Virus record (IMG/VR): IMGVR_UViG_3300005289_000052 | Span: 179,670-243,669 of that record | Reading direction: 5' to 3' (one strand) | DNA length: 64,000 nt | Part shown: positions 1 to 64,000 of the stretch, piece by piece | Layout: each line of letters begins with the position of its first letter | Numbering within the stretch: position 1 is the first letter of the stretch | The notes under the pieces: generated by a model | The model's database searches: none | What the model saw: only the letters and a program-made list of their open reading frames with translations | What the model was told of the DNA's origin: nothing | Position numbers and translations under genes: made by a program

Positions 1-423
1 GCGGCGGTAGTCATAATGATCATGACCAATCGCATTGCCTTCGGTGTTCTTGTAGGTGTCAGAATAACCGTCGAGTTTCTGAGCCAGGTAGCGTGCCCGA
101 ATGAACGGGTCTGCCATGAGGTAACGCTGCATCACCGGTGGAGCATTTTGCATCTGTGCAATCGATGATAACAGCCGGATAGCATCAGTATCCCACATGG
201 TCTGGACACTACGAACAGCAGCACGAGCCGCCCGCATTGCATCTTGACCGAAATACTGATCCCACTTCTGCGTAGCCATCTGCACGAATGCTCGACCAGA
301 ATCCGTAAGGTTCTGAGTAAACATCGCGGCAGATTCAGCCAGGTACTGCATTGTTGATTCGGCTCTTGGCGCGTACGCCAATTCGTTGAATGCCAACGAG
401 CCGCCTTCGATATAGCCTGCCAT
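1..423 (-). CDS. Conserved chimallivirus protein, partial (runs off left edge); position and sequence resemble phiKZ gp59-type protein
   Basis: Manual translation from ATG at 423 (GGAG RBS upstream): MAGYIEGGSLAFNELAYAP...QRYLMADPFIRARY...GHDHYDYRR, open to base 1; absent from ORF track; downstream of nvRNAP subunit. Confidence 0.7.
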   Translation of the reverse strand, partial: MAGYIEGGSLAFNELAYAPRAESTMQYLAESAAMFTQNLTDSGRAFVQMATQKWDQYFGQDAMRAARAAVRSVQTMWDTDAIRLLSSIAQMQNAPPVMQRYLMADPFIRARYLAQKLDGYSDTYKNTEGNAIGHDHYDYRR

Positions 424-464
424 GGTAGCTCCCTCGTTACATACTTTATTGGCTACCTGTAAGA

Positions 465-746
465 TTAGACGTGCTCAAACCCTCGGGCAGCCAGCCATTC
501 AGGTTGAGCGTTAGTTGCGACCAGCACCATGGAGTCGGTTCCTTTGTCCACCAGGTACAGGTCATATTGCTTCTTGTCATCGTGTTGACGACCGCGCAGT
601 TCGAAAACCACGTTGTGTTCCGCGAGTCCTTGCTTCATCGACACGAAGTCTTCCGCCGGTTGTGGGAACATGGCAAGATAGAGAGCAGGGGTGGAGTGGT
701 GTCCATCCTTGATCATCTGGAGCACTTTCTCAGCACTGGTGTTCAT
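465..746 (-). CDS. Hypothetical protein (93 aa)
   Basis: ORF track; AAGGA RBS; co-oriented with operon. Confidence 0.7.
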   Translation of the reverse strand: MNTSAEKVLQMIKDGHHSTPALYLAMFPQPAEDFVSMKQGLAEHNVVFELRGRQHDDKKQYDLYLVDKGTDSMVLVATNAQPEWLAARGFEHV

Positions 747-760
747 AGTTTCCTTTTCCT

Positions 761-788
761 TAAAAGGGAAGGGGGACTCAAGTCCCCC
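761..788 (-). terminator. Intrinsic terminator after nvRNAP subunit
   Basis: GGGGGAC-TTGA-GTCCCCC stem followed by TTCCCTTTT on minus strand. Confidence 0.55.
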
Positions 789-793
789 AGAGG

Positions 794-2236
794 TTAGCGG
801 CCATGGTGAATGAAGTTGGCAAGCGTTGCGATGATTGGTGCAGGAAGCGATACGTGTCCAGAGATTGCCCTGGGGTTACGTAGATCCAGTACACCATTAT
901 GCGGGGCCAACGGGTCCAACTTGAGAAGCGTCTTTTCGTCCAGGATCACAATGCCGTTCAAGGCGTCACCGTCAAAGTCGGCGTTCATCCCGGACAGGAT
1001 GTTCACAGATGGGCTGATGGTGTTGATCTTGGGGTCTTTCTTGATGCGACGGATGTACAGGCGCTGAGCCGAGAGACGGGTCAACGTCGGGTTACGCTGG
1101 AAGATTACCGCAATACCGCCACGGTGTCCTTCTGCGATCAGTTCCTCAAACAGCTCATCCAGCAGTGGGTGATACCGCAGGGTGTGCTCGTAAAGGAACT
1201 TGTTGATTTCGTTCGGGCTAAAGAGTTGGTCTGTTCCCGGAACGCAACGACGAAGTAGCTTGCTGGTCAGGTGAACCTTCAAGGTCATCACTGCCATCGG
1301 CCACGGTAGTTCGAGATCCTCGTAGTGGTGAGGGTCAGACAGGGACGAAATTACACCACGGAACGAGTAGTTAACTCGAGAGCCGAAGATGTGCTTACGA
1401 TACCAGCCTGGCTTACCACCCAGTTGCCCTGCGATGAAAGGCGCATAATAAGCCACCAACATGTTCAGAGCTTTGATCGTCATCACTTCAATCTGCCGAG
1501 GTTTCAGCGGAGTGGGTGAGTTTTCGATCGAACTGAATGTCCGCATGGCGTTAATCGCCGGAGTCATCCCTGTGTCAGCGTAGGTGCCAGTTGCCGTGTT
1601 CTCCGTAATAAAGGAGATCCGACTTGGACAGGGGATATACTTCGAGAAGATCGCATGACGGTACATCTGGACAAACATCAACGCGTCGTCCATTTGTTGC
1701 TGGTTCTTGTTGTTCGGAAGAATCTCCCGCAAGAACAAGTTCATCAGGTCATCGAAATGCCTGTAGAACGTATTGATACCCCGACCAATGTTCAGCCCTT
1801 TCAGGTACTGCAACACGTGTTGGGCATCGTTGTTGGGGGGAATGTACGATGGATTGGTTACCCAGTCCAGTAGGTTCGTTCCCTTGAAAGCGAAGATCGG
1901 CTTAAGCACATGGAGTGCCCAAGGGTTGATCAGTGCGTCAATGCCTCTTGGCGCAGCAATCCACAACAAGGACTCCAAAGGTCTTTCCGTAACCGACATA
2001 CAGGGAAACCCGCAGTGGTCACACACAACACCAACGTTGTGTTCGTACTTAACCCTCTTACATTCACATGACGGCACGACGTCTAAGGTGTCACCCTCAT
2101 AACGCGTCATGATCATTTGGTTCAGTCGTTCCCGATCCAGCTCGGTAGTAACATCGAAGTCGTTGATGATCACGGGAGCTGTTGTCAACTTGTTGAACAA
2201 CTCATCGTGACTAACGATTTCCGCTTCTACGCCCAT
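794..2236 (-). CDS. Non-virion RNA polymerase beta'-like subunit with catalytic motif (phiKZ gp55-56.1 type), uninterrupted
   Basis: Zn-binding CEC...CDHC, RKHIFGSR, QRNPTL and NADFDGD motifs; adjacent to chimallin. Confidence 0.93.
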   Translation of the reverse strand: MGVEAEIVSHDELFNKLTTAPVIINDFDVTTELDRERLNQMIMTRYEGDTLDVVPSCECKRVKYEHNVGVVCDHCGFPCMSVTERPLESLLWIAAPRGIDALINPWALHVLKPIFAFKGTNLLDWVTNPSYIPPNNDAQHVLQYLKGLNIGRGINTFYRHFDDLMNLFLREILPNNKNQQQMDDALMFVQMYRHAIFSKYIPCPSRISFITENTATGTYADTGMTPAINAMRTFSSIENSPTPLKPRQIEVMTIKALNMLVAYYAPFIAGQLGGKPGWYRKHIFGSRVNYSFRGVISSLSDPHHYEDLELPWPMAVMTLKVHLTSKLLRRCVPGTDQLFSPNEINKFLYEHTLRYHPLLDELFEELIAEGHRGGIAVIFQRNPTLTRLSAQRLYIRRIKKDPKINTISPSVNILSGMNADFDGDALNGIVILDEKTLLKLDPLAPHNGVLDLRNPRAISGHVSLPAPIIATLANFIHHGR

Positions 2237-2253
2237 GGGCTACTCCTGAAGTG

Positions 2254-2292
2254 ACGGACATAAAAAGAAAAGGGGACCGAAGTCCCCTTTTG
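2254..2292 (-). terminator. Intrinsic terminator after chimallin
   Basis: AAAAGGGGAC-TTCG-GTCCCCTTTT then CTTTTTATGTCCG. Confidence 0.8.
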
Positions 2293-2316
2293 CTCAGTGC
2301 AACACGCTACCGCTTA

Positions 2317-4353
2317 TTAACGGTTCCAGGTCCCGGTGAAGGGGGAACCGAACATGCGGGAACCTTGTTGCTGACCGCCACCGTAGTTGAAGAAGCCACC
2401 AACGTTGTTGGCAACCAGGTGGTTGAGGTCGTAGCCGCCGCGCTGGGTCAGGACGTTGTTGTCGTCCAGGCCTTTCGCAGGACGCACGTTCAGACCGCAA
2501 CGTACGATTGCTTCGGACAGCGCTTCCAGGAAGGAGTTGTCGAAGCTTACGCGACGAGCAAAGCCTTTGACGTGGATTTCCGATGCCAGGAGCTGACGCA
2601 GGATTTCTTTGCGCTGAGCCAGGCGGATTTCCAGAGGAACCTGGATGTTGCGGTGAGTTTCTTCCCACGCCTCGACCAGTTTCGGGTTGGTCTTGCCAGC
2701 CAGGTTGAGGATGGCCAGGTAGTCGATCTCACGCAGGTCACGACGATTGCCTTCGCGATCGTAGTAGAAGCCCAGGTGGATACGGTCCTGATCGTCGTAG
2801 CACACTGGCTTGGACGCATCGAACAACTGCTGGAAGTGACCCATGGTCAGGTTGTTGGCTGCTTGCAGGATGGTCAGACGTGCGTTCTCGTCGCCGTTGG
2901 CGGCCGCGATGTAGGTCTGGTGAATCCAGGACAGCTCGCCAACCTCGGCGATGTCGAGGGTGAAGATCAGCTTTTGACCGATCAGCATGTTGATGAGCTG
3001 GCGCATTTCGTTGTCACCGAAGTCGGCGGAACGAGTTGGCAGTGCATCAGGCTTGGCTTGCGGATCGCCGGTCAGGTTGACTTCGTAACCGGTAGCACCC
3101 AGGTCTTTCAGGTCCACGTCGGTAGCCTTGCCCTTGTTGGCGCGCCAGGTACCGGTGAACAGGCCGTTGCGGTTCAGGCCGAAAGCAGTGGACAGGGCCA
3201 GGAGTTGCAGCTCCATGTTCACGGCGTCGGTCAGGGTGTCGACCGAGGTCAGCACCATACGCGGCTGGTACATCTGGGTAGCCATCATTTGCTGCTGGTT
3301 GCCGAACATGCCGAAGGCTTGCTGCTGAGGCTGGAAGCCTGCTTGAGCCGGTTGGTACATCAGGTCGACGTAGCCAGCGACGCGAGTCAGTTGGCGGGTC
3401 TGTTGCAGGCTGAACTGCGAGTCGGCTTGGGACTGCGCGGACATGGTGACGATGATGTCTTCACGTACCGGCATGCCCACGATGTCTTCGCCGTGCTGAC
3501 GAGTGAACTCGACGCGCGCGCTCAGTTGGTCGCCGGAGCCGACTTCACCCAGGGTGAACGGTTCTTCGTTGCCGCCGAGCTGGTTGTCCATGATGGTGTA
3601 GCAGGCCTGGGTGCTGTTGTGCAGCAGGCGGTTGAAGCGGTTCTCGGTGCTGACTTCAGCTTCGGCTGGAATCACAACGCCACCGGCATCGTGGATCTGA
3701 GCGTTGAAGCCGTAGCTGTTGATGACGAACTGCTCCAGAACTTGCCAGTACGACTTGTTCAGGTAGATGTCGCCAGGCACGATGTCGACTTCGACGGTGG
3801 TGCCGCCCAGGTTCACGCTGCTTGGGTCCAGTGGAGCGCCGCTCGATTCGACCAGCAGGCTGTAGACAGCGATGTGCTTCTGGCCCTGGTATTCTTCGTA
3901 GTAGCAGACCAGGATGCTGGAGAAAGTCACCTTGGACTGGTTGTTGTCCAGTACCAGGATGTTGAACTCTTTCTTCTGCTGTTCGGTCAGCACTTTGCCA
4001 GCGCGTTCTTTCAGACCCAGTTGAATGGTCTGAACGTCTTCACCGGACATGTTCCGTGGAACAGGGCGGCGGTGGTTGGCGTTGATGTCCAGGACCGAAC
4101 GGCCACGGCTACCTACGCGGGAGTTGTTGTTGGATTGCTGGTTCATCTGAGCACCTGCGTTGAAAGGCTGTTGCGGTTGAGCATTGCCGCCAGTTGGCTG
4201 CTGTTGCTGCCCACCGGTTGGTTGTTGAGTTTGTTCTTGGGGCTGTTCAGCACCCGTTGGAGTCATACCCGCTTTCAGCATGGCATCTGCCATTGCGCTG
4301 TTCTGCGGCTGGTTCCCCTGGCTCTGGCCAGGTCCATTACGTTTGACGGACAT
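2317..4353 (-). CDS. chmA: Chimallin / phage nuclear shell protein (phiKZ gp54 type)
   Basis: 678 aa, strongly biased high-expression codons, lies between DNA polymerase block and nvRNAP beta' as in phiKZ; RIHLGFY...RDLREIDYL segment; low-complexity N-terminus and G/F-rich C-tail; early promoter upstream. Confidence 0.88.
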   Translation of the reverse strand: MSVKRNGPGQSQGNQPQNSAMADAMLKAGMTPTGAEQPQEQTQQPTGGQQQQPTGGNAQPQQPFNAGAQMNQQSNNNSRVGSRGRSVLDINANHRRPVPRNMSGEDVQTIQLGLKERAGKVLTEQQKKEFNILVLDNNQSKVTFSSILVCYYEEYQGQKHIAVYSLLVESSGAPLDPSSVNLGGTTVEVDIVPGDIYLNKSYWQVLEQFVINSYGFNAQIHDAGGVVIPAEAEVSTENRFNRLLHNSTQACYTIMDNQLGGNEEPFTLGEVGSGDQLSARVEFTRQHGEDIVGMPVREDIIVTMSAQSQADSQFSLQQTRQLTRVAGYVDLMYQPAQAGFQPQQQAFGMFGNQQQMMATQMYQPRMVLTSVDTLTDAVNMELQLLALSTAFGLNRNGLFTGTWRANKGKATDVDLKDLGATGYEVNLTGDPQAKPDALPTRSADFGDNEMRQLINMLIGQKLIFTLDIAEVGELSWIHQTYIAAANGDENARLTILQAANNLTMGHFQQLFDASKPVCYDDQDRIHLGFYYDREGNRRDLREIDYLAILNLAGKTNPKLVEAWEETHRNIQVPLEIRLAQRKEILRQLLASEIHVKGFARRVSFDNSFLEALSEAIVRCGLNVRPAKGLDDNNVLTQRGGYDLNHLVANNVGGFFNYGGGQQQGSRMFGSPFTGTWNR

Positions 4354-4438
4354 CGTGTGTTCCTTTCATTGAGGGTGAGCACTACAACAAACCATTTGCC
4401 TATGCTCTATTTAATTACACTTGGCATGGTCTCACTTA

Positions 4439-4457
4439 GGTAATATGTGGCTCAAAT
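4439..4457 (-). promoter_or_regulatory. Early (virion RNAP) promoter for chimallin
   Basis: ATTTGAGCCACATATTACC, matches phiKZ early TATATTAC-type motif; one of 8 copies. Confidence 0.75.
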
Positions 4458-4574
4458 GACTTTGAATCAAACATCACCTAAGCGGGTTACCAAGATCATG
4501 CGCCCATAAATCTAAATGCCGAAGCATCCAGTTGAGAGCATTCTCCTATAACATAGTGCAGTGTATGTAAGAAA

Positions 4575-4871
4575 TTACTTTATCCTCACATTACTGATCA
4601 GCGAGTAGACGGTAAGTCCTTTCGCTTTAGCAGCTTTTCGAGCATCCATCTCGGCTTGAAGTTCCATCATTGACTTGGAATCAAATTCAAACTCCGTGAT
4701 ATCGTGACCACGGTTGTTGCTGATCCCCAGTACAACTTTGCGTTCGAACTTCTTTCTGGCCTTAACAGCGGCCTTCACCGGCTCCGATGCAACGGACACT
4801 TGACCAGTAGACTGGGCAATTGCCAAACGCAGTGCTGCTTCGAAATCCGAGAGTTCATTGCTAACAACCAT
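4575..4871 (-). CDS. Hypothetical basic protein (98 aa)
   Basis: ORF track; AGGAG RBS; early promoter upstream. Confidence 0.75.
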   Translation of the reverse strand: MVVSNELSDFEAALRLAIAQSTGQVSVASEPVKAAVKARKKFERKVVLGISNNRGHDITEFEFDSKSMMELQAEMDARKAAKAKGLTVYSLISNVRIK

Positions 4872-4928
4872 GGTTCAACTCCTAAGTTGAAAAAGTTTAT
4901 AAGACAGATTACCTTGTGTCTGTCACGT

Positions 4929-4948
4929 GGATATTATGTATTTGAAAT
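4929..4948 (-). promoter_or_regulatory. Early promoter
   Basis: ATTTCAAATACATAATATCC variant of motif. Confidence 0.6.
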
Positions 4949-4979
4949 TCCTTTTAATCAACTCTAAAGGGCCGCCCCA

Positions 4980-6080
4980 ATGTACACCCTTTTCAATGAA
5001 CCGATCTGGGGTACGCAAGGTGCTAGCATTACCTTCCCCAAATATCAGCGAGCTATTCAGGGGCTGCGCCAGAATCTGGACAAGGTGATCGAGTACAACC
5101 GTACCTATCCACGTGCCGTTGATAGTGGTCACTTCCTCGTGAAACTGCTGCAATCCCTTAACGTACCATTGTCCATGGACGTGAACATTTACAGGGATCG
5201 TGTCGAGGAAGCCGCAGAAGGTCTCGCTATGGCGATGAACCTCACCTCTTCATTATACCGTGGTCGAGTCTTTAGTCCAGGACTTTTCTACGGGCCGGGT
5301 TCCTACGAGATCGTGGTTGCCCATGCTGAGGAATTCGATTTACGGGATATTGAGGATAACTGGGAGCAGTTGTGCCCAGTGACTTTCCTGACTCACCCCA
5401 AGACCGACCTCGGAATGGATACCCCCATGGGTTTCCAAACCAACGGTGAAGAAGGGTTGTCGATTATCCTGATCAACATTCCCATGCTGGCTGTGCAGTA
5501 TAAACAGTGGCGTATTCGGGAGTGGCACCAGAATAATGAAGCGCAGCGGACGATGATGCAGTTTGTATCCTCGTATCCCCTGAACAACGCTTTGCATTCG
5601 CAGTTGGACATTGCGATCCTGAACCGTTTCATGAATGTCTACCGGGGAGACCCAGTGGGACTGAGCATGATCCGTAAACCGTTTACCATGACTCGATGGG
5701 AAGCGGAACTGGACTTTGGGTTGGATCAGTACGCCGAAGACTTGCAGAAACGCAAGTATACCTTCGATCACTTCTTAGCTGTCTTTAAAGGAGTGTCAGC
5801 ATGGACCCTACGAGACGCTCTACGCATTCCTACGATGGCACCGACCCGTCAGGTCACGTGGGCGCTTGCGATGTCCAGAGCGCGTCTGGTGGACTTCCTG
5901 TTGGACTGGACCAAAGAGAACCGAGTGGATCGTAACAAGAGCTACTGTAACGATATCCAGTTGGAAACTTCTCGACTGCTGAATGACAGTGCTCTGCGTA
6001 GCTCCCTCCCGCGTTGGGCATATCCAGCTTGGGAAGACCTCTTTAAAGAGATCATCGCCAAAGCTAAAAGCGTCCGCTAG
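4980..6080 (+). CDS. Conserved chimallivirus protein (phiKZ gp52-like by synteny)
   Basis: 366-aa ORF opposite in orientation between DNA polymerase and chimallin. Confidence 0.75.
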   Translation: MYTLFNEPIWGTQGASITFPKYQRAIQGLRQNLDKVIEYNRTYPRAVDSGHFLVKLLQSLNVPLSMDVNIYRDRVEEAAEGLAMAMNLTSSLYRGRVFSPGLFYGPGSYEIVVAHAEEFDLRDIEDNWEQLCPVTFLTHPKTDLGMDTPMGFQTNGEEGLSIILINIPMLAVQYKQWRIREWHQNNEAQRTMMQFVSSYPLNNALHSQLDIAILNRFMNVYRGDPVGLSMIRKPFTMTRWEAELDFGLDQYAEDLQKRKYTFDHFLAVFKGVSAWTLRDALRIPTMAPTRQVTWALAMSRARLVDFLLDWTKENRVDRNKSYCNDIQLETSRLLNDSALRSSLPRWAYPAWEDLFKEIIAKAKSVR

Positions 6081-6124
6081 GGAAACGGGGAAGCCTTGCG
6101 GCCTCCCCGTTTCCCTTTATGCCG
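6079..6124. terminator. Terminator between convergent genes, with TTTATGCCG tail
   Basis: AGGGAAACGGGGA...TCCCCGTTTCCCT inverted repeat then TTATGCCG. Confidence 0.75.
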
Positions 6125-8345
6125 CTGCGGATGCTGGGACAAAGTCCGAAACCAACTTGGTATTGTTGTCGTTAGACAAGAACACGCCGAGCGATTCCAA
6201 GATCAGATAGAACGGCCGGACTGTAGAGTAGACCAGTTTACGAATGTTCATTGCTGACAATACTTCTTTTGGCAGACCAGTCAACTCCACAACGTCCTTC
6301 GGCAGCAGCAACGTGGTAGCGTTGGTTTTGCCAGCGTAGGTATCGGTGAGGGTTTGTTTGATCTGAGGATCTTCGATCGTATCCAACCACAGGCCCAATG
6401 CCGTTTTGTTAGGCAAGTCCAGGGAGACTTTGATCGCAGAGTACGGAGGTTTTGGAGCTTCCCCGTATTTTGGACGGAACACACGCTCCCACAGGAGGTA
6501 GTGTTGATAAGGAGACTGACCTGGGTTGACGTATGCCGCCGGGTCTTTCACCTGAGTCCGTGCCAAGTAAGTAGATTCAGCGCGCATCACAGAACCAATA
6601 ATGCCGTGTTCGATATCAGCAACACGCTGCATGATTTCCGTGATCTTGATCTTCTTGCCGTCGATGATGCAGTCCATGATTTCACACATGGTCGACGTCA
6701 CTTGTTTCATGATCTGTGGCGGACAGTTAGAGTCTTTGAGGTAAACCCCTTTGATCTCTTCTTCCAGCTTCGAGAACACGTTCCCTTCTTTGGCTGCCTT
6801 GTAGGCGTAGTAATGCTTAGCCATCGAAGTCAGCGAGAACACCGAGAATGCAAACTCGTTCTTCATCGCCAATACGTTCAGCTTCTCTGGTACCACACCG
6901 AGTGTAGTGGACAGCATAGCCAAAACGTGGATGATCGACTGGGTGGCCAGGTAAACCATGGTGTAGTCCACGGCAAACGCGGTTTCACTAAAGTCAATCT
7001 TACCGGTGTACCACTCAACCCAGTTCTGCACGGTGAAGATCGTGGAGTCTGTGTCGGAGGTGATCGCTACGTGTCGGACAGAATCCCGAATCCATGCAAC
7101 CGAGGCTGGCATGTTGTCGGATACCCAGAACGCTTTGATCAGGTACTGGTATTCGTTCAGTACGTGGTGGATGTTCTTGATGGTTGCCCCGATCAAGCAG
7201 TAGCTCGTTGGGTTTACTTCCAGCAAGCGACCCAGACCCAAACCTTGTAGCTCCTTAGCGCACAGGAGGCTCACAAACGCTTTTAAGTCCGCATCCATAC
7301 CCTTGACATAGACCTTGGCTTCTTCCAGCTCCAGCGGCACTTCTACCTTCATGGAGAGGCGAGCCATGAACACCCGCATTGGTCCGTCGTTGAACTTCGC
7401 CAAGTGCCAGCAATCGCCGACATAAGCAAAGGCCGAACGTTGCAGATCGTTCATACCTTCAACCAGCTTACGGATTTCCGCAATCTGACTTTTGTTGGTC
7501 CAGTAGTGGTGAGTCGAGTAAAGGATCAGTTCCATTACTTCGTCTACGGTTGGAGCACGGAACCCGTAGAGGCTCATCGCTTTCTCAATCAGATCGTAGT
7601 CAACGTGACCGATGATGCTGACGATATTTGCCTTCACTACATCAGGACACCAATAATGTCGGTTGCCTGCCAAGAACTTCTCGTTGTTGGCGTTCCCCAA
7701 ACTGGTGGCTACACGGCAGGTCGAAGTCAGGCTCGAGTGAGCAGACTTGTTGTGCAGGATCGTGGAGGTCGACGCTTGTGCCCCGGACAGACTGTTGTTC
7801 GCAATCTTGTACGTGGTTTGTTCGTTCTCCTTAAGTTCTGCCAGTTCTTCCATCTGTACAGCATGGCGGCGGAACTTCTTGACTGCTTCAACATCCCCGG
7901 CTTTCTCAGCCTCATCTGCTTTCAGATTGGATTCTTGTTGCTCCATCTGTGCATTGTGACCTTCCTTCTTTACAGCACCCCGGCCCACAATGTTACCGGT
8001 GATGTATTCCGACAGTAGAGAAGGAATAACGTCCGGGTGTTCGTACACAGTCATGGACGGTGCAAACAACCAGTTGTTATCTTTGATGTCCTTGAGGTAG
8101 GTCGAGTAAGTCATCTCCGTACGCTCACGGTCACCGACTTTGTTCCGGTGCAGGCAGTACAGAGCTGGGTCTTTGATCTCGAATTTACCACCCGGACCTG
8201 TCACACGGTGAATGTACCCTTGACAGTCTTCCAACGGCTTCCCCGTACGCACATGCAAAAAGATTGCCATGTCACGACGGTAGTTAGCCAGAATATCTAG
8301 GTCGCGCTTATAAGCGGACGCTGGCTTGATGAAATGGTTTTCCAT
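6117..8345 (-). CDS. Family B DNA polymerase, polymerase subunit (phiKZ gp50 type)
   Basis: KIANNSLSG (motif B), SDTDSTIF (motif C), KHYYA; probable start MENHF at 8345. Confidence 0.9.
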   Translation of the reverse strand: MENHFIKPASAYKRDLDILANYRRDMAIFLHVRTGKPLEDCQGYIHRVTGPGGKFEIKDPALYCLHRNKVGDRERTEMTYSTYLKDIKDNNWLFAPSMTVYEHPDVIPSLLSEYITGNIVGRGAVKKEGHNAQMEQQESNLKADEAEKAGDVEAVKKFRRHAVQMEELAELKENEQTTYKIANNSLSGAQASTSTILHNKSAHSSLTSTCRVATSLGNANNEKFLAGNRHYWCPDVVKANIVSIIGHVDYDLIEKAMSLYGFRAPTVDEVMELILYSTHHYWTNKSQIAEIRKLVEGMNDLQRSAFAYVGDCWHLAKFNDGPMRVFMARLSMKVEVPLELEEAKVYVKGMDADLKAFVSLLCAKELQGLGLGRLLEVNPTSYCLIGATIKNIHHVLNEYQYLIKAFWVSDNMPASVAWIRDSVRHVAITSDTDSTIFTVQNWVEWYTGKIDFSETAFAVDYTMVYLATQSIIHVLAMLSTTLGVVPEKLNVLAMKNEFAFSVFSLTSMAKHYYAYKAAKEGNVFSKLEEEIKGVYLKDSNCPPQIMKQVTSTMCEIMDCIIDGKKIKITEIMQRVADIEHGIIGSVMRAESTYLARTQVKDPAAYVNPGQSPYQHYLLWERVFRPKYGEAPKPPYSAIKVSLDLPNKTALGLWLDTIEDPQIKQTLTDTYAGKTNATTLLLPKDVVELTGLPKEVLSAMNIRKLVYSTVRPFYLILESLGVFLSNDNNTKLVSDFVPASAAA

Positions 8346-8403
8346 TAGTGCTCCCGAAAGCGGTAGTCCCACATTCTATTACCCTCTGACAGATTTTAAT
8401 ACT

Positions 8404-8433
8404 GACGTCATAAAAGGAGGCCGAAGCCTCCCT
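8404..8433 (-). terminator. Intrinsic terminator
   Basis: GGAGGC-TTCG-GCCTCC TTTTATGACG. Confidence 0.75.
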
Positions 8434-8437
8434 TCAT

Positions 8438-9085
8438 TTATTCCTCTTCCGAGGACTCTTCGTGTTCGATCTGCGCAGGCTCGGCTTTCTGGTCCGAAAC
8501 CATGTTCGCCATGTCGACGTTGATGGTCCATTCCTTGAAGAGGTTACCGATGTGGGCGTTCTCTTCCTCAGTACGCTGAGCAGGCTGGTTCACGATAACC
8601 TCTTTGAGAGGGTACGGGAATTTCGGCAGCTCAGTTTCCTTGGACTTGACTTCAAGGTCGATCTTGATCCACGCGTGACGCTCACCGCTTTGGGTGGTGT
8701 AGACGTCAACTTCCCATTTCAGATCAGTGTCTTCGATAGGGAAGAAGTACCGCGTCTTGTTCAGGCCTTTGTCGGCGAACAAACGGAACAGCTCGAAATA
8801 GTCCTTGGTGCAGACTTGTTCCACTTCGCGCTTACCGAGTTCCCCAGAGAACTTGGCTTTAACGCACATGTGGTACACGTTGTCGTTGATGGCCCGGACA
8901 CGGTTCTGAGCAAAGTTACCCTCACCGCGATCACGGTAGGACTCCCACTGCTCTTGCTTTTCCTGACCGGCAGCCTGCTCCAGGAAACTCCAGTCGTCTA
9001 CACGAGCAAAGAAGGTGTATTCGATTTCTTGCTGGACTTCACCATTGGCTTCGTCTTCGAGCGAAATGCTCAGGCGCTTCAACAT
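8438..9085 (-). CDS. CYTH / triphosphate-tunnel metalloenzyme-like protein
   Basis: N-terminal ExE (QEIEY), RVR, K, REVE, KTRY, WEVDVY, IDLEV pattern; GAGG RBS before ATG 9085 (track start at 9244 is too long). Confidence 0.75.
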   Translation of the reverse strand: MLKRLSISLEDEANGEVQQEIEYTFFARVDDWSFLEQAAGQEKQEQWESYRDRGEGNFAQNRVRAINDNVYHMCVKAKFSGELGKREVEQVCTKDYFELFRLFADKGLNKTRYFFPIEDTDLKWEVDVYTTQSGERHAWIKIDLEVKSKETELPKFPYPLKEVIVNQPAQRTEEENAHIGNLFKEWTINVDMANMVSDQKAEPAQIEHEESSEEE

Positions 9086-9131
9086 AACTTCCCCTCGCAA
9101 AAAAAAAAGAGGTGGGACCGAAGCCCTACTC

Positions 9132-9545
9132 TCAGATAGGTTTAGCCGACAGTTCCACGTGGTCGTATCCGTTCGCACCCAACAGCGCCAGGATGTGCTC
9201 GTAGTCGTCAGGCTTGACTTGAGAGATCTTGGCGTAGAGGACATCGAAGTTCATGGATACGATCGTGGATTCCCTGATCCATGGCAAGCCGAGGATTTCA
9301 AACTCGCCAGAAGGATGCTGAATACGCACATACATGTACGCAGTCGGATCGTCCGGGGTACCGGCTGGGAGCGAGGGATAAACGTTGACGTGCTTCTCCT
9401 GCACGCTGTGCCCCAGAGCACGAGCCGTGGTGTCGTCGATAATCGCCAACACTTTCACGTTCTTGTAGCTCGAAGGGAGCGCAGCGGCCGGGTAAACGGA
9501 AAACGACACAGTGCTCTTGGGGATCAATAAGTCCTGGGTAGCCAT
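9132..9545 (-). CDS. Conserved chimallivirus hypothetical protein (137 aa)
   Basis: ORF track; GGAG RBS; VYPSLPAGTPDDP...GLPWI motif. Confidence 0.75.
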   Translation of the reverse strand: MATQDLLIPKSTVSFSVYPAAALPSSYKNVKVLAIIDDTTARALGHSVQEKHVNVYPSLPAGTPDDPTAYMYVRIQHPSGEFEILGLPWIRESTIVSMNFDVLYAKISQVKPDDYEHILALLGANGYDHVELSAKPI

Positions 9546-9892
9546 TGGAAGTAAGACTCCTTGAACTCTACGAAGACTAGGCCTCGTGAATTCATTACTT
9601 TAATAGAAAGGAGAGGACCTCTTACCATGGTCTGCCAGAACCGTTCCCGTCTGATTCCTTCCACAAGATCCCAGAACAACTGGAATTGATCGTGGTCGTA
9701 CTCAGGGATATCGTAGTCATGCGGATCTACGATACCCAGAACAATGTTTATCAGCAGCTCAAGGTTGTTGGTGCGCTCTTCATCATAGGGTGTATCCTCA
9801 TAATGATTCTCCTCAGAATGGAGAGAACGCAAACCTTGGTACTGCTTAAGAGCCTCCGCTAGGCTTTGTGACACGAAGGCAACTCGACCCAC
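9524..9892 (-). CDS. Hypothetical protein, member of tandem small-gene run
   Basis: ORF track, GTG start with GAGG RBS. Confidence 0.7.
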   Translation of the reverse strand: MGRVAFVSQSLAEALKQYQGLRSLHSEENHYEDTPYDEERTNNLELLINIVLGIVDPHDYDIPEYDHDQFQLFWDLVEGIRRERFWQTMVRGPLLSIKVMNSRGLVFVEFKESYFQWLPRTY

Positions 9893-9900
9893 GATGACCT

Positions 9901-10257
9901 CTACTTAGTCGCCACCACCATTACAGTCTGGCTGACGAGTGCTTGAAAACGGTAGTGTAGCTTACCGGACTCATCGTAAAGCTTCATCTGACGGAAACAC
10001 TGTTGGAACCCGTTGGCCAGGTCTTGGAGTGCTTCTACCATGATGGAGCCATCGAATCCTGAACCGCCTTCACGGTGATCCAGTTCCCGATACGACTCGA
10101 TGTAAGCGTTGAGTGTGTTCATGTTATTACTATCGTGCAAATGATTAATTACATCCGACACGATAGATTTCAGATCATACTCGACGACAGACATCTTTGA
10201 GGTCGAAGCTTGGAAGTGCCGCAAAATATTTACACTGTTTAATGCGCAAGAAAGCAT
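9901..10257 (-). CDS. Hypothetical protein, tandem run
   Basis: ORF track, GAGG RBS. Confidence 0.7.
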   Translation of the reverse strand: MLSCALNSVNILRHFQASTSKMSVVEYDLKSIVSDVINHLHDSNNMNTLNAYIESYRELDHREGGSGFDGSIMVEALQDLANGFQQCFRQMKLYDESGKLHYRFQALVSQTVMVVATK

Positions 10258-10292
10258 GGCAAATCCTCGTCATAAAGCGAGGGCCGCAGCCC

Positions 10293-10712
10293 TCATCGAA
10301 ATGGTTCAATCAAGATGTTACTTCCGATCCATCTGCGGATCTCGTGATATCCATAGTTAGGTAACGGGGTGTATTGCAAAACCATTTCCCAAACTCGGTC
10401 GTGAATCTCACTAGCGAGTACGGTCAGGTGATGGATAGCAATAGCCTCCCCGTCAGAAAGCTCCGGCATACCAGCAGGCCGGTTAGCAATTAGATAGTCA
10501 GACATGATAGAGAGTGTAGACCATGTCGAATGTGGACGTAAGTCAAAAGACTGATTCAGATTCGACACAGTGAACGACAGCTCAATCAGATCCTTTATTT
10601 CAAGCGTGTGTTCTGCCAAGTACGGACCAAGATGGCTGTACTCGCGCATGATTCGTTCGACGGGAACGAGGATCTGTTGGTTTTGCACGATTACCAATCC
10701 TTCCATTTCCAC
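10293..10712 (-). CDS. Hypothetical protein, tandem run
   Basis: ORF track, AGGAG RBS. Confidence 0.7.
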   Translation of the reverse strand: MEMEGLVIVQNQQILVPVERIMREYSHLGPYLAEHTLEIKDLIELSFTVSNLNQSFDLRPHSTWSTLSIMSDYLIANRPAGMPELSDGEAIAIHHLTVLASEIHDRVWEMVLQYTPLPNYGYHEIRRWIGSNILIEPFR

Positions 10713-10732
10713 TCTCCTGAGAGTGTGTCAGG

Positions 10733-11164
10733 TTACCAGATTTCGATAAGATACCCACGGTCTGTGTGGTTGAGGTCGAAACTCCAATCACGGTGGCGCA
10801 TCAGTTTGGCTAGGTAGGGACGACAGATGCGTCTACCCAAGCCGTACACGTATTCGTAATGCTGTAGCAGGTCTCGCTCGGTGTGGAAGGCGTAGTAATC
10901 ATCCTTACACATCTGGTTTACCAAGATCTCATCCATCGCCATAACGAGACTTTCATGGTAAGCCAAAGGGTCATGAGTCAATTCGCCGTGTATCATGGTT
11001 AGCGTAAAGTCTACATGACCCATACCGATTATTCTCAGGGCCCGATCTTCTAACCTAGGAAAGATACTATCAGGCAAGTAAATGCTGAATATACCCTTAC
11101 AGGTCGGTAAGGTCACCTGTGATACCAAGCTGTCGGCGAAGTTCTGAAGGGTACCAATCGCCAT
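10733..11164 (-). CDS. Hypothetical protein, tandem run
   Basis: ORF track, GGAG RBS. Confidence 0.65.
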   Translation of the reverse strand: MAIGTLQNFADSLVSQVTLPTCKGIFSIYLPDSIFPRLEDRALRIIGMGHVDFTLTMIHGELTHDPLAYHESLVMAMDEILVNQMCKDDYYAFHTERDLLQHYEYVYGLGRRICRPYLAKLMRHRDWSFDLNHTDRGYLIEIW

Positions 11165-11570
11165 TATCTACTCCCTCTTGAATCTTTTGTCGCAAAACAT
11201 CAGTAGGGTTCTCTGGTCGGCAGCGTGCCAGTTGATAGATCACCACATCGCCACGTGGTGTCAACTCAAAGTCCCAACTCCAATCAGCCACCTCCACACG
11301 CACAAGTCCCCATACGTAACGCTTGATAGCGTCAATGGCTTCATCGAGCATGTCTTCGGCTTGGTTGTCAGGTATCTTATCGTCGTATGACTTAAGGTAC
11401 TTAACCAAGCTGTGGTAGCTAGACATCACGTTCCCATAGAGAACGTTTTCAACCAACCCGAAGTAGAACCCGGACAGGTCAACAAACTTGGCTTGAGCGC
11501 CAATGTAACTTGCTAGGCGCCCCTCCAGTTGTCTAATGACAGGAGCCCCAGGGATGACAAATGAGGCCAC
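11097..11570 (-). CDS. Hypothetical protein, tandem run
   Basis: ORF track; likely GTG start at 11570 with GGAG RBS. Confidence 0.65.
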   Translation of the reverse strand: MASFVIPGAPVIRQLEGRLASYIGAQAKFVDLSGFYFGLVENVLYGNVMSSYHSLVKYLKSYDDKIPDNQAEDMLDEAIDAIKRYVWGLVRVEVADWSWDFELTPRGDVVIYQLARCRPENPTDVLRQKIQEGVDNGDWYPSELRRQLGITGDLTDL

Positions 11571-12051
11571 GAGTGTTACTCCAATCCCAAATCCGGTAAT
11601 CACCTTTACGCTCCAGAATCAAGTTATTGCCGAACTCCTTGATTTCATAGACATCCCAACTCGGTCTATCCCCAAAGAGTTTGCCGAAGATCTGATTGAT
11701 TAAGCCTTCAATCGGATCACCAACAGCATCTACGAACATAGCTTTAAATTGGGGATGTAGATATTCATCGTTTGGACACAGTCGAGCCATTGCTCCCGAA
11801 CGGTGGCCACGCTCGATGAATTCCTTAGGGAACGGTCCGAATGCACGGGTGAGTTTCTTTTCTTCTGCTTCGATGGGGTACCAGCTCAACCAAGAGCGCA
11901 GTTGCTGGAGGACCATTGCTTTGGCCAACAACATACACTTAGATCGAGTTGCAGCAGGGATCAGGTGTTGACACCCAACCTCCAAGTAGAAGTTATCAAG
12001 CCTGTACTTCAACTGTAGTGCAATAGTTTCTACCGGATACAAGAAGTTCAT
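11533..12051 (-). CDS. Hypothetical protein, tandem run
   Basis: ORF track, GAGG RBS. Confidence 0.7.
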   Translation of the reverse strand: MNFLYPVETIALQLKYRLDNFYLEVGCQHLIPAATRSKCMLLAKAMVLQQLRSWLSWYPIEAEEKKLTRAFGPFPKEFIERGHRSGAMARLCPNDEYLHPQFKAMFVDAVGDPIEGLINQIFGKLFGDRPSWDVYEIKEFGNNLILERKGDYRIWDWSNTRGLICHPWGSCH

Positions 12052-12059
12052 GCCAGCCT

Positions 12060-12419
12060 CTAACTGCTAATCAAATACAATCCCGTCGGTCGGATCTCCA
12101 CACGGAGTTCTGACTCTGGGACATGGCTATACCCGCAGGCAGTCACCAACCGGAAGAGCCTATTACGCAGTACATTGTTTCTGTCAATACGCTGCATCAC
12201 TTTCAATACGGCGAATGAGGGACGTGGTTTCTCTATGCTGAGCAAAGTACTCAACTCGATACACTCAGCAACCCATGACAGTTCAACGGCTTCCACTGCA
12301 TTGACGTAGGAGAGTTCTTCGAAATCCCCATTGTACCAAGGTTCACAAATTTCCCGGTGGATCTCCATGCGGACCAAAGGGTGTAGGTTACGGTAATCCG
12401 CAACCAGTTCAAGTGCCAT
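12060..12419 (-). CDS. Hypothetical protein, first gene after early promoter
   Basis: ORF track, AGGTG RBS. Confidence 0.7.
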   Translation of the reverse strand: MALELVADYRNLHPLVRMEIHREICEPWYNGDFEELSYVNAVEAVELSWVAECIELSTLLSIEKPRPSFAVLKVMQRIDRNNVLRNRLFRLVTACGYSHVPESELRVEIRPTGLYLISS

Positions 12420-12450
12420 AACTTTTCACCTTTCTGAAGGTTAGTCACTT

Positions 12451-12470
12451 GGATAATATAGGTCTAAAAC
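12451..12470 (-). promoter_or_regulatory. Early promoter
   Basis: GTTTTAGACCTATATTATCC. Confidence 0.65.
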
Positions 12471-12557
12471 TAATTGGGATGGCGTCTATGACGTCTTCTC
12501 TATAGGATCAGGGGTATGTGTCAATTTAAACGGTATGTCGCTCACAGCGGCTAATAG

Positions 12558-13210
12558 ACGGCATAAGAAGGGTGAACCCCCACAGCACACCCCTCGGACA
12601 AGGAATGACTGTGGGGTAACCCACCAACAACACCAGTTCGCTTAGGAGGACGAACTTGAAGCAACACCCGGATCGCTTCCCTAAACATACTCAGTCAAGG
12701 TCGGCCGCCAGAGAGCCGAGTATGTTTAAGGCTGCGGTCAAGACGCTAAATCCCACCGGGAAAGAGTGAGAGGGTCAAGACAACAACTTGAGGGATTCGC
12801 CGTCCCTCCAGACCTTTCAGTTCCTTAGCATTTGCGAGACGCTAAGCAACTTCCTTACTGCCCCTGTGTTGGAAGTCGAGGTACACAGGAGTCCCCGGCA
12901 CTACTGGCCGGAGAATTACGCACAGGCGACAAGCCGCGCTCGCAGCGGCCGCCTTATCGCGTCAAGCTGCTTTCACTCTTTGAGCCGTCTACACTTACAC
13001 GGTGACTCGGTTCTTAGCCAAGGCCATGATTTGGGGTTCTGTCCTGAAAGTAGTAACAGTTCCTACGACGCCCGGTTTTACCCGGAGAAAGCACAACCTA
13101 GGGTGAGTGGGAAAGCCGAAACCTTCCAGACAGTTAATAGTCCGACGGGGAGGGACCCTGTCCATGGTGGGGTAGATTAGCTCCCACGCAAGTCTTACGA
13201 TACACTCACT
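12558..13210 (-). ncRNA. Candidate large structured ncRNA block at the 3' end of the tRNA operon
   Basis: No credible ORF; many hairpins; long-range pairs 12761-12769/12973-12981 and 13104-13110/13204-13210; ends in stem plus TTATGCCGTC. Confidence 0.5.
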
Positions 13211-13212
13211 TG

Positions 13213-13298
13213 TGGTACCCGAAGCCGGACTCGAACCGGCACGGCCTAAGGCCAACGCATTTTAAGTGCGGTGCGTCTACCGATTCCGCCATTCGGGT
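13213..13298 (-). tRNA. tRNA-Leu(UAA)
   Basis: Cloverleaf, CT-TAA-AA loop, long variable arm, GGTTCGAGTCC, encoded CCA. Confidence 0.95.
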
Positions 13299-13397
13299 GA
13301 ATGGGTGCCTTCTTTCTATTTGTCTCTGAAAGGGTTCTTTGTTTCCGGCGCAGATCCTAACTCATTGACGAAAGAAGACATTGAAACGTTGAGAGAA

Positions 13398-13472
13398 CGA
13401 CGCTACAGGATTCGAACCTGCGGGAAATACCGGTCGCAATGCGACTGCCTTCGACCACTCAGCCAAGCGCCG
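13398..13472 (-). ncRNA. tRNA-like RNA with collapsed 3-nt anticodon loop and no CCA
   Basis: Acceptor CGGCGCT/AGCGTCG, D arm GCTGAGTGGTCGAAGGC, GTCGC-ATT-GCGAC, T arm GCAGG-TTCGAAT-CCTGT. Confidence 0.7.
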
Positions 13473-13545
13473 AACTCTCAAACTAGATTTCCCCACTAGG
13501 TTAAAGCCTAGCTGCCAAGGTCGGGATCGACCTAGTGGAGAAAGA

Positions 13546-13633
13546 TGGCGGAAGGACAGGGACTCGAACCCTGGGACCTTTTACAGTCGGCGGTTTTCAA
13601 GACCGCTGCAATACGCCGCTATGCGACCCTTCC
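13546..13633 (-). tRNA. tRNA-Ser(UGA)
   Basis: GCGGT-CTTGAAA-ACCGC, long variable arm, GCCA end. Confidence 0.95.
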
Positions 13634-13887
13634 GAAAATCAAGCCAGGGCTATTCCCTGGAGTCACTCCCACGCCTAGGCGACGCGACCGATTAGAGGAA
13701 ACCTGAGAGGACCGATCGGCACGGTTTGTCTCTCACCCTTTTGGGTATGGATGTCTAGACGTTGAGTTGTGTGAGCAACTCCCCATTCGTCCACAGGGCA
13801 GGGCCACCAGCAGGGCAGGCGCTTGGTGTTGGGCGGACCATCCCGTTTATACTCGGGTATCTAAGCGCCTGAGGCGCGATCCATAAA

Positions 13888-13975
13888 TGGCAGTAGATAA
13901 GAGATTCGAACTCTTGTGGCTGTTACACCAACACGCTTTCCAGGCGTGCCCCTTAAGCCTCTCGGGCAATCTACT
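13888..13975 (-). tRNA. tRNA-Ser(GGA)
   Basis: CACGC-CTGGAAA-GCGTG, long variable arm, GCCA end. Confidence 0.95.
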
Positions 13976-14142
13976 GTAAAAGATGTAGCAAATCAATCAT
14001 TACCCGGTGTGCGACGTGTTGTATTTAGACAGCTCGGTGTCCCTGCCAGGATTTCGGGTTGTACCTGGAATACTCTCCCGAAGGACAGTGTTATACCTTT
14101 CGGCGTTTTTAACTATAGGGACTGTTCTATCGCACCACTGAT

Positions 14143-14217
14143 TGAAACCTCTTGATGGAATCGAACCATCGTCTTCCCGCTTGGGCGGCAGGCTATCTAC
14201 CATTGAAATAAAGAGGG
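14143..14217 (-). tRNA. Atypical or pseudo tRNA-Gly(CCC)
   Basis: Cloverleaf with CCTGC-CGCCCAA-GCGGG (G33 instead of U33), good T arm, 1:72 mismatch, ends TTCA not CCA. Confidence 0.6.
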
Positions 14218-14218
14218 T

Positions 14219-14405
14219 GAGTTGTTTCCCTTTGGTCTATGTTCTCTGAGGTCGGACTCGAACCGACAATGTCTAACGCTCTAACCATTACGCTAGCACG
14301 CTTCGACGCACCCACAGACAGGCAGCCCTACTAAGGGGCCAGGGTCATCTTGCCCGAAGGCTCAACCCAGGGTATACCAATTCCCCCACTCGAGGGAAAC
14401 AACTC
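14219..14405 (-). ncRNA. Expanded tRNA-Leu(UAG)-like RNA with extra arms, enclosed by a 13-bp stem
   Basis: Leu-type D arm GGGGAATTGGTATACCC, GGCCC-CTTAGTA-GGGCT arm, T arm GTCGG-TTCGAGT-CCGAC, flanking GAGTTGTTTCCCT/AGGGAAACAACTC. Confidence 0.6.
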
Positions 14406-14585
14406 TGATCATTCTTAAGCAGTAGATTTCACCGTACCGTCGGCTGTAATGTTACTTTCTACTTGCCTAGGCTTTCGCCTTGATTCCCTGCATCCAGACT
14501 CGCGTTACTGGATACTGCTTAAGAACAACAATGACAAACAAGATTCCTTTGTAACGCGTATTGTATTGCCTAATTTTTCAAGGCG

Positions 14586-14665
14586 TGGCCAGGGGAGCCT
14601 TCGGACCCTACTCCCACATGGAACCCCTGTTGGTGGGGCTGCTTTAGAGCTTTTAGCGACTGGCC
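14586..14665 (-). pseudogene. Degenerate tRNA-Leu(CAA)-like element
   Basis: GGCCAG/CTGGCC-A acceptor, GCCCC-ACCAACA-GGGGT arm, variable hairpin; D and T loops non-canonical. Confidence 0.4.
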
Positions 14666-14694
14666 GTTTCACGTTACCGCTGTTTATCAATGTA

Positions 14695-14770
14695 TGGCAC
14701 GCATCCAAGGACTCGAACCTTGAACCTCTGGGTTTGGAGCCCAGCGCTCTGCCAGTTGAGCTAGACACGC
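14695..14770 (-). tRNA. tRNA-Trp(CCA)
   Basis: CTGGG-CTCCAAA-CCCAG, canonical D and T loops, GCCA end. Confidence 0.95.
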
Positions 14771-14879
14771 GTTGTTGCGGTCGCCCACACCACCGGTTAC
14801 TGATACCCTGAAGCGGGTTTCGGGTCATGAGTCCCCGTGCGTCAGTTAACTGCGATTTTACCAATGATGCAGGCGAACA

Positions 14880-14955
14880 TGGTAGCACCAAGTGGGTTCG
14901 AACCACCGACCTCGCCCTTATCAGGGGCGCGCTCTACCAACTGAGCTATAGCGCT
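14880..14955 (-). tRNA. tRNA-Ile(GAU)
   Basis: CGCCC-CTGATAA-GGGCG, ACCA end. Confidence 0.95.
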
Positions 14956-14962
14956 ATGAAAC

Positions 14963-15193
14963 TTAACACAGGATCGCGATACCCTCATCACAGTGACAAG
15001 GACAAGTACAAACCTCTTCGTCCTTACCATCGGGCTTTACAAGCACCCAATTGCGATGTGGTCGCGGTGTAGCGATGTCACGTTCTTCAATGCGAACGAT
15101 CTCACCAAACAGCTTTCGAAGGCGTTCAATATCGGGCGGACTATCGTAACTGGTCCTGAAAGTTGCTTGGGGGTATTTGCAACATCCAAACAT
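14963..15193 (-). CDS. Small Cys-rich protein (76 aa)
   Basis: Likely ATG at 15193 (MFGCCKY...CTCPCHC...C); follows the 60-aa gene. Confidence 0.55.
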   Translation of the reverse strand: MFGCCKYPQATFRTSYDSPPDIERLRKLFGEIVRIEERDIATPRPHRNWVLVKPDGKDEEVCTCPCHCDEGIAILC

Positions 15194-15209
15194 GACGTCA
15201 CCCTTGTGC

Positions 15210-15392
15210 TTAGGAAGCCTTGAGGACTTCGCCGATCTTGATCTCGCGATCGTCGTACACAACCCGGTGGCTGCTTTGACCATCTTGCAAGACGAACTCT
15301 TCATGAATCTCGCCAGTGACGCGATTCACGATACTCACTTTAACTTCCTTATCGGAAGAACAGTGGGCGGCAACAGTAACGGTGGTGGTCAT
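15210..15392 (-). CDS. Small beta-rich hypothetical protein (60 aa)
   Basis: GAGGAG RBS; MTTTVTVAAHC... Confidence 0.75.
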   Translation of the reverse strand: MTTTVTVAAHCSSDKEVKVSIVNRVTGEIHEEFVLQDGQSSHRVVYDDREIKIGEVLKAS

Positions 15393-15401
15393 GGTGACTC
15401 C

Positions 15402-15776
15402 TCAGGCTGAACGACGGTTGTGGTTGACGCGCTGGATTTCCAGCTCGACATACAATTCCATCGGGTACTGAGAAGGCAACTCAACCGAGACACGCGCATT
15501 GGCAGTCTCAGGATTCACGAACACCGCAAACGGTGCATTGGCGAAAGAGCCCAACACACCCTGCATGTTCACACCACGCGCAGCCTCGTTAACAATCGGG
15601 CTGTTGATGTTGCAAGCGATGTCAACACCATCGACGGTGGTAACACGCACAGCTTTCACCGATTCGATCGAGTCGGTTGCGTCGAAGTCTTCGATCTGGG
15701 TAGCCAACAGGCCAAACAGATTGACTTCACTAACCTTCAGCGGCAAGCGCAGATGGTCGACAGGATACTTGTACAT
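15402..15776 (-). CDS. Hypothetical protein; stand-alone paralog of the C-terminal domain of the DUF2829 protein
   Basis: Aligns by eye with the C-terminal ~120 residues of 15786..16418; both end NRRSx. Confidence 0.8.
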   Translation of the reverse strand: MYKYPVDHLRLPLKVSEVNLFGLLATQIEDFDATDSIESVKAVRVTTVDGVDIACNINSPIVNEAARGVNMQGVLGSFANAPFAVFVNPETANARVSVELPSQYPMELYVELEIQRVNHNRRSA

Positions 15777-15785
15777 GACAGCCCC

Positions 15786-16418
15786 TTAATCCGAGCGACG
15801 GTTGCGTTGGCCGTATTCGATACGAAGAACGGCGAACAGTTCGACACCGGCAGTCGGTGCGGCGTGAGCACAGGCTTCCCACATCTGGGTATCTACCTGA
15901 ATCGACAGAGCACGACCATTCGGCATCCGGTCGTTGAACGACTTCATGCGAGTCTCGCTCTTGTGTGCTACTGCTTCAACGACGTTGCTCTGGACGACCA
16001 GGGCATCAACCGTTTCAATGCGCACCACTTGGACTGAGAAGATCGCATCCAGCTTTTCCAACTTGGCGCCAGCGGCTTCACCCAACTCGTACAAGTTGGA
16101 GCGCACATCACCATCAAGCGGAATACGGACCTCGAACTTGTTGACGTAATCCTCAGCATCAAGGACTACCCAGTCGTCAGCCAGGATGTCAGACTGAGAG
16201 GCAACCCACGGCACAAAATCACCGTTGTGTGCTTTCAAGCCCAACCAAGGTCGCAGGTTCGGTGTAGGGTCCTTACGAACGTTGAGCCCAACGGTTCGGG
16301 CACCCACGTCATAGTGACTAGCGCCAACTAAGACGACCCACATGCCTTTACCGTTCCAACCCTCGCGTGTGGCGCGAGAGCCGTGCTTCAATCCCGTAAG
16401 GGCTTGACCGAACTCCAT
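15786..16418 (-). CDS. DUF2829 (Tad2-like anti-defence sponge) domain fused to an unknown C-terminal domain
   Basis: MEFGQAL..LK.G....R.GWNGKGMWV ... FVPWVASQSDILADDW signature; AGGAG RBS. Confidence 0.85.
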   Translation of the reverse strand: MEFGQALTGLKHGSRATREGWNGKGMWVVLVGASHYDVGARTVGLNVRKDPTPNLRPWLGLKAHNGDFVPWVASQSDILADDWVVLDAEDYVNKFEVRIPLDGDVRSNLYELGEAAGAKLEKLDAIFSVQVVRIETVDALVVQSNVVEAVAHKSETRMKSFNDRMPNGRALSIQVDTQMWEACAHAAPTAGVELFAVLRIEYGQRNRRSD

Positions 16419-16439
16419 GTGAAGCTCCTGTTGTGAAAT

Positions 16440-16513
16440 TGGGGTGAAGCCGGGAATCGAACCCTGGTCCTCTGCGCCACAAGCAGATGTTCTACCACTG
16501 AACTAGCAACACC
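16440..16513 (-). tRNA. tRNA-His(GUG)
   Basis: TCTGC-TTGTGGC-GCAGA, G-1:C73, CCA end. Confidence 0.92.
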
Positions 16514-16521
16514 ATTGAAAT

Positions 16522-16609
16522 TGGAGGTGGGTAAGAGATTCGAACTCTTGGAGCTGTTACACCCTGATCCTTAGCAAGGACCCGCAATCGGCCTCTCTGC
16601 CAACCCACC
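16522..16609 (-). tRNA. tRNA-Ser(GCU)
   Basis: GGTCC-TTGCTAA-GGATC, long variable arm, CCA end. Confidence 0.93.
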
Positions 16610-16629
16610 TTAAAACTGTACAACGAAAA

Positions 16630-16704
16630 TGGCTCCGAGACCTGGATTCGAACCAGGGACCAAACGGTTAACAGCCGTCTACTCTACCGCTGAGCTATCC
16701 CGGA
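16630..16704 (-). tRNA. tRNA-Asn(GUU)
   Basis: GACGG-CTGTTAA-CCGTT, GCCA end. Confidence 0.95.
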
Positions 16705-16811
16705 AAGGAAATTGAATGGGAAATGTGCCTCCGTCCCAAAGCGGAGGCGTAGGATATGGAGTGAACCATAACTGACGCCCGCAGCCACCCCGAAGGGCAA
16801 TCCACCACAAA

Positions 16812-16898
16812 TCAACGTAGGTTGCTTTATACCTGACTAAGCGACCAGACCATGGAGGAACTGACTAGGGGTATGATCCCTAGTTCTCCCTACGTTGA
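16812..16898 (-). ncRNA. Circularly permuted tRNA-like (YrlA-like topology) RNA candidate
   Basis: 10-bp terminal stem; T-like arm precedes an acceptor-like hairpin (with internal CCA) and a D-like arm. Confidence 0.5.
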
Positions 16899-16901
16899 AT
16901 A

Positions 16902-16977
16902 TGGCGCCTCCGAAGGGACTTGAACCCTCGGCCCCCGGCGTGACAGGCCGGTGCTCTAACCACTGAGCTACGGAAGC
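16902..16977 (-). tRNA. tRNA-Asp(GUC)
   Basis: CCGGC-CTGTCAC-GCCGG, GCCA end. Confidence 0.95.
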
Positions 16978-17171
16978 GTAAACGTCCTGAGGAAAATGGA
17001 CTCTGCGATCACCCAGACTGTGCCTGTAGGTGCATCACTTGTTGGCTCAAGGTTCGTGTAGACTACCATGGGCCAGGAACAATCTTGAGCGTGTCGACCG
17101 ACGTGGAGCACTAGAAAGCGCAACCCACTAGGAGAGAGGTACTCTCGATCCTTCTCAACAATCTCAATCAT
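16968..17171 (-). CDS. DUF1653-like small protein; stop codon lies inside tRNA-Asp
   Basis: Y..PSG..F.VLHVGRH......MVVY......G.VWV.....F pattern; GAGG RBS. Confidence 0.65.
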   Translation of the reverse strand: MIEIVEKDREYLSPSGLRFLVLHVGRHAQDCSWPMVVYTNLEPTSDAPTGTVWVIAESIFLRTFTLP

Positions 17172-17608
17172 GTTCATTCCTCGAATATGGCTCCGGCTTG
17201 CTTCCCGCCGCAAAGACGGTTCACTAACTCATGTGTAGCCAGACGACCCGCCGGAGAGGTCTTTAACTAGATGCACCAGTATCCCTGAGGTTCCGAAGAA
17301 GGCAGGTACACGATGCAACTCCACTGGACTACGAGTTTGGGTGATCCTCTCGGCAGATTCCCGCCGAGTTAATGCTGTGGGCCGCGGGGAGGGTTCGCTC
17401 AAAAGGCAACCAAAGCGGCTCTACTGCAAAGGATCGTAATCAACTTCCCTCGCACTGAGTGGATTGCTCAGCACTTATTTTCCTTGATCCCCAGGGACGG
17501 TAGGGACATCGACTCGGTGCCTGGCTACCCTTCCACAGGGCTGCTGGTAACGTTGTCTCACAAGGTAAAACCACCGTATCGCCAGCAAGGGTCGTTGCGG
17601 TGTTAAAA

Positions 17609-17684
17609 TGGCGGAGGGTAGTGGGATCGAACCACTGCATGATGGAATCAAAGTCCATTGCCTTACCAACTTGGCTAACCCTCT
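17609..17684 (-). tRNA. tRNA-Gln(UUG)
   Basis: ATGGA-CTTTGAT-TCCAT, GCCA end, 1:72 mismatch. Confidence 0.92.
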
Positions 17685-17834
17685 CTGAAATTTTTACCTC
17701 GCCGCTAAGCACGACACCTAGCGACTTATTATTACCGTGACCCCGGATCAAGGGTTGTCGATCAGGTTCGTTACGCCTGGCCCTACACGGTAAAACCCAT
17801 TGCAAAATCCCTAGGGCTATCACAATGTTAAAAG

Positions 17835-17919
17835 TGGTGGATGATCTAGGACTCGAACCTAGGGTGTATCAATGTGCCGATTTACAGTCGGTTGTCTTCG
17901 CCGCTCGACGCAATCATCC
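17835..17919 (-). tRNA. tRNA-Tyr(GUA)
   Basis: CCGA-CTGTAAA-TCGG, long variable arm, ACCA end. Confidence 0.93.
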
Positions 17920-18196
17920 AGTAAAGCTGACAGTGTTGCGCATCGAAGCGCTGCTGGTTCCCGGACCGCACCAGCTTTCCATTAACGACGGCTGACGCGT
18001 TGTCAGCTATGGCCCTCGTTAATGACTCCCCAGGAGTACACCGCCTCAAAATGGTGCCCCGTTTCCCTATTACGGGAATCTGTTCGACTGACTCCGTGAG
18101 AGGAGAGTCTAGGTTACACGGACTCAATGTCTCCACCCCGAAAGGTTCATGACACGAACTCCCATGGCCTCAGACCAGGACGTGAAACTAAGAATG

Positions 18197-18327
18197 TGGC
18201 CCCGCTACCTGGATTCGAACCAGGGACCTCCCGACGGGCACGCGTGTTCAAACGTTCTCACCGCAGCGCGGCTATTAACGTAACCGCATGTCAGACGAGT
18301 GCTCTATACCAACTGAGCTATAGCCGG
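18197..18327 (-). ncRNA. tRNA-like RNA (GAC/Val-like) with a 53-nt insertion in the anticodon loop
   Basis: Canonical TAGCTCAGTTGGTATAGAGC D arm, CCTGG-TTCGAAT-CCAGG T arm, GCCA end; insert at 18236-18288. Confidence 0.75.
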
Positions 18328-18330
18328 GAA

Positions 18331-18567
18331 TGAGAGAGACCGCTACCCCGATCTACGGACTGTGATACTCCAAGGGACTCAGGCGAAAGGGAACCGAAAG
18401 CCTGAGAACTGCGGTATGCAAGCGCAGTTTGTCTATTACCCCGGAGACGGGTCACGTGCAGTATGTTGGGTGTGTGGGGTCCGTCAAGTCTCCACGTTCC
18501 CCCTTGGTGGCGAAACCAAGAGCGTGCTGGAACTTTCCCTTCAACCTGCTTCGCGTCATTTCTCTCA
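18331..18567 (-). ncRNA. Candidate structured leader RNA of the tRNA operon
   Basis: Ends pair (TGAGAGA/TCTCTCA); several internal hairpins; no credible ORF. Confidence 0.4.
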
Positions 18568-18595
18568 TGATATCATTGAGCTATGTATTTTTTTA
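18567..18595 (-). promoter_or_regulatory. Putative middle-type promoter driving the tRNA/ncRNA operon
   Basis: AAAAAAATACAT resembles phiKZ middle motif AAanntTAC, about 20 nt upstream of the RNA block and just past a terminator. Confidence 0.4.
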
Positions 18596-18610
18596 CTGTA
18601 CTAGTCAGGG

Positions 18611-18637
18611 CAAAAAAAAGAGGGCTCCGAAGAGCCC
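18611..18637 (-). terminator. Intrinsic terminator
   Basis: GGGCTC-TTCG-GAGCCC TCTTTTTTTT. Confidence 0.8.
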
Positions 18638-18645
18638 ACTACAGA

Positions 18646-19044
18646 TTAAGGGATTTCTGGGAAACCAATGATCTTGAGGATCAGGTTTCTCTTACGACGG
18701 TACCAGCCATCTGGCATCGCAGGAATTCCACGGGCGGCAGACTCTTGTCGAATCTTCTCATCGGTCTGGAATAGCAGCGGTACTGGGAAGTAGTGCCAAG
18801 CATTCGGTTGACCATAGCGCACCAGAGCGTGAGCAGCTTTACGGCTCCACTCTTTTATAGTGACTCCGAGACGCAGGTCTTCTTTGATCTGTTCTTGTAA
18901 CTCAGGTGGGGAGGCTGGGTTCAAGAGACTGATGTAATGGGTGCTCTTCTTCTTGGATCGTCGAGCAGCATAGATGACGCCACCAAGTTCGTGGTGTACC
19001 TGATTGCCGTTAGCGTAAGTGTGGGTGTAGTATTCGCGAGCCAT
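18646..19044 (-). CDS. Hypothetical early protein (132 aa)
   Basis: ORF track; sits between early promoter and terminator. Confidence 0.75.
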   Translation of the reverse strand: MAREYYTHTYANGNQVHHELGGVIYAARRSKKKSTHYISLLNPASPPELQEQIKEDLRLGVTIKEWSRKAAHALVRYGQPNAWHYFPVPLLFQTDEKIRQESAARGIPAMPDGWYRRKRNLILKIIGFPEIP

Positions 19045-19102
19045 GGTTAGATTACCTTCTAAGGTTAATAGGTCAGAGGTTGTAACACCAACTATTCACT
19101 CG

Positions 19103-19121
19103 GGTAATATACATCTGAAAG
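19103..19121 (-). promoter_or_regulatory. Early promoter
   Basis: CTTTCAGATGTATATTACC. Confidence 0.75.
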
Positions 19122-19178
19122 TTCTTTCAATCGACCCGAATAGGATGAGTGGGTTTTCTTTTATATGGGGTGTTCTTA

Positions 19179-19796
19179 ATGAACCGGTTACATCAATTGG
19201 TGGAGGAAGGGGAACTTTCTTATACCTACAGTCCTGAGGGCATAGACCTTCTGGATGCTGCGGGTGCCGAGGTACCCACTAAGGACATCTACATCTTGCT
19301 GACCGATACCAAAACTCTTGTGAGTAAGGTTAGTCGCATGGTGACTGGTGATCCGTACAACCATGTTTCCTTAATGCTCACCGATAACTTCGACGACGGG
19401 ATTTACACGTTCAGTCTGGGTAACGGGATCAATGGCATAAAAGGCGGCTTCATGGTTGAGGACCGTGCTAACCTGAAAGGGTCACGTTACTCGATGTATC
19501 GCCTGGGCGTCACACAGGGCGTGTACGACAAGATCAAAGCTCGGGTGACCGATTATGTCAATGGTGTAGAGAAGACCTCCTACAACCACCTGGGGCTGTT
19601 TAACGCCATCTTTAAGAAGAACATCTTCAAGTCAGAAGACGACCAGACCTCCATCTGTTCTGAGTTCGTGGTTGAAGTGCTAAAGTTCTCAGGCGTAGAA
19701 CTCTTTACCAAAAGATTCTCCAGCTCTGTAAGGCCTTACGAAATGATCAAGTCCAAGCTACTCAAGTTCCACAAGCGCGGCACCATCAAACCGTAA
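19179..19796 (+). CDS. Permuted papain-like (NlpC/P60, YiiX/YaeF C92-type) amidase/peptidase
   Basis: DIYILL, YNHVSL (His) N-terminal to SICSEFV (Cys); YNHLGL. Confidence 0.8.
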   Translation: MNRLHQLVEEGELSYTYSPEGIDLLDAAGAEVPTKDIYILLTDTKTLVSKVSRMVTGDPYNHVSLMLTDNFDDGIYTFSLGNGINGIKGGFMVEDRANLKGSRYSMYRLGVTQGVYDKIKARVTDYVNGVEKTSYNHLGLFNAIFKKNIFKSEDDQTSICSEFVVEVLKFSGVELFTKRFSSSVRPYEMIKSKLLKFHKRGTIKP

Positions 19797-19799
19797 CGT

Positions 19800-19842
19800 A
19801 GACCGGCTCACTTAGGTGGGTCGGTTTATGACGGCATAAAAG
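19800..19842. terminator. Terminator with back-to-back TTTATG(A/C)CG motifs
   Basis: ACCGGCTCAC-TTAG-GTGGGTCGGT TTATGACG overlapping CGGCATAAAA. Confidence 0.65.
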
Positions 19843-19854
19843 CTAAGCTCGAGG

Positions 19855-20377
19855 GAATCTCGACCCTACTCCCGATCGCCCACACCTTAGGGAGGTGGTG
19901 TGGCACGTCAGTTTCGCTGTGGAATCCCTGCGGCTTCGCTTTTATGTTTCTTACTTTCAGATAACGACGTAAGCTCGACGAGTCTAGGTTCAAGTTAGGG
20001 GTGCTCTCGAAGTCACCCAACGTAACCAACCCAGATCTGCCTCACGGTATCGCCCCGGTATCACACTGACACCATATCCTGACGCGGCTTTATCGGCTCG
20101 TCACTTTCAATACGACCACACGTCTACTGAAAGCGCATCCCGGTACCGATAACCGGTGCAACTCCCATGTCTACATGCCTTCGCAGTAGAAAGCGCAAGG
20201 GTCCTGATTGTTGTTTGCCGGAACTCCCCTCTGTGCCTGGCCACAAACTGATAACGAGCTGACGCATCAGTCCATGAAGTACGAATACTCGTACCAAGCT
20301 AAGAGTCCCCAACCAGAACCACATCTTCAACACATTCGTCACGGCGTTGCGCGTTGACCGTCGGATTCCCGAGATTC
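19855..20377 (-). ncRNA. Candidate large (~520 nt) structured ncRNA at the end of the PhuZ operon
   Basis: 5'/3' ends pair (GAATCTCGG/TCGAGATTC, then TCCGA/TCGGG); many hairpins with minus-strand G-U pairs; no credible ORF. Confidence 0.55.
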
Positions 20378-20397
20378 AATAATCGACTGGAGGTCTC

Positions 20398-20724
20398 CTA
20401 TACCTGACACATCCCTCGAACGTGTGGTAGTCGGATCACCGGTGCGGGACTCGCCCGCGCTGTCTTCTCATCGAACGCTGGCTCACCTAAGAGCCAAAGC
20501 ATCTCATCAACCCTGTTCCTCCAAAGATCACCTTGAAGAACCAGAGGCTCAGTGAACTGGTCAGTTCTACACCACAGACCAACTTCCTCAGCCTTAACGA
20601 GATGCGGGTTCCAGGAGCGCCAACGCTGATCGCTATCTTCGATAACTTCAACATTGTGCTCCAAGAATATCTGAGCAAGCAACGAACTCAACCCGAGACA
20701 GCCCCCAACAATGAGAACTCTCAA
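20398..20724 (-). CDS. Hypothetical protein with Rossmann-like N-terminal strand-loop-helix
   Basis: MRVLIVGGCLGLSSLLA; TTG start, AAGGA RBS. Confidence 0.55.
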   Translation of the reverse strand: MRVLIVGGCLGLSSLLAQIFLEHNVEVIEDSDQRWRSWNPHLVKAEEVGLWCRTDQFTEPLVLQGDLWRNRVDEMLWLLGEPAFDEKTARASPAPVIRLPHVRGMCQV

Positions 20725-20738
20725 ATGGTCGTCCTTAC

Positions 20739-20918
20739 TTAGCCCAAACCAATCCCCGAAGGACGGTTCTCAACCAGGTCTTGGTCGGGATCGTACTTCT
20801 TTTGAGGGTAAGGTTCGGCCCAAGGCTTTCCTTGACAACAGTCACAATGGAACGGCGTAGCGGGTGGTGCAGCCAACATCACGATGGTATTGCACTTATC
20901 GCAAGCGTACTCCCGCAT
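20739..20918 (-). CDS. 59-aa zinc-ribbon protein (not in ORF track)
   Basis: AGGAG RBS, MREYACDKCNT...FHCDCCQGK...GLG*; fills the gap directly after phuZ. Confidence 0.7.
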   Translation of the reverse strand: MREYACDKCNTIVMLAAPPATPFHCDCCQGKPWAEPYPQKKYDPDQDLVENRPSGIGLG

Positions 20919-20930
20919 GACGTTCTCCTT

Positions 20931-21896
20931 TTACAGAACCAGGAAGTCCTGGGTTGCAGCGTCTTTCTCGGTCACGAGGACTTTGGCAGAGCTGCGGCCT
21001 TCACGACGTTCCACGAATTGCTCGACCGTACGGTTAAGCGTGTCGTAAGATTGGCCAAGGAACTGCGTCGAAATGACGTAGTGCAGTTCGCTGACACCCT
21101 CGACCGGCGTCTGGAAGAAACCGGCGCAGGAGTATTCCGGCACTGGGCTTTGCAGTTGCGCTTGGTCGCGATCGGCGTACAGGCTTGCGATTGCGATTGG
21201 GTCCAGGATTTCCTTGACCTTCTCGGCGTCGCTGTAGATGTCCAGCAAGGCCAGTTGTGCTTCGACCGAAGTGGACTTGTTGAAACGCAGCCAGTGCAGA
21301 ACGTCCATGGTGTCCAGCTCGGCGTTCTGGCGGGAAGCCAGGTAGCGCAGGCAGGTGATGGCGAAGTGCAGTTGACCGTCGATGGTAGAACGCGTGGTGC
21401 CCTCGCCACTGTGGCGGTAGAAGGCAACGACCGGAACCTTGATACCGTTGGAGATCGCCGACAGCGACTTCAAGGTGTTCAGGCTGTTCTGTGCAGTGAT
21501 GGTGGACTCGGCGGAACCCGCACTGACCACGACCACAGCTTTGCCACGTTCCAGGAGTTCACGAACGATCAGCGGACCGATCACCGAACCCGAACCGCCC
21601 GAGGCGGAGAACACGACGATGTTGAAATCTTCTGGTGGCTGAGCCAACAGGATTTGCTTGATGCTGTCCGAGATGACCTGGTGGTTCTCGCGACGAACCT
21701 TACCGGAACCGTCAGTGCCTTCGAGCACGAAGATGGCTTCGGCTGGGATGGTGGTGTCCAGGTTGGAACGGCTGGTGTCTACGAAAGAGACCAGTGGGGT
21801 GGCGAAACCTGCGACTTCTTTCTGGCCGAGGTAACGTTTGGCGATGTTGTTGCCCAGACCGCCTGCACCGTAAATACGAACTTTGCCTTGAGACAT
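20931..21896 (-). CDS. phuZ: PhuZ phage tubulin
   Basis: GAGGLGNN, VDTSRSN, GSGKVR, ASGGSGSV tubulin signature, ELDTMD (T7 loop), acidic/hydrophobic C-tail. Confidence 0.95.
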   Translation of the reverse strand: MSQGKVRIYGAGGLGNNIAKRYLGQKEVAGFATPLVSFVDTSRSNLDTTIPAEAIFVLEGTDGSGKVRRENHQVISDSIKQILLAQPPEDFNIVVFSASGGSGSVIGPLIVRELLERGKAVVVVSAGSAESTITAQNSLNTLKSLSAISNGIKVPVVAFYRHSGEGTTRSTIDGQLHFAITCLRYLASRQNAELDTMDVLHWLRFNKSTSVEAQLALLDIYSDAEKVKEILDPIAIASLYADRDQAQLQSPVPEYSCAGFFQTPVEGVSELHYVISTQFLGQSYDTLNRTVEQFVERREGRSSAKVLVTEKDAATQDFLVL

Positions 21897-21954
21897 TGAA
21901 TCAATCCTTGCGTAAAGTGACGGAAGTGACTGTCGGGGTTCCCCAAACTAACAG

Positions 21955-22311
21955 TTACTGCTCAGGGAAACCCAGAGCAGCTCGAACCTCTGCATCAAGA
22001 CGCTCAATCAACGCCTTCACCTCATCGGCAACCCAATCGAACTGCCAGCCTTCTTTCAGAATGTGCTCAAGCTGGGAGATGGAAGCCTCTTCAGGGTCCC
22101 ATTGTCCTTCCAACCCATAACACGAACAGTGGCTACCGTAAACGGACCAAAGCTGGTTGTCCTTCTTGAATATCACAACGGCGTGTCCATCGTAGTCCTC
22201 GTACTCGTACGCGGCCAAGAGGATTTCAACGCCATCGAGATCTGCTTCACCGATGGAGAAGTCGTTAATCAAACCTTTCTGCTGAGTTTCGGCCCAGTTG
22301 TGCATATACAT
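21955..22311 (-). CDS. Conserved phage hypothetical protein with GSHCSCYG motif
   Basis: YEYEDYDG...YGSHCSCYGLE; GAGG RBS before ATG 22311. Confidence 0.75.
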   Translation of the reverse strand: MYMHNWAETQQKGLINDFSIGEADLDGVEILLAAYEYEDYDGHAVVIFKKDNQLWSVYGSHCSCYGLEGQWDPEEASISQLEHILKEGWQFDWVADEVKALIERLDAEVRAALGFPEQ

Positions 22312-22519
22312 GTAGCAATTCCTCAATGATTTTCGCGTCAAGTGCGAATGCTTCTTTTGCAAAGAGGCGTATCATCGTGGCGTTTTGCTATCTGGGAAAC
22401 CCGAACAATCAGAGAGCTGCATGTTCTCTCAATTCATAACACCACGGAATCTTTTTTTACAGAAGCTTAGGAAACCCCGGTCATTCTATGACCCTAGGTC
22501 CAACTTCTCCGAGGTCATT

Positions 22520-23335
22520 ATGAACCCGATTCAAAAAGCAATCTCGGACGTGAAGATGGCCATCCCTCGGCCTATCCTCGAACGCACGTTCATGAAACCG
22601 GACCCGTACGCTATGGGTACCCGGATGTCTTACAACCCAACGTCTCTGGATTTCCGGCTGCGCACCGCTGTTATTGAAGGCAACGTTCTGCCCGACTGTA
22701 ACTTGGTAGGTGGTACTGAGGTTACGATTCCTTTGGTTTCCGTAATTCCCCAGTGGGTCTCAGACTACAACGTGGTCTACCGCGTCCCAAAATCCTTGAC
22801 TCAAAACCGTAGTATCTTAAGACTGTTGCACCTGACCTTCGGTGATGGTGGTGTGGTCGGTAGTATGAACTTGGCTATCCAAGGTCGTTCTGCTTTGATG
22901 GACGGTGCTCAAGGTGTACTTCAGTCTCACCTGCCCATTCCGATTGTCTCGACCGCTAACCTTGAGTTGCTGGCTGAGAACGTCGTCTTGGTAAAAGACA
23001 ACATCACCATGCCTGGGAACCCGTTCCTGCGCTGTGTGGTAGAGGGTGACTCTGAACTCAACCACTTGCAACCAACCTCCTACAAAGCGTTCTCTAAGTT
23101 GGTGGTGTTGGCTACTAAGGCTTACATCTTCACTAACATCGCTCTGCCAATGGACCAAGCGGAACTGTCCGGCGGTATGGCGTTGGGGCGCTTCAAGGAA
23201 ATCGTCGATGGCTATGCGGATGCTTACGAGCAATACGAACAGTACTTCGAAGAGACTTGGCGCAAGGTTGCTATCTTCAACGACCCAGAGGCGAACAAGC
23301 GTCACCTCAAGTTGCTGACCGGTGGCCGGTGGTAA
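22520..23335 (+). CDS. Conserved chimallivirus virion protein (possibly neck/adaptor)
   Basis: GAGG RBS, ATG 22520, TATG late motif at ~22487; family recalled, not searched. Confidence 0.65.
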   Translation: MNPIQKAISDVKMAIPRPILERTFMKPDPYAMGTRMSYNPTSLDFRLRTAVIEGNVLPDCNLVGGTEVTIPLVSVIPQWVSDYNVVYRVPKSLTQNRSILRLLHLTFGDGGVVGSMNLAIQGRSALMDGAQGVLQSHLPIPIVSTANLELLAENVVLVKDNITMPGNPFLRCVVEGDSELNHLQPTSYKAFSKLVVLATKAYIFTNIALPMDQAELSGGMALGRFKEIVDGYADAYEQYEQYFEETWRKVAIFNDPEANKRHLKLLTGGRW

Positions 23336-23339
23336 GAGG

Positions 23340-23381
23340 CAAAAAAAAAAGAGCAGGGAACAACCCCTGCTCTTTATGCCG
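23340..23381. terminator. Bidirectional terminator
   Basis: A10-GAGCAGGG...CCCTGCTC-TTTATGCCG between convergent genes. Confidence 0.8.
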
Positions 23382-24257
23382 TTAGGCCGCTAGTGAAGGT
23401 CTCGGTTTACGTTCTTTGCTGAACATAAACTCCATACGGGACTTAATGACCTGGTTAAAGTCGTAAGCTGGGAACGCACGGTCGTCATGAAACCACTTGA
23501 AAGAGTACCCGCCAATTTCAGTGATGTCCTTGTCTGCCAGTTTCTTGGCAATCAGCTCAGCGTCGATGCCAGTCATCAGGTAGGCACCCTGGATGGAGTG
23601 GCACACGATGGTGCGGTTATCACCGTGGTCAACGCAACGGATCTTGTCGCCGCCTTTCAAAGGCTTCTCTGGTGGGACGTGTTTCTTCGGAGTATGTTTG
23701 GCTACGAACTCTTCGCGAGGGTTCTTGGCCATTTGATGGACTACGTCCGGCAGGGTCAACTTAGCAGCCAGATCCTGTACCGTCATGTCCATAGCCGAAG
23801 CCGCTACCTGTAGCGAAGGGTAGATGAACATACGGCCGGTGTGTTTCTGACAGACCAGGATTTGAGCACGCCACGAAGAACCACTAGGCTTTTCACGAGC
23901 CGGTGCATCCATCGCTCTAGAAAGCTGGTGACTGATGGTGGGGTTCAGTGTATTGCTGTCTTCCCAGAATAGATTGGAAGCCTTGCAGTTTTCTGGGTTC
24001 ATGTCACGATGGCCAGTAATCCACATCTGGTTACCATCGCCCACGGGTGGCGGACCGTTAAACAATTCGTTTACCAGATCCCCTAAGTACATCTCGGGAC
24101 TCCCGTGCATCTGGAGCTTAAGATAGCCGTCTTCGTCATTGCGACATTGGATCATCCGCCAACGGTTACCCAAACCTTCTTTGCGCACTCGCGCATTACC
24201 CGCATCGCTAACTTCATATTTGCGATTCTCGGGTACTGGTTCCCATCTTTCAGTCAT
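23382..24257 (-). CDS. NUMOD4 / HNH homing-endonuclease-like protein with C-terminal NUMOD1-like repeats
   Basis: ERWEPVP...YEVSDAGNAR; GHRDMNPENCKASNLFW; YPSLQVAA and HSIQGAY repeats. Confidence 0.75.
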   Translation of the reverse strand: MTERWEPVPENRKYEVSDAGNARVRKEGLGNRWRMIQCRNDEDGYLKLQMHGSPEMYLGDLVNELFNGPPPVGDGNQMWITGHRDMNPENCKASNLFWEDSNTLNPTISHQLSRAMDAPAREKPSGSSWRAQILVCQKHTGRMFIYPSLQVAASAMDMTVQDLAAKLTLPDVVHQMAKNPREEFVAKHTPKKHVPPEKPLKGGDKIRCVDHGDNRTIVCHSIQGAYLMTGIDAELIAKKLADKDITEIGGYSFKWFHDDRAFPAYDFNQVIKSRMEFMFSKERKPRPSLAA

Positions 24258-24287
24258 GGTAGTAACTCCAAGCGTTAGTTGTCACAT

Positions 24288-24307
24288 GGATGATATAGAT
24301 CTCAAAT
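24288..24307 (-). promoter_or_regulatory. Early promoter
   Basis: ATTTGAGATCTATATCATCC. Confidence 0.6.
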
Positions 24308-24327
24308 CTTTTTCAAGGTACTACGGT

Positions 24328-25077
24328 ATGTCATATCAAGAAGGTAAGGGTAGTACATTTACACACGATGGAGTCGAGTATCCACTGGACCCATTCTTGG
24401 CTCGTGCTCAGAAACTCAAGGTCAAGCAACTGCGGATCAACGACATCAAGTGGAATCTGGATGGGATGACTCTGGATGCTGAACGTGTTCGTCGTGCTGA
24501 CACCAGCGTTCCGATCCTGTTCACGGTAGATCCTCAATGGGGTATCGTCATTGTTGATGGTACTCATCGCCTAGCCAAGGCTGTACAGCAAGGAAAGTAC
24601 TCGATCTCAGGTCGGGAAATCCCAAAAGCATGGTTTGACGAAATCGGGTCGGTGTCCATGGAATCGGATAACACCAACTTCACAGTAGGACAGGTGACTC
24701 GTGAACAAGTCTTTGAATGGCTCGCCCAACATGACCAAGCCAGACCTGAGCCCCCTAATGAATCAGCTTTTGCCGCTGAAGGTGCTGGGATTGATCGAGT
24801 CTACGCCTTCTGCTGGGACGGTGCCGAAATCGCAGGCTATGCGTGCCTACTCAACGGTCAACGATATCTTATCGACATGTACGTGTGTCCCCAGTATCGA
24901 CGTAAGGGTGTAGGTCGTTTGTTGGTCAACTCGTTGCTCATTGATCTGGTGGTGGTGAAGTCTTATCAGACAGCCATCATTGAGTTCCTAGAGAAATGTG
25001 GGTTCCGCTTAGAGAACGACTTCGTAAGAACCCGAATCTACCGTAAGTACCACGGACCTAAGGTACACGCTTACTGA
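24328..25077 (+). CDS. ParB/Srx-like domain fused to GNAT acetyltransferase
   Basis: PIL...VIVDGTHRLAKA; DMYVCPQYRRKGVGRLL (acetyl-CoA motif) and FLEKCGF; probable start ATG 24328. Confidence 0.8.
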   Translation: MSYQEGKGSTFTHDGVEYPLDPFLARAQKLKVKQLRINDIKWNLDGMTLDAERVRRADTSVPILFTVDPQWGIVIVDGTHRLAKAVQQGKYSISGREIPKAWFDEIGSVSMESDNTNFTVGQVTREQVFEWLAQHDQARPEPPNESAFAAEGAGIDRVYAFCWDGAEIAGYACLLNGQRYLIDMYVCPQYRRKGVGRLLVNSLLIDLVVVKSYQTAIIEFLEKCGFRLENDFVRTRIYRKYHGPKVHAY

Positions 25078-25116
25078 CGGCATAGAGGCTCCCGTGTGGG
25101 AGCCTCGTTATGCGCT

Positions 25117-25452
25117 TTACACGTGACGGCGGAACTTGTACCAGTTTGGATCGTGTACAATGTTCTCGTGGCCCTGTTTGTAGAGCACGAACTTGCCGAC
25201 GCTGGTGAAAACCTCGGTGCAATTGTATTTGTCCTGAATCTCCCAGGAAACCAAACGGGTTTCGTCCAGATACTGCGCAGGTAGCGACGCAGCATGTTGT
25301 CTTGCGTACTCCTGAATGGCTCCAATCATTTTCAGCTTGATAGGGTCCAACAGGCTAGCTTGGTCCAGGTCCCGACTGATGCAACGCCCCACACGTCCAG
25401 TCAAGTCCTCGATTAACTTTTTAAAACGAACTGTGTGTAGTTGTTCGGACAT
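25117..25452 (-). CDS. Hypothetical protein (111 aa)
   Basis: ORF track; followed by terminator at 25076-25115. Confidence 0.65.
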   Translation of the reverse strand: MSEQLHTVRFKKLIEDLTGRVGRCISRDLDQASLLDPIKLKMIGAIQEYARQHAASLPAQYLDETRLVSWEIQDKYNCTEVFTSVGKFVLYKQGHENIVHDPNWYKFRRHV

Positions 25453-25855
25453 TTCTAAGTTCTTCTGAGGGTAAGTGTTGGTTACTACATAGCCATAGCT
25501 TACTCTCTGTAAGTATTTATCCTAACCTTTTGAAATTTCCGGGAATTTTTTTAGTTTTTGTTTTTTCTCTCTTAGGGTCGCCAGTTGCACTAGTGGTCTT
25601 GTTGTACTCGCGTACAGACCACAGGTGCCTGCTCCCTAGGCTTAAGGTTCCCTCGCGGGAACAAAAGCCAGAATAGCATACGGAGTAGGCTATGCTACGC
25701 AGCCACTCACAAAGCAATATTGTTAAGCTTCGCTTTTGTTCTATTAAACCCCCCAAACCCCCCTTGACCTTCATTTCAAAACATCAACTATACTCGCAAA
25801 AGATAAGCTAGCTTAATTATCCAAATATTGCAACAGGGGGACGAACCCCCTGCAT

Positions 25856-26260
25856 TCAAAGATAGAAGTAGTCAGTAGTGTCCTTTTGAACAAAATGGAT
25901 AACGACTTGATGAACCAAAGCCTTGAAGACATCAGGTTCAACCACAAACAACTCAGTCCCCACTTGAACATAGAAACGACTGTACTCCAACCGTCTAAGT
26001 TGATGACCTACCTCAGACGTACAAAGATAATGGTTAGGTCTAACCTTGATATCGTCTTTGTAGTTGACTAACGGTAAGTGGTCATAGATAAACAGCCTCA
26101 CCTTAGGCTGTCCTTCTCTTTCATCAGTTCCCAACTCACGTACCGCAACGAAAGCATCCACACGGGCCTCTAGGAGGCTCTCTAACGAACGTACGCTACT
26201 TGCGAGTACACATCCTAGGATCTGAGCTAACGTGGTATCTACCGCTATTGCCTGCCCCAT
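25856..26260 (-). CDS. Hypothetical protein
   Basis: ORF track; likely start ATG 26260 after terminator. Confidence 0.55.
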   Translation of the reverse strand: MGQAIAVDTTLAQILGCVLASSVRSLESLLEARVDAFVAVRELGTDEREGQPKVRLFIYDHLPLVNYKDDIKVRPNHYLCTSEVGHQLRRLEYSRFYVQVGTELFVVEPDVFKALVHQVVIHFVQKDTTDYFYL

Positions 26261-26303
26261 ACTAACCCCCTGCATAAAAGGGAGCCGAAGCTCCCTTGAA
26301 TGG

Positions 26304-26798
26304 TTAGACCGCACACGCTACGAATAACGCAGCATCTTCCAGACTGGCCACAACGACTGCACCGGAGTCAGAACATTGGGTCAGTAACTTCGAACGTTCA
26401 GCGTTAACCGGACGGCCAACGACGATGGCGTTCTCAGGTTCTTCGATTGCACCAGCTACGCGACGCTGCTCGAACGCGGAAGTACCGGGTTCTTCAGGCA
26501 GCACGAAGATACGAGTAGCAGTTGCCAGGGCCTTCACAGTGTCGACGACGGCCTGTTCTTGTAGCTGGATGGTTTCCAGGGAAGGAGAGTTGGAGGTGTC
26601 GACGTTCCATACTTTCACTTCCTTGTGGCATTCCATCATGATGGCTTCCCACTCACCAGAACCGATGTCGCCGTGGATCACCACGTTACGTTCGTTCTGA
26701 ATCCCGTCCACATCCGCCTGCTCATCGATAGGAGCTGCGTTGTTTTCAGGAGCCTCATCTGCTTCGTCCGACGGATCGAAGTATTCACCAAGAGACAT
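26304..26798 (-). CDS. Degenerate nucleoside 2-deoxyribosyltransferase-like fold protein with acidic N-terminus
   Basis: AAGGAG RBS; VVIHG...W...WN...IFVL...G.VVVASLED pattern. Confidence 0.45.
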   Translation of the reverse strand: MSLGEYFDPSDEADEAPENNAAPIDEQADVDGIQNERNVVIHGDIGSGEWEAIMMECHKEVKVWNVDTSNSPSLETIQLQEQAVVDTVKALATATRIFVLPEEPGTSAFEQRRVAGAIEEPENAIVVGRPVNAERSKLLTQCSDSGAVVVASLEDAALFVACAV

Positions 26799-26875
26799 AT
26801 AAAGCTCCTTTTGCAGTTTGGTCTCATAAGATCGCAAAAAAAAGAGGGAGTGTGACCTCCCTTCTTTTTGCCGCG

Positions 26876-27526
26876 TCAAACGCGTTGCCGCAAGATAGCC
26901 TTCTCACGAGCCACCTGGATGAACAGCCCGTTCTTCGAGCCATCCTTGTTTCCGGTGATTGTGAGCAGGTCTACTTTCATGTGTGCGATCTCGACACGCT
27001 TTACGTTTTCTTCGTTCAGCGTACCGTCCTTATTGAGCAAGCAGTTGTGGATGCGAAGACCCAGCAAGCGCAGCTCGTCAATCTGTGGTTGAGCTTCTTT
27101 CGGATAACCTTCGAGCAAACACACGTGCTCATAGAAGATTGCGAAGTGACGGATTAAATCACCCACTGGATCTTTTACTATGGTCGTTGGATCTGGCATG
27201 GTACGGTTTCCTACATTGTTCCACCGGTCACGCACCTCCTGAAGGGCAGCTCGGAGATTGTCTTCTCCAAGTTGCTCAATCATGTACTTCGTCATCCCTG
27301 AGATAACACTCTCACGAGTGAAGGTAACACCGGGGTTCTCTTGCAGGTACTGCTCGAGGAAAGTAGGAGGGCGAGGTTCATAGTCATTACCAACCTCCAT
27401 ACCTTTTAACGCAGCCGGATCATCACCGGTAAAACTTGGAGCTGGAATACCCCATTGTGGAGTATCCATGATGGAACTGAAGTCACACGGGATTTCGTCT
27501 TCTGAGACGTTAGTTTCTTGGCGCAC
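26876..27526 (-). CDS. Hypothetical protein (216 aa)
   Basis: ORF track; GAGG RBS; flanked by terminators. Confidence 0.7.
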   Translation of the reverse strand: MRQETNVSEDEIPCDFSSIMDTPQWGIPAPSFTGDDPAALKGMEVGNDYEPRPPTFLEQYLQENPGVTFTRESVISGMTKYMIEQLGEDNLRAALQEVRDRWNNVGNRTMPDPTTIVKDPVGDLIRHFAIFYEHVCLLEGYPKEAQPQIDELRLLGLRIHNCLLNKDGTLNEENVKRVEIAHMKVDLLTITGNKDGSKNGLFIQVAREKAILRQRV

Positions 27527-27587
27527 GTGAGTAGCCTCTAGAGAAAAAAGAAAAGTCCCCAGGAGCCGAAGCTCCCAGGGTTATTGC

Positions 27588-28193
27588 TTACAGGGTGGAT
27601 TGACCGCCCTGCTGGGTGGACATGCTCAATGCGTTGAGCGCTTCAACCAGTGCTGGGTCAGCCACTTGGGAGAACGCGTCGCGCATATCTTCGTCGATGA
27701 GGGGTTCTGGTTGCTCGCCCACTTCAACTGCACCGCCGTCCATGCCGTGTGCGACGTTAGTAGGCATCCGATGGATACCGCCTTTGCGCCCACGAACGAT
27801 GGTGGCGAGTCGAGCCTTGACCATTTCTTCGACCTTGACTTTGAAACCAGGTTCGATCAGCTCTTTGGCTTCAGCGATGGTTTCGTAGTGCTTGCCTTTC
27901 TGATCGAGCTTTTCGGCTTCGTCGGTTTTACCGGCGCGGGTAGCCAACTCGAGTTGAATGGCCAGGTCGAACATTTTCTCAGCCATCTTTTCGACGGTGT
28001 AGGATTTCAGAAGGAACTCAGAAACCCGACGCTCGGCCGGACGGACGATTTCAGCTTCACGCATGGCCAGGATTTGATCGGCAGTGCGAACAGCCGGAAC
28101 TGGTGCAGGCTGAGGGTTGCTCAGTACAGCCAGAGACAAGGCGCTGAAAGTACGTGGGCCCATTTTTTCGGTAGTGGTGAAAGTATTGAACAT
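27588..28193 (-). CDS. Hypothetical early protein, helical (201 aa)
   Basis: AAGGAG RBS; high-expression codon bias. Confidence 0.8.
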   Translation of the reverse strand: MFNTFTTTEKMGPRTFSALSLAVLSNPQPAPVPAVRTADQILAMREAEIVRPAERRVSEFLLKSYTVEKMAEKMFDLAIQLELATRAGKTDEAEKLDQKGKHYETIAEAKELIEPGFKVKVEEMVKARLATIVRGRKGGIHRMPTNVAHGMDGGAVEVGEQPEPLIDEDMRDAFSQVADPALVEALNALSMSTQQGGQSTL

Positions 28194-28262
28194 GGTGACT
28201 CTCCTTAGAGCATTAGCTTAGGTGTGGACCACCCGGAATTGGATGGTCCGTTGGGGTTGGTA

Positions 28263-29069
28263 TTACTGTTGGGTGAGGAACGCGAAACCGGTGACATCAC
28301 CGTTATCGTCGGTCAGCGGCTTGGTGCCGAAGAACGCAACGAGTTCGTTATTACCGAGCAGCGCACCAACAGGTACGTTGTCGAACGAACCAGGCAGGTT
28401 GGTCATCAGGCGGCGCAGTTCATTGACGGTGAGCTGAGGAATTTCCAGCTCATCTTCCTTACCGTCTACACGAACCATATCCCACAGCACGTTACCGGAC
28501 ATGTCGCTGTAGCGAGAAGCCGCAGCGCGAGCCGATTGAGTGCGGGTATCGAGGTTGCCGCCGCAGGAGTAGGTGCTCAGTTGAGCATCGCCTTCTTCGG
28601 ACAGGCACAGTTCGTTCAGGCAGAAAATGGTGTTACCCATGATTGCTACCACACGCTCACGCTGACCTGGTTTGCCGAACTTGGCAACGTGAGTCAGTTG
28701 AGTGTGCGAACGACCGTTGTTGTGCAGGTCTTTGATCAGACCCTTTTGCTCGATGGCCGAGGCGATCAGCTTGTCGTTCTCGAGACCTTTCTTGCGGAAG
28801 ATGCGTTCAGCTTTGGTTTCCAGCGGCAGCCACAGATCAGCGATGGCTTGCTTGAAAGCATTACCAGCACCGAACGATTCGACGCACACTTGATCCAGCT
28901 CATTCACCCACGCGTTGTCGATGTTGCCATCTTCACGCATCAGGTAGATAATCGGGGTGCCGTCGATGCCAGCTACTACGGAGTGCTTGGTGTAAAGACC
29001 ATCTTTGCTGCGAGCGAACTCAACAACTTGATTGGTGATTACTTCAACGGCTTCTTTGGTGTATTTCAT
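28263..29069 (-). CDS. Hypothetical early protein
   Basis: AAGGA RBS before ATG 29069; early promoter upstream. Confidence 0.8.
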   Translation of the reverse strand: MKYTKEAVEVITNQVVEFARSKDGLYTKHSVVAGIDGTPIIYLMREDGNIDNAWVNELDQVCVESFGAGNAFKQAIADLWLPLETKAERIFRKKGLENDKLIASAIEQKGLIKDLHNNGRSHTQLTHVAKFGKPGQRERVVAIMGNTIFCLNELCLSEEGDAQLSTYSCGGNLDTRTQSARAAASRYSDMSGNVLWDMVRVDGKEDELEIPQLTVNELRRLMTNLPGSFDNVPVGALLGNNELVAFFGTKPLTDDNGDVTGFAFLTQQ

Positions 29070-29129
29070 TTTACTTTCCTTCTGAGGATAATTAGGTTGT
29101 CGAAAGGGATTTGGTATCCTATTCACTGT

Positions 29130-29148
29130 GGTAATATGTATCTGAGAT
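29130..29148 (-). promoter_or_regulatory. Early promoter
   Basis: ATCTCAGATACATATTACC. Confidence 0.75.
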
Positions 29149-29212
29149 TTCTTTATTTCGACTTTTCCCTTAGGCGTAATTTATGACTACAGTTACTCCT
29201 GAGGAAGGCGTC

Positions 29213-30439
29213 ATGGCCAGTACTATCAAAGGGGTCTTCAACGATGAACTCGGAGACCTCGAGCTTGACCCTAAGCTCGCAAAACGTTTGTCACATTTCA
29301 AGCACGCCTTTATCAACAAGAACGATGACCACATCAACTTCTTCGGTGGTAACCTTCTAGGCGTGGAGATTGTCCGTTACCTACAGGCTGACCGCGACCA
29401 ATGGTTCAGCGAGGTGTTGGATATCGACGACGTACTCCTGACCGAGAAGCTGTACGGTTTGGATGTCATCAACGAGGAGTTCAAACGGACTTCCGACGTA
29501 GTGAACCTGACCAGCGTTTGGTTACTGCACGCGCTTTATAACTCCAAGCGACTGACCGCTACGGAGAAAGAGAAAGCGATGGTCGATGTGGCGTACATGT
29601 TACAGGTGAAGTTCATCACCAGTATCTTTGCCCACTACTTCAAGTTCCCCGCGGATAAAGAGATTGCTCAAGCGGTCTACGAATCCTTAAGTTACAAGTT
29701 CGCTCTTAAACGAGCTGGTAGCTGGAACGCTTTGTTCATTGAACGTTCCAAGGACATCATTGCCCACAACAGCATTCACTTCAAGACCATCAAGGATTTC
29801 AACGACGACGAGGCGATCTTGTACATGATCACCGACATCCAAGGTCGTATCCGTGAAGTGGTTAAGAAGATGTACGCTGTACTGATTCAGATGCGCGATG
29901 ACAAGAACCGCATTACCAGTACCTCCAGTGTGTCTTTAACCACAGATGGGGAGATGATCCTCAAAGACCGTCAGCGTGGCTTCTCCACCTACAAGCGGTA
30001 TATCCACGAGATCATCCCAGACCGCACCACGTTTATTCGTGATGAGGTCGTGTCTGTTATTACAGACGCCATGCACACTATGTCACCAAAGCTGTTCCTG
30101 GACGTGTTGGAACATTGTAGCGCCAACTACGGCAAAGCAAACCACGCCGAGATTGGTGAGCTGTGTGACGAGACCTTGCTCCACGCCTTCGACTGGTTGT
30201 CGGCTAACAAAGCCTTGCTTCGTAACCAAGCGGACCTCGGTAAGTTGTTGACCCGACTGCGCTCGCTGTATATGGCATCGCGTATGGTTGACCCGACGCT
30301 ACTCAAGATGCGGGATCTGGCTGACAACATCGTTAACAAATCCAGTACCTCCAAGAACAAGGCCATGCAAGCATCTCTGCGAACTGGCCTGCAATTGTAC
30401 ATCGTGCTTCGGACGTTCACGATGAACTACTACTCCTGA
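29213..30439 (+). CDS. Conserved chimallivirus protein (phiKZ gp32-like)
   Basis: NKNDDHINFFGGNLLGV, KFALKRAGSW motifs; GAGG RBS. Confidence 0.7.
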   Translation: MASTIKGVFNDELGDLELDPKLAKRLSHFKHAFINKNDDHINFFGGNLLGVEIVRYLQADRDQWFSEVLDIDDVLLTEKLYGLDVINEEFKRTSDVVNLTSVWLLHALYNSKRLTATEKEKAMVDVAYMLQVKFITSIFAHYFKFPADKEIAQAVYESLSYKFALKRAGSWNALFIERSKDIIAHNSIHFKTIKDFNDDEAILYMITDIQGRIREVVKKMYAVLIQMRDDKNRITSTSSVSLTTDGEMILKDRQRGFSTYKRYIHEIIPDRTTFIRDEVVSVITDAMHTMSPKLFLDVLEHCSANYGKANHAEIGELCDETLLHAFDWLSANKALLRNQADLGKLLTRLRSLYMASRMVDPTLLKMRDLADNIVNKSSTSKNKAMQASLRTGLQLYIVLRTFTMNYYS

Positions 30440-30445
30440 GGCAAT

Positions 30446-30808
30446 ATGAAAAGACTCATCCCGCTCTTTAAAGCGTTAGGCACCCAGTTCAACTCGGAAC
30501 ATGTCGAGACGATCATGAAGGTTGAGCGCGCTCCTTTTGAGGGCGACTTGCGCAAGATCATCAAGTCGACTGAACAAGCCATCCGGGTCACCACTCGGAT
30601 TGAAAGCTGGGAGTTTCTGTGGTGGAGCGGGTATGAGGAAAAGTCGTGGGTGAACTACCATGTAGTCCATAACCTCAAGCTCGGTTACATGAATGGTCGA
30701 AACGTTTTGGCCTACAGTGACCGGACTGAGGGTACGATCGTCAACTACCACAAGCTGGCGAAATTGTACAGCGACTCGTTGAACTTGGTTTTCCAACAAG
30801 TTGGTTGA
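30446..30808 (+). CDS. Hypothetical protein (120 aa)
   Basis: GAGG RBS; ends at bidirectional terminator 30807-30846. Confidence 0.65.
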   Translation: MKRLIPLFKALGTQFNSEHVETIMKVERAPFEGDLRKIIKSTEQAIRVTTRIESWEFLWWSGYEEKSWVNYHVVHNLKLGYMNGRNVLAYSDRTEGTIVNYHKLAKLYSDSLNLVFQQVG

Positions 30809-30846
30809 CAGCATAAGGGGAGGGCCTGAGCCCTCCCTCTATGCCG

Positions 30847-33057
30847 TTATGCAGCCCGAGGCATTCCCCACGGTGAGGAAACCTGAGCCGGAGCACGCTT
30901 CTGACCCCAAGAGATGCCCTTGGAGAAGAAGTCGTTTTGTTGCACACGAGCCTGACGGTTGTTACGAACCATGCGCTCTTCCGAGGCACGTTTGATCAGG
31001 GCGTTCATGTTGTTCACTTCATCAGTGTCATCTTTGATACGTCCGCTCAAGAACCGCAGACGTGCTTCCAGACGAGCAATGGTGAAGGTGTCCTGTGCTT
31101 CCCCGAGGCGAACATAGAGGTCATCCAGTTCGGAACGGAAATCTTTCTGCACTTGACGATCTCGGACTTCTTGAGGAGTGAGTACTCGAGAGTTGTCACT
31201 CACCATCGACATCACAAGGCTGGTATCAATCCCGTAGAAGTCGAGGTTGGTCCCAAGCTGCAACATCCAGTTAGCCAACAGCCAAGCGATTACCGTATCG
31301 TCGTGACCTGAGGCTTCGTGGTCGATTCGTCCTCGCTTCACTACCAATGCTCGGATCTCGTTTGACAAGGCTTTGTCCCTGACGAGATGTCCTCCTTTCT
31401 TCGCGGCGTTCTGCAACACAGTGGAGTAAAGGATGTTCCGAGACTCGGAGGTGGTGTTGAAACCGAAGTACTTCTTGGTTGAGTCCATGAAGCTTTCGGA
31501 ACGAGCACCAGGCTTGGAGATCTCTTTGAACAGTTCTTGACGCTCGCTGGATTCTTCCACGATGCGGTTGAAGATCCGACGGTACGGGTCGATCCCGTGT
31601 TTCGGCAGAGTCAACAACAGGGAGTCCACGATCATTTGACCGGTAGACTTCTTCTCTGGGATCACGGTCATGTTCGGGTAGCGGACCATGATTTCTGCCA
31701 GAGCGTTGGAGAAGCGGATCAGGTTGGTTTCGTTCACAGTGAACGCACCGACCACCGACATGTCCTTGACCGACAGGATAACACCAGCGATAGCATCTCG
31801 ACCCACAGCTTCCGAGGTATCGAGACCCAGGATGAAGTGATCGGTAAGCTTGGCGTGTGCCAACTCGCGTTCGTCCAAGTACCAGCGGATGACGTACAGT
31901 TCTTTGGTGATCTCGGTGTGCTTGACTTCCACAACACTGTCGCGGATCTTTTCGTTGAGCGACGGAGTAAGTGGAGAACTCTGGGTACCAGATGTCCACA
32001 CGTTGAAGAAGTCACGGTCTGCCGCATCGCCGAAGGAACTGGCTTGAGACATTGCCTCGTACAGCCATTCGTCGGTGTAACCCAACTGACGGTGCGAGAA
32101 GGTGGCGTTGATAATAAGCTTACGTCCACCACAGTTACGACGAACCATTTCAACCAGCGATTCCCGATCGACGCAATCGAAGAACAGCTCGGTCCAAGTA
32201 GCACCGCCGATAATCATGTCGTACATGAAGCGACCGTCGCGGTCGTCTTTCTTACCTGCCGTTGTAGTGAAGATGTTACCGTACGGACGACCGTACTTCT
32301 TAGCTTCTTCACGAGCTGTGGTAGCAGCAGCCAGTGCCGCTGGCAGGGTGGTACCGATGTGACTAATGAACGGACCTTCGTCGATGTGAGCGATAGGTGC
32401 AGTGAGACCCCGACCCAGGTTGTTCGCAGCAGACTCGGAGGACTGAGCCACACCAGTGGTGTATTGGTTATCGTGGTACTTACAGGTAACTTCGAACTGG
32501 TTGTCGGAGTCTTCCCGTGTAAGCGGAACCAGGTACGCTGGCAACAGGTCACGCAGTTTCTTGATACGCTCAACGTTCTTCTTACGGAGGGTATCGTCCT
32601 TGGTGATCATGTTGATGATGGAGTTACCAGCACCGATGAACAGCAGCCAAAGCATGATGCAGTCAGTAGACACAGATTTACCGGTCTGACGTGGCTGGAT
32701 CAACGCGATGTCGATACTGTTTAAGAAAGCCCAGGTGGTTGCGATGTTACCACGGTTGGCTTTGTAGGGAATTGGGTTGGGACCTGCTACGGGCGGGATT
32801 CGAACAACCTCGCGCAGGAAGTACCACATGTTCCAGCGACACTCCAAACCGATGGCGACTTTAGTCTCTTCGGAAAGGATACCGCAGTGAGGATCTACCC
32901 CTTTGAGTTGAGGGTTGATGAGTGCCAGGGGGAAGAATCTATTCTTGACACCCATCTCGCCATACAAGGCTACGAGGCGTAAGAACGATTCATTCTTTGT
33001 TTCAAAGTCTGGGCGTGCCGTGGCATATCGCGTCCAGTCATTGTTGAATAGAATCAT
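30847..33057 (-). CDS. terL: Terminase large subunit
   Basis: Walker A PRQTGKS, Walker B AHIDEG, TTTAG, nuclease LGLDTS and GHDDTVIAW; start MILFNNDW at 33057. Confidence 0.93.
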   Translation of the reverse strand: MILFNNDWTRYATARPDFETKNESFLRLVALYGEMGVKNRFFPLALINPQLKGVDPHCGILSEETKVAIGLECRWNMWYFLREVVRIPPVAGPNPIPYKANRGNIATTWAFLNSIDIALIQPRQTGKSVSTDCIMLWLLFIGAGNSIINMITKDDTLRKKNVERIKKLRDLLPAYLVPLTREDSDNQFEVTCKYHDNQYTTGVAQSSESAANNLGRGLTAPIAHIDEGPFISHIGTTLPAALAAATTAREEAKKYGRPYGNIFTTTAGKKDDRDGRFMYDMIIGGATWTELFFDCVDRESLVEMVRRNCGGRKLIINATFSHRQLGYTDEWLYEAMSQASSFGDAADRDFFNVWTSGTQSSPLTPSLNEKIRDSVVEVKHTEITKELYVIRWYLDERELAHAKLTDHFILGLDTSEAVGRDAIAGVILSVKDMSVVGAFTVNETNLIRFSNALAEIMVRYPNMTVIPEKKSTGQMIVDSLLLTLPKHGIDPYRRIFNRIVEESSERQELFKEISKPGARSESFMDSTKKYFGFNTTSESRNILYSTVLQNAAKKGGHLVRDKALSNEIRALVVKRGRIDHEASGHDDTVIAWLLANWMLQLGTNLDFYGIDTSLVMSMVSDNSRVLTPQEVRDRQVQKDFRSELDDLYVRLGEAQDTFTIARLEARLRFLSGRIKDDTDEVNNMNALIKRASEERMVRNNRQARVQQNDFFSKGISWGQKRAPAQVSSPWGMPRAA

Positions 33058-33134
33058 AGTTGAAAGTCCAGGTATATGGGTCGTATACTCATAGACTAAG
33101 GGCATAAAGCCGGGGTTTCCCCCGGCTCCATGTT

Positions 33135-34817
33135 TTACAGGGCTTCGACTTGCAGCGTAACCATACCACCCATGCCCAGTTGGAGGTCGCCCTCTTGCTG
33201 GCGCTTGATGAAGCGGATGAACAACGATTCGCCGTTCTTCGGAACCGCTGGAACCTGAATCTCCGTGTTCCAACGATCGATTGGGTAGGCGTACTCCTTG
33301 TCCCCGATCATCAGTACGAAGTAGTTCGGCTCTGGCGCTTGTACTTCCGATTGAGTGTTGATCAAAGGTTGTGCGTTGTAGAACACGTCCTTGATCCACA
33401 GATCTTTGAGTACGTAACCAGAATCGATCTTGAGCTTCCAGTTGTTCACGTTAATGAACTTGGCACGAGCCCGCAGTCCTTTACCGTACAGCTCAGGTTG
33501 CCCTGGGTAGTACTCGACGTTCCAGCCATTGGACTCGGTGTTACCCGGAGCCAACAGTGCAATACCGATGGACTGTGCATGACGCCAGTTGCTGTACGAG
33601 CTGTCGACGTCTTGCATGTTGATACCAACCGACACACGCTGGATCGGACCGTAGGAGATCGGATCGAACGGGTTGGAGTTGATGTTGAACGTAACCTTGG
33701 AGGTAACGTCGTAGAACTCGGAACGGTTCAGGTTGAACAGGAACCAACGCAGACGATAACCCTGAGTGGCATCGACCCATTCCGGGAAGCAGAACAGCTT
33801 GACCGAGAACGCACCGTCCATACGCGTAGTGGTTGCCCAATACGGTTCCGACATGAACTTCTGCACGTTTGCCGAAGCACCGTACACGTATTCATCCGAG
33901 GACAGTTTGTACGACAGAACCAACTCGATCTTCTGGCCCACGATAGTACCGATGAAGTTGGACAACCCGTACAGGTTGAACTTGGTGCCGTCGATTGGGA
34001 AGAACTTGCGGGAACCATCGGAGTAGGTCACCACACCACGGGCGTTGATTGCATCCACCGGCATGTTGATAGCGAAACTCAACAGGCTGTCGTCGCCTTC
34101 GGTGAGGAATGGCGATTCCAGGTGGATACTGGTGATGAACTTCTTCGAGGCATCCGTGGTGCGGATGAACGCAGTGTTCATGACCAACAACTTGGTGATG
34201 GAGGTCACGTTACCCACGTCGTCGTACAGTACCGCAGTCACGACTTCGTTGTCAGGCAACTCTTGCAGGGTGTAACCAACCATCGGTGCTTTGACCGCGT
34301 AGTTGAGTGCACTGTCTACCCCAGTTGCAGACTTGGGAACCTGAACCAGTTCCAGCGGGATGTTCTCACCGAGCAGCGTACCGCCCTGGTCGTACATCGC
34401 CGAGATCACCTTCGACTCGTCACCGATGTCAGTGCCCAAGAAAACCTTGAGGCTGGTCACAGTGGTACCGTACACACGCAAGCGCGAGTCCAGAGCCAAG
34501 ATGTGAGGGCTGACAGAAGTGTCGAGGTAAGCACGGTAGGATTCGTTCTGATGCTCGTACCCTACACCCAACAGGATGTCGAGATCGGAGACGTCTTCGC
34601 CTTCCTTCGGTGCTTCGTATTTCTTGAGCTGGCTAAGACCAGTGAGCAGGTTTACCGCAACCACCTGCCACAGACCAGTTACCCAGTCCCAAACCTCGTC
34701 GTCCACGTTTGGTACGTAACGACCAGTGCCGGTAGGACCGGTATAGATTTCACTCTTGCGCCACCGACGGTGACCCCGGTTGGGATCAGAGATCGGGACG
34801 ATAAACGTATCGCTCAT
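33135..34817 (-). CDS. Virion structural protein (phiKZ gp26-like)
   Basis: Synteny between terminase and sheath; beta-rich. Confidence 0.75.
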   Translation of the reverse strand: MSDTFIVPISDPNRGHRRWRKSEIYTGPTGTGRYVPNVDDEVWDWVTGLWQVVAVNLLTGLSQLKKYEAPKEGEDVSDLDILLGVGYEHQNESYRAYLDTSVSPHILALDSRLRVYGTTVTSLKVFLGTDIGDESKVISAMYDQGGTLLGENIPLELVQVPKSATGVDSALNYAVKAPMVGYTLQELPDNEVVTAVLYDDVGNVTSITKLLVMNTAFIRTTDASKKFITSIHLESPFLTEGDDSLLSFAINMPVDAINARGVVTYSDGSRKFFPIDGTKFNLYGLSNFIGTIVGQKIELVLSYKLSSDEYVYGASANVQKFMSEPYWATTTRMDGAFSVKLFCFPEWVDATQGYRLRWFLFNLNRSEFYDVTSKVTFNINSNPFDPISYGPIQRVSVGINMQDVDSSYSNWRHAQSIGIALLAPGNTESNGWNVEYYPGQPELYGKGLRARAKFINVNNWKLKIDSGYVLKDLWIKDVFYNAQPLINTQSEVQAPEPNYFVLMIGDKEYAYPIDRWNTEIQVPAVPKNGESLFIRFIKRQQEGDLQLGMGGMVTLQVEAL

Positions 34818-34820
34818 GGC

Positions 34821-37391
34821 TTATACCCATCCGTCTTTGATGGACACGAAGTGACTTAGGTCGACTTTGTTATCCAGGTAAAGGGCAATCGCCCGTTTCA
34901 GGAAGTTGTACTGATAGATGTTCAACTCCGTTTCGTACGACAGGTGGTGTGGGTGGATCGAAACATACCGTGTGTCCACACCCTGCTTGCACGGGTCAAA
35001 CTTCAACAGGTACTCGTAGTCTTTCAACCACCGCTTGATCTCCACGTCCCCGTAGTAGGCTTCCATCTGGTCGTCCCAGATCAAACCAGTCATCAGGTCG
35101 AACATCACCTTACACGCAAACGGGCTAAACACCTCGTAGCGTTCTTCAATGATGTTGGGCGAGTTGATCACCGCTTCCGGTAACTTGAGCGTCAGGTAAT
35201 CTGAGATCGCCGTATCGATCGCACGAGACTTGGCCCGCAGGGAATACGTGTTCTCATCTACCAGATCACGCAGAGGAACCACCACATCGTCAATCACGTA
35301 CGGACTGCCGTTCTTCACTTCGGTAGTGAGGTACACTCCGCTGTGCTCTTCGGCAAAGGCCAACACGTCACGCGTCTTGGTCTGTCCACGCACGATCATA
35401 CGCATGACCTTGTCGTCACGGATGTCAAACCGTTTGTTACGGCTGAGCAACCCATTCCACACAAAGCCAAACTCGGCTGGGGGTTCTTGCGTCATGTCAT
35501 CCTGTGGGAACCCGGTGACACGACCAGTGATCTGCTGAGTACCGTTCTCAATCATGAACTCCCGGTTCGTCAACGTGACGTACGGCCAGTTCAAGAAATA
35601 ATCCAACCCTTGGATGATTGGGTGTCCATTGAGGAACAGTTCCAGCTTACCCATCGGCAGGTTCATTTCCTGCTCGTACCAATTCCCATCCGTACGCTTC
35701 TCGGTCGCTTTGATCGGGAAGTAGTACAGGCCATCCGGTGCCGTAATCTCGATATTGAAAGCGAGGAACTTACGGTCGTCACGAACTGCCGTGTACCAAC
35801 GTACACGGTCCAGTGTCCAGGTCACTTTACCATTAGCCAACACGTAGTCGACATCTGGCGTTGCCGTTACCCATTCAAACGAAGGCGTCCCGGCGACCAT
35901 AGAGCACTTGTAGAACCGATAGTTGCAAGACGGGTTCAGGGTGCTAGTCACTTGATGGTAAATCGTGTCCAAAGAGTTCGAACCAATCCCCACCAAAGCT
36001 TCAATCAACTTGCAACCTTCATTGCGAGGGTTGTAGTACTCACCTGAGGTGTGCGGGTAGAAACCCAGCAGCTTACCGTCTTTGTCGTGCTCGAACACAG
36101 TCGATTCAAACTGAAGTCCGTACGGCAACTTCGCGAAACGATCACGCGGATGGATAGTCACCTTCTGAGGAGTGTCAGCCACCAACTTCGAGATAGCGTT
36201 GTACCCGTAGGCATTCTGGACCATCTCACGATTGATCTCAGGACCCATGGAACGCATGATCTTCGTGTACATTGCAGCTTCGAGTTCTTCTGCACGCCAG
36301 ACCTTAACAGTCGACTCCAAACCCAACATCGCTTTCGGGATGTCAGAAGGCTTCAACTTGTACAGCTCTTTAATGCGGGAGTTCTCATTTACCAGCGGCC
36401 GTTTCCAACCCGCTTCACGGATACACAGACGTACGGTGATTTCAGCTAAGTCATGCCACCCTTCGGTTGCAGCAACAAAGCCTGCCACGTAAGGTACTAC
36501 AATCGAGTAGTCCTTGTGCGTGACCATCCGCATCGAGTCGTCTTGGTTCTTGTGGTGGTAAACGCCTTTGTAACGACCATTGGTTTCTTTCTTGATCAGA
36601 TAGATGTCAATGTCGTCACGGTAATCAATCGTCTCCTTTTGGTTAGCCACATAGTGGAGCAAGTATTTACGCTTGTTATCCAGTTTGCTGACGAACGTTG
36701 GGAGGTTCTTGAGAGGCAGGTCTACAACACGCCGAATGGTCGAGTCGTAAACGTACTCCAGGATGTCGCCAACCTTAATGCGATCAGGTTGGAAGTCATC
36801 CACCAGGTAGCCGTTGTGATAGGCGTACGTGTGACCGATCTTAGCACGCCATGCTTGGTACTCGCGCTGATAGGTCAGGAGCAGAGCCCGGTCACCGGTG
36901 TAGACGTGTCCCTTGACCTTGATCTGGTTCTCGTCGGGATAAGACCGAGTCGACGCAAAGAAGGCGTTGGAATACACGCGGAAGAAAACGGGATTGTGAT
37001 ACAGGTCACCAAAGATCTCGCTACGCTTGATGGCGATAACGATGTTGCGATCCCCCATTACTTGCAGGTACGCCATATGGCGAGGGATTTGCACACCGTC
37101 AACGTTGTACAGATCCACCAACATCTTCGCCTGTTCGCACACAGTCGAGAAAGGTGTCCACGTCTTCCATGAGTTAACTAACCCAAGAAGCTTAGGATGG
37201 ATCTGGCCAATCCAGTACACGTTAAACAAGTCGGTGCGGTTCGGCAGAGGGATGGTCTGCCATTCCACATCAACATAGCGAGCTTCACCAAATTTGTCCG
37301 TGATGTGGGCCATTTGGTAAATGTATTGGTAATCCTGATCGGGAGTACACCAGACATTGTCTAAGGCGTGCTCAATCAGGAAATCAGCCAT
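34821..37391 (-). CDS. Virion structural protein (phiKZ gp27-like)
   Basis: HALDNVWCTPDQD N-terminus; synteny. Confidence 0.78.
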   Translation of the reverse strand: MADFLIEHALDNVWCTPDQDYQYIYQMAHITDKFGEARYVDVEWQTIPLPNRTDLFNVYWIGQIHPKLLGLVNSWKTWTPFSTVCEQAKMLVDLYNVDGVQIPRHMAYLQVMGDRNIVIAIKRSEIFGDLYHNPVFFRVYSNAFFASTRSYPDENQIKVKGHVYTGDRALLLTYQREYQAWRAKIGHTYAYHNGYLVDDFQPDRIKVGDILEYVYDSTIRRVVDLPLKNLPTFVSKLDNKRKYLLHYVANQKETIDYRDDIDIYLIKKETNGRYKGVYHHKNQDDSMRMVTHKDYSIVVPYVAGFVAATEGWHDLAEITVRLCIREAGWKRPLVNENSRIKELYKLKPSDIPKAMLGLESTVKVWRAEELEAAMYTKIMRSMGPEINREMVQNAYGYNAISKLVADTPQKVTIHPRDRFAKLPYGLQFESTVFEHDKDGKLLGFYPHTSGEYYNPRNEGCKLIEALVGIGSNSLDTIYHQVTSTLNPSCNYRFYKCSMVAGTPSFEWVTATPDVDYVLANGKVTWTLDRVRWYTAVRDDRKFLAFNIEITAPDGLYYFPIKATEKRTDGNWYEQEMNLPMGKLELFLNGHPIIQGLDYFLNWPYVTLTNREFMIENGTQQITGRVTGFPQDDMTQEPPAEFGFVWNGLLSRNKRFDIRDDKVMRMIVRGQTKTRDVLAFAEEHSGVYLTTEVKNGSPYVIDDVVVPLRDLVDENTYSLRAKSRAIDTAISDYLTLKLPEAVINSPNIIEERYEVFSPFACKVMFDLMTGLIWDDQMEAYYGDVEIKRWLKDYEYLLKFDPCKQGVDTRYVSIHPHHLSYETELNIYQYNFLKRAIALYLDNKVDLSHFVSIKDGWV

Positions 37392-38310
37392 TGAGAACCT
37401 CGATCAGACGTGACAGGTTGAGGATGAACGACTTGCCAGCGCCGTTACGGTCACAGGCTTGAACGATCTTGGCGATACCCGAGTTACGGTAGCTGCGATC
37501 GAGTAAGGACATGTAGACCATGGCCAGGAAGGTTGGAACGTGTTCCAGACCTACGCCGACAATCTCTTTGGCATTGAGGCCATACCAACCACCACCGACC
37601 AGGGCATAGATCAGAGGAGTGTTGAGGCTCTCGGCACGTTTGTTGTCCAGTACTTCACGCAGGACTTGAACGTAGTCGTCGATGGACTCCATGTGGCGCA
37701 GAGCAGCAGCCTTGTCGAAGATCACATCGGCAGGGATACGAGTAGCACGGGCTACCTTGAGCGACAGGCGTTGCAGTTCACGCTCGTCGAACGGACCGTC
37801 TTCACCACCGACTGGCTTCTCTTGGAAGTGGCAGGCGTACCAAACAGCACTGACCATGGTGATCAGCATTTGTTCTTGTGGCGAGAAGTGCAGTTGGCGA
37901 GTGATACGCTCAGCCAGGAAACGGGAGAACACAGCCATCGGCAGGTCACCCAAACCAGCCATGTCAGCCACGCCATTTTTCAGGCCATAACTGGTCAACG
38001 CTGCACGCACGCCATTGAAGGCGTATTCGGCATAGTTAGACGGAGTCAGAACACCGTCACCCATGCGAGCGTAAGCGCGAGTGTCGATCACCACCATCTG
38101 GAGGTCGTAGCGGTCTTTGAATGGGTAGGGGTGAGCAAACGGAGGAATCTCCTTGTTACCCGGAACGATACCCCAGACCGAATTGATGGTCTTACCGTTG
38201 ATCTGAATAGGCGCCAGACCACCTTCGATCTCGGCCAGTTTCAGGCCTTTTTCAACTGCGCCCATCTGGTATCCGGCGCAGGGTTTGCATTCGTACGGAG
38301 AAAGCTTCAT
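37384..38310 (-). CDS. Virion-associated protein (phiKZ gp28-like)
   Basis: Synteny; divergent from sheath gene. Confidence 0.7.
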   Translation of the reverse strand: MKLSPYECKPCAGYQMGAVEKGLKLAEIEGGLAPIQINGKTINSVWGIVPGNKEIPPFAHPYPFKDRYDLQMVVIDTRAYARMGDGVLTPSNYAEYAFNGVRAALTSYGLKNGVADMAGLGDLPMAVFSRFLAERITRQLHFSPQEQMLITMVSAVWYACHFQEKPVGGEDGPFDERELQRLSLKVARATRIPADVIFDKAAALRHMESIDDYVQVLREVLDNKRAESLNTPLIYALVGGGWYGLNAKEIVGVGLEHVPTFLAMVYMSLLDRSYRNSGIAKIVQACDRNGAGKSFILNLSRLIEVLNG

Positions 38311-38513
38311 TCGGTCAAGTCCCCTTGAAGGATATTGTAAAAGTTTACGAAACCGACATATGTACTTTCCGACATGGATAGTATGATGTATTACATCGGT
38401 TTAGGCAACTATACCATTCAAGTCAATTCGCCCCACAAAGGACCATGGCCTTATGGGAACGAACCTTGTTTGGCCAACGCAGTACTTTAGATAGATCTAT
38501 CACAGGAGCTGTT

Positions 38514-40574
38514 ATGATCACCATCAGAAACGCTGCTCCTCGCTCAATCCTGTTGGGTCTGAAAGATGAGAGTGGTCGCGCTCCGGTTGTTGAGCCGGAA
38601 CAAATTCCCTCCCACCTGGCACACGTGTTCACGTTCGCTGAGCGTGGTTCACTGATTCCCCAACTGGTTGTCGGGGACAGCCTTCTCACCGCCTTCGGTG
38701 CGAAGACTTTCGACTACCGCTCCAAGTTCGCTACTCACCAGACTCCGCTGATCAACACCATCAATGGTGAAGCGAACAGCATGATGGTGCAGCGCTTGGT
38801 TCCTGACGACGCCACCACCGCGACCTTGGTCCTGTGGCTGGACACCGTTGCCGACGAAATCGTTGACTACGAACGTAATGGCGATCTGAGCTTCAAGCTC
38901 GACGCACAAAGCGTACGTATTCCAAAAGCCGACAAGATCGCGGGTAACCGTGCGCGTTGGAAAGCTGAGCTGCTGCCTGCCGACAAAGGCCTGGCCGAGC
39001 TGACCAGCAAAGTCGGTGAAATCATCGCGGACAAGGACGGCGCTCAGTCGACCATGTACCCAATCCATGCGTTCTCCGTATCGTCTCCGGGCGGTTTCGG
39101 TAACCTGGTTGGTATCCGCCTGTCTGCTCCGACCATGTTGTCGTCCAACCCGATCGACAACACCACTGCTGAAGAGGCGAAAGCCTACCTGTACCGTGTG
39201 GCCTTCGTTGAGCGCCCGGATCAGTTCAGCACTCCGGCGATCATCGAAACCATCCAAGGCGAGCAGTTCATCGACTTCGCCTACAAGGAAGGTGTGATCA
39301 ACTCCCGTACCGACAGCCTGGTGTCTGCAAACGACACTCTGCTGCAAGCGTGGAATGCTCCGGCGATCAACGGCATCCCAGCCACCGTCGGTGTGGTTGA
39401 CCAGATGCACGTCTACCAGGACAACATCGAAACTCTGTTGGCTGTGTTCCAGCAAGCAGAAGCCGAGTTGGGTCTGATCGGCGAAGACGAGGAGGACCTG
39501 CACCTCTTCAACTTCGTGGGCGGCACCAACCTGGAAGGCATCCCGTACTACACCTACTCGGTGGAAGGTCCTCAGTCCGGCGGCCTGCTCATGGCAGATT
39601 CCGCTACTCACTACTTCGGTGGTGGTTCTGACGGTACCCTGACCAACGAGAACTTCGACAAGTTGGTAGCTGCTCAAGTTGCTGGTTACGGCAACCTGGC
39701 TGGCTTCGACTTCCTGGACACTGCGATCTATCCGCAGAGCTGCATCTACGACTCCGGCTTCACGCTGGAGACCAAGAAGAAGCTGTTGACCGTCCTGGGC
39801 CGTCGTAAGGACATGTGGGTTGTACTCTCTACCCAAGACGCTGCTGCTCGTCAGAACAGCCCTTCGGAAGAGTCGAGCATCGCGATCTCCCTGCGGACCG
39901 CTGCTCGCATGTACCCAGAGTCGGAAGTTTACGGTACGCCGGTTTGCCGCGCTATCGTGATCGGACACTCCGGTTACCTGATCAACTCCAAGTGGACCAA
40001 GCTGACCCCGCTGACCATCGAGTTCGCGGCCAAGTCTGCTCGTTACATGGGTGCTGGCAACGGTATCTGGAAGTCGGCTCAGTCCTTCTCCATTTCTCCG
40101 GCCAACCAAGTCACCATGTTCCGCAACGTGAATGCTTCCTTCAAGAAGGCAGAAGTACGTTCGCAGGACTGGGAAAACGGCTTGGTGTGGGTACAGAACT
40201 ACGACCGTCGTAGCCTGTTCTTCCCAGCGTTCCAAACCGTCTACGATGACGATTCCTCGATCCTGAACAGCTTCTTCAACATGGCCGTGGCCGTGGAGCT
40301 GGAAAAGATCTCGGACCGCGCCTGGCGCGATCTGACCGGCATCGACGGTCTGACCCCTGGTCAATTCATCCAGCGCAGTAACCGTCTGATTCAAGACGCA
40401 GTGAAGGGTCGTTTCGATGGTCGCGTTACCATTGAAGTTGACACCATCCTGACTGCTGCTGATACCCAGCGTGGCTATAGCTGGTCCTGCAAAATCACCA
40501 TGTATGGTAACAACATGATGACCGTGGGTACCTTCACTATCGTCGCACGTCGTCAAGAGGATCTCGCACAATGA
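38514..40574 (+). CDS. Tail sheath protein (phiKZ gp29-like)
   Basis: AGGAG RBS; NAAP...GLKDES, YDSGFTLETK, YPESEVYGTPVCR motifs; strong codon bias. Confidence 0.9.
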   Translation: MITIRNAAPRSILLGLKDESGRAPVVEPEQIPSHLAHVFTFAERGSLIPQLVVGDSLLTAFGAKTFDYRSKFATHQTPLINTINGEANSMMVQRLVPDDATTATLVLWLDTVADEIVDYERNGDLSFKLDAQSVRIPKADKIAGNRARWKAELLPADKGLAELTSKVGEIIADKDGAQSTMYPIHAFSVSSPGGFGNLVGIRLSAPTMLSSNPIDNTTAEEAKAYLYRVAFVERPDQFSTPAIIETIQGEQFIDFAYKEGVINSRTDSLVSANDTLLQAWNAPAINGIPATVGVVDQMHVYQDNIETLLAVFQQAEAELGLIGEDEEDLHLFNFVGGTNLEGIPYYTYSVEGPQSGGLLMADSATHYFGGGSDGTLTNENFDKLVAAQVAGYGNLAGFDFLDTAIYPQSCIYDSGFTLETKKKLLTVLGRRKDMWVVLSTQDAAARQNSPSEESSIAISLRTAARMYPESEVYGTPVCRAIVIGHSGYLINSKWTKLTPLTIEFAAKSARYMGAGNGIWKSAQSFSISPANQVTMFRNVNASFKKAEVRSQDWENGLVWVQNYDRRSLFFPAFQTVYDDDSSILNSFFNMAVAVELEKISDRAWRDLTGIDGLTPGQFIQRSNRLIQDAVKGRFDGRVTIEVDTILTAADTQRGYSWSCKITMYGNNMMTVGTFTIVARRQEDLAQ

Positions 40575-41428
40575 GCCGTTTAGCAGATACCATTCTTGAC
40601 AACAAGGCGTACAACCAGTACGGGCGGTCGGCCATGGTCGACATCCGTAAGGGTGGTTCCAACGGTCCGGCACCGGACTACGCGGCCTACGTAACGAACT
40701 CCGCGTACGTTCGTCGGAACATCATCGCTATCCTCATCGAGGCCCCTCGTGGGTTCCAAGATCTGGAAGACCCGGACTATTGGGTTTCCACTCTGAAGAA
40801 CCTGGTCGAGCTGGCACCGAAGACTATCGAGGGTCTGTCTCAGACTCTGACTGTCGAGCACATCGAAAACCCATTCGGTGGTGCTGGTGAGGTTCAGCAG
40901 GATATTTCGAACGTCACCCGTCAGCGTTCGGCTCCACAGTTCACCTGGAACGAGAAGTACGGCAAAGCTGTGGCTTCGTTCCTGAACGGTTGGGTTCTGA
41001 ACCTGATCATGGACCCGGATACCAAGTACCCGCGCGTTGTCAAGAACACCGACAAACCGGCGGACTTGCTCCCCGACTACACCGGGATGACCGTGCTCTT
41101 CATCGAGCCGGACCCAACCCACACCAAGGTGATCACTGCCTGGCTGTCTACCAACATGCGCCCAACCGGCACTGTTGCGGAGATCTCCGGTTCTCGTGAC
41201 ATCACCGCTGCGCTGCAAGGTGCGGACTACTCGGTTGAATTCACTGCCCTGACCCAAATTGGTGAAGGCGTGAACAGCTTCGCTCAAGAGATCCTGGACA
41301 ACATGACTCTGACCGGCGCTAACCCGAGCCTGCAAGAAGCTTTCGTACGAGAAATCGACGCGGAAGTAGAAGCAGCCGACACCGGCTACGCAAACCGCAT
41401 CGAGAAGATGGCTTCGGCCACCATCTAA
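40571..41428 (+). CDS. Tail tube / major virion protein (phiKZ gp30-like)
   Basis: Coupled (ATGA overlap) to sheath; YVRRN, EKYG, LFIEPDP motifs. Confidence 0.82.
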   Translation: MSRLADTILDNKAYNQYGRSAMVDIRKGGSNGPAPDYAAYVTNSAYVRRNIIAILIEAPRGFQDLEDPDYWVSTLKNLVELAPKTIEGLSQTLTVEHIENPFGGAGEVQQDISNVTRQRSAPQFTWNEKYGKAVASFLNGWVLNLIMDPDTKYPRVVKNTDKPADLLPDYTGMTVLFIEPDPTHTKVITAWLSTNMRPTGTVAEISGSRDITAALQGADYSVEFTALTQIGEGVNSFAQEILDNMTLTGANPSLQEAFVREIDAEVEAADTGYANRIEKMASATI

Positions 41429-41435
41429 GTGTGGT

Positions 41436-41472
41436 GACATACTCGGGGGCCTTCGGGTCCCCGTTTATGCCG
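41436..41472 (+). terminator. Intrinsic terminator
   Basis: CGGGGGCC-TTCG-GGTCCCCG TTTATGCCG. Confidence 0.8.
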
Positions 41473-41522
41473 TATTTTGTGAAGGCCTCTGTTTTCAACA
41501 CTTCACCTTAGGGATAGCAACC

Positions 41523-42779
41523 ATGCTTAAGCAATACATGGAGCCTGATCAGCTCCCAACTACCAATTGGTCAATGGAGGCGATTGACAGTCTGATCGCA
41601 TCCGCTGACGCCAAACTGGATCGCTTTGAAGCGCTCTGTGTTGCGATGGAGGAAATCGAGGAGATCCATAACGACCTCGAAACCCTGATCGAAAACAACG
41701 ATGCGAACCAGACCACTGCGGTCATGATCCGTGAGCGTATCGAACGTGTCTCTGACGACACCGGTATCCAAGCAGTCATTCCTGCTCTGGAAGACCACGG
41801 CGACGATATGATCGCTTACCACCAGATCTCGATGGAAGCTGTGTCGGGTATCTGGAACCGCATCAAACAAGCGTACGTCTCCGAATGGCAGACCATGTTC
41901 GATGGTTTCTCCACCCTGTTCGGTGGCTATCGTCGTTGGGGTCTGCGTCAACAAGCGCGTATCCACAAACTGCGTCAAGAGTGGAAAGACAAGAAGCCAG
42001 AACTGAACGAACAGCGCCACAAAGGTTCGCTGGCCGGTCAAACCGTCTTCATGGCTTTCACCATCGACGGTCGTATGTCTAAAGACCCAGTCGGCGACAT
42101 GCAGAAGGACGTGGCCAACGCCAAGTACCTGACCCAAGAGTATCCGAAAGCCCTGGCGATGTACCTCGAGAAAGTTCGCGGTATTATCAACGGTGGTAAG
42201 TACGACAACGACGCAGGCTTTGAGTCTTCTGTACTCGGCAAGCTCGGCGGTCTGGAACACCCGTCTCAAGTCCTCAAGTCCCCAATCATCGGTAAAGGCA
42301 ACGTCATGTTGCACAACCGTGGTCTGGAAGTGAAGAAGGGTCGTTCGGTCAAGCCAGTGGGTTCCGATGACAAGTACCGTAAGTTGGCCGACCTGTCGGT
42401 TCAAACCTACGTGAAAGAATTCGTGTTCACCTGGTCCAACCTCAACTCTGGTATCATCGAGGACTTCTACCTGTCCACCGCTGATGTCGACAAGATGCTG
42501 GATCTGTGCGACGAGTACTGCAAGTGCCTGATCAATGCGATGGAAGTGTTCCGTCCAATGCAGAAGGCTATGAAAGGTCTGGCTGACTTCGCCAAGAAGA
42601 ACATCGAGACCGATCGTCTGAACGGCACCAACCAGAAAGCGTTCAAGCAGATGCTGAGCTTCGTACGTGGTCTGCGCCGTTACGCCAAGACTCCGTACCG
42701 GATCGAGATCACTCGTATCCAAGGCATCGTCATCGCCTCCCGCATCATCGCCAGCCGGACTATCGCTACAGCGAAATGA
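41523..42779 (+). CDS. Internal head protein with acidic propeptide
   Basis: Acidic N-terminal ~100 aa with SME, AME, ALE, SME prohead-protease sites. Confidence 0.72.
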   Translation: MLKQYMEPDQLPTTNWSMEAIDSLIASADAKLDRFEALCVAMEEIEEIHNDLETLIENNDANQTTAVMIRERIERVSDDTGIQAVIPALEDHGDDMIAYHQISMEAVSGIWNRIKQAYVSEWQTMFDGFSTLFGGYRRWGLRQQARIHKLRQEWKDKKPELNEQRHKGSLAGQTVFMAFTIDGRMSKDPVGDMQKDVANAKYLTQEYPKALAMYLEKVRGIINGGKYDNDAGFESSVLGKLGGLEHPSQVLKSPIIGKGNVMLHNRGLEVKKGRSVKPVGSDDKYRKLADLSVQTYVKEFVFTWSNLNSGIIEDFYLSTADVDKMLDLCDEYCKCLINAMEVFRPMQKAMKGLADFAKKNIETDRLNGTNQKAFKQMLSFVRGLRRYAKTPYRIEITRIQGIVIASRIIASRTIATAK

Positions 42780-42832
42780 CGGCATAAAGGCAAAAAAAAG
42801 CAGGGGCCGAAACCCCTGCTTTTTATGCCGTC
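42778..42832. terminator. Bidirectional terminator flanked by inverted TTTATGCCGTC motifs
   Basis: GACGGCATAAA...AAAAAGCAGGGG-CCGAAA-CCCCTGCTTTTT-ATGCCGTC. Confidence 0.8.
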
Positions 42833-43215
42833 TGTTTCTGACGGTATTCCAACACCAACTCGTGTGTCTGCATGAACAGCTCAACCTTCTCCAAGAACCC
42901 GACGTCCAACGTGCACCGGAGTTTGTAGCCGTTCTTCTGACAGTACTCGTAGAACTTGTGATAACTGTCCTCCGCTTTGGTGAAACGATCGGCGTATGCC
43001 AAACACCACTGAAAGATAGTTAGAGGTAAACCCTGATCACCACGCACCTGATGGATACGTAGAGGGAGTGCCTCACGTTCAAGTTCTTCAACAAACAAGT
43101 CGAAGTCCACGACGTTGTACATCAACAAACCGACTTCATTCAGATTGTCGAAGTTTCGCTCCCCAGCGAGAATCGCCCCCACCAACTTCTTGTACCACTG
43201 AACGTTCAACCCCAT
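42823..43215 (-). CDS. Hypothetical protein (130 aa)
   Basis: ORF track; AAGGA RBS. Confidence 0.7.
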   Translation of the reverse strand: MGLNVQWYKKLVGAILAGERNFDNLNEVGLLMYNVVDFDLFVEELEREALPLRIHQVRGDQGLPLTIFQWCLAYADRFTKAEDSYHKFYEYCQKNGYKLRCTLDVGFLEKVELFMQTHELVLEYRQKQTA

Positions 43216-43245
43216 GGTCAGTATCCTTACGATGCTCTAGTCATA

Positions 43246-43608
43246 TTAGATCAGTTCGCCTGCATCTACTGCTGTGAGGCCCTGAGCCTCTGCGTAGCGC
43301 ATCAAACGGTCCTTGAGGTTATGTCGGTGACAGAAGACACCGGCACGACACATACAAGCCACTACAACGCGTTCCAGCCGTACGACCCGGTCCCACTCTG
43401 CTTGGTGTTCGACCTGTTTGTCATCGAGGATCTCATTGTAGCGTCGGGTGTACTCTTCTTGGCTGAGCCCGGAGTACTTGATCCCGTGAACGATTTCTTT
43501 GATCGGCGAGAAAGCCACATTGCCATTGCGCCAGGTCGTGTCGATAAACTCAATACCCAGCTCTTTAGCACGTCGCCACTTACCCATTTGGATCGTGTAG
43601 ATTTCCAT
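43246..43608 (-). CDS. DUF488-like protein
   Basis: IYTIQ...DTT...FSP...YTRRY...VVACMC....CHR pattern. Confidence 0.65.
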   Translation of the reverse strand: MEIYTIQMGKWRRAKELGIEFIDTTWRNGNVAFSPIKEIVHGIKYSGLSQEEYTRRYNEILDDKQVEHQAEWDRVVRLERVVVACMCRAGVFCHRHNLKDRLMRYAEAQGLTAVDAGELI

Positions 43609-43686
43609 ACCCATCTCAGCCAAAAAAAAAGAGGTCAGCATAAAAGCGGTAGGGGGTTACCCTACCGCTTGGCCTAGGCCGGATGA

Positions 43687-44178
43687 TCAGCCAGCGAGAG
43701 CAGCTTTCGCGCGCTCGTTGATGCTGTCACGAACTTTCTTCAGCACACCCTTGTTGGCGTGGGCGTTGACGCCGTACTTCATCGACACGATACCGTACTT
43801 GGTGATGACCGCGTTCGGATCGCGCTCTTCGCCTTCTTTCGGGATGCCGCCAGCCGGGTATTCTTTCGAACGCTGGATGGTACCAGCAACGGAGTCGGCG
43901 CCGTAGCCGAATTCGACCGACAGTTGTTCCAGCTTCTCGTCGCCTTTGAAAGCTTCGATGCCGATGCGGCCCAGGGCTTCGGCAGTGGCAGCGACCAGGT
44001 TCACCGGGTGCTCTTGGTGCAGAGCGCGCGACTCGACGGTGATGCCTTCTGGCAGAGTGGTGTCGCCGATGTTGGATGGCAGCGAAACGATGGAGCCTTC
44101 GCGGGTCATCTGCGAGAACAGGGAGTCAGCCAGAGCGTTGACGGTTTCCAGGGCGGTGGCTTTCTTGGATTCGGACAT
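43687..44178 (-). CDS. Abundant-type hypothetical protein (163 aa); also the C-terminal part of a 294-aa ORF from 44571
   Basis: Internal AAGGA RBS and ATG at 44178; strong codon bias only in this part. Confidence 0.7.
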   Translation of the reverse strand: MSESKKATALETVNALADSLFSQMTREGSIVSLPSNIGDTTLPEGITVESRALHQEHPVNLVAATAEALGRIGIEAFKGDEKLEQLSVEFGYGADSVAGTIQRSKEYPAGGIPKEGEERDPNAVITKYGIVSMKYGVNAHANKGVLKKVRDSINERAKAALAG

Positions 44179-44605
44179 TGCACGTTTTCCTTGCGGGTTA
44201 TGAAGACTACGGGTTGCGTTGCGGATATCGCTTACATATCCTTGCACTTTGCCGTAATCAATTACAGGTAGATTGAGTCTTCTCTCGAAGCTTTCGCGGG
44301 CAGCGCTTACTGCGTTGTCCACAATTTGTTGGATTTCGTCCTCAGTCAACTTCCGAGGTTTCGGATAGACGAGTTCGATCACCTGGGCGATTTCTTCGAC
44401 AATCTCGACTTGAGTTTCCTCATCGATGTTATCGAACCACCCATCAAAGCCACCACGACCATCCAAAGAGCGGATGACTCCGTTAGCAGCTCGTGTAGCA
44501 CGACAGCTCAAATCCATGTCTTCGAAGACAGGAAATAGATCAGCGCGGTCGAGTGTAGCTTGTGCGGACATGATGAATCTCCATTCAAGCCAGGTATTGC
44601 ACTAG

Positions 44606-44624
44606 AGTAATATATACCCCAGAT
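44606..44624 (-). promoter_or_regulatory. Early promoter (for the ORF starting at 44571)
   Basis: ATCTGGGGTATATATTACT. Confidence 0.65.
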
Positions 44625-44633
44625 TCTTTTCAA

Positions 44634-44987
44634 TCACATCGCGCAGACACACTCAGAAGGAGGTGGGTCACGCGGGATGATCTTCACGACTTGCTCGAGT
44701 TGCTTTTCCCAGACGACGTGTTCACGATAGCCATCAGACTTGACAGCCACGCATAGACCACAGTAGGGGAAGATGTAACCATGCCAGCCACCATTACGGG
44801 AATGGAACTTGAGACGTGGAATTTTCCTTACTTCCCCATCGAGGTTACCCAGGGCATCAGTAGAGACCTGAGTGTTAGGTTGATGGACAGCCTTCTCTTC
44901 GTAGATCTCCCAGAAGTCGCCATCAGCCGGAATCAGCACGTCACCTTTTTGCAGACGCACTGTTTCCATCATTACGGGTTCTTTCAT
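44634..44987 (-). CDS. Hypothetical protein, paralog 3 of triplet
   Basis: LQKGDVL...HQPN...DALGNLDG...YIFPYCG. Confidence 0.7.
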   Translation of the reverse strand: MKEPVMMETVRLQKGDVLIPADGDFWEIYEEKAVHQPNTQVSTDALGNLDGEVRKIPRLKFHSRNGGWHGYIFPYCGLCVAVKSDGYREHVVWEKQLEQVVKIIPRDPPPSECVCAM

Positions 44988-45286
44988 CGTCGACTTCCTG
45001 AGGTGTCTTTGATGCCATTGTTTGGCTTCTCGCGGCGGACTACGATGTGCTCTGGCACAGCCACCGACGAAATGATTTTCTTGACATCATGATTGCGACA
45101 ACGCACAGCAGTGCGCTCACGCATCATCAGTACACGACCATCACTGAGCTGGTAGTGAACGTTAGTCGTTGCATGTGGGTTTGGAGCAGGGATGTCCTCC
45201 TTACCAATCACCCGCGCTTCCAATGAGTCGATGAAGTCACCGATCTTGATATCGCGGATGTGAACTCGTTCTTCAACGTGACGCAT
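44984..45286 (-). CDS. Hypothetical protein, paralog 2 of triplet
   Basis: IKIGDFI...PAPN...YQLSDGR. Confidence 0.7.
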   Translation of the reverse strand: MRHVEERVHIRDIKIGDFIDSLEARVIGKEDIPAPNPHATTNVHYQLSDGRVLMMRERTAVRCRNHDVKKIISSVAVPEHIVVRREKPNNGIKDTSGSRR

Positions 45287-45634
45287 TTATTTCCCCTTGG
45301 ATCGAAGTAGTGGGGTCTCGATACGGGGATGGTGTACAACCTTGAATGTCTTCGGAAAGTTTTCTTCCTTAACTACCTTGCCTTCATTGTTCACGTACAA
45401 CAGCACACCGGAGTGTGGGAACAGGTAAGCTTGATAGCCGCGACCATCACGGAAATGATACTGCCAGACATTTTCAGGTGGTTTACCAACCCACTGACCC
45501 AACGAATTGGTCTTACCCTCATAGTTAGGTTCAGGTACGTAATTTCTTCCCACGAAGGTCAAGTCATACGCCGGTAGATAATCGCCAGCAAAGATCTGGT
45601 CAACGCTAGCAGTCGAAGGCTTTACTCCGGTCAT
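45287..45634 (-). CDS. Hypothetical protein, paralog 1 of triplet
   Basis: IFAGDYL...PEPN...NSLGQWVG...YHFRDGR...YLFPHSG. Confidence 0.7.
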   Translation of the reverse strand: MTGVKPSTASVDQIFAGDYLPAYDLTFVGRNYVPEPNYEGKTNSLGQWVGKPPENVWQYHFRDGRGYQAYLFPHSGVLLYVNNEGKVVKEENFPKTFKVVHHPRIETPLLRSKGK

Positions 45635-45637
45635 CCT

Positions 45638-45865
45638 TTACATCCTTTTCTTAAATGTGTACACGATTACCAGCCCAACCGACAACACCACAACGTAAGC
45701 GATCTGTGCGATCTCGATACCATCACGGTGTCCTACCACACACTTCAAATAGATGGCCAACGCCACGTAAAGGATTGACGTTATGATCAAGAACCAAGCG
45801 GTCTTGCTCCAACCCTTAATGAAAGCCCAGAACTCTTTAAGAGCTTCCAAATTCTCTTTCCACAT
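45638..45865 (-). CDS. Small membrane protein (2 TM)
   Basis: GGAGGAG RBS; two hydrophobic stretches; basic C-terminus. Confidence 0.7.
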   Translation of the reverse strand: MWKENLEALKEFWAFIKGWSKTAWFLIITSILYVALAIYLKCVVGHRDGIEIAQIAYVVVLSVGLVIVYTFKKRM

Positions 45866-45917
45866 ATTCTCCTCCTGAGGATAAATAGATCTCTACAACT
45901 TTGTAGCTTATCCCTAA

Positions 45918-45936
45918 GGTAATATGTGTTTGAAAT
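45918..45936 (-). promoter_or_regulatory. Early promoter
   Basis: ATTTCAAACACATATTACC. Confidence 0.75.
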
Positions 45937-46011
45937 AGATTTAGATAGAATGCGATTTAAGCGGCATAAAAGCCCTAGGGGTATAACCCCTAGGGTCTTA
46001 TGACGATCGTA

Positions 46012-46725
46012 TCACCACCGGGCGCTGGGCGGCTCCTGATGGGACAGCAACTCGGCTGTAGCACCCTTGACTTTCTTCCACTCGGTAGAATCAAGTTTTC
46101 GGAGATTAGTTACCTCTCCTTTATCCCAACCCTTAACCCAACGAGAGAACTCAAAGGTCCAATACCCCTCGGTCAAGATCACGTCATGACTGAAACGTAC
46201 GGTAGCCCCTTTAGCAACCTCAAAGAACACCTCGATGGTTTTCTCACCCCGAGCATTACGCTGATACTCACGCACCGAGCGATAGAAGTACTTACCAATG
46301 ATCTCAGCACTGTACTGCCACTTCTCAGGTGTATAAGGAACCAGCCAACGTTCGTCAGTGAAGTCAGCATCGTAGAGCACTTTGACGTTAGGCTTGACAG
46401 AGACCTCGTTACGGAAACCGTAAACGTACCATCCGTCCCGCCATTTCTTTTCAGCACGACCCCACTCCCAATCAGCACGATCCTGTTGATAACCCAGGAT
46501 GCAACCAAAGATCGTAGGTGCAACACTTACCCGAGGAACCGAACGATCTTCCTTAGGTGCAGAACGTTGCGTCAAAGCCGGGACAAACTTCTTGATGCCA
46601 GGGTTAGTGGAGATGTGGTACAACCACTCCTGACCCAAGTCATCAGGGGACACTACTTCACAGTTCTTACCGACACCGTTACGGAAGGACCCAATGTACG
46701 CTTCACAGGCTTCAATGTCATTCAT
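46012..46725 (-). CDS. Conserved protein (phiKZ gp174-like by synteny), probable head protein
   Basis: LYHIS...F.P......ED.SVPRVSVAPTI.GC; follows protease; ends PPSARW. Confidence 0.7.
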   Translation of the reverse strand: MNDIEACEAYIGSFRNGVGKNCEVVSPDDLGQEWLYHISTNPGIKKFVPALTQRSAPKEDRSVPRVSVAPTIFGCILGYQQDRADWEWGRAEKKWRDGWYVYGFRNEVSVKPNVKVLYDADFTDERWLVPYTPEKWQYSAEIIGKYFYRSVREYQRNARGEKTIEVFFEVAKGATVRFSHDVILTEGYWTFEFSRWVKGWDKGEVTNLRKLDSTEWKKVKGATAELLSHQEPPSARW

Positions 46726-46734
46726 GTCGCCCCC

Positions 46735-47499
46735 TTACCAGCGAGCGGACGGTGGCAGGACCAGACCAGCCTTACCGTGTTTCTTCCAGCCGAAGTCGAC
46801 GAAGATAGTGGAGCCAGAAACGCCACCAGACGATTCCATGGAAACGCCAGCACCAACGCCAGTATCCAAGGATTCGATGTGATCTCGGGTGAACTCCATT
46901 TCCTGGAAGGATTCCAGAGACGGAGCATTCCACTTACGAGCATAGTCAATGCCAGGCTCGTTCACGTAGTCCCAGGTCACGATGGTGCGGATGTGCTTGA
47001 CCAGACGACCACCTTCGATCTTGTCATCGGTCAGAGAACGTACCGAGAAGCAAACGCTCTCGTTTGGGTTCTCCAGCGATTCACCCAACGCTTGACCTTT
47101 CGGACCGCTAGGCTTCACACGACCAATTACGGCAACCACACGTTGACCAGACTTATCCTTGACGGCGTTCTGTTCAATGCGTACGTCAGCGAAGTGACAG
47201 CAGACGTTGTCTTCGTAGATGGTGGAGACACGGCGCAGGAAGCTACGCATGTCCTGGTTGGGGAGTTGTTTCGGGTGACCGTATTCACCACGGCAAGCAC
47301 CGGTTTCAATCCGACGCATCAGGCTGGACGATTGCTCGAACAGCGACTTGGCCGATGCCAGTGGATAGAATGCACCACCACTGTTGTAACAATCCAGACC
47401 ACCCAGCACCAGCTCGTAATAGCCTTCGCTGTCGGGTCGGACCTTTCCTACTTTGTTTGTGCCGAGCAACGCGACACAACCATAACTGACACGTTCCAT
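46735..47499 (-). CDS. Prohead maturation protease (phiKZ gp175-like)
   Basis: GEYGHP (His), FSVRS (Ser), TWDYVNEPG; C-terminal SLE/SME autocleavage sites. Confidence 0.9.
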   Translation of the reverse strand: MERVSYGCVALLGTNKVGKVRPDSEGYYELVLGGLDCYNSGGAFYPLASAKSLFEQSSSLMRRIETGACRGEYGHPKQLPNQDMRSFLRRVSTIYEDNVCCHFADVRIEQNAVKDKSGQRVVAVIGRVKPSGPKGQALGESLENPNESVCFSVRSLTDDKIEGGRLVKHIRTIVTWDYVNEPGIDYARKWNAPSLESFQEMEFTRDHIESLDTGVGAGVSMESSGGVSGSTIFVDFGWKKHGKAGLVLPPSARW

Positions 47500-47505
47500 A
47501 GCACG

Positions 47506-48228
47506 TTACCTTCTCAAGAGTCCTTCGATAGGCTCCACTGTGTCGGAAGGGTTCACCAATGCGGAGGTTAAGCCTTCTTCCCAATAGGCACCTACCAGTT
47601 TAGCGGTGGTGTTACTTGCCCCGTACGTAACGCTTCGCAGCGGAATGAATGTCGGGTCGATAGCCAAGTCCTTTTCGGTCTTGACTGACTGGCGGTAGTA
47701 TTGCGTCCGGTCATTGGCCAAACGACTGATGGCGGCTACAATCATTTCCACGATGGCGTGGTTAGCCCCCACCGAGACTCCCGCATGGTGGCGAGCGCTC
47801 TCGAAGATACGTCCCAGTTCTTGGTAACCCATGAACCAAGGTACGTGCCCTTTACCTAACAGCTCCGAATAAATTCGGTAGATGAAGATGTCGCTCTTGA
47901 GGAGGTTGATGTTGGCAATCACCACAGAACCAGGAGTGAACACGAACTCGATGTAGTCTTCGTCTTCAATCTTGATATAGTTGGTGATCGTGGGCTCGAT
48001 GCGCATCATGGCGTTGGCTAACGATACACCCATGTAGGTGTCGTCAACCGTGATTGCAAAGATACCAGAGATCGAAGTCTCAGTACCTAGGAACGCCATC
48101 TGTTGTTCAGCAAAACGGGCAGGGATGTAGATCTTACACCCCTTCGTTGTTACCAACGTCCCGTCTTCCATTTCCTTCAGATACGCATGAACCTTGGAAG
48201 CATCCCGCTTAAGCTTCTTCGGGTCCAT
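47506..48228 (-). CDS. Conserved protein (phiKZ gp176-like)
   Basis: Synteny; GHVPWFMGY motif. Confidence 0.72.
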   Translation of the reverse strand: MDPKKLKRDASKVHAYLKEMEDGTLVTTKGCKIYIPARFAEQQMAFLGTETSISGIFAITVDDTYMGVSLANAMMRIEPTITNYIKIEDEDYIEFVFTPGSVVIANINLLKSDIFIYRIYSELLGKGHVPWFMGYQELGRIFESARHHAGVSVGANHAIVEMIVAAISRLANDRTQYYRQSVKTEKDLAIDPTFIPLRSVTYGASNTTAKLVGAYWEEGLTSALVNPSDTVEPIEGLLRR

Positions 48229-48238
48229 ACTCTACCCC

Positions 48239-49684
48239 TTACTGGCCAGGTGCGTCTTTGGTGATCAGAGTCGCAACCCAAGTAGGGACGAACTCCATCA
48301 GAGCCAGCAAGCCGACTTCACGCATTTCCAGTTCTGGGTGCTCTTTGGCAACGCTGTCCATGGTGGACAGGATGTCGTAGGCGTTGGTGTGCGGGAAGAT
48401 CACCGAGCAGATGACTTTACGCAGAGTGATGAACAGGTCATCCTCGTACCAGTTGTTCGGCATCTGGCGGATGTAGTTGTGCAGAGCAACAACGTACACC
48501 TTACGCTCGGTCACCAGCAGGTCTTCCGGCAGGTTCTCGATCTCTTTCTCGACCGCACGAACCAGACCAGTTTGGTAGTGGTTGGCTTTCTGCAAACGCA
48601 GGTTGGTAGCCATCACACGTTCCTGGGATTCCCAGACCTTGATGTAACGGTCCTTGCGCTCCAGCAGGATGTCGTAGTTCGAGTTGCGATCCGAAACGAA
48701 TGCACCGAACAGAACTTCTGGAGTACCACCGGCTTCGAGCCACTTGTCGTAGACGTCGGCGTTCACACGGATTTCGACAGGGTTAATACCGATGTCGTCT
48801 TCACGGAAACGCGACCAGTCAGCAACCAGGACTTTACGCTTGGAGTTGGACTCACGACGCTCCAGGGTACGGCAAACAGCACGAGCAGCTTGGCTCATGA
48901 TGTCGATGACGTACTCTTTGTACTCGTTCAGACCAGCCTGTACACCTTCCGGGGTCACTTCGCACAGACGCGAGGCAATCAAGAAGATCACGAGGATCTG
49001 AGTCGGTTCAACGTACAGGTGGTTCAGGTGCGACAACAGCGAAGAGTTGTAAGACTCGTCACGGTTAACGAAGATCTTGTTGTAGATCTCCTGAACGTAA
49101 CCTTGCGGCAGCGTGTCGATGAACGATTGCAGCTCGGTATTGAAACGGGCAACGCCGGTCTCAACCAGAGCCAGTGGGGAAGCTAGGCCGTCAGCCATCG
49201 GTACGGTGATGCTCAGACGAACATCCTTTACAGGAGTTTCGTTGTAGCGGTCAACCAGACCGGTCAGGTAGTGGCTGTCCCAGATGTCAGCAAACTTGTC
49301 AGCACGTACCGAGATGGCAGTGTTCTTCAAAGTCAGTGCATCGTCGACGTATTGCGACACGTAGTCACAAGCAGCCTTTACCGAAGGGTTGACTTGGTTA
49401 CGGGCAACGTCGAGGTTCCAGGCGATGGTCTTCTTCAAGACCTCGATGACCTCATCCATTACCATGTCGTGTTCAACCACGCCAGCGGCGTTCTTGGATT
49501 GAGCGCCGAACATGATGCGTTCTTCGATCGACATCTCGAGAGTGCCGACGTCAGGGTTTGGCAGGTAGCCTGCACGGACCAGACTGGCCAGAGGAGTACC
49601 GTCGATTGCACGAATCGCCAGACCCTTGTTATCCAGTACCTGAGCCAGGCTCACCGCTGCTGTCAAGGAGTTATAGTTCAGCAT
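48239..49684 (-). CDS. Conserved protein (phiKZ gp177-like)
   Basis: Synteny; 481 aa. Confidence 0.72.
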   Translation of the reverse strand: MLNYNSLTAAVSLAQVLDNKGLAIRAIDGTPLASLVRAGYLPNPDVGTLEMSIEERIMFGAQSKNAAGVVEHDMVMDEVIEVLKKTIAWNLDVARNQVNPSVKAACDYVSQYVDDALTLKNTAISVRADKFADIWDSHYLTGLVDRYNETPVKDVRLSITVPMADGLASPLALVETGVARFNTELQSFIDTLPQGYVQEIYNKIFVNRDESYNSSLLSHLNHLYVEPTQILVIFLIASRLCEVTPEGVQAGLNEYKEYVIDIMSQAARAVCRTLERRESNSKRKVLVADWSRFREDDIGINPVEIRVNADVYDKWLEAGGTPEVLFGAFVSDRNSNYDILLERKDRYIKVWESQERVMATNLRLQKANHYQTGLVRAVEKEIENLPEDLLVTERKVYVVALHNYIRQMPNNWYEDDLFITLRKVICSVIFPHTNAYDILSTMDSVAKEHPELEMREVGLLALMEFVPTWVATLITKDAPGQ

Positions 49685-49686
49685 GG

Positions 49687-49881
49687 TTACACGACCCCTT
49701 GATCTTTGGCCAGTTTGCGTTGGATAGTCGCGGTGATCGCCGACTTCATGGTGGCTGGAGGAATGCGTTCCCCATTGATGGTGTTCGAGACAGCTTCACC
49801 AGCAACAGCCATGATCAGTGTAGCCGACAGTTCAACTGCGTTGGCTAACACCGTCAAGTTCTGCTCGTAATTTTTGGACAT
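49687..49881 (-). CDS. Small hypothetical protein (64 aa)
   Basis: ORF track; abuts next gene. Confidence 0.6.
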   Translation of the reverse strand: MSKNYEQNLTVLANAVELSATLIMAVAGEAVSNTINGERIPPATMKSAITATIQRKLAKDQGVV

Positions 49882-49932
49882 AACGGAACCCGTTCTGAGA
49901 GTTAACGATGGGGTCCCGAAGGACCCCTAAAT

Positions 49933-52900
49933 TCAACCTTTTCTGTACGCCTCAACCACCTTCTTGCTGAGGACCTTGAGAAGCGTGGTAGTGGTACCAA
50001 TCAACTCAGGCGACAGCACGATACGGTTCGAGAAGGAAGTGTACGAGAAGATGGCACCCAGTGGCAGACCAGACAGCGTCGTGTTGACACCGGACATCAC
50101 CCGACCAAAGATGGTCTTCATCTGGTTAGCGAACACACCTTTGTCACCCACGCCTGCCCCGACCTCAGTCGTTACATAGATGCGGATCAACATCGAGTCC
50201 ATGTTCAGAGGGTTACCCGCTACACGCAGGGCACCGTCTACGCTACCAGTCAGAACCTTACGACCCAAAGCCCTTTGGAGCTTAGCCCGTTCTTTGTCCC
50301 CGTGATCAGCAATGGCGCGAAGACTTTCAGACATGTCTTCTTTATCGCCGTTGTAGTACACCTCGATGGATTCTACCACCCCGTTGTACTTCGCTTTCGG
50401 AGTTGGACTCCCCAGCAAACGGAGTGTATCGATCGAGTCTTCGTCGAACAAATCGGTGTTAGCCGTTACGGCGTCTTCGATTGTACATAAAATATCCTCA
50501 CTATCGACCTTTTGCCCCTTGGTTACCAGACCGTGAATCTTCTGGTCAAACGTTACCACGAGGTCACGAGGTTTAGTGATCTGAGTCCGAAGCAATTTTG
50601 CAATGTCTTCAGAGATCACCGAGGAGTCTTCTAAGGTATCGGCACACTCCAGAATAGCTGTCCGTACAGTGATACCAGTCTTCAAAGAAACTTGAGACGG
50701 GTTCAACGCACTAGGCTTGAAGTAGTGAGAGTTGTAGGCAACCACATCACCAGCTTTGATCTTCTGCCCCACCTTGAGTTCTGAAACTACCTCATGTGGG
50801 AAGATCTTACCGGCTACCGTACCGAAGCGACGACCCAGCTCTACCGAACGCTGAGTACCGTCTTTGTATTCAACCGTAATAGCTTTGTCGCTGACAGCAA
50901 CCACAACACCATCACCCTTCGCCGTGTAGGCAAAGAGGTCGTTCACACGGTGAGGCAATACGTCGCCATAACCAGTCTGAACTGGCTGGACATCGTAACC
51001 CACGGCAAACATGGTGGAGTGATACTGGATACCAATGAAGTTCACACGCTTCGGGTCGTCCCGGTCTGCACAAGGCGAAACCAGAGCAGCAGTCGAGATC
51101 AACTTGGTCGCACCATCTTGACCAGGTTCGTAACGACGGCTCAAACCACGCAAGGAAGTGAAGTTCGGGTCCGCAGTGGTAAACGTCGAAATAGCTACGT
51201 CACCAGAGTCCACGGTCGACTCGGAGATCACACCCATGTCGTTAGGGTGGAATACACGGCTACGCTTAACCATCGAACGACGGCTACGTCCACCAGTACC
51301 ACCAAACGTCACAGACTCTTGGGTACGCAAGCACTCAATCGGGTTCGACTCTTCCACCTGACCTTTTGACGGGTCGTCCTGAATAGCCTGCCAGATAGCG
51401 TGAGGCGCCATCTCCATCTTGTTCCCCGCCGCACCACGACGAGCGTTGTGTACACGAGCGGAGCGAACCATCTCTGCGTAGACCGCACCAGAGATCCTTT
51501 CATACCCCTTGATCCGCATGTACTCCATATCCGTTTCGGCAGGAGCCCAGTCAGTGGTCAACAACTCCACTGCACGAACCAACAGACCTTCCCACTCAGT
51601 GGGTTCCTTCATCTCTGTCAGGAGGTCGAAGGTGATAGGGTCAATGAACAGATCACGCAACAGGTCGAGTTCACGCAGATAACGCACACCGATCTTGTTG
51701 GTCTCCAACACGTTCAGGTAAACGTCTTTGCGGTTGAAGTCGTACACACTGTGCGAACGGATAGCTTTCCAATACGACAGGAAGCCAGCCATCAACAGAG
51801 AGACTACTTTATCGTCACGATGGAAGATCAAGTTCTCATCGGCAAAGCGAACAGCGTATTCGCCTTCACCCAACTTGAGTCGCTCACCCACCTGCTGACG
51901 ACGGAACACGGTTGGCCTGAGGGCCTTGATCACACGTTCCAGACCGAAGTAGTAGCCGAGGATAATGCCCATCGGGATGGACTTGTTGAACACACCCATC
52001 TCTGCCATTTCAAGCGGAGCCTTAGAGGTGTCCAACTGCAACAGCTCTTCCAGTTTACCCAATGGTTCAGGACCACGGGCTTTCTGGACGTACAGGGTAT
52101 CGTACTGATCGACCAAGACCAGTTCAGCACCCTTCTTACCGATGACCACCATGCCCTTGGATTCAGCAGCACGAACTTTAGCCTCACCGAACTCCTTCTC
52201 ACGATTAGTAAACTCGAAGAAGAAGTCAATCCCTACCGCAGTGAAGCGCCGGAAACTCTGAGACAGCAAGCTGTAGAGTCGTGGGGTTTTGTTCAGGTGA
52301 TCAAACACGTTTGACGGGCGCAACTCAGACACACGGTTGTCTTTCGGGTCCAGTCCGATTGCTCGGATGGTATCACTCAGCCATTTTGGATAGTTGTTGA
52401 CAGATCGTGGTGACCGATCAACGAAGACTTTACCATAATAGCTAGTGAGAGCAACACTGGTCGAATCAACCTTCCGAATAGGGACATCGCCACGCTGCTT
52501 CCGTAAGCTGTAGCGTACCCCGTTTGCCAAATAAGAACCATCTGGTGATACCTTGGGAACTTTAAAACGAATGGTGGAGGCAGGGCCGGTAGCCGGTGCC
52601 AGTTTAATGGTGTGGATTTCGTAGTGGTTGAGAACATCCTCTACTTCTTCCACTTGGTAATCGACAATCGCGATACCAGCGTTCTGCAACGACATCACCG
52701 AGTTGACGATGTCTTTGTTCAGGATCTCCGTGACGTACCGGCTATCGAACTCCAGCAGAGACGATTGCAGCATGGTCTTGTCGAAGACCAGTGGGTTGTC
52801 AGGGATCTTGGTGGACGACGTGATCTTTAGGGACTCAGGCTTGATCACAATGTGGTCAGCCAACATACCTGGACCGTACGGGTTCTTGATCTCTTTGTAG

Positions 52901-54207
52901 CTGTTAGCCAGCTTCATGAGACGACGATACTCACCGCCAGTCATCATCCCCGAGTCAGCCATTTCGTTGGCCTTATCGACGATCCCTTGGTCCAGTGGCT
53001 TACGCTCACCGCCGATCTTCACGAGTGCCGGAACTGTAGTCTCCAGCTCAGCCTCGTTCTTCTCAGCAGCTTCGTTCATCTGGTCCAGACCCTCAAGATC
53101 TTTATCGATCTCAGCATCCATCGCAGCAATAGCAGCCAACTCGTCCAAGTCTTCTTTGAGGTGTCGTGCTTGTTCCTCTTTGAAGTCGACGTCGGAGATG
53201 AAGTCCTCATCCTGCGTAGTGACAACAGGGCCAGACTCTTCCAACTGCTTCGCAACAGTGGACGTGCCTTTCTTGTTCTCAATCGCATCAGGGTGAAGGT
53301 TGTCCTCGTCCTCTACCTGCTCTTCCTCCTCCTGCACCTCTACGATGGTGTGGGATTCTTGCAGGGTCATCAAAGACTTGAGGAAACGCTTCTGGAGTAC
53401 GAGAGAGTCGACACCTGGTGTCTTCTTACCCTCAGCATCCACCCCTGACTTCCACGAGTTCAGCAACCCAAGGTTCACACAGAACCAACGATCCTTCGAT
53501 TGGAAGATCACGTTGACCTTAGCGTAGTTCTCGGGTTTGATGTGACCCATCGGGGACTCAGCCCGGTTATCACCCAACCACTGGAACATGTCCATGATGT
53601 TGAATGATTCGTTGCCTTGGATCTTCGTCAGGCTGGTACGGTCAATACGGCGATCAGCCATACGCAGCGCAGTAAAGGATGGCAACATGTCTGGGAGTTG
53701 GACACGGACGAACTGGTGACGGTCAGGCCACTCAGTTGCAATCTCATCCACCTTCTTCCACATGGTCACCCGAACGTTTACCCAGCGGTAGTAAGCCGCA
53801 AAGAAACTGGTTGGGTAACGCTTGAGGAATTGAAGCGGTGCAAAGTTCTCAACCACCCAAATCCGTGGGTTACCAAACACCGAGGCCGGGGACATCAACG
53901 GACGGATCTTAGATCGCGTACGACGTTGGTATTCCCGGATTGGCTTCTGGACAATGAACGGAGTGGGCTTAGGATTACCGATATCGGAACGCAACTCGAT
54001 GTTGTGCTCGATGTAGACCATCTTCTCAGAGTTCTTGATCAGAGGGTCGTCCAGGCCGATGCCGAACGTTGCAGAGTCTTCAGGAAAGTAGTTGATCACC
54101 GCCCCTTGTGGGAGCGACAACTTAGCGATCCCGAATGAAACAGGCATCGTGAAATTCGGTAGACGACGCACACCGAATGCACGATACCACATGGGGTAAA
54201 GAAGCAT
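49933..54207 (-). CDS. Virion RNA polymerase beta-like subunit (phiKZ gp178-like)
   Basis: GGTGGRS, SESTVDSGDV, DDPKR, EDSSVIS, GDKGVFANQMKT motifs; 1424 aa. Confidence 0.92.
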   Translation of the reverse strand: MLLYPMWYRAFGVRRLPNFTMPVSFGIAKLSLPQGAVINYFPEDSATFGIGLDDPLIKNSEKMVYIEHNIELRSDIGNPKPTPFIVQKPIREYQRRTRSKIRPLMSPASVFGNPRIWVVENFAPLQFLKRYPTSFFAAYYRWVNVRVTMWKKVDEIATEWPDRHQFVRVQLPDMLPSFTALRMADRRIDRTSLTKIQGNESFNIMDMFQWLGDNRAESPMGHIKPENYAKVNVIFQSKDRWFCVNLGLLNSWKSGVDAEGKKTPGVDSLVLQKRFLKSLMTLQESHTIVEVQEEEEQVEDEDNLHPDAIENKKGTSTVAKQLEESGPVVTTQDEDFISDVDFKEEQARHLKEDLDELAAIAAMDAEIDKDLEGLDQMNEAAEKNEAELETTVPALVKIGGERKPLDQGIVDKANEMADSGMMTGGEYRRLMKLANSYKEIKNPYGPGMLADHIVIKPESLKITSSTKIPDNPLVFDKTMLQSSLLEFDSRYVTEILNKDIVNSVMSLQNAGIAIVDYQVEEVEDVLNHYEIHTIKLAPATGPASTIRFKVPKVSPDGSYLANGVRYSLRKQRGDVPIRKVDSTSVALTSYYGKVFVDRSPRSVNNYPKWLSDTIRAIGLDPKDNRVSELRPSNVFDHLNKTPRLYSLLSQSFRRFTAVGIDFFFEFTNREKEFGEAKVRAAESKGMVVIGKKGAELVLVDQYDTLYVQKARGPEPLGKLEELLQLDTSKAPLEMAEMGVFNKSIPMGIILGYYFGLERVIKALRPTVFRRQQVGERLKLGEGEYAVRFADENLIFHRDDKVVSLLMAGFLSYWKAIRSHSVYDFNRKDVYLNVLETNKIGVRYLRELDLLRDLFIDPITFDLLTEMKEPTEWEGLLVRAVELLTTDWAPAETDMEYMRIKGYERISGAVYAEMVRSARVHNARRGAAGNKMEMAPHAIWQAIQDDPSKGQVEESNPIECLRTQESVTFGGTGGRSRRSMVKRSRVFHPNDMGVISESTVDSGDVAISTFTTADPNFTSLRGLSRRYEPGQDGATKLISTAALVSPCADRDDPKRVNFIGIQYHSTMFAVGYDVQPVQTGYGDVLPHRVNDLFAYTAKGDGVVVAVSDKAITVEYKDGTQRSVELGRRFGTVAGKIFPHEVVSELKVGQKIKAGDVVAYNSHYFKPSALNPSQVSLKTGITVRTAILECADTLEDSSVISEDIAKLLRTQITKPRDLVVTFDQKIHGLVTKGQKVDSEDILCTIEDAVTANTDLFDEDSIDTLRLLGSPTPKAKYNGVVESIEVYYNGDKEDMSESLRAIADHGDKERAKLQRALGRKVLTGSVDGALRVAGNPLNMDSMLIRIYVTTEVGAGVGDKGVFANQMKTIFGRVMSGVNTTLSGLPLGAIFSYTSFSNRIVLSPELIGTTTTLLKVLSKKVVEAYRKG

Positions 54208-54221
54208 ACGCTACTCCAGTG

Positions 54222-55382
54222 TCAATCTTTGTAAAGGAACAGGGACTCTTCCACCAGGTCAACAATCGACTTGGCGTAGTACGGGGCCAAGACACAGAGC
54301 TTCATGGCAGGGTTGAGCATGTCATCAGCAGTGAAGCGGTAGATGTCGTCCAACATACCGAGGTAGTAACCCGACAGACCGTCAGCACCGAAGTTGATGG
54401 CAGGGCGCAGGAACGATGCTACTTGAGCATAGTTGCAAGGACCTTTGTTGATGATGTCGACCACACGATCGTATTCATCTTCCACCTGAACAGCCATGTC
54501 CTCGAACTTCAACGCAACCTCGAGCAGAGCCAGCATCTCTTTCGGAGCCAGCGCACGGAAGTCACGGAACTTGAGTTGGTTATTCTTAACGTTGGTCCAA
54601 CGAGCCGAACGATGCTGTTTCTCAGCAAAGTGCTGGAGCAACTTACGAACCTCTGGGTTCACCGAAGAGGTGTCCACAGGTTCTGGGTTGAAGATACGCT
54701 CCTCACCCGGCAACACGATCTTGAGATCCTTGTCACCCAGTGCAGCAGTAGGAGCTGTGAACTTCTGACAGAACTGTTCGAACTCCATGCGGATGACGTC
54801 TTCTTTCAACGTCTTGTTCATCGCAGCGTTGTTCAGACGCTTAACGATCTCGCCGATCTCTTTACGGACCGCTTGACCTTTAACGATGTACGCACCCTGG
54901 TACGGTTTCAACCAACCAGAGAAGTTGCCGAACATGTCGATCAGGTTATAGTCCAGACGACCATTGATGCAAAGACGTTTGAATACAACCTCGTCCTTGA
55001 TCTTGCCAGTCGGCGAACCTTTGATCTTCTCGATACGAGGCTTGAGCTTAGCCACACGAGCAGAAATCTGCTGTGGGGCGTTGCCGGTGTAGAAACGTTG
55101 CTTGTTGTTGAAGATGCTTTCGTACGCTTTGTTCAACGCACGCTTAACACGGTCCAACATCGAGTTGATCGCTTCCAGGGAGATGGTCGCCTCGTCTTCC
55201 ATCGAGATCTGAGGGATACCCGTCGCCACACAGAACTCAGCAACCGCCTCCATTGACTCCATGGAGATCTGGCCACCTTGCAGCTCGCTACGAGCCTTCA
55301 TCAGAGCACGCTTGGCGCTACGCAGATCGCGCATCATCTTGCGGTGGTCTTTACGTTTCATCGAGTGGATGTCGAAGCTCAT
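54222..55382 (-). CDS. Probable internal head protein with propeptide, between vRNAP genes
   Basis: SMESME, ISME, ISLE sites in first ~75 aa. Confidence 0.6.
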   Translation of the reverse strand: MSFDIHSMKRKDHRKMMRDLRSAKRALMKARSELQGGQISMESMEAVAEFCVATGIPQISMEDEATISLEAINSMLDRVKRALNKAYESIFNNKQRFYTGNAPQQISARVAKLKPRIEKIKGSPTGKIKDEVVFKRLCINGRLDYNLIDMFGNFSGWLKPYQGAYIVKGQAVRKEIGEIVKRLNNAAMNKTLKEDVIRMEFEQFCQKFTAPTAALGDKDLKIVLPGEERIFNPEPVDTSSVNPEVRKLLQHFAEKQHRSARWTNVKNNQLKFRDFRALAPKEMLALLEVALKFEDMAVQVEDEYDRVVDIINKGPCNYAQVASFLRPAINFGADGLSGYYLGMLDDIYRFTADDMLNPAMKLCVLAPYYAKSIVDLVEESLFLYKD

Positions 55383-55383
55383 C

Positions 55384-57012
55384 TCAGTCCCCAGTCATAT
55401 TCCGTAATACGAGTTGAACAGTCTGCACGTTGCAGGAAGCTTTAAAGCCACCACGTGGATCGAGGTAAGCCTCGCGACTGTTAAGAAGTTTGTCGATCTC
55501 ATCAATGGACTCTTGCGTGTACACGATGGTCGAAGAAGCGGTGTCACCGTCGAAGTCAGCACCCAGGCCACCCAAGCGAGAAGGATGGATAACCTGCGAG
55601 TCAACGTAAGCCAGTGGTTCGTAGGACGGGAACTCCAAAGCTACAGAGTCCTCCATCGGGTTCCAATCAACACCCAGCTCAACCCGCACCTCACCTTTCA
55701 TGGTGGTCTTGGTGTAGATGGTGGATGGATAGGTCGAACCAATGCCCGTCACTGGGTAACGAGTTACGATGGTCTTCAACGTGTTCCAGCGTTTATAGCC
55801 GGAGAGGTAGATCAGTTCGATCAGGGTCAGAGGAGCTACGTTCTTACGATCGAAGCCTTCTGGGAGTTCACCGATGTCGCCAAAGATCTTGAAGGTGTTA
55901 TCAGGCCCACGATACACCAGGCCCAAGTAGCGGTCTTCAAGCATCACTGGTTTGTGACGGTTCTCCACGATCCGCATCGACTCAATGACTTTCTCCAAAC
56001 CTTCAACCGTAATCCAACGGTCACGAACATCTGGAGGCAGATCAACCAGTTCAGACTTGAGGGTCTTGGGGTCAATCAATCGAGCAGAAGTAGAACTGTC
56101 ACCTACCGAGAACACTTCACCCAACCATCCATTTCGCAACAGGAAGATAGTCAGAGGAAGTGCACCTTTGGCTACTTGGAACATACCCAAGATAGTGTCG
56201 GTGTAATCTGGCGAGTTGACCTCATCCAAATCCGCAGTGGAGGTGTCCATTGCAGAGATCACGTTCCGAGTACCGTTGAAGATACGACGGCTACCGTATT
56301 TCTCTTGGATGAAGCCTTTCTTACCAGTGATCATCCGCAGGACGTGGTCGTACACATCGTTAAAGCCCTGTTGGAGGGATCTGCGGCTGTTATCGTACAA
56401 CGGGGATGTCTCTGTACCGTCAGCAGAAACGATCACCTTAGAGGCGCCGAGAATGCGTCGGTAGACATCGTTGATCTCATCCTGTGTACCACGTCCCGTC
56501 GAGTCGACGATGTAGTCACGCAGGCCAGCAGGCATCACCAAGATCTTGCTGGTGGTGGAGATCGCTTGATACTTCTGAATCATCTTGATCCGTTCAGTAC
56601 GGACCGGAGACTTCGATTCACGGTATTTGATCTTCTTCCAATGTTTCAGGAAGTAGGCGTAACCAGTCTCACCCGTCAATTCGTTAGCAAGGATGAAGTC
56701 ACCTTCCTTGTCATCGAAGATGGCGTAAGCAGTACCGGCCATGATGTCACGATACAAGCCACGCAGTTGTACTAATGCGCGGTAGATCGTTGGGTGGAAA
56801 ATGTTCAGGTGGATGTCGATGTACGAGAAGCGGGTGTCCCGCAATTCATCACCAACCCGACCGAACGTTAAGACACTGAACAGGCCGTCTTCGTTGAAGT
56901 TACCAGTCACCCCGTCATGAACGTCAGGGGACTTAACAGGCCGTAACAACTTCAACTTCTCTGCCGTTAAATTCAGGATCGAGACGTTAAATGGGATCTG
57001 GCTATTTTTCAT
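55384..57012 (-). CDS. Virion RNA polymerase beta'-like subunit (phiKZ gp180-like)
   Basis: DGLFS..FG, GKKGFIQ...SRRIFNGTRNVI, TRYPV, GADFDGD. Confidence 0.92.
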   Translation of the reverse strand: MKNSQIPFNVSILNLTAEKLKLLRPVKSPDVHDGVTGNFNEDGLFSVLTFGRVGDELRDTRFSYIDIHLNIFHPTIYRALVQLRGLYRDIMAGTAYAIFDDKEGDFILANELTGETGYAYFLKHWKKIKYRESKSPVRTERIKMIQKYQAISTTSKILVMPAGLRDYIVDSTGRGTQDEINDVYRRILGASKVIVSADGTETSPLYDNSRRSLQQGFNDVYDHVLRMITGKKGFIQEKYGSRRIFNGTRNVISAMDTSTADLDEVNSPDYTDTILGMFQVAKGALPLTIFLLRNGWLGEVFSVGDSSTSARLIDPKTLKSELVDLPPDVRDRWITVEGLEKVIESMRIVENRHKPVMLEDRYLGLVYRGPDNTFKIFGDIGELPEGFDRKNVAPLTLIELIYLSGYKRWNTLKTIVTRYPVTGIGSTYPSTIYTKTTMKGEVRVELGVDWNPMEDSVALEFPSYEPLAYVDSQVIHPSRLGGLGADFDGDTASSTIVYTQESIDEIDKLLNSREAYLDPRGGFKASCNVQTVQLVLRNMTGD

Positions 57013-57074
57013 GGGCGCCTTCTCAGGAATTTATATGAATACCATTACTACACCCAAGAGCCGGGAGCATTACC

Positions 57075-60000
57075 ATGGCTAAGGATCATAACGACATTGA
57101 TGACGATTTAGACAATTTTGACGACTTTGACTTCGGGGATGATTTCAATTTTGATACTCCTCCTCCGAAGGATGATCGCAAGCCAATTGTCAAGGTCGCC
57201 ACTTCGTTCCTGGCGGGGGCTGCCGAAGAGTTATCTGACCCTACTCGGGTTAAGAAGATGGCTCTTGACGCTCTCCCCGAGGGATACGGTAAAGCGGCTG
57301 GGATGGCCGATAAGGTAGCGTCAACTGGGCGCGAACTATACCATACGACCGCCGAAGAATTGAAGCCGGTGATTCGAGACGCCAAACGCTTAGGGCGTCG
57401 CGTTTTGCCGATGACAAAATCCTTTTTGCCCGAGAAACTGCAAAAGAAGTTTGAGGACATTGTCTCCGAAGAACCTAAGGGTCCGTCGGTAGAACAAACC
57501 CGTGATGCACTGATTAACTCAGAAGTCAGCGACATCTTTAAACTTCAGATGGAGGCTGATGCTCAGCAACGGGAAGAGGACAACATCCAAGACCAAGCTG
57601 AGCGTAAGCAAGACACCGCTCGGTTTAAGACTCAGATCGAAACGCTTAACTCGATCCTGTCTGGGGTTAACCGTCAGGTTGCATACCAAGACCAGATCCT
57701 GGCACGTTTCCAGAAGAAGAGTCTGGAACTGCAATACCTGCAATACTTCACCCTGCGTGATACCTACGAGTTGCAGAAAGCTGCTGCGAAGGACACGAAG
57801 ACCGCACTCCAAGACATCGTGAAGAACACGGGTCTGCCTGAATTCGTCAAGTCCAACTTGAGCGAACACGGTGGACATCTGTTCCGTGAACGTCTGCTTG
57901 GTGCAGCATCGTCGAAGGTGAGGGAGTACGGTGCCAAGTTCATTGACAAGTACGCTGGCAACATCAAAGACGCGATGAAGAAGAACGTTGGGGCATTTAA
58001 AGACGCCGCAATGAACGGTCTGACTTCGGCTGACATGTTGTTGGATGCTCGTCAAGGCATGCAAGATGCCGGTGAGTCTACTGATCCGTACACCAGTGGT
58101 GGTAAGTTTGCTGGTGGAATGATCGGTGGTGAACTGGGCGATCGGTTGGCTAAGTTCCTGCGCCCACACGTGGCCAAGATCCCAGGTGTTGCAAAGCTTG
58201 GGAACAAACTTGAATACGGTGCAGACAACCTTCCTGCCCTGATCTCTGATTGGGCGAAAGGAAACCAAGGTGAAGATACCAACTCACCGATGTGGAACAA
58301 GTTGCTACGAGGCTTTAAGGACCTAGCGCCTAAAGATGTCGTGGACAACAAACTTGGTGAGACAGACCTACTGCGTTCTCAAGACGCGGTGCCGTTTACT
58401 CATCTGGTCCGTAAGTCGATCACAGACATCATCCCAGGCTACCTCTCGCGGATTCACCATGAGTTGGCAATCCTGCGTACTGGTGACGCCAGTATCAAGC
58501 GGGTTGGGTATGACCTGAAAGATGGGTCATTTGCTTCCATGGATAAGATCACAAAGTCCATGGCGGGAAGTCTGTTCGATCAGACTAAGAACTTCGATGG
58601 GGTTAAGGATAAAACCAACGAACTCATTGACAAGATTGAAGAGAAGCACGGGGAGAAGCTTTCACCTACTCAACGTAAAGCGCTCTACAACAAGTTCATT
58701 GAAAAGGCTGCAAGTGGACAAGGCCGCTTCAACGTTAAGGAACTCTCTGACGTTGACACTTGGAAGGATCTGGATGATGACGATGCTCTGAAGCTTTCGT
58801 ACATGTTCAGTGACGACGTGGGTGAGGAGAACCAAAACCACTATTCAAAACAATTCCTGAAGATTCGGGATCACGTTAACAACCCTACGGATGCCATCAA
58901 GTCGATGGTCGATGCTGGGCAACTCGAACAGATGCGAGCGTTGGGTCTGATCACTGGCGAGGGTGAAAACCGTCGCATTGATCAGAAGCGTATCATCGAG
59001 ATCTTACAGCGAGGTGGATTCGGTGAGCCAACTGATGGCGGAACTGATTCTCCTGGTGGTACTCCTCGTAATCCTAACGGTGGTCCTAACGGTGGAAATC
59101 CTCTTGGCGGTCTTCGCGGCGCCAACGACAATCCTCAGGCTGCTCACTCGGACGCCGAAAAAGTAGCGACGCCCAAGAACCCTAACGAGTTCATGGAGAC
59201 CATTGGTGAGTACCAGATGTTGCTGTTGGAGGATATCCGTAAGGGTATCGCTAACCCGGCGGCGTTGGCGCAATATTCCGAAGCAGCACGCAATGATCCG
59301 AAGGCTACAGATGACGAGTGCACCTGTGTCGAGCGAATGATCAAAGCGTATCAGGAAGGCAACCAACAACTGGTTGATCAACTGACTGCTACCTACGAGC
59401 TGTTGATCTCTGGTCAACTGCAAACCATTTCGATGGGGGTTCCGTTTGACCCTGAGAAATTGGGGATGCGAACTTTAGGTGGTCATCTGGGTAAAGGTTT
59501 CGGGAAACTTAAGAACGCCGGTAAATGGGCGGGTGGTAAGTTCTCGAGTTACTACAAAGGTGCGATGAACCTCCAGAAGAACATTATCAAGGGTGGATTC
59601 AAAGGCGCTTGGGCTGGTGCCAAGGGTGCTGCGAATCTGATGTTTGGTCGGGCAAAAGGTAAGCTCAACGAGTGGGGCGACGTTTACGTCAAAGGTCAGT
59701 TCCGCCCAATCTTGACCTGGGCTCAACTCAAAGCCGGTGAATACCTCAACGAAGACGGTACGCCGATTACTTCGTGGAAGGACGTCAAAGGTCCAGTGAA
59801 GAACAAAGCAGGCGAGTACGTCTTAACTGCTGAGCAATTCGCACAAGGCTTGGTGGATGAAAAGGCTCGTCCTCTCTTCACCAAACTCAAGGACTTCGGC
59901 AAGGGGATGTTCAGCAAGATCAACAGCCTTTACACAGCACCGTTCAAAGCGATCAAGAACATGGTCTCTGGTGCGTGGAATGGACTGAAAGGTTTCGTTG

Positions 60001-63000
60001 AACGACCTCGTGACATGTACATCCCTGGCAACCCAGTGCCGGTACTGTTGGCCTCTGTAATGGCGGCTGGTGGATACCGTAACGCCGACGGGTCTCCGAT
60101 CACTAAGTGGACGGATATCAAAGGTACGGTGTATGACCTTGAGAACAACGTAGTAGTCTCTCTGGAGACGATGCGTCAAGGCTTGGTCGACATGGCAGGT
60201 AAGAAGTTCACGACTCTCAAGGGTGCTCTGTGGAGCGGTGCTAAATCCTTGGTGGGTGGTGCCTTCCGAATGGGTCGTCGTGCTATCGGTTCTGTCAAGA
60301 GCATGATGGGCAAAGGGTTCGGTGCTCTCAAGAAGGGTGCCGGTGGTTTGATGGGTATGGTCAAAGGTGGCCTCAAGAAAGCGGGAATCGGTGGAGGCGG
60401 TGGTTCTTCTGAGATGATGGAAGTCATCGGGGAATACCAAATCCTGCTGCTCGAAGAAATTCGGGATGGCATCCGTGACCTCAAACCTAAAACCATTCGT
60501 GGTGACATTGATGGTGACGGTATTCGTGAAGGTTCGTCACAGTGGTTGAGTGAACGCCGGAAGAAACGTCGTGAGGATCGAGAGGCTGCACAGAAAGCCA
60601 AAGACGATGCGCGTAACGGGAAGAAGGAAGAGAAGAAAGGTGGCCTGCTGGGTCTCATTACTCTGATCGCCGGTGGCGTGATGGGGATGGCGAAGAACCT
60701 GTTGTCTCTGCCTAAAGCTTTGTTCAGCATCGCTCGGAGTCTCAGTGCTGCAAAAGGCATTGGTGCTCTGGCTGACATCGCAGGTGGCATGGGTCGCGGT
60801 GGGCGTCTGGGTCGTATTGGACGCGGAGCTGCAACCGTAGGCCGTGGTGCTATGGCGGTGGGTGGTATGTTAGGTCGTACCGCTCTGGGTGTTGGTCGTC
60901 TGGCCTTTGGGGGCGTTGGTGGTATTGCTCGCGGTGCTTGGGCTTTAGGTTCAGCAGCCATTGGTGTACTCGGTGCTCCGTTGGTGCTCGGTGCTGCTGC
61001 GGTTGCCGCAGTAGGTTATCTGGCGTACAAAGGGTACAAGGCCTACAAGAAAGCCAAGAACTCCCACCTGGTCAAGTACCGGATGGCACAGTACGGTATT
61101 TCTTGGGACGACGAAGATCAAGTCAGCAAGGCTATGGAGTTGGAACTGATTGTGGCTCCGGCTGTACAGTTCAATTCCAACAACCCTCGCATTGATTGGA
61201 AGGCGGTGAAGGTAGACAAGATCAAGGAACTGTTTGGTCTCTCGGACGATGAGCCTGAGAAAACTGAACGCTTCGGCAAATGGTTCGAGACTCGTTTCGG
61301 TCCAGTCCTCATCAACCATCTGAAAATGCTTCAGAAGTATTCAACCAGCACCAAGCTGGAAGAAGCTGACGATGTAGTGAAGATGGAAGATAAGCTGAAG
61401 TACTTGGAAGGCGTTAAAGTTGACGACCCAGATACCACCTACGGTGATCTGACCAGTCCGTTTGACGATGACGATCTTTCGATGGGTCCTGCTCAAGTCC
61501 AAAAGGTGTGGGAAGAAGTTACTGCCGCCATCAAGGAGGACATGCCTGAGAAGGCTAAGGAATCCAAAGGTGAACAAGCTCAAACCGGCGCTAAGGAAGC
61601 TGCTGGTGCTGCGGCTGCTGCCGGTGCTCTGAAACAGAAAGGTTTCATGGATGGAATCAAAGACGGACTGGTTAACAGTACGTTGCTGGGTCGAGCGGCT
61701 AGTTGGCTCAACGAGAAAACGGGTGGTGCTATTGTCAAAGGGGCTTCGGCTATCTTTGGTGCGATGGCTGCTCCGTACGTTGGTGCATTCAACTGGATCA
61801 AGGAAAAGATCTTCGGTAAGGACTTCAAGGTTCCATCCATCTTGTCAGGTGAGATCGACCCTCTGACCAGTATCCGGTATCGTCTCTACGGTATCTACTC
61901 AATGGAGTACGCGCGTGTCTCGCCTATCTCCAAGCTGGAAGAGTTGTTGATTGATGACGTTAAGTATTCGGGTAGCGGTAAGGCTGAGTACGATGGTGAA
62001 CCTGGTGACATCTGGAAGAAGGTAGCAGGTAGCTTTACTGCAACGCCGGATTCCGATGAGGCCAAGGATCGCTGGATGCAGTGGTTCAGCAATCGTTTCC
62101 TGCCGGTGTATATCTCCTACCTGACGGCTGTACGTGGCTTCTCGAAGAACGGTAACCCGTTCGATGCGTACTCTCGTCTGCGTGCTGCACAGAGCCTTGA
62201 GATCGCTCGGTTTATGAACTCGGCTAACGCTGAGGAAGATTCCAAGTCTGAGAACAACCGTTCTGTGTGGGGAGTGACTGCTTCGCCGTTTGATGATTAT
62301 CCGCTCAACACGGATGCCAAGATCATTGAACCGTTCATCTCGGTGATTCAAGCCGATGCTAACAAGGAAGTATTGAACGAGAAGGTGAAGGTTGGTGCGG
62401 CTGCCAAAACTCAGGACATGATCAATCGTGCTCTGGGTACTAACAGCACTTCCGGTCCGTTGATGATGCGTCAGGACAACGGTAACGCAGCACAGTCAAA
62501 ACTGCCGGGTGGTCTGCTGAGTGCGATGTATGGCACGATGAAGACTGCGGGTGGTGACCCAGGCTACATGAATGGTGGCTTGCAGGTTCAACACCCAGGT
62601 AATGGTACTGGTGGTAGTGTCAACGACTTGCCTCAGGTCTCAGGAGCTGATGGAGAGTACTCGACCTACAAGGACATGATTGTAGCGGCATCGAGGATGG
62701 TCGGGGTTGACCCTGGCTTGATGGCAACCATGGCTGCCTTGGAGTCTAACTTCAAAGGTCGTGTGAAGTCTAAGTCCTCGTCTGCAACCGGCCTGTACCA
62801 GTTCATTGACGATACATGGAAAGCGATGTTGCTCAAGTACGGTCCGAAGTATGGACTGGACCCCAACACGCCTCCAACCGATCCACGTGCGAACGCCCTG
62901 TTGGGTGCTGAGTACATTCGTGAAAACACTGAGAAGCTGAAACAAGGTCTGGGTCGAGATCCAACGGACACCGACATCTACCTGGCTCACTTCTTCGGTC

Positions 63001-64000
63001 CTGCTGGTGCGCTCAAGTTCCTCTCCGCTAAGGGTGATGCGAACGCGGCGAGCATCATGCCAAAAGCTGCCAACGCCAACAAAGCGATCTTCTTCGCTGA
63101 CGGTCGTCCTCGGACTATCAGTCAGGTCTACGCTGAGGTCGACAGACGGGTTAAGGTCAAGCGTGACATGTACGCAGGGGATGCACGCAGTGCCATGGGT
63201 ATGGCTCCAGGTACAGCGAATACTCCAACCCCAGCTATCCCAGGCGTTACCTCATCTGCTGGTCTCGGAATGCCGCCTGCGGCTAACGAAGGCAGCGGTG
63301 GTGGTAGTGGTTCCATGGGTGCTGGTACTGTAGGGATCATGGCTCCTTCGGGTGCACCGTCTCCTACAGGCGTGGGTTCGGGTAGTGGTGGTAGTGATAC
63401 TGGTGCTCTCGGTGGTGGGATGTCTGTCCCAGGCATTACTCCGATGGGTGGTCAACCAGTCAGTGGCTCACAACAAGCACTGTCTACTAACACAACGCTT
63501 GCCGGTGGTAAAGATGCGGGTACGGTTATCCTGCAACGGGAGAAGTCGACTGATGGTGGTACGTTCGGTAAGTTGACCTTGCCTGACGGTACCTCGTACA
63601 ACACCTTGGAACTGGCTTGGCGTAACAACGAGTCAGGTAAGTCTTGCATTCCTCCGGGGACTTACAAAGTCGAGACGCGGAACTCTCCGAAGTTCGGTCC
63701 TGGCGTATACGAGGTGAAGAACGTACCTGGCCGTTCAGCGATCCTGATTCACTCCGGTAACTTTGCCGGTAACGTGGACAAGGGTCAAAAGTCGAACGTA
63801 CAAGGTTGCATCATGCTGGGCTTCTCACGCTCAGTACAAAGTGGCCAGCCGATGATCAACGAATCTAAGGCTGCAATGCAATCGTTCATGGAGAAGATGG
63901 GTGGACGTCCGTTCACCATGACTGTCGTGAGCGCAGAAGGAAGTACCGAGACTCCTCAAGGTACCCAAGGGGCTCCTGCTCAGGAGCAAAGTCAAGTATC
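57075..64000 (+). CDS. Tape-measure / virion lysin (phiKZ gp181-like), partial: SLT transglycosylase domain (~62660-63150) and DUF5675-like peptidase domain (~63520-63930)
   Basis: Manual translation from ATG 57075 (GGAG RBS; MAKDHNDIDDD...); same frame gives AALESNF...SATGLYQF...YLAHFFG and TLE...CIPPGTY...ILIHSGN...GCIMLG; absence from the ORF track fits no stop in window. Confidence 0.88.
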   Translation, partial: MAKDHNDIDDDLDNFDDFDFGDDFNFDTPPPKDDRKPIVKVATSFLAGAAEELSDPTRVKKMALDALPEGYGKAAGMADKVASTGRELYHTTAEELKPVIRDAKRLGRRVLPMTKSFLPEKLQKKFEDIVSEEPKGPSVEQTRDALINSEVSDIFKLQMEADAQQREEDNIQDQAERKQDTARFKTQIETLNSILSGVNRQVAYQDQILARFQKKSLELQYLQYFTLRDTYELQKAAAKDTKTALQDIVKNTGLPEFVKSNLSEHGGHLFRERLLGAASSKVREYGAKFIDKYAGNIKDAMKKNVGAFKDAAMNGLTSADMLLDARQGMQDAGESTDPYTSGGKFAGGMIGGELGDRLAKFLRPHVAKIPGVAKLGNKLEYGADNLPALISDWAKGNQGEDTNSPMWNKLLRGFKDLAPKDVVDNKLGETDLLRSQDAVPFTHLVRKSITDIIPGYLSRIHHELAILRTGDASIKRVGYDLKDGSFASMDKITKSMAGSLFDQTKNFDGVKDKTNELIDKIEEKHGEKLSPTQRKALYNKFIEKAASGQGRFNVKELSDVDTWKDLDDDDALKLSYMFSDDVGEENQNHYSKQFLKIRDHVNNPTDAIKSMVDAGQLEQMRALGLITGEGENRRIDQKRIIEILQRGGFGEPTDGGTDSPGGTPRNPNGGPNGGNPLGGLRGANDNPQAAHSDAEKVATPKNPNEFMETIGEYQMLLLEDIRKGIANPAALAQYSEAARNDPKATDDECTCVERMIKAYQEGNQQLVDQLTATYELLISGQLQTISMGVPFDPEKLGMRTLGGHLGKGFGKLKNAGKWAGGKFSSYYKGAMNLQKNIIKGGFKGAWAGAKGAANLMFGRAKGKLNEWGDVYVKGQFRPILTWAQLKAGEYLNEDGTPITSWKDVKGPVKNKAGEYVLTAEQFAQGLVDEKARPLFTKLKDFGKGMFSKINSLYTAPFKAIKNMVSGAWNGLKGFVERPRDMYIPGNPVPVLLASVMAAGGYRNADGSPITKWTDIKGTVYDLENNVVVSLETMRQGLVDMAGKKFTTLKGALWSGAKSLVGGAFRMGRRAIGSVKSMMGKGFGALKKGAGGLMGMVKGGLKKAGIGGGGGSSEMMEVIGEYQILLLEEIRDGIRDLKPKTIRGDIDGDGIREGSSQWLSERRKKRREDREAAQKAKDDARNGKKEEKKGGLLGLITLIAGGVMGMAKNLLSLPKALFSIARSLSAAKGIGALADIAGGMGRGGRLGRIGRGAATVGRGAMAVGGMLGRTALGVGRLAFGGVGGIARGAWALGSAAIGVLGAPLVLGAAAVAAVGYLAYKGYKAYKKAKNSHLVKYRMAQYGISWDDEDQVSKAMELELIVAPAVQFNSNNPRIDWKAVKVDKIKELFGLSDDEPEKTERFGKWFETRFGPVLINHLKMLQKYSTSTKLEEADDVVKMEDKLKYLEGVKVDDPDTTYGDLTSPFDDDDLSMGPAQVQKVWEEVTAAIKEDMPEKAKESKGEQAQTGAKEAAGAAAAAGALKQKGFMDGIKDGLVNSTLLGRAASWLNEKTGGAIVKGASAIFGAMAAPYVGAFNWIKEKIFGKDFKVPSILSGEIDPLTSIRYRLYGIYSMEYARVSPISKLEELLIDDVKYSGSGKAEYDGEPGDIWKKVAGSFTATPDSDEAKDRWMQWFSNRFLPVYISYLTAVRGFSKNGNPFDAYSRLRAAQSLEIARFMNSANAEEDSKSENNRSVWGVTASPFDDYPLNTDAKIIEPFISVIQADANKEVLNEKVKVGAAAKTQDMINRALGTNSTSGPLMMRQDNGNAAQSKLPGGLLSAMYGTMKTAGGDPGYMNGGLQVQHPGNGTGGSVNDLPQVSGADGEYSTYKDMIVAASRMVGVDPGLMATMAALESNFKGRVKSKSSSATGLYQFIDDTWKAMLLKYGPKYGLDPNTPPTDPRANALLGAEYIRENTEKLKQGLGRDPTDTDIYLAHFFGPAGALKFLSAKGDANAASIMPKAANANKAIFFADGRPRTISQVYAEVDRRVKVKRDMYAGDARSAMGMAPGTANTPTPAIPGVTSSAGLGMPPAANEGSGGGSGSMGAGTVGIMAPSGAPSPTGVGSGSGGSDTGALGGGMSVPGITPMGGQPVSGSQQALSTNTTLAGGKDAGTVILQREKSTDGGTFGKLTLPDGTSYNTLELAWRNNESGKSCIPPGTYKVETRNSPKFGPGVYEVKNVPGRSAILIHSGNFAGNVDKGQKSNVQGCIMLGFSRSVQSGQPMINESKAAMQSFMEKMGGRPFTMTVVSAEGSTETPQGTQGAPAQEQSQV

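What the first reader, a model, noticed from the sequence alone, without database searches (positions are those of the whole stretch)
15402..16418. Tad2-like (DUF2829) sponge fused to an unknown domain, followed by a free copy of that domain
Seen: the C-terminal ~120 aa of 15786..16418 aligns with all of 15402..15776 (VRIPL/LRLPL, NLYEL/NLFGL, DAIFSVQVVRIETVD/DSIESVKAVRVTTVD, ELFAVLRI/ELYVELEI, NRRSD/NRRSA). Known: DUF2829 includes Tad2, an oligomeric sponge for Thoeris gcADPR and some cyclic dinucleotides, usually a ~90-aa single domain. Inference: a two-component anti-defence module in which the new domain is a second sponge or hetero-oligomer scaffold.
Basis: partly seen in the sequence, partly recalled or inferred. 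Interest (0 to 1): 0.72.

Follow-up and report, generated by a model that had tools for sequence, protein, structure and literature searches.

The report
Tad2 sponge fused to capsid-like domain
A nucleus-forming jumbo phage encodes a Tad2-type immune-signal sponge joined to a domain that looks like a copy of the outward-facing insertion domain of its own capsid protein. A second, free copy of that domain sits in the next gene, an arrangement not described before that suggests a link between signal sponging and capsid sensing.

Summary
ORF B (15786..16418, minus strand, 210 aa) has a Tad2-like domain at residues 1-86: PF11195 scores 81 bits against a cut-off of 25, the model matches solved Tad2 structures, and the gcADPR pocket residues are kept. 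Residues 88-210 are a second domain, X. ORF A (15402..15776, minus strand, 124 aa) is a true paralogue of X.

New findings:
- X is found only with Tad2, in one clade of PhuZ/chimallin jumbo phages.
- X comes in two old types. Type b is fused here; type a is free here but fused to Tad2 in sister phages. The two types swap independently of the Tad2 domain.
- The free copy is under purifying selection (omega about 0.1). The fused Xb is a divergence valley between conserved flanks.
- Both X models match the insertion (I) domain of jumbo-phage major capsid proteins best. A profile comparison places X inside the I domain of this phage's own capsid protein (score 37.8; best of 150 shuffles 22.1).
- Pairing of free Xa with fused Xb is predicted with weak support only.

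"Second sponge" is untested; known Tad2 fusions give it precedent, but the fold, the narrow range and the hypervariability point more towards protein binding. This is a new variant of a known kind.

The parts
15786..16418 (-). ORF B, 210 aa: Tad2-like domain fused to X domain of type b (Tad2-Xb)
   Evidence: ORF listed. PF11195 at residues 1-85. AF2 model has mean pLDDT 87.6. Orthologues P0005-P0009 and P0016 found.
16161..16418 (-). Tad2-like domain (residues 1-86) with the gcADPR-type pocket residues W21, N22, G23, W71, S74, S76, D77
15789..16157 (-). X domain, type b (residues 88-210): beta-rich, capsid I-domain-like, hypervariable among close relatives
15777..15788 (-). Junction: TAA stop of ORF B overlapping a Shine-Dalgarno-like AAGGGG, 9 nt before the ATG of ORF A; identical layout in eight related loci
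15402..15776 (-). ORF A, 124 aa: free X domain of type a (Xa)
15210..15392 (-). 60-aa ORF that always follows X (after the free Xa here, after the Tad2-Xa fusion in sister phages); possible third member of the unit, function unknown
   Evidence: No Pfam or PHROG match.
16441..16513 (-). tRNA-His, 22 nt upstream of ORF B; the module lies inside a same-strand cluster of 13 tRNA genes (13213-17919)
   Evidence: No sigma-70-type promoter on the coding strand and no intrinsic terminator in 14800-17400.

Best explanation
This is a two-gene counter-defence unit of a nucleus-forming jumbo phage. The N-terminal domain of ORF B is a Tad2-family sponge. By homology it should form oligomers that bind and hold TIR-made ADP-ribose-type alarm molecules (gcADPR and/or His-ADPR), so that the Thoeris effector stays off. 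This step is inferred from the conserved fold and pocket. The C-terminal domain X, and its free paralogue ORF A, are most likely descended from the insertion (I) domain of the phiKZ-type major capsid protein. That domain is the outward-facing extension of the E-loop and makes I-domain-to-I-domain contacts between capsomers. This step has moderate support from structure and profile comparison. I therefore read X as a protein-protein contact module rather than an enzyme or a nucleotide pocket. Fused Xb and free Xa would pair through equivalent faces (predicted, weak support). The exposed X surface would engage a protein that normally meets the capsid I domain, either the phage's own capsid protein or, more interestingly, a host sensor of capsid protein. 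That would place the sponge at the step where the alarm is raised. This last step is inference. The free Xa gene is a kept, functional gene. It corresponds in position to the X half of the Tad2-Xa fusions of sister phages.
For: Tad2 domain:
- PF11195 scores 81 bits against a cut-off of 25.
- Solved Tad2 sequences match at E 1e-14.
- W21, N22, G23, W71, S74, S76 and D77 align with the residues that bind gcADPR in HgmTad2 and SPO1 Tad2 (with 10.1101/2023.11.15.567273 and 10.1101/2023.05.01.538930).

X and the capsid I domain:
- Two separately built models, Xa and Xb, each give the same four top non-Tad2 matches: the capsid proteins of S6, phiKZ, phi-Kp24 and P1.
- The phiKZ range matched (248-472, 250-467) is exactly the published I domain (PMC11297242). 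P1's I domain is of the same kind (PMC12810830).
- hhalign of the X profile against a 13-sequence capsid profile gives score 37.8, E 1.3e-4 and probability 54%. It aligns X 11-97 with own capsid residues 270-366, inside the own I domain at about 230-454.
- 150 column shuffles gave 14.1 +/- 2.3 with a maximum of 22.1.
- Xa-only and Xb-only profiles hit the same place in the same register.

Linkage to Tad2:
- A full HMM scan of 1.84 billion proteins finds X only fused to Tad2 or next to it.

Functional free copy:
- dN/dS is 0.07-0.11, identity among relatives is 85-98%, and the junction is conserved and coupled.

Arms-race signature:
- Xb is 54-74% identical where the Tad2 domain is 92-97% identical.
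- Xb is a nucleotide divergence valley.
- X types swap relative to Tad2: P0010 and P0011 are 71% identical in Tad2 but 25% in X.

Pairing:
- ipSAE is 0.36 against a best control of 0.00. That mark was reached by 58 of 80 solved complexes and 2 of 110 mismatched pairs in the tool's calibration, which rates a pass at 0.60 or under as weak. The predicted interface uses equivalent strands of both copies.

Context:
- Chimallin and PhuZ are in the window.
- A NAMPT gene lies elsewhere in the genome.
Against: - No binding or defence assay exists for any part.
- The hhalign probability is only 54%. With the capsid as a single sequence the signal is not significant: E 0.027, ranked second among 164 ORFs.
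- X covers only about half of the I domain and shares about 22-27% identity with it over 48-86 columns, which is poor for a surface mimic.
- The complex prediction passes only in the weak band, and its interface is not more conserved than the rest of X.
- Tetramer formation with the extra domain was not tested.
- The host and its defence systems are unknown.
- The two Tad2 fusion partner families named in the cited preprint (Acb4, Sequestin) are nucleotide sponges, which favours the rival.
Confidence: 0.4

Rival explanations
1. X is a second signal sponge. Xa and Xb form homo- or hetero-oligomers with pockets at their interfaces that hold a different immune nucleotide. A phage carrying both types then covers more signals.
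For: The Tad2 fusion partner families named in the cited preprint, Acb4 (PF13876) and Sequestin (PF21825), are sponges that also occur as free proteins. Fusion to Tad2 has been used successfully to discover sponges (10.1101/2025.07.12.664507; the architectures are also seen). X occurs both fused and free. A homotypic contact is predicted. The C-terminal Arg-Arg and the Asp35, Thr47 and Asp49 positions are invariant or nearly so across both types at about 22% identity.
Against: X has no Pfam, PHROG or PDB sequence match. It is beta-rich and about 120 aa, and its best structural relatives are capsid contact domains rather than ligand binders. The family is confined to one phage clade, unlike known sponge families, which spread across phyla. 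Xb is hypervariable while the adjacent Tad2 domain is nearly fixed. No ligand test was possible.
Confidence: 0.25
2. X is only an oligomerisation or stabilising tail for the Tad2 tetramer. The free Xa caps it or is a leftover of a rearranged Tad2-Xa gene with no separate role.
For: The capsid I domain forms dimers (PMC11297242). A homotypic Xa-Xb contact is predicted. Sister phages manage with a single fusion and no free copy. The 3' junction of free Xa equals that of the Tad2-Xa fusions.
Against: The free copy is under clear purifying selection and keeps its own ribosome-binding site in all relatives. A purely structural tail that must fit a conserved partner is not expected to be the most divergent stretch of the locus, nor to swap types.
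Confidence: 0.2
3. The likeness of X to the capsid I domain is a chance meeting of common beta-sandwich shapes. X is an unrelated, clade-specific domain of unknown role.
Against: The same four capsid proteins top both independent models and stand apart from the next hits. The sequence-profile signal falls in the same capsid domain and exceeds all 150 shuffles by a wide margin.
Confidence: 0.15

Closest known systems
Tad2 (SPO1 gp34.65; Myroides odoratus Tad2; HgmTad2/AcrIIA7), Pfam PF11195 / DUF2829
   Same: The N-terminal 86 residues have the same fold and keep the residues that hold gcADPR. The best sequence match is the Myroides Tad2, which has been solved with His-ADPR.
   Different: It carries a C-terminal domain of about 120 aa not reported for the family. 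It has the short beta2-beta5 insertion and lacks R31 and N85 of the HgmTad2 cyclic-di-GMP site (with 10.1101/2023.11.15.567273). It sits in a nucleus-forming jumbo phage.
Fused sponges: Acb4-Tad2 (Pasteurella phage Pm86) and Sequestin (PF21825)-Tad2
   Same: Tad2 is joined to a second module that also exists as a free protein, in a single counter-defence gene (10.1101/2025.07.12.664507).
   Different: X is neither Acb4 nor Sequestin. It has no Pfam hit, is beta-rich rather than a 60-80 aa helical protein, lies C-terminal rather than N-terminal to Tad2, and is confined to one phage clade. The free and fused copies are adjacent paralogues of two different types.
Insertion (I) domain of phiKZ-type, T4-type and P1-type major capsid proteins (phiKZ gp120 residues 248-472)
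   Same: It is the best structural match for both X copies. A weak profile match falls inside the I domain of this phage's own capsid protein. The I domain is a protein-contact domain that forms dimers (PMC11297242; PMC12810830).
   Different: X is about half the size, is not inserted in an HK97-fold protein, and shares only about 22-27% identity over the aligned part. It is fused to a sponge or stands alone.
Small uncharacterised proteins of phiKZ-like phages (Phabio, PS119XW, Psa21, PhiPA3 gp366, PhiEaH1) in BFVD
   Same: Similar predicted shape (TM 0.55-0.65, Foldseek probability 1.00) and similar size.
   Different: No sequence similarity was detectable, none is known to be linked to Tad2, and their functions are unknown.

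Membership tests
Tad2 / PF11195 | Match to the family profile above the curated cut-off | tested here: met
   81.2 bits against a cut-off of 25, E 7.9e-23, residues 1-85.
Tad2 / PF11195 | Tad2 fold | tested here: met
Tad2 / PF11195 | Residues of the gcADPR pocket (HgmTad2 W21, N22, G23, W87, S90, T92, D93; SPO1 W25, N26, W73, S76, T78, D79) | tested here: met
   W21, N22, G23, W71, S74, S76 and D77 align with them. The residue lists come from 10.1101/2023.11.15.567273 and 10.1101/2023.05.01.538930.
Tad2 / PF11195 | Homotetramer with pockets between protomers | not tested
   Only two copies were folded, and only the partner chain was scored.
Tad2 / PF11195 | Binds gcADPR or His-ADPR and relieves Thoeris | not testable with these tools
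   Needs binding and plaque assays.
HgmTad2-type cyclic-dinucleotide site | Long (35-41 residue) beta2-beta5 insertion with R31, S47, F70 and N85 | tested here: not met
   The insertion is about 26 residues, position 31 is Val, and N85 falls in a gap.
Capsid protein insertion (I) domain (phiKZ gp120 248-472 type) | Structural match covering the I domain | tested here: inconclusive
Capsid protein insertion (I) domain (phiKZ gp120 248-472 type) | Sequence-profile relationship to the I domain | tested here: inconclusive
   hhalign score 37.8, E 1.3e-4, probability 54%; the best of 150 shuffles scored 22.1. Xa-only and Xb-only profiles hit the same register.
Capsid protein insertion (I) domain (phiKZ gp120 248-472 type) | Inserted in the E-loop of an HK97-fold capsid protein | tested here: not met
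   X is fused to Tad2 or stands free. The real capsid gene lies elsewhere, at G000 62007-64187. X is therefore at most a derivative of the domain, not a capsid protein.
Known Tad2-fused sponges (Acb4 PF13876, Sequestin PF21825) | Profile match or the family's fold (Sequestin: 60-80 aa, helical) | tested here: not met
   X has no Pfam match at E up to 1. The X models are mostly beta. The local Pfam copy may lack PF21825, so for Sequestin this rests on the fold.
Signal sponges in general | Small homo-oligomer with ligand pockets at protomer interfaces | tested here: inconclusive
   A homotypic Xa-Xb contact is predicted with weak support. The interface is not more conserved than the rest. No ligand test was done.

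The most novel reading that the evidence does not exclude
X is a capsid decoy. It would be a cut-out copy of the E-loop insertion domain of the phage's own major capsid protein that binds host sensors of capsid protein, for example ThsB-type TIR proteins. The staphylococcal ThsB1 needs the capsid E-loop to bind (PMC12578639). Fused to Tad2, the decoy would put the sponge exactly where the alarm molecule is made, or block the sensor outright. The free Xa would be a stand-alone decoy of a second specificity. The hypervariable, swappable Xb would record an arms race with the sensors.
Probability: 0.2. Interest if true: 0.9.

Novelty: new variant of a known kind. Interest (0 to 1): 0.62.

Why it matters
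Tad2 sponges are known, and so are fusions of Tad2 to other sponges. A sponge joined to a module that appears to derive from the phage's own capsid surface domain has not been described, to my knowledge and in the papers searched. Nor has a free paralogue of such a module next door, or allelic swapping and hypervariability of the fused copy.

If X binds capsid sensors or capsid protein, it would link two layers of the same conflict in one protein: how TIR systems see phages, and how phages silence the signal. It would also give a handle on what nucleus-forming jumbo phages must still fear in the cytoplasm. If X instead binds a nucleotide, it is a new sponge family found by the fusion rule. Either outcome can be tested directly with three small proteins.

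Tried and rejected
- **Alcaligenes phage vB_Af_QDWS595 gp05/gp06.** tblastn appeared to extend over 99% of ORF B. The downstream gp06 is not similar to X (E 5.3 and 0.36), so the extension was driven by the Tad2 part.
- **Vibrio phages D484 and relatives.** The 85% cover runs over two genes on opposite strands and is not a fusion homologue.
- **Stop-codon read-through joining B and A.** The two are in frame with a constant 9-nt spacer in all relatives. But the stop is TAA and overlaps a ribosome-binding site, so ordinary translational coupling is the simpler reading.
- **Sequence searches for X.** Pfam, PHROGs, PDB sequences and phage-genome tblastn gave nothing.
- **Foldseek against PDB and AFDB clusters for X.** Only weak hits: phiKZ capsid at probability 0.93, and a baseplate-J-like domain at TM 0.58.
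- **ESM Atlas feature search.** Only leads under 0.9, to PRD1-type coat proteins.
- **Conservation of the predicted Xa-Xb interface.** Not higher than the rest of the domain.
- **Promoter and terminator scan.** Uninformative.
- **Public sequencing runs.** Only runs holding at most 13% of the words, probably the tRNA part, so no reads were laid.
- **Co-variation of Xb with the capsid I domain.** Too few paired genomes.

Full report
**Setting.** The window is the last 64 kb of a complete 243,669-bp virus record with direct terminal repeats. It belongs to a nucleus-forming jumbo phage. The window encodes:
- the nuclear shell protein (2317..4353) and PhuZ tubulin (20931..21896);
- several multisubunit RNA polymerase pieces and a DNA polymerase;
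- the large terminase and the tail sheath.

The nearest deposited phages are only about 44% identical in a virion protein (Xanthomonas phage Xoo-sp14). The finding lies inside a same-strand cluster of 13 tRNA genes (13213-17919), 22 nt downstream of tRNA-His.

- ORF B (15786..16418, minus, 210 aa) matches Pfam PF11195 over residues 1-85, at 81 bits against a cut-off of 25.
- ORF A (15402..15776, minus, 124 aa) aligns with ORF B residues 97-209: 24% identity over 116 columns, E 1e-5.
- The Smith-Waterman score of 69 exceeds all 2000 shuffles (mean 27.7, sd 4.8).
- Profiles of the two orthologue groups align with 94.7% probability.
- With intermediate sequences the two align end to end.
- Their AlphaFold2 models (pLDDT 87.6 and 84.9) have the same order of strands and one helix.

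I call the shared domain X, the fused copy Xb and the free copy Xa.

**The Tad2 half.**
- It matches solved Tad2 proteins by sequence (Myroides Tad2 8v3e/9eib, E 1e-14; HgmTad2, SptTad2, SPO1 Tad2).
- The residues that hold gcADPR in HgmTad2 (W21, N22, G23, W87, S90, T92, D93) and SPO1 Tad2 (W25, N26, W73, S76, T78, D79) align with W21, N22, G23, W71, S74, S76 and D77 here (10.1101/2023.11.15.567273; 10.1101/2023.05.01.538930).
- The separate cyclic-di-GMP site of HgmTad2 is not present: the insertion is short, residue 31 is Val, and N85 is deleted.

A sponge for TIR-made ADP-ribose signals is therefore the well-founded, though untested, reading of this half. A NAMPT gene elsewhere in the genome fits a phage that faces NAD-depleting defence.

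**Where X occurs.** X has no Pfam, PHROG, PDB-sequence or phage-genome match.
- A word-indexed search found only close orthologues: free Xa at 85-98% identity, and fused Xb at 55-75% identity in X.
- A full HMM scan of 1.84 billion representatives found four more proteins. All are Tad2-X fusions from related PhuZ-encoding jumbo phages in the same genomic slot.
- Two of these (P0010, P0013) carry b-type X.
- Two (P0011, P0012) carry a-type X, 42-46% identical to the free ORF A.
- Those phages have one fusion gene and no free copy.
- The ESM Atlas holds a 94-member cluster of such 212-aa fusions.
- A complete relative with a 66%-identical capsid protein has no X at all.

X is thus tied to Tad2 and confined to one clade.

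**How the pair arose.**
- The 3' junction of free Xa to the conserved 60-aa gene is the same as the junction of the Tad2-Xa fusions in sister phages. The free gene therefore corresponds in position to the X half of such a fusion.
- Tad2 and X histories disagree. P0010 and P0011 share 71% identity in Tad2 but only 25% in X, so X types have been exchanged.
- ORF B ends in TAA, overlapping an AAGGGG ribosome-binding site 9 nt before ORF A's ATG. This layout is identical in eight related loci, which indicates ordinary coupling. Read-through is unlikely.

**Selection.**
- Among five phages the Tad2 codons have dN/dS 0.02-0.09, with dS 0.3-0.8.
- Free Xa has dN/dS 0.07-0.11, so it is a maintained gene.
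- Xb has dN 0.12-0.47 with saturated dS.
- Along the locus, nucleotide identity is 83-94% in Tad2, falls to 34-71% in Xb, and rises again to 78-100% in Xa.

This valley suggests allele exchange or diversifying pressure on Xb.

**What X resembles.** Foldseek against the PDB was weak for X, but its one high-probability hit was the phiKZ capsid protein (probability 0.93).
- The phiKZ ranges matched (248-472 and 250-467) coincide with the published insertion domain of gp120. That domain extends the HK97 E-loop on the capsid surface and forms I-domain dimers between capsomers (PMC11297242). P1's I domain is of the same kind (PMC12810830).
- I located this phage's own capsid gene at G000 62007-64187 (E 1.6e-84 to gp120) and built a 13-sequence capsid profile.
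- hhalign of the X profile against it gave score 37.8, E 1.3e-4 and probability 54%. It aligns X 11-97 with capsid 270-366, inside the own I domain at about 230-454.
- 150 column shuffles gave 14.1 +/- 2.3, with a maximum of 22.1.
- Xa-only and Xb-only profiles hit the same spot in the same register.
- Against the capsid as a single sequence the signal is not significant.

Taken together, descent of X from the capsid I domain is likely but not proven. BFVD also lists small uncharacterised proteins of phiKZ-like phages with a similar shape.

**Do the two copies pair?** Two copies of ORF B were folded with two copies of ORF A.
- The result was ipSAE 0.36 (three runs: 0.35-0.41) against 0.00 for three controls.
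- The tool rates this as weak support. The mark was reached by 58 of 80 solved complexes and 2 of 110 mismatches, but passes at 0.60 or under were more often wrong than right in its calibration.
- The contact uses equivalent strands of both copies: B 136-144, 165-169, 190-194 with A 46-54, 75-78, 104-108.
- These positions are not more conserved than the rest of the domain.

**Interpretation.**
- Shown: a Tad2-family domain with an intact pocket; a paralogous fused/free domain pair exclusive to Tad2 in one jumbo-phage clade; purifying selection on the free copy; hypervariability and type swapping of the fused copy.
- Likely: X descends from the capsid I domain.
- Inferred: X is a protein-contact module that pairs with its paralogue and engages a partner of the capsid I domain.

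The most novel reading is a capsid decoy for capsid-sensing TIR proteins. In Staphylococcus, ThsB1 binds the capsid protein through its E-loop (PMC12578639), and the I domain is an E-loop extension.

It has real precedent, because Tad2 is often fused to the sponges Acb4 and Sequestin, which also occur free (10.1101/2025.07.12.664507). Against it stand the capsid-like fold, the confinement to one clade, and the hypervariability next to a nearly fixed Tad2 domain. None of these is decisive. Binding assays with X-only proteins would settle it.

**Verdict.** This is a new variant of a known kind: a Tad2 sponge with a new, probably capsid-derived, accessory module in fused and free form. Interest is moderate to high because of the unexpected capsid link and because the competing readings are cheaply testable.

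Noticed in passing
window 13213-17919 (minus strand): A cluster of 13 tRNA genes (Leu, Ala, Ser x3, Gly, Trp, Ile, His, Asn, Asp, Gln, Tyr), with small protein genes, including the Tad2-X unit, embedded between them. The region is highly mosaic among relatives.
   Followed up: partly
window 15210-15392 (minus strand): A 60-aa ORF that always follows X: after the free Xa here, and after the fusion in L007/L008 (70% identity). Its ribosome-binding site overlaps the X stop codon. It has no family match and may be a third part of the unit.
   Followed up: partly
window about 14966-15193 (minus strand): A Cys-rich 76-aa ORF (with a CTCPCHC-type motif), 92% identical in relative L003, just downstream of the 60-aa gene.
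   Followed up: no
window 9132-12419 (minus strand): A row of eight small same-strand ORFs (118-172 aa), conserved in order in relatives. Their function is unknown.
   Followed up: no
G000 101956-103914 (outside the window): A nicotinamide phosphoribosyltransferase gene (phrog_448, E 8e-173). This NAD salvage function is known from other phages to counter NAD-depleting defences, which fits the presence of a Thoeris-type sponge.
   Followed up: no
P0012; G001 170457-170804; G002 92781-93134: Sister phages carry a 282-289 aa version with an extra N-terminal stretch of about 77 aa before Tad2-Xa. Its start resembles the N-terminal domain common in 155-170 aa Tad2-like proteins. There was no Pfam hit in the local copy.
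   Followed up: partly
G000 62007-64187 (capsid gene) and loci L040-L048: Among close relatives the capsid I domain diverges faster than the rest of the mature capsid protein (86 vs 93%, 76 vs 90%, 61 vs 74% identity).
   Followed up: partly
window 2317-4353 and 20931-21896: Chimallin-type nuclear shell protein and PhuZ tubulin. The phage is of the nucleus-forming kind.
   Followed up: yes
G005 (record behind L048): A complete relative (direct terminal repeats, capsid protein 66% identical) has no X domain at all. The module is therefore accessory within the clade.
   Followed up: partly

Follow-up and report, generated by a model that had tools for sequence, protein, structure and literature searches.

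A conserved RNA with circularly permuted tRNA-like architecture in the tRNA cluster of a jumbo phage

Background

Permuted tRNA genes of the Cyanidioschyzon merolae type yield full decoding tRNAs via a circular intermediate and a bulge-helix-bulge motif. A permuted tRNA-like order is also found in YrlA, which is bound by Rsr and whose T and D loops are modified by TruB and DusA; A58 matters for TruB. Until now, to our knowledge, permuted tRNA mimicry of the T-acceptor-D kind has been associated with Ro60/Rsr ribonucleoproteins, and the phage and bacterial Y RNAs known to us adjoin a Ro60 gene, within a few kb and on the same strand. In other systems, tRNA-like t-elements and mascRNA-type structures have a processing role. 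Phage tRNA genes can also be accompanied by stable structured non-tRNA RNAs, such as the co-matured species 1 and 2 RNAs of T4 (rnaD/rnaC), whose function is unassigned.

YrlA's T and D stem-loops are invariant and its acceptor-like stem is variable (PMC4201824). RNase P cuts the Mycobacterium smegmatis YrlA, whose acceptor-like stem is 7 bp long, in vitro, and in vivo this YrlA is cleaved and CCA-tailed (PMC4201824). Y RNA-like genes are known in phages (PMC4201824, PMC12135203, PMC7824862), and Chimalliviridae-type jumbo phages carry few RNA-repair genes (review PMC7824862). Here, we analyzed an element in a phage tRNA cluster for which an original prediction, made from the letters of the DNA, had proposed a circularly permuted tRNA-like RNA of the YrlA or permuted-tRNA type.

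Results and discussion

The phage and its tRNA cluster

The DNA analyzed (the window) is the terminal 64 kb of a 243,669-bp IMG/VR phage genome, which has direct terminal repeats and is rated 100% complete. Three genes in the window mark the phage as a nucleus-forming, PhiKZ-like jumbo phage:

797-2236, minus strand: RNA polymerase beta'-like fragment (split RNA polymerase subunit)
2320-4353, minus strand: homologue of chimallin, the phage-nucleus shell protein
6120-8372, minus strand: divergent family-B DNA polymerase (PolB)

The closest cultured phages (Xanthomonas, Burkholderia and Ralstonia) share a PolB identity of only about 40-44% with it. Judged by its genes, the window phage is a nucleus-forming jumbo phage that is far from all cultured ones.

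When the window was scanned with ARAGORN, 13 tRNA genes were found at 13.2-17.9 kb, every one on the minus strand. Two of them flank the element:

16902-16977, minus strand: tRNA-Asp(GUC), upstream neighbour (ARAGORN/Rfam)
16630-16704, minus strand: tRNA-Asn(GUU), downstream neighbour (ARAGORN)

The recurrent core of such phage tRNA clusters (G005, which is the L003 region, G000 and L101) consists of Tyr(GUA), Gln, Asp(GUC) and Asn(GUU). G005 has only these four, and the window cluster adds His(GUG). The core tRNAs are mostly of the GUN-anticodon type, which we take to be queuosine recipients and targets of some anticodon nucleases. One further tRNA gene (18197-18327, minus strand; Rfam match of 44.9 bits) was missed by ARAGORN and holds a 55-nt insertion in the anticodon-loop region, which is too short for a group I intron. 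The cluster of a close relative includes an ARAGORN tRNA with a four-base anticodon (gaaa; L083:6984-7064 and L084:4274-4354, plus strand), and the tRNA-Ala(UGC) of the window is located at about the same place.

The spacer 3' of the element (16705-16811, minus strand) and that of a metagenome homologue (L017:3530-3668, minus strand) both start with UGUGGUGG and have a GC-rich hairpin with ACAUUUC after it. Two other homologues (L002 and L015) have a downstream module in common, which differs from the one in the window and L017. No site resembling a terminator was scored on the minus strand.

Fold and parts of the element

All the pieces listed in the original prediction were found in place on the minus strand, including the start of the element 3 nt past the CCA of tRNA-Asp: the spacer UAU separates the CCA end (16902) from the first nucleotide of the element (16898). 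The parts are as follows, in 5' to 3' order on the minus strand:

16812-16898, minus strand: whole element, an 87-nt four-helix permuted tRNA-like RNA (fold, covariance-model matches, RNAalifold)
16889-16898, minus strand: 5' strand of the closing stem H1, UCAACGUAGG, where a tRNA would have the 3' strand of its anticodon stem
16884-16888, minus strand: linker J1/2, GAGAA, at the variable-loop position; invariant in all homologues (alignments A5 and A6)
16865-16883, minus strand: H2, T-like arm CUAGGG-AUCAUAC-CCCUAG (sequence, conservation, energy)
16845-16864, minus strand: H3, capped acceptor-like hairpin with the loop UCCAU in the window copy (covariation)
16843-16844, minus strand: linker J3/4, UC, at the U8-N9 position; U is invariant and the second base is C or A
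16824-16842, minus strand: H4, D-like arm GCUU-AGUCAGGUAUA-AAGC, with A14, G15, G18G19 and A21 present
16822-16823, minus strand: linker J4/1, AA, at the N26 position; AA, AC, GC or GU among homologues
16812-16821, minus strand: 3' strand of H1, CCUACGUUGA, which pairs with the 5' strand

When the sequence was folded with RNAfold, the minimum-free-energy structure was a four-way junction of H1-H4 at -30 kcal/mol (z = -3.1), and 1 of 200 shuffles was as good. This fold consists of H1 (10 bp), GAGAA, H2 (6-7 bp with the loop AUCAUAC), a weaker H3, UC, H4 and AA. The closing stem, predicted to be perfect over 10 bp, is indeed a perfect inverted repeat (TCAACGTAGG/CCTACGTTGA, at 16889-16898 and 16812-16821), and the D-like arm reads GCTT-AGTCAGGTATA-AAGC at the DNA level (4 bp and an 11-nt loop). 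H3 directly abuts H2 with a linker of 0 nt and is imperfect in the window copy, with a U.U mismatch and a bulge. The predicted CCA-ending acceptor thus held in part: CCA is present in the H3 loop of the window copy, but the hairpin is imperfect and the CCA is limited to the lineage of the window.

By our own arithmetic, about six 10-bp stems are expected by chance in 64 kb, so the stem alone is not beyond chance. It is conservation that shows the element to be real: other phage contigs carry it as eight distinct variants, and these show covariation.

Homologues

The eight distinct homologues are all from uncultured jumbo-phage or metagenome contigs, and all lie within tRNA clusters on the tRNA strand. 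Exact-pattern scans, in which both loop sequences were fixed for most homologues, found the element in two contigs of IMG/VR (L002 and L003) and at six loci in metagenomes (L015, L020 and L022, which are the same; L017; L025; and L028, nearly identical to the window copy). No real match to the patterns was found in 185,579 prokaryote genomes, and the 197-nt Asp-Asn spacer including the element had no match in 50,697 phage records. Since the loops were fixed in the patterns, their apparent conservation is inflated, and a second search therefore went by context, first with the tRNA-Asp body and afterwards with H1 and GAGAA alone. Two divergent copies were added in this way. The first (L096) has the H2 loop UUCAGAU, which is a near-canonical T loop, a 10-nt D loop and a long H3. 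The second (L101) has degenerate H2 and H4, with the T-like and D-like arms lost, and keeps H1, GAGAA and H3. Covariance-model matches to the element were also obtained in homologues. Public sequencing runs yielded only contigs, which mostly matched the tRNAs, and in them neither usable RNA reads nor RNA ends were found.

At 8 of the 11 loci examined, exactly 3 nt separate the start of the element from the CCA of the tRNA upstream. This tRNA is tRNA-Asp at the homologous loci, except for tRNA-Asn in L017. The order Asp-element-Asn is found at most of them; in L017 the element is downstream of Asn. Three copies (L002, L096 and L101) have a 138-nt structured insert between tRNA-Asp and the element. 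The insert (L002:1545-1682, minus strand, also in L096 and L101) is conserved and has terminal inverted repeats of about 17-20 nt, a strong fold (z = -2.8) and no Rfam match. It could represent a further non-coding RNA, or else a small mobile insertion.

The H3 loop holds CCA only in the window, L017 and a variant from a wastewater contig; in the latter, the change U50A turns the U.U mismatch of the window H3 into a U-A pair. Elsewhere the loop is CUCAACA or ACUCAUGA, or the hairpin is much longer, and CCA is missing in L002, L015, L003, L025, L096 and L101. The length of H3 is not conserved either, with L025 and L096 having much longer hairpins.

Covariation and sequence constraint

In the alignment of the eight sequences, 93% of the cells pair and seven pairs are changed on both sides. 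The covariation score was above those of all 500 shuffles and all slid controls. The signal is contributed by five of the six pairs in H3 and by the top H1 pair (G-C, A-U or G.U); six of the ten H1 pairs never vary among the homologues. H2 and H4 show hardly any variation and no covariation, and this near-invariance makes covariation uninformative on both helices. Pairing in H2 and H4 is probable, with conservation and folding energy arguing for the H2 helix. When an independent MAFFT alignment was submitted to RNAalifold, the same four helices were obtained as a cloverleaf. G.U pairs (in L017, L003, L015 and the window) exist on the minus strand only, and those on the H1 3' strand (L017, L003 and L015) argue for an RNA on the minus strand.

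Pairwise identity is 93-99% in the element outside H3, 75-95% in the adjacent tRNA-Asp and 6-89% in H3. The phage G005 and the window phage have a median protein identity of 35%, yet their element cores differ at 2 of 67 positions. As H3 has diverged and been compensated, recent transfer cannot explain the invariant core, whereas sequence-specific constraint can. The best-conserved part is the closing stem with GAGAA, which persists even in the degenerate L101. Because that copy is without T-like and D-like arms, the function may not centre on the tRNA-like elbow.

Likeness to tRNA and permuted topology

The linkers between the helices are 5, 0, 2 and 2 nt long. The corresponding tRNA linkers are the variable loop (4-5 nt), 0 nt, U8-N9 (2 nt) and N26 (1 nt). 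These lengths suggest that H2 is stacked on H3 and H4 on H1. When read cyclically, the parts come in the order of a tRNA, from the variable loop through the T arm, acceptor, U8-N9, D arm and N26 to the anticodon stem. The D arm residues U8, G10, Y11, A14, R15, G18G19, A21, R24 and C25 were recognized. H2 is identical in six of the eight distinct variants and retains the T-loop features U55, C56, R57, Y60 and G53-C61, with positions 54 and 58 swapped to A and U. The A54/U58 loop noted in the original prediction (AUCAUAC) was thus seen in the window. It does not fit the pair that is canonical for T loops, and the elbow may therefore have a different construction. The contact between the D and T loops is putative. 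Another contact is possible, with four Watson-Crick pairs between AUAC of the H2 loop (L2) and GUAU of the H4 loop (L4); with a chance of about 1 in 8 by our own estimate, it is not statistically compelling.

For an in-silico de-permutation, each variant was cut in the H3 loop and five H1 pairs were closed by an arbitrary 7-nt loop. At the default threshold, ARAGORN called 22 of the 24 de-permuted constructs as tRNA. Among the controls, tRNAs were called in 4/300 when all loops and linkers were shuffled and in 2/300 with random loops (about 1%), as well as in 6/300 when the D loop alone and 51/300 when the T loop alone was shuffled. The native-order element gave no tRNA call from ARAGORN (0/6, even with a relaxed threshold) or from Rfam. 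The near-canonical T loop UUCAGAU of L096 supports the homology of H2 to a T arm.

The circularly permuted tRNA-like topology that had been predicted is therefore supported by arm order, linkers, residues, the ARAGORN calls and the L096 T loop. It is well supported that the element is a conserved, structured, tRNA-shaped RNA gene on the tRNA strand, with a permuted architecture. A decoding tRNA is ruled out, as there is no anticodon loop. The second label that had been offered, a true permuted tRNA gene, likewise failed, because neither the 10-bp stem nor the flanks, which are not conserved, can supply an anticodon loop and because CCA is not conserved.

We also considered H2 as an initiator-like anticodon arm (GGG/CCC and UCAUA), and rejected this because the cyclic order of the helices and the linker lengths fit a T arm alone. 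When a parent tRNA was sought among the phage tRNAs, none stood out as the ancestor.

YrlA and Ro60

Membership of YrlA or the Y RNAs was not borne out. The YrlA covariance model (RF02553, gathering score 69 bits) gave no match on the element at E <= 10; its only matches in the genome were of 10-11 bits and elsewhere in the tRNA cluster. The GNCGAAN0-1G (CGAA) motif is absent near the 5' end, where the window copy reads UCAACGUAGGGAGAAC, and no homologue holds CGAA. A Ro60/TROVE search of the complete phage genome and five other phage contigs (G002, G005, G006, G007 and G008, four of them with the element) found no genuine gene. The earlier statement that the window has no Ro60/Rsr gene was correct, and the lone TROVE match in it is spurious.

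This Pfam match (25 bits, 10506-10892, plus strand, about 6 kb from the element) is above the Pfam cut-off and contains three in-frame stops. It was rejected as Ro60: it is antisense to four consecutive minus-strand ORFs with a third-codon-position substitution bias relative to G002, hmmscan on the open piece does not reproduce it, it shows no similarity to PDB Ro60 structures, and relatives have no such match. It could mislead a search for a Ro60 partner.

The arm order of the YrlA type (T, acceptor-like, D, with the RNA ending in the closing stem) was found in the element. So was the conservation of the YrlA type, with near-invariant T and D stem-loops and an acceptor-like stem that is variable yet paired; here the search patterns had fixed the loops for most homologues. 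The T-like loop of the element is without U54 and A58.

Distribution and neighbouring genes

Close relatives of the phage are often without the element, and its slot is variable. In G002 (PolB identity 96%), the Asp-Asn spacer holds an ORF resembling an HNH homing endonuclease (L011:5553-6075, minus strand), and in another relative the slot is filled by 73 unrelated nt. No element follows tRNA-Asp in L097, L091 and L072-74, and the whole Tyr-Gln-Asp-Asn block is missing in L083/84. A MITE-like mobile element was considered and rejected, as there is one copy per genome and no target-site duplication.

Two protein genes are found near the element:

15786-16418, minus strand: protein of 210 aa with a Tad2-like domain (Thoeris anti-defence 2, PF11195) at its N-terminus, encoded between tRNA genes
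14966-15193, minus strand: gpX, a 76-aa Cys-rich orphan protein (alignment A4, P0001-P0007)

The Tad2-like protein is encoded about 0.4 kb downstream of the element, and a 280-aa version is found at the same position in L072-74. In gpX, an invariant MFGCC marks the N-terminus, CTCxCH lies close to the C-terminus and Cys is the terminal residue; the protein may therefore bind metal. No Pfam or PHROG match was found for it, and its occurrence is limited to the tRNA regions of these phages and a few metagenome contigs. In four phage lineages, it follows the element at a distance of 0.16-1.7 kb on the downstream side, and it co-occurs with the element in all the IMG/VR carriers initially found; it is missing in G002. 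However, we concluded that gpX is not an obligate partner, because in the wider search each occurs without the other: gpX without the element in L072-74, L075-82 and L083/84, and the element without gpX nearby in L028 and L022.

When antisense targets were sought, the phage genomes held no complement to the invariant loops outside the element's own locus. RtcB, a CCA-adding enzyme and an Rnl2-type ligase are all absent from the phage genome.

Proposed role and alternatives

The reading that we prefer, at a probability of roughly 0.4, is that the element is a tRNA-derived permuted tRNA mimic, an accessory RNA that acts in trans and is matured from the tRNA operon in a small clade of chimallin-encoding jumbo phages. 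The element would be co-transcribed with the tRNAs and freed by the nucleases that mature its neighbours. Its 5' end would be set by the cut after the CCA of the upstream tRNA, and its 3' end would arise when RNase P cleaves the next tRNA and the RNA is then trimmed from the 3' side back to the 10-bp stem. The released RNA would be L-shaped, with H2 on H3, H4 on H1 and an elbow of the D and T loops, and would be neither charged nor decoding. Its role in trans would be that of a stable decoy or an adaptor, aimed at a protein that reads the tRNA body or elbow together with the closing stem and GAGAA.

Close relatives can do without the element and its region is variable and accessory, which makes a host factor the most likely target. 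Proteins of tRNA-directed defence or RNA quality control are one plausible class; an essential phage function is less likely. A more specific form of the proposal is a Ro60-independent "orphan" tRNA mimic, whose anticodon-less, capped and unchargeable body would neutralize or redirect a host protein that recognizes tRNA shape (for example, a tRNA-cleaving or tRNA-modifying defence effector, or a damaged-tRNA sensor), as a new class of RNA-based counter-defence. We hold this version to be unlikely but worth stating. In a bolder variant still, RNase P would open the capped loop and produce a two-piece, CCA-ended bait for tRNA 3'-end enzymes.

A role in cis is unlikely. The element would then be a processing or stability element, a tRNA-shaped "punctuation" that guides or blocks RNase E, RNase P or 3' exonucleases and so helps to mature or protect the neighbouring tRNA-Asp and tRNA-Asn. 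The exact 3-nt spacing after CCA at 8 of 11 loci (with Asn, not Asp, upstream in L017), the constant location in tRNA clusters on the tRNA strand, and the top conservation of the closing stem and GAGAA, which are retained in the degenerate L101, are all consistent with such a role. However, the other tRNAs of the cluster and the tRNA-Asp of close relatives manage without the element, the 138-nt insert parts it from tRNA-Asp in L002, L096 and L101, and the near-invariant loops and helix sequences exceed the needs of a simple processing hairpin. The constant spacer itself is explicable by descent alone.

Cleavage by RNase P in the H3 loop, 5' of the acceptor-like strand, would give a two-piece tRNA-like molecule with a 3' NCCA end, either encoded or repaired. 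Such an anticodon-less tRNA body could be aminoacylated, or be attacked by 3'-end enzymes instead of real tRNAs. The H3 loop of the window reads as a discriminator U, CCA and one U before G+1, and CCA is also found in L017 and the wastewater variant; H2 and H3 form about 12 stacked pairs, like the acceptor/T stack of tRNA, and the cleavage of the M. smegmatis YrlA by RNase P is a precedent (PMC4201824). We consider this improbable, however, as the loop has no CCA in six copies (L002, L015, L003, L025, L096 and L101), H3 is not conserved in length and has a mismatch and a bulge in the window, and the phage is without a CCA-adding enzyme.

A true YrlA-type Y RNA that uses a Ro60/Rsr encoded by the host, and thereby the host PNPase, is very improbable. 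The arm order and conservation pattern resemble those of YrlA (PMC4201824) and Y RNA-like genes do occur in phages (PMC4201824, PMC12135203, PMC7824862), but Ro60 was found neither in the phage nor in the five other contigs, CGAA is absent, RF02553 is silent at E <= 10, and the element has no extra Ro-binding module beyond the plain 10-bp stem.

Also very improbable is a non-functional relic, left by tandem tRNA duplication and deletion or carried along by recombination or homing in the tRNA cluster: the patchy distribution among close relatives, the degenerate L101 copy, the homing-endonuclease ORF in the same slot of G002 and the capped N-CCA loop (as expected from a 3'-half/5'-half fusion of CCA-encoding tRNA genes) would suit it, but the core is 93-99% identical between phages with proteins about 35-74% identical, and H3 is heavily diverged yet paired through compensatory changes, where recent transfer would have kept it identical.

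The presence of the same constrained layout within a tRNA operon of Ro60-less phages would show a Ro60-independent use of the module. It would also add a non-coding RNA family to the Chimalliviridae-type jumbo phages, and the element may point to a host tRNA-recognizing factor that is important during infection. The small size of the element, the clear structure-guided mutants that it offers and its natural presence or absence among relatives make its role (decoy, adaptor or processing signal) directly testable.

Comparison with known systems

At gathering scores and at E <= 10, no Rfam family was found on the element, either in the window or in L002. Among the described systems, the tRNA-like module of YrlA (RF02553; Chen et al. 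2014, PMC4201824) has the same order of T arm, capped acceptor-like stem and D arm, ends like the element in a stem at the position of the anticodon stem, and does no decoding. Unlike YrlA, the element has no Ro60/Rsr nearby or anywhere in the phage, and no GNCGAA/CGAA Ro-binding motif or Ro-binding module beyond its plain 10-bp stem. Its T loop is AUCAUAC (A54/U58) in place of the TpsiC consensus, and it is located inside a tRNA operon 3 nt after a tRNA, whereas YrlA is upstream of rsr.

In permuted tRNA genes, as in the element, the T arm and acceptor 3' strand (with CCA in the window copy) precede the acceptor 5' strand and D arm. The element differs from the C. merolae-type genes in having no anticodon loop and no bulge-helix-bulge, and its flanks and CCA are not conserved. 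The tRNA-like domain of two-piece tmRNA similarly has the T arm and acceptor 3' strand ahead of the acceptor 5' strand and a D-like region, and a helix that replaces the anticodon stem. In contrast to permuted tmRNA, the element has no tag reading frame and no pseudoknots, and its acceptor is capped and, in most lineages, without CCA. A tmRNA was rejected directly, since the ARAGORN tmRNA search and the Rfam tmRNA_permuted model gave no match at the element and 87 nt is too small for a tag frame.

The T4 RNAs (species 1 and 2) resemble the element as small structured RNAs among phage tRNA genes, with no similarity in sequence or model. From these comparisons, we concluded that the element is a real, previously undescribed RNA family, for which the predicted permuted topology is right and the YrlA label is wrong.

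What the first reader, a model, noticed from the sequence alone, without database searches (positions are those of the whole stretch)
18197..18327. tRNA with a 53-nt structured insertion at the 37/38 position
Seen: intact D arm, T arm and GCCA end. After CT-GAC-A comes a 53-nt insert (18236-18288) with hairpin GCGGTTA-CGTTAA-TAGCCGC and a second loop containing AACGT, complementary to ACGTT of the first (possible kissing loop). TCTGAC/GTCGGG can sequester the anticodon. Known: 37/38 is the canonical archaeal/eukaryotic intron site, bacteria lack that splicing endonuclease, and 53 nt is too short for a group I intron. Inference: either a tRNA spliced by an unknown phage nuclease/ligase, or an aminoacylatable non-decoding mimic.
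Basis: partly seen in the sequence, partly recalled or inferred. Interest (0 to 1): 0.8.

Follow-up and report, generated by a model that had tools for sequence, protein, structure and literature searches.

The report
Phage tRNA-shaped RNA with cargo hairpin
A nucleus-forming jumbo phage encodes a tRNA-shaped RNA whose anticodon loop has been replaced by a conserved 50-nt structured hairpin, so it most likely cannot decode and acts as a natural "tRNA scaffold" displaying a small functional RNA module, not as an intron-containing tRNA.

Summary
The feature is real. On the minus strand, 18197-18327 encodes a 131-nt RNA with a textbook tRNA body (Rfam tRNA 44.9 bits) and an encoded CCA. About 53 nt are inserted where the anticodon loop should close.

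Eleven distinct homologues occur in related chimalliviruses (nucleus-forming jumbo phages). The whole fold covaries, insert included: 93.6% of cells paired against 75.5% in shuffles, and 26 of 40 pairs show compensatory changes. The insert is a nested rod.

The body derives from a tRNA-Val(GAC)-like gene. The former anticodon loop is not conserved among orthologues: U33 and the anticodon mutate, or the loop becomes helix. No bulge-helix-bulge splice motif is conserved. One relative has an orthologous body with a UUCG-capped stem instead of the cargo. Another carries this cargo in a scaffold that elsewhere holds a different 88-nt insert.

A metatranscriptome contig retains the insert. No spliced form, RNA ligase or splicing endonuclease was found.

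Best reading: a stable, non-decoding, tRNA-scaffolded RNA whose rod is a recognition module. The partner and function are unknown. I found no prior description.

The parts
18197..18327 (-). Whole tRNA-shaped RNA, 131 nt including the encoded CCA (18197-18199)
   Evidence: Rfam tRNA 44.9 bits. Family model R1 scores 123.8 bits. 11 homologues found.
18321..18327 (-). Acceptor stem 5' strand, CCGGCUA. C-1 at 18328 is conserved.
   Evidence: Invariant in the five window-clade orthologues, including the G3.G70 mismatch.
18301..18318 (-). D arm, with A14, G18, G19 and A21
   Evidence: Invariant columns in the alignments.
18295..18299 (-). Anticodon-stem 5' strand, CUCGU. It pairs with 18230-18234.
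   Evidence: Helix 3 of the consensus structure, with compensatory changes.
18288..18294 (-). Vestigial anticodon loop CUGACAU (Val GAC). Nucleotides 34-37 (CUGA) lie in an internal loop and 38-40 (CAU) are paired in P2.
   Evidence: Matches the E. coli tRNA-Val loop. Not conserved in orthologues.
18239..18290 (-). Cargo rod (helices P2-P5), the conserved about 52-nt module
   Evidence: Cargo-only model R2 scores 60.7 bits. Exactly one copy in each of the 12 loci that hold it (11 distinct genes; L044 repeats L043), and none elsewhere in the window.
18273..18276 (-). 5' side of the 4x3 internal loop (AAUA). The UA is invariant.
   Evidence: Invariant U and A in all members.
18257..18259 (-). 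3' side of the internal loop (GAG). The GA is invariant.
18260..18272 (-). P5 terminal hairpin. The stem covaries and the loop varies (GCU here, UUCG in L004 and L051).
   Evidence: Helix 6: 4 of 6 pairs show compensatory changes.
18249..18251 (-). Conserved 3-nt bulge, UUG (UUU in most relatives), between P4 and P3 (GUU/AAC)
   Evidence: Second U invariant, first U in 10 of 11 members; flanking U-A and C-G pairs invariant.
18230..18234 (-). Anticodon-stem 3' strand, UCGGG
18208..18224 (-). T arm, CCUGG-UUCGAAU-CCAGG
   Evidence: Helix 7 is 100% paired, with 4 of 5 pairs compensatory.
18197..18207 (-). Acceptor 3' strand UAGCGGG, discriminator G73, and CCA
18560..18604 (-). Invariant AT-rich block just after the upstream terminator. 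Probable promoter of the tRNA operon (inferred).
   Evidence: Alignment A4. Terminator at 18612-18637.

Best explanation
This is a non-decoding, tRNA-shaped stable RNA, in effect a natural 'tRNA scaffold'. It descends from a tRNA-Val(GAC)-like gene. Its anticodon loop has been opened and extended into an irregular rod of roughly 25 bp.

Inferred mechanism. It is transcribed as the first gene of the phage tRNA operon. The intact L-shaped body makes it a substrate for the tRNA maturation machinery (RNase P at the 5' end, 3' trimming or CCA repair; CCA is encoded here). That gives precise ends and nuclease resistance. The rod cannot present an anticodon.

The conserved surface of the rod is the functional site, most likely a docking site for a phage or host protein. 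It consists of a U-rich 3-nt bulge flanked by invariant pairs, a 5-bp helix, and then a 4x3 NNUA/GAN internal loop that resembles a loop-E/S-turn.

Shown: the gene, its homologues, the covarying fold, loss of anticodon-loop constraint, interchangeable cargo and scaffold, and RNA that retains the insert. Inferred: processing, stability, lack of charging, and protein binding. The partner and the biological role are unknown.
For: 1. The body is a true tRNA fold. Rfam scores 44.9 bits. The tertiary-contact nucleotides U8, A14, G15-C48, G18, G19, A21, G46 and the T-loop are invariant across members.

2. In 11 distinct homologues from relatives with PhuZ identity of 62-100%, 93.6% of cells pair against 75.5% in shuffles (0 of 500 shuffles reach it). 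26 of 40 pairs have compensatory changes. Slid controls give 34-46%. The insert helices P3, P4 and P5 all covary.

3. In the 10-member alignment, G.U cells number 42 and A.C cells 6, so the structure acts at the RNA level on this strand.

4. The anticodon-loop positions are unconstrained. U33 becomes A (L003, L085) or G (L045). The loop is fully paired in L050, L005 and L006.

5. The L085 B-locus orthologue has no cargo, and its arm is a 9-bp stem capped by UUCG.

6. There is exactly one cargo copy per genome locus, at either of two tRNA-like loci.

7. At the same locus, the same scaffold carries this cargo in L085 and a different 88-nt insert in L004-L007.

8. A wastewater metatranscriptome contig (231 nt, depth 15) covers the leader, 5' half and insert, while the flanking phage sequence is uncovered.

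9. Engineered tRNA scaffolds with the same architecture are processed and stabilised in E. coli (PMC3753655).
Against: - No direct evidence for 5'/3' processing, stability, or any binding partner.
- The RNA-seq contig spans the predicted RNase P site, so at least some molecules are unprocessed. DNA carry-over in that library cannot be fully excluded.
- In the window and in L043 the vestigial loop CUGACAU is still intact, so a residual decoding role after an unknown splicing step is not excluded for these two.
- The loop-E/S-turn assignment rests on sequence pattern only, and the usual bulged G is not conserved.
- Only 64 kb of the 243.7-kb genome was screened for enzymes.
Confidence: 0.6

Rival explanations
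1. It is a genuine intron-containing tRNA-Val(GAC). The 53-nt insert is removed at 37/38 or 38/39 by an unknown phage or host endonuclease, the halves are ligated, and the product decodes GUC/GUU.
For: In the window and in L043, removing the insert would leave a canonical loop CUGACAU on a 5-bp stem. ARAGORN in intron mode calls Val(GAC). The window has no other tRNA-Val. Lak megaphages are reported to carry conserved 'enigmatic' tRNA introns (PMC6784885).
Against: Three of five close orthologues would give defective loops (A33, G33, or a 6-nt loop) even though body and insert stay under strong constraint. No conserved bulge-helix-bulge motif. No group I core or Rfam ribozyme. The cargo-less orthologue has a tetraloop, not an anticodon loop. 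No skipping joint was seen in any run, and an RNA contig retains the insert. No RtcB, Rnl, EndA or PNK domain in 50 window ORFs.
Confidence: 0.1
2. It is mainly a processing 'punctuation' element. The tRNA fold recruits RNase P and RNase Z to release the conserved structured RNAs on either side (as mascRNA does for MALAT1), and the rod has no function of its own.
For: It sits between two conserved structured non-coding elements, about 18341-18456 and 18056-18181. The cargo-less UUCG-capped body in L085 is still conserved.
Against: Unpaired nucleotides of the rod (UA, GA, the bulge U's) and specific flanking pairs are conserved across about 40% protein divergence. Each genome keeps exactly one cargo copy, even when it has moved between loci. 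That pattern is not expected of a neutral spacer.
Confidence: 0.15
3. It is a tRNA mimic or decoy that titrates a tRNA-binding host factor, such as a tRNA-targeting defence nuclease, a modification enzyme or a synthetase. The rod would add affinity or block catalysis.
For: The tRNA body is perfectly preserved and the CCA is encoded. The cluster also holds a Tad2-like anti-defence domain protein at 15786-16418, so this is a counter-defence neighbourhood.
Against: Purely contextual. Acceptor stems differ widely among members, which argues against mimicry of one specific tRNA. Known anticodon nucleases read the anticodon loop, which is absent here. This is a special case of the best explanation rather than a true alternative.
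Confidence: 0.1
4. It is a decaying tRNA pseudogene disrupted by a recent insertion.
For: G3.G70 and U31.U39 mismatches. ARAGORN in default mode does not call it. Folding z-scores are ordinary.
Against: Eleven homologues show compensatory changes in every helix and invariant tertiary nucleotides. The G3.G70 mismatch is itself invariant in the window clade. The flanks are conserved.
Confidence: 0.03

Closest known systems
Engineered 'tRNA scaffold' RNAs (Ponchon and Dardel; PMC3753655)
   Same: Acceptor, D and T arms are kept. The anticodon stem-loop is replaced by a hairpin-closed cargo. The body gives precise processing and protection from nucleases.
   Different: That system is synthetic. 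Here the architecture is natural, phage-encoded and evolutionarily conserved, and the cargo is of unknown function.
Archaeal and eukaryal tRNA introns at 37/38, spliced through the bulge-helix-bulge motif
   Same: Position in the anticodon loop and length (tens of nucleotides). The intron extends the anticodon stem.
   Different: No conserved BHB. The anticodon loop is not conserved. The host is a bacterial virus. No endonuclease or ligase was found in the window. No spliced form was seen.
Bacterial group I introns in tRNA anticodon loops (e.g. cyanobacterial tRNA-Leu UAA)
   Same: An insertion in the anticodon loop of a bacterial-type tRNA gene.
   Different: 53 nt against more than 200 nt. 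No P1-P9 core. No Rfam group I hit at E <= 10.
Lak megaphage tRNA 'enigmatic introns' (PMC6784885)
   Same: Phage tRNA genes with conserved insertions that bacterial-mode tRNA finders miss.
   Different: A different phage lineage. Their structures were not compared here. Those were interpreted as introns of otherwise assignable tRNAs.
Phage T4 stable RNAs species 1 and 2 (rnaC, rnaD) in the tRNA cluster
   Same: Stable RNAs of about 120-140 nt and unknown function, encoded within a phage tRNA operon. rnaC has a T-arm-like 3' domain.
   Different: No cloverleaf with a cargo rod. Model R1 does not hit them. No sequence homology.
tRNA-like modules of other ncRNAs (tmRNA tRNA-like domain, YrlA/Y RNA, mascRNA, gammaherpesvirus TMERs); from general knowledge
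   Same: A tRNA-like fold is used for processing or protein recognition rather than for decoding.
   Different: Different topology: YrlA has a closed acceptor end, and tmRNA lacks a D stem and is alanylated through G3.U70. Rfam YrlA scored only 16 bits, on a relative's neighbouring element. None carries this rod.

Membership tests
tRNA (Rfam RF00005) | Cloverleaf body scoring above the family gathering threshold | tested here: met
   44.9 bits against 29. Acceptor, D and T helices covary.
tRNA (functional decoder) | 7-nt anticodon loop with conserved U33, a stable anticodon and a purine at 37 across orthologues | tested here: not met
   The loop region reads CUGACAU, UAGACAU, UGGACAU or GGCCAU (paired) in close orthologues. 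It is continuous helix in L005 and L006.
tRNA (functional decoder) | Aminoacylation | not testable with these tools
   Needs an acid-urea gel or charging assay. Discriminator G73 and the buried A35/C36 argue against ValRS recognition (inference from known Val identity rules).
BHB-intron tRNA (archaeal/eukaryal type) | Bulge-helix-bulge motif (3-nt bulge, 4-bp helix, 3-nt bulge) at the exon-intron junctions, conserved in homologues | tested here: not met
   A scripted search with a positive control found only scattered candidates outside the exon-intron junctions. One set recurs in three close orthologues, inside P3/P4, and conflicts with the covarying fifth pair of P4.
BHB-intron tRNA (archaeal/eukaryal type) | Splicing endonuclease and RNA ligase available | tested here: inconclusive
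   None among 50 window ORFs scanned with Pfam or PHROGs. The other ~180 kb of the genome and the host were not examined.
BHB-intron tRNA (archaeal/eukaryal type) | A spliced RNA product exists | tested here: inconclusive
   No joint skipping 18236-18288 in 4 runs, and an RNA contig retains the insert. Contigs can hide rare forms.
Group I intron | Conserved catalytic core of about 200 nt or more | tested here: not met
   The insert is 53 nt. No Rfam hit at E <= 10 over 17950-18650.
Small self-cleaving ribozymes in Rfam (hammerhead, twister, pistol, hatchet, hairpin) | Match to the family covariance model | tested here: not met
   No hit at E <= 10. The first internal loop of the rod is variable or absent.
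tRNA-scaffolded cargo RNA (architecture class, so far only engineered) | tRNA acceptor, D and T arms intact, with the anticodon loop replaced by a hairpin-closed insert | tested here: met
   Consensus structure with covariation. The cargo is separable from the scaffold.
Loop-E / sarcin-ricin (S-turn) internal loop | AGUA/GAA-type asymmetric loop with a bulged G, U.A trans pair and sheared A.G | tested here: inconclusive
   The NNUA/GAN pattern has invariant UA and GA, but the 'bulged G' position varies (A, C, U).

The most novel reading that the evidence does not exclude
Nucleus-forming jumbo phages of this clade may use tRNA bodies as a general expression, processing or trafficking platform for small effector RNAs. 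The cargoes would be interchangeable: the 52-nt rod here, an unrelated 88-nt domain in relatives, or none. This rod would then be the RNA half of a previously unknown RNP, for example one that titrates a host tRNA-binding or defence factor. That would be the first natural counterpart of the synthetic tRNA scaffold. A much less likely alternative that is still not excluded is a new, non-BHB and non-group-I tRNA splicing pathway in a bacterial virus.
Probability: 0.3. Interest if true: 0.8.

Novelty: new variant of a known kind. Interest (0 to 1): 0.6.

Why it matters
Phage tRNA clusters are usually read as codon-supply or anti-defence tRNA sets. Here one 'tRNA' is under strong selection but cannot decode. 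Its anticodon arm carries a conserved structured module, and relatives swap that module in and out of tRNA bodies.

If confirmed, this defines a new family of phage non-coding RNAs. It would be a natural version of a widely used biotechnology trick, the tRNA scaffold. It also flags a region dense in uncharacterised structured RNAs in chimalliviruses, whose RNA biology (a nucleus-like compartment and RNA export) is poorly understood.

There is a practical warning too. An insertion in the anticodon loop of a phage tRNA gene should not be annotated as an intron by default.

Tried and rejected
- **Close relatives among deposited phage genomes.** None by megablast or blastn. The closest isolate, Xanthomonas phage LucasX (PhuZ 44%), has no tRNA cluster near PhuZ.
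- **Collection scans with exon-anchored and motif-anchored DNA patterns.** IMG/VR gave only the window's contig and five relatives. The metagenome and GTDB genome scans gave only the window's own contig plus ordinary 76-nt tRNAs.
- **Rfam at a permissive threshold.** Nothing but tRNA.
No covariation.
- **Bulge-helix-bulge search.** No conserved motif.
- **Thermodynamic z-scores.** Uninformative.
- **Cargo-only model R2.** No second copy in the window, and none in 16 more distant chimallivirus PhuZ loci.
- **Similarity of the cargo to E. coli RNAs.** None.
- **T4 rnaC/rnaD as homologues.** No hit.
- **Pfam or PHROGs scans of 50 window ORFs for RNA ligase, endonuclease or kinase domains.** None found.
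- **K-turn reading of the bulge and internal loop.** Rejected by inspection: there are no tandem G.A pairs next to the bulge, and it would break covarying pairs.
- **Literature searches.** No description of this RNA.

Full report
**1. What is there**

The feature lies on the minus strand. Rfam's tRNA model matches 18200-18327 at 44.9 bits (gathering score 29; E = 2.5e-6 for the whole window), with about 55 nt inserted in the anticodon loop. The encoded CCA takes the gene to 18197.

ARAGORN in bacterial mode does not call it, although it ordinary tRNAs at 13213-17919 on the same strand. With introns allowed it reports tRNA-Val(GAC) with a 53-nt intron.

The body is canonical:
- acceptor CCGGCUA/UAGCGGG, with a G3.G70 mismatch
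- discriminator G73 and encoded CCA
- a D arm with A14, G18, G19 and A21
- an AGGUC variable loop
- a T arm at 18208-18224

Minimum-free-energy z-scores are ordinary: -0.45 for the whole RNA and -0.71 for the insert. Thermodynamics alone would not single it out.

**2. Genomic setting**

The window is 100% identical to IMGVR_UViG_3300005289_000052, a 243,669-bp contig. It is a chimallivirus-type, nucleus-forming jumbo phage. It encodes:
- the nuclear shell protein (2317-4353)
- PhuZ tubulin (20931-21896)
- multisubunit RNA polymerase subunits
- terminase and tail sheath

No deposited phage genome is close. The best PhuZ identity is 44%.

The gene is the first in the tRNA operon. It lies about 270 nt downstream of an intrinsic terminator at 18612-18637 that ends a 132-aa ORF.

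**3. Homologues**

PhuZ-anchored and neighbour-protein-anchored searches recovered relatives from IMG/VR, ENA, NCBI and Logan assemblies.

A covariance model (R1) finds one strong hit (108-138 bits) in each of 11 distinct genomes. They fall into three groups:
- Orthologues at the same locus as the window, just upstream of tRNA-Tyr: L003, L043, L045, L050 and L085.
- Genes at a second locus, just after tRNA-Ser(UGA): L004, L005, L006, L007 and L051.
- More distant chimalliviruses (PhuZ at or below 46%), bacterial and archaeal genomes, and the metagenome collection. None of these yielded a further member.

**4. Structure**

The consensus is a cloverleaf whose anticodon stem continues into a rod. 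Going outward, the rod consists of:
- a variable internal loop or helix
- P2
- P3 (GUU/AAC)
- a 3-nt bulge (UUK)
- P4 (5 bp)
- a 4x3 internal loop (NNUA / GAN)
- the P5 hairpin, with a variable loop that is UUCG in two members

On the 11-member alignment:
- 93.6% of cells pair, against 75.5% in shuffles (0 of 500 shuffles reach the observed value).
- 26 of 40 pairs show changes on both sides.
- Sliding the partner strand drops pairing to 34-46%.
- P3, P4 and P5 are 100%, 98% and 90.5% paired, and 2 of 3, 4 of 5 and 4 of 6 of their pairs respectively have compensatory changes.

In the 10-member alignment G.U cells outnumber A.C cells 42 to 6, so selection acts on the RNA of this strand and not on a DNA palindrome.

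ACGUU/AACGU are the two strands of nested P4, not kissing loops.

**5. Is it an intron?**

The body's nearest E. coli match is tRNA-Val. The stretch YUGACAUG reproduces that tRNA's anticodon loop plus G39. The ancestor was therefore a Val(GAC)-type tRNA, and the cargo sits between the loop's 3' end and the 3' stem strand.

The loop is no longer constrained. Close orthologues read:
- CUGACAU in the window and L043
- UAGACAU in L003 and L085
- UGGACAU in L045
- GGCCAU in L050, fully paired with the opposite strand

In L005 and L006 the arm is a continuous helix. The substitutions increase pairing across the former loop.

Other tests also go against splicing:
- A scripted bulge-helix-bulge search, with a positive control, found nothing conserved.
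- Rfam found no group I core or small ribozyme.
- In L085 the second-locus orthologue has the same body and trailer but lacks the cargo, and its arm is a 9-bp stem capped by UUCG, not an anticodon loop.

**6. Cargo and scaffold are separable**

A cargo-only model (R2) finds exactly one copy in each of the 12 loci that hold it (11 distinct genes; L044 repeats L043), and none elsewhere in the 64-kb window.

The copy sits at the first locus in six genomes and at the second locus in five.

At the first locus, the L085 scaffold has an acceptor and T arm nearly identical to those of the L004/L005 genes. It carries this cargo, whereas L004-L007 carry an unrelated, highly conserved 88-nt insert.

**7. 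Expression**

Two runs of uncertain type (X4, X10) hold a ~96% relative. In them the insert and 5' half are identical to the window except for a 1-nt D-loop deletion.

A wastewater RNA-seq run has a 231-nt contig (depth 15). It covers 18237-18435, which is the leader, the 5' half and the insert, and it runs on into the diverged 3' half. The flanking phage sequence has zero depth. No run shows a joint skipping the insert.

This suggests an abundant insert-containing RNA. Two caveats apply. Contigs hide rare forms, and this one crosses the predicted RNase P site.

**8. Enzymes**

Fifty window ORFs were scanned with Pfam or PHROGs. None had an RNA ligase, splicing endonuclease or polynucleotide kinase domain. 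Notable hits were a Tad2-like domain, a NUMOD4 motif and a GNAT acetyltransferase. About 180 kb of the genome was not examined.

**9. Interpretation**

The best-supported reading (confidence about 0.6) is a non-decoding tRNA-scaffolded RNA.
- The tRNA body supplies folding, end-processing and stability, as in engineered tRNA scaffolds (PMC3753655).
- The rod's conserved bulge and loop-E-like internal loop form a recognition site for an unknown partner.

The rivals are:
- a spliced tRNA-Val (about 0.1)
- a processing punctuation element (about 0.15)
- a tRNA decoy (about 0.1, a special case of the best explanation)
- a pseudogene (about 0.03)

**10. Novelty**

No description was found in the searchable literature. 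The nearest reports are the Lak megaphage 'enigmatic' tRNA introns and the T4 rnaC/rnaD stable RNAs, which the family model does not hit.

I class it as a new variant of a known kind: tRNA-like non-coding RNA.

Noticed in passing
window 18341-18456 (-), within the leader 18328-18604: The ~270-nt leader is about 90% identical among the five window-clade loci (window, L003, L043, L045, L050), although the adjacent ORF has diverged to 73% protein identity. Its 3' ~115 nt folds as a three-way junction with some compensatory changes. The same element is conserved in L005 and L006, where it precedes a small ORF and a different tRNA-like gene. No Rfam match. The RNA-seq contig covers 18237-18435.
   Followed up: partly
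window 18340-18349 (-): The leader contains GGGGUAGCGG, a near copy of the 3' acceptor strand of the tRNA-like gene (GGUAGCGGGG). It could pair with the 5' acceptor strand as an alternative hairpin. Its significance is unknown.
   Followed up: no
window 18056-18181 (-): The trailer between the tRNA-like gene and tRNA-Tyr is another conserved, multi-branched structured element, with 8 compensatory pairs across 5 relatives. In addition, 17918-18051 is identical in the ~96% relatives in runs X4 and X10. No Rfam match.
   Followed up: partly
L004 13973-14130, L005 13793-13953, L006 13794-13951, L007 13912-14071: A second kind of tRNA-scaffolded RNA of about 158 nt. The tRNA body (Rfam 22 bits) carries a highly conserved 88-nt insert unrelated to the cargo studied here. 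It occupies the locus where the window has its gene.
   Followed up: partly
L085 16479-16561: A tRNA-like gene orthologous to the second-locus family but without cargo. Its anticodon arm is a 9-bp helix closed by a UUCG tetraloop, so it is a tRNA body with no anticodon at all.
   Followed up: yes
window 14239-14317 (-), T arm 14251-14267: An extra, degenerate tRNA-like sequence between tRNA-Gly and tRNA-Trp. ARAGORN in default mode and Rfam at gathering threshold both miss it (R1 15 bits).
   Followed up: no
L003 17800-17899; L043 10866-10964; L007 13793-13895: Further tRNA-like genes of about 100 nt with elongated, non-canonical anticodon arms in relatives (R1 40-58 bits).
   Followed up: no
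window 15786-16418 (-): A 210-aa ORF inside the tRNA cluster has an N-terminal Tad2-like (Thoeris anti-defence 2) domain (Pfam E = 8e-23). It is conserved at this position in all relatives, so the cluster doubles as a counter-defence neighbourhood.
   Followed up: partly
window 23382-24257 (-) and 24139-25077 (+): One ORF has a NUMOD4 motif (homing-endonuclease-like) and another is a GNAT acetyltransferase. Both lie near PhuZ. The two predicted ORFs overlap, so one start may be wrong.
   Followed up: no
window 2317-4353 (-), 20931-21896 (-), 49933-57012 (-): Chimallin-like nuclear shell protein, PhuZ tubulin and multisubunit RNA polymerase genes identify the window as a chimallivirus. It is only distantly related to any isolate (best PhuZ identity 44%).
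   Followed up: partly

What the first reader, a model, noticed from the sequence alone, without database searches (positions are those of the whole stretch)
19855..20377. ~520-nt end-paired structured RNA at the tail of the PhuZ operon
Seen: an ORF-poor gap in an otherwise dense region. Ends pair (20369-20377 with 19855-19863, continued by 20361-20365 with 19871-19875). Internal helices include CTTTCAGTAGAC/GTCGTATTGAAAG, TGACGAGCCG/CCGCGTCA, GTACGA/TCGTAC and CCACACC/GGTGTGG; mismatches resolve as G-U on the minus strand. It ends at TTTTATGCCG. Known: large phage ncRNAs such as ROOL and GOLLD are of this order of size and lack known function. Inference: a new large ncRNA co-expressed with the spindle gene.
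Basis: partly seen in the sequence, partly recalled or inferred. Interest (0 to 1): 0.72.

Follow-up and report, generated by a model that had tools for sequence, protein, structure and literature searches.

The report
New large structured RNA after PhuZ
The roughly 600 bases after the tubulin (PhuZ) gene cluster of this uncultured jumbo phage encode a large folded non-coding RNA, not a protein; it matches no known RNA family and its function is unknown.

Summary
The ORF-poor gap is real, and it holds a conserved, structured RNA on the minus strand, the PhuZ strand. I collected 18 distinct versions (535-589 nt) from related uncultured jumbo phages.

- **Not coding.** The 72-aa ORF shows no codon periodicity, and its pN/pS equals the out-of-frame controls.
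- **Strongly conserved.** Within the second clade of relatives (clade B), the region changes 5-10 times more slowly than synonymous sites of the flanking genes.
- **5' domain (20189-20364).** It has 53 base pairs, 97% kept, and 15 show compensatory changes.
- **3' domain (19829-19950).** It has 24 pairs, 13 of them compensatory.
- **Strand.** G-U pairs and consensus folding energies favour the minus strand.
- **3' end.** The RNA ends at TTTATGCCGT. This is the genome's most over-represented 9-mer and the phiKZ-type terminator tail.
- **Transcription.** There is no such tail, and no early promoter, between PhuZ and the RNA. It is therefore most likely the 3' end of the PhuZ transcript.

The end-to-end pairing exists only in this phage and one near-identical relative. 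GTACGA/TCGTAC is replaced by a register-shifted hairpin.

Rfam, cultured phages and cellular genomes gave no homologue. There is no expression evidence, and function is unknown.

The parts
20402..20428 (-). Hairpin P0 (ACCACACGU / AUGUGUCAGGU). It overlaps the last codons of the 108-aa ORF and marks the start of the conserved block.
   Evidence: The last ~40 nt of an otherwise fast-evolving ORF are conserved: column entropy is 0.41 against about 1.0 upstream. The stem is kept as CACGU/ACGUG, CACGC/GCGUG or ACACGU/AUGUGU in relatives. Coordinates were checked.
20365..20401 (-). A+U-rich linker that contains the stop codon of the 108-aa ORF (20398-20400). It is not a canonical early promoter.
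   Evidence: Sequence varies between clades. The early-promoter matrix scores -14.6 here, against 37-54 for the 15 sites the matrix was built from. Relatives score -6 to -24 at this spot and 40-49 at their true promoters.
20189..20364 (-). 5' domain, 176 nt. It has two small 5' hairpins, then a long stem with a 9-nt asymmetric loop (GGCAAACAA, 20211-20219). The stem closes on a junction that carries a UUCG hairpin (20277-20290) and a 12-bp hairpin (20243-20275).
   Evidence: Covariance models R1 and R2 give 179-205 bits in 17 sequences and 123 bits in L047. 53 pairs are 97.4% paired, against 41-47% when partners are slid. 15 pairs show changes on both sides, against 2-6 when slid, and 0 of 500 shuffles reach the observed value. 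The genome has a single copy.
20057..20188 (-). Conserved half of the middle region. It holds hairpins M1 (20135-20159), M2 (CUUUCAG/UUGAAAG, 20104-20134) and M3 (20057-20073), and the invariant ACGAGC (20096-20101).
   Evidence: The two clades share the same architecture with different sequence: CUUUCAG/UUGAAAG against CUUCUGG/CUGGAAG against ACCUCU/AGAGGU, and GUGUC/GAUAC against GCCUC/GGGGC.
19951..20056 (-). Variable linker with clade-specific hairpins and length changes.
   Evidence: This is the highest-entropy part of the element (0.8-1.15). Indels of 20-30 nt occur between clades.
19829..19950 (-). 3' domain: one long irregular hairpin.
- Basal stem CAUAAAAGC/GCUUUUAUG, 19938-19946 with 19835-19843.
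- Second stem 19916-19934 with 19847-19869.
- Conserved internal loop GAAAC against GGAGUAGG.
- Variable apical hairpin 19881-19899.
- It ends in the terminator tail TTTATGCCGT (19831-19840).
   Evidence: Single-sequence MFE z-score is -3.99. Model R3 scores 105-133 bits on this strand against 23-24 on the other. 24 pairs are 96.6% paired against 29-48% slid, and 13 are compensatory against 1-5 slid. The tail is the genome's top 9-mer and follows G+C hairpins genome-wide. The phiKZ terminator motif ends in TTATKYYGT (PMC10914365).
19803..19835 (+). Terminator of the convergent 215-aa gene: a hairpin followed by TTTATGACGG. Its tail overlaps the tail of the minus-strand terminator.
   Evidence: The hairpin needs G-U pairs on the plus strand, and its stem covaries (CAC/GUG to CUC/GAG) in relatives.
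20124..20342 (-). 72-aa ORF inside the 5' domain. It is judged not to be a gene.
   Evidence: Column entropy by codon position is 0.50/0.49/0.47. For comparison PhuZ gives 0.45/0.31/0.83 and the 215-aa gene 0.33/0.20/0.88. pN/pS is 0.6-2.5 in frame and 0.35-1.75 out of frame. A -2/+5 indel pair shifts the frame between clades.
20398..21896 (-). Upstream genes of the same transcription unit: PhuZ (20931-21896), the zinc-ribbon ORF (20739-20918) and the 108-aa ORF (20398-20724).
   Evidence: PhuZ homologues in relatives carry Pfam Tubulin and TubZ_C_2, and tblastn finds PhuZ of cultured jumbo phages. The gene order is kept in all relatives.

Best explanation
**What it is.** The region encodes a roughly 600-nt, multi-domain structured non-coding RNA on the minus strand. 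It forms the 3' end of the transcription unit that carries PhuZ.

**Shown**
- The sequence is not protein-coding.
- It is conserved more strongly than the neighbouring genes.
- Its helices are kept by compensatory changes.
- It ends at the phage's own terminator signal. The terminator hairpin has been expanded into a conserved 115-nt irregular stem.

**Inferred**
- Transcription starts at the PhuZ-unit promoter, probably near 22430.
- It reads through PhuZ, the zinc-ribbon ORF and the 108-aa ORF into the RNA, and stops at 19831-19840.

**Likely role (inference only).** The folded 3' portion probably persists as a stable RNA, either attached to the mRNA or cut off in the A+U-rich linker. It would work through its invariant unpaired segments as a binding platform for a protein or RNA partner. 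Candidate segments are the asymmetric loop in the 5' domain, ACGAGC, and a GAA/AGUA internal loop in the terminal stem that resembles a sarcin-ricin (loop E) motif.
For: - **Not coding.** The 72-aa ORF has no codon periodicity. Its pN/pS equals the out-of-frame controls.
- **Purifying selection on the nucleotides.** Between two clade B relatives (L042 and L046), per-site difference in the 5' domain is 0.06-0.13. Synonymous sites of the flanking genes differ by 0.46-0.72.
- **Covariation.**
  - 5' domain: 15 of 53 pairs are compensatory and 97.4% of cells are paired.
  - 3' domain: 13 of 24 pairs are compensatory.
  - Whole element: 91% paired against 36-45% for slid partners, with 41 compensatory pairs against 15-23.
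- **Strand.** G-U pairs outnumber A-C pairs by 183:7, 177:27 and 42:12 in the three parts. Consensus energy is -237 against -183 kcal/mol. One hairpin carries a UUCG loop.
- **Terminator.** TTTATGCCG occurs 24 times, 13.5-fold over expectation, almost always right after a G+C hairpin. It matches the published phiKZ terminator motif.
- **No terminator or promoter in between.** No such tail lies on the minus strand between 23374 and 19833. No early promoter precedes the RNA.
- **Constant length.** The element is 535-589 nt in 18 distinct sequences.
Against: - There is no expression evidence. The only public runs that hold the sequence are unstranded assembler contigs flagged as probably DNA.
- Middle and late promoters of this phage could not be modelled, so the RNA may have a promoter of its own.
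- The 5' domain alone is not unusually stable (z = -1.0).
- All 18 sequences come from one clade with two main sub-clades, so many of the compensatory cells are inherited rather than independent events.
- The two CM-derived alignments are fitted to their models, which favours pairing.
- Whether the three parts belong to one molecule is inferred only from the lack of internal terminator tails.
- The proposed binding-platform role and the loop E reading rest on motif resemblance alone.
Confidence: 0.6

Rival explanations
1. It is a purely cis-acting 3' untranslated region. The folded RNA only protects the PhuZ-operon mRNA from 3' exonucleases. Its enlarged bidirectional terminator insulates the two convergent transcription units. 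It has no function in trans.
For: - It sits at the 3' end of the unit, between convergent genes.
- The 3' domain carries terminator tails on both strands.
- No promoter of its own was found.
- Sister lineages have unrelated sequence at the same place. That fits a role needing bulk structure rather than a specific sequence.
Against: - Other terminators in this genome do the job with an 8-12 bp hairpin.
- A stabiliser would not need 176 nt with 87% mean column identity (12 sequences) and invariant unpaired segments, evolving 5-10 times more slowly than synonymous sites.
- Cultured relatives RTH11 and LucasX have PhuZ without any such region.
Confidence: 0.22
2. It is an independent ncRNA gene with its own middle- or late-type promoter in the A+U-rich linker, transcribed separately from PhuZ.
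For: - The linker is A+U-rich.
- In some relatives it contains the core TATATTAC or TATAAT.
- Conservation begins just upstream of it.
Against: - The full early-promoter matrix scores the site at -6 to -24 in every relative, while true early promoters in the same loci score 40-49.
- In this phage the core is GTCGATTAT.
- Promoters of other classes could not be tested.
Confidence: 0.12
3. The conservation reflects the 72-aa ORF (20124-20342), or the antisense 49-aa ORF, encoding a small protein.
For: The frame carries at most one stop, near its 3' end, in all 18 sequences over this span, and gene callers sometimes call ORFs here.
Against: - There is no third-position excess.
- pN/pS is about 0.6-2.5, the same as the other two frames.
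- A frame-shifting indel pair separates the clades, and the C-terminal third is unrelated between them.
- Conservation continues unchanged outside the ORF on both sides.
Confidence: 0.03
4. It is a DNA-level site, such as a replication origin, a packaging site or a partition site for the PhuZ spindle, rather than an RNA.
For: It is a long conserved non-coding stretch next to the tubulin gene. Plasmid TubZ systems have centromere sites next to the operon (established knowledge).
Against: - Compensatory changes keep pairing that relies on G-U on one strand only.
- There are no iterated repeats of the centromere type in the alignments.
- The strand asymmetry of the folding energy is large.
Confidence: 0.03

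Closest known systems
ROOL and GOLLD large ornate RNAs of phages and prophages
   Same: - Phage-encoded and several hundred nucleotides long.
- Multi-domain, with a conserved part and a variable linker.
- Located near a tRNA island; here the 13-tRNA array starts about 1.5 kb downstream.
- No known function (PMC12286853).
   Different: - No match to either Rfam model, even at E up to 10.
- The secondary structure is unrelated.
- It sits at the 3' end of a protein operon and ends in the phage's terminator.
- It is known only from one clade of uncultured PhuZ-encoding jumbo phages.
- Self-assembly was not tested.
phiKZ-type intrinsic terminators (G+C hairpin followed by TTATKYYGT)
   Same: The element ends with TTATGCCGT. 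The reverse complement of the tail lies on the other side of the stem, as in this genome's bidirectional terminators.
   Different: The stem is about 115 nt long with conserved internal loops and a variable tip. Ordinary terminators here have an 8-12 bp hairpin with a tetraloop. This stem is conserved as a unit across 18 phages.
UTR-derived small RNAs of jumbo phages (for example 201phi2-1 sRNA005 and the phiKZ gp182 leader RNA)
   Same: Both are non-coding RNAs embedded in an mRNA unit of a phiKZ-like phage and are conserved by position among relatives (PMC11512511).
   Different: Those RNAs are under 250 nt, derive from 5' UTRs by premature termination, and lie upstream of a tail gene. This one is about 600 nt, lies in a 3' UTR and is next to PhuZ.

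Membership tests
ROOL (Rfam) | Match to the family covariance model at or near its gathering score | tested here: not met
   cmscan of the whole window at gathering thresholds found only tRNAs. A permissive scan of 19700-20950 at E up to 10 gave two chance hits outside the element.
GOLLD (Rfam) | Match to the family covariance model, including its conserved 3' half | tested here: not met
   The same scans found no hit.
Group I / group II introns, RNase P, tmRNA, 6S and other Rfam 15 families | Match to any of the 4227 covariance models | tested here: not met
   Searches found none. ARAGORN finds no tRNA or tmRNA in the element.
phiKZ-type intrinsic terminator | Tail TTATKYYGT directly after a stem-loop | tested here: met
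   TTATGCCGT at 19831-19839 follows the basal stem of the 3' domain.
phiKZ-type intrinsic terminator | Short G+C-rich hairpin (about 8-12 bp with a small loop) | tested here: not met
   The stem is a 115-nt irregular hairpin with an A+U-rich base.
Protein-coding gene (72-aa ORF) | Excess variation at third codon positions, and pN/pS well below the out-of-frame controls | tested here: not met
   Entropy by codon position is 0.50/0.49/0.47. pN/pS is 0.6-2.5 in frame and 0.35-1.75 out of frame. The 215-aa gene gives 0.16-0.29.
Structured non-coding RNA (general) | Base pairs kept by compensatory changes beyond slid-partner and shuffle controls | tested here: met
   tool counts; whole element.
Structured non-coding RNA (general) | A transcript of the predicted strand and ends is detected | not testable with these tools
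   Only unstranded Logan contigs were available, and the runs were flagged as probably DNA.
Early gene of this phage | Early promoter consensus (aatctcaag..TATATTACc..aGTGa) upstream | tested here: not met
   The matrix scores -14.6 at the element, against 37-54 for the sites it was built from. Relatives score -6 to -24.

The most novel reading that the evidence does not exclude
This is a new class of large phage RNA that acts in trans during nucleus-forming jumbo-phage infection. It could be a self-assembling RNA or a ribonucleoprotein scaffold or decoy made together with the PhuZ spindle. The slot after the PhuZ operon would then be a hotspot where unrelated large RNAs have replaced one another in sister lineages. 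Those lineages keep a 570-950 nt ORF-free gap there, with different sequence and a shared CCGAUUAAGUUCGG hairpin.
Probability: 0.15. Interest if true: 0.85.

Novelty: new member of a known kind. Interest (0 to 1): 0.62.

Why it matters
- **Rarity.** Bacterial and phage RNAs longer than 500 nt with well-supported structure are rare. The few known classes have either turned out to be unusual, like the ROOL and GOLLD cages, or remain unexplained.
- **New for this group.** To my knowledge and in the papers searched, this would be the first such RNA described for the nucleus-forming, tubulin-encoding jumbo phages. RNA biology there (export of mRNA from the phage nucleus, phage RNA polymerases, ribosome capture) is an open field.
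- **Ready to test.** The element now has a defined strand, ends, covariance models and 18 natural variants. It can be synthesised and probed directly, and searched for in new jumbo-phage isolates.
- **Terminator biology.** It also shows that the phiKZ-type terminator signal can be built onto a much larger conserved stem.

Tried and rejected
- **Rfam.** Scans at gathering and permissive thresholds found nothing in the element.
- **Cultured phages.** blastn of the region against 50,697 phage records found no match. The closest cultured phages (Xanthomonas phages RTH11 and LucasX, PhuZ 43% identical) are gene-dense after PhuZ and lack the element.
- **Cellular genomes.** The 80 fetched as loci were scored with R1, which reached at most 22 bits, so they are chance matches. 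The scan was incomplete.
- **More distant relatives.** R1, R2 and R3 found nothing significant in the loci of more distant relatives that were scanned (L021-L040, L048-L052, L181, L182), even with filters off on those tested that way.
- **Own early promoter.** The TATAAT/TATATTAC core in some relatives suggested one. The full position-weight matrix rejected it.
- **End-to-end closing helix.** Rejected, because it is not conserved.
- **Coding by the 72-aa ORF.** Rejected.
- **Public reads.** Only unstranded assembler contigs were served. One run holds a lone 200-nt contig identical to 20210-20404, which is suggestive but cannot be interpreted.
- **Neighbouring proteins.** Pfam and PHROG scans gave no functional context.
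- **Complex and structure prediction.** Not run. No candidate partner is specifically linked to the RNA, because the zinc-ribbon ORF also occurs in phages without it.

Full report
**Setting**

The window is the last 64 kb of a 243,669-bp viral contig from a metagenome, with direct terminal repeats. PhuZ is at 20931-21896 on the minus strand. Homologues in relatives carry Pfam Tubulin and TubZ_C_2. The nearest cultured phages are Xanthomonas jumbo phages with only 43% PhuZ identity.

Downstream on the same strand lie a 59-aa zinc-ribbon ORF (20739-20918) and a 108-aa ORF (20398-20724). Then come 601 nt without any sizeable ORF (19797-20397). After that is a convergent 215-aa gene (19149-19796, plus strand). 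A 13-tRNA array follows on the minus strand.

**Relatives**

Three routes gave loci with the same gene order:
- PhuZ searches of viral and metagenome contigs.
- A DNA-pattern scan.
- Look-ups of contigs encoding homologues of the 215-aa protein.

This yielded 18 distinct versions of the gap element, 535-589 nt long. They fall into clade A (this phage and four others), clade B (twelve) and one outlier (L047). Identity between the clades is about 62% overall and about 87% in the 5' domain.

**Not coding, but conserved**

In a 12-genome alignment, column entropy by codon position shows the expected third-position excess for the real genes:

| Region | Position 1 | Position 2 | Position 3 |
|---|---|---|---|
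| PhuZ | 0.45 | 0.31 | 0.83 |
| Zinc-ribbon ORF | 0.44 | 0.31 | 0.84 |
| 215-aa gene | 0.33 | 0.20 | 0.88 |
| 72-aa ORF in the gap | 0.50 | 0.49 | 0.47 |

The 72-aa ORF shows no such excess. Its pN/pS is 0.6-2.5, no different from the two other frames. The 215-aa gene gives 0.16-0.29. A -2/+5 indel pair shifts the frame between clades.

The region is nevertheless the best-conserved stretch in the neighbourhood. Between two clade B relatives (L042 and L046), per-site difference in the 5' domain is 0.06-0.13. Synonymous sites of the flanking genes differ by 0.46-0.72.

**Structure**

- **Whole element.** RNAalifold on 18 sequences gives -237 kcal/mol on the minus strand and -183 on the plus strand. 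It predicts 153 pairs, 91% of them paired, against 36-45% when partners are slid. 41 pairs have compensatory changes, against 15-23 when slid.
- **5' domain (20189-20364).** It was modelled separately (R1 and R2). In the 18 sequences, 53 pairs are 97.4% paired, against 41-47% slid. 15 pairs change on both sides, against 2-6 slid. The covariation score is 0.286 against 0.06-0.10, and 0 of 500 shuffles reach it. Some of these changes occur within clade B, for example the two inner pairs of the UUCG hairpin.
- **3' domain (19829-19950).** It is one long irregular hairpin. 24 modelled pairs are 96.6% paired, against 29-48% slid. 13 are compensatory, against 1-5 slid. Whole blocks of its interior have been swapped between lineages while pairing was kept.
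- **Middle region.** The first half has the same three hairpins in both clades with different sequences. The second half is a variable linker.
- **Strand.** G-U pairs outnumber A-C pairs by 183:7, 177:27 and 42:12 in the three parts. This count is biased by predicting the structure on that strand.

**The 3' end**

TTTATGCCG is the most over-represented 9-mer of the genome: 24 copies, 13.5-fold over expectation. Nearly every copy sits directly after a G+C-rich hairpin, often in back-to-back bidirectional pairs. This matches the published phiKZ terminator motif, which ends in TTATKYYGT (PMC10914365).

Here the stem in front of the tail is the whole 115-nt 3' domain. The reverse complement of the tail lies on its other side, so the domain is built like a bidirectional terminator with an enlarged, conserved stem. 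Its tail overlaps the tail of the plus-strand terminator of the 215-aa gene.

Its conserved internal loop (GAAAC opposite GGAGUAGG) contains the GAA/AGUA pair of strands typical of sarcin-ricin (loop E) motifs. That reading rests on my own knowledge and was not tested.

**Transcription**

No other tail of this type lies on the minus strand between 23374 and 19833.

The phage has a sharp early-promoter consensus, with about 21 sites, all on the minus strand. One at 19111 drives the next unit, the 132-aa gene and the tRNAs. The element's upstream linker scores -14.6 against that matrix. Relatives score -6 to -24 at the same spot, while their true promoters score 40-49.

The simplest reading is that the RNA is the 3' end of the unit carrying the 135-aa gene, PhuZ, the zinc-ribbon ORF and the 108-aa ORF. 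That unit probably starts at a TATG-type site near 22430 (inference). A promoter of another class in front of the RNA cannot be excluded.

**What could not be shown**

- **Expression.** The runs that hold the sequence are served only as unstranded assembler contigs and were flagged as probably DNA.
- **Function.** Neighbouring proteins have no informative domains.
- **Distribution.**
  - The family is absent from Rfam.
  - It is absent from 50,697 cultured-phage records.
  - It is absent from the cellular genomes sampled.
  - It is present once per genome.

The end-to-end closing helix is perfect only in this phage and in L016. It fails in the other 16 sequences, and both of its arms belong to conserved local helices. 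GTACGA/TCGTAC is replaced by a hairpin shifted by 3 nt.

**Verdict**

This is a real, new, large structured RNA at the tail of the PhuZ unit. How it works is open. I favour a stable RNA that binds a partner through its invariant loops. A purely cis-acting stabiliser and insulator role is the main rival.

Noticed in passing
window 18200-18327 (-): Rfam scores a tRNA here (44.9 bits), but the match spans 128 nt and ARAGORN does not call it. It may be a tRNA with an insert or intron at the head of the tRNA array.
   Followed up: no
window 19111 (-); also 4447, 4938, 12460, 24297, 29138, 44614, 45926: The genome has a sharp early-promoter consensus (aat.aaa.aaatctcaag..TATATTACc..aGTGa). There are about 21 sites, all on the minus strand. 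The one at 19111 drives the 132-aa gene and the tRNA array, and it is conserved in relatives.
   Followed up: yes
whole genome; window copies at 6117, 12560, 19833, 23374, 33101, 41465, 42781/42823, 45963: The terminator tail TTTATGCCGT follows G+C hairpins genome-wide and is often arranged as bidirectional pairs. The tail contains the TATG of phiKZ late promoters, so it may double as a restart site.
   Followed up: partly
L057:3657-4133 (-) and L048:4160-4639 (-): Two relatives carry an extra gene of about 158 aa, with its own ribosome-binding site, inserted directly after the element's terminator tail. It has no Pfam match. Its N-terminus reads KL(F/Y)HGS.
   Followed up: partly
L048:4640-5070, L181:1985-2555, L050:4113-4683, L051:4110-4990, L021 (PhuZ strand): Sister lineages keep an ORF-free gap of 570-950 nt at the same position, but with sequence unrelated to this element. 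L048, L181, L051 and L021 share the hairpin CCGAUUAAGUUCGG (L050 has a one-base variant), and all end in a TTTATGCC-type tail. This may be a second RNA family in the same slot.
   Followed up: partly
window 20398-20724 (-): The 108-aa ORF is kept open in all relatives but evolves very fast (pN/pS 0.5-0.85, entropy about 1.0). Only its last ~30 nt are conserved, and these belong to the RNA's first hairpin.
   Followed up: partly
window 20210-20404: One public run of a named organism (coded X16) holds a single 200-nt contig identical to just this part of the 5' domain and nothing else of the 3.4 kb laid. Several runs labelled RNA, from four other coded organisms, hold parts of the element.
   Followed up: no
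window 25453-25855, 45635-45999, 58352-59003, 59424-59822, 61320-61898, 63437-64000: These are further stretches of 350 nt or more without any ORF of 90 aa or longer in this dense genome. They were not examined.
   Followed up: no
window 23382-24257 (-): This 291-aa ORF lies next to the PhuZ unit. The gene at the corresponding position in relatives carries NUMOD4 and HNH_3 domains, so it is probably a homing endonuclease.
   Followed up: no
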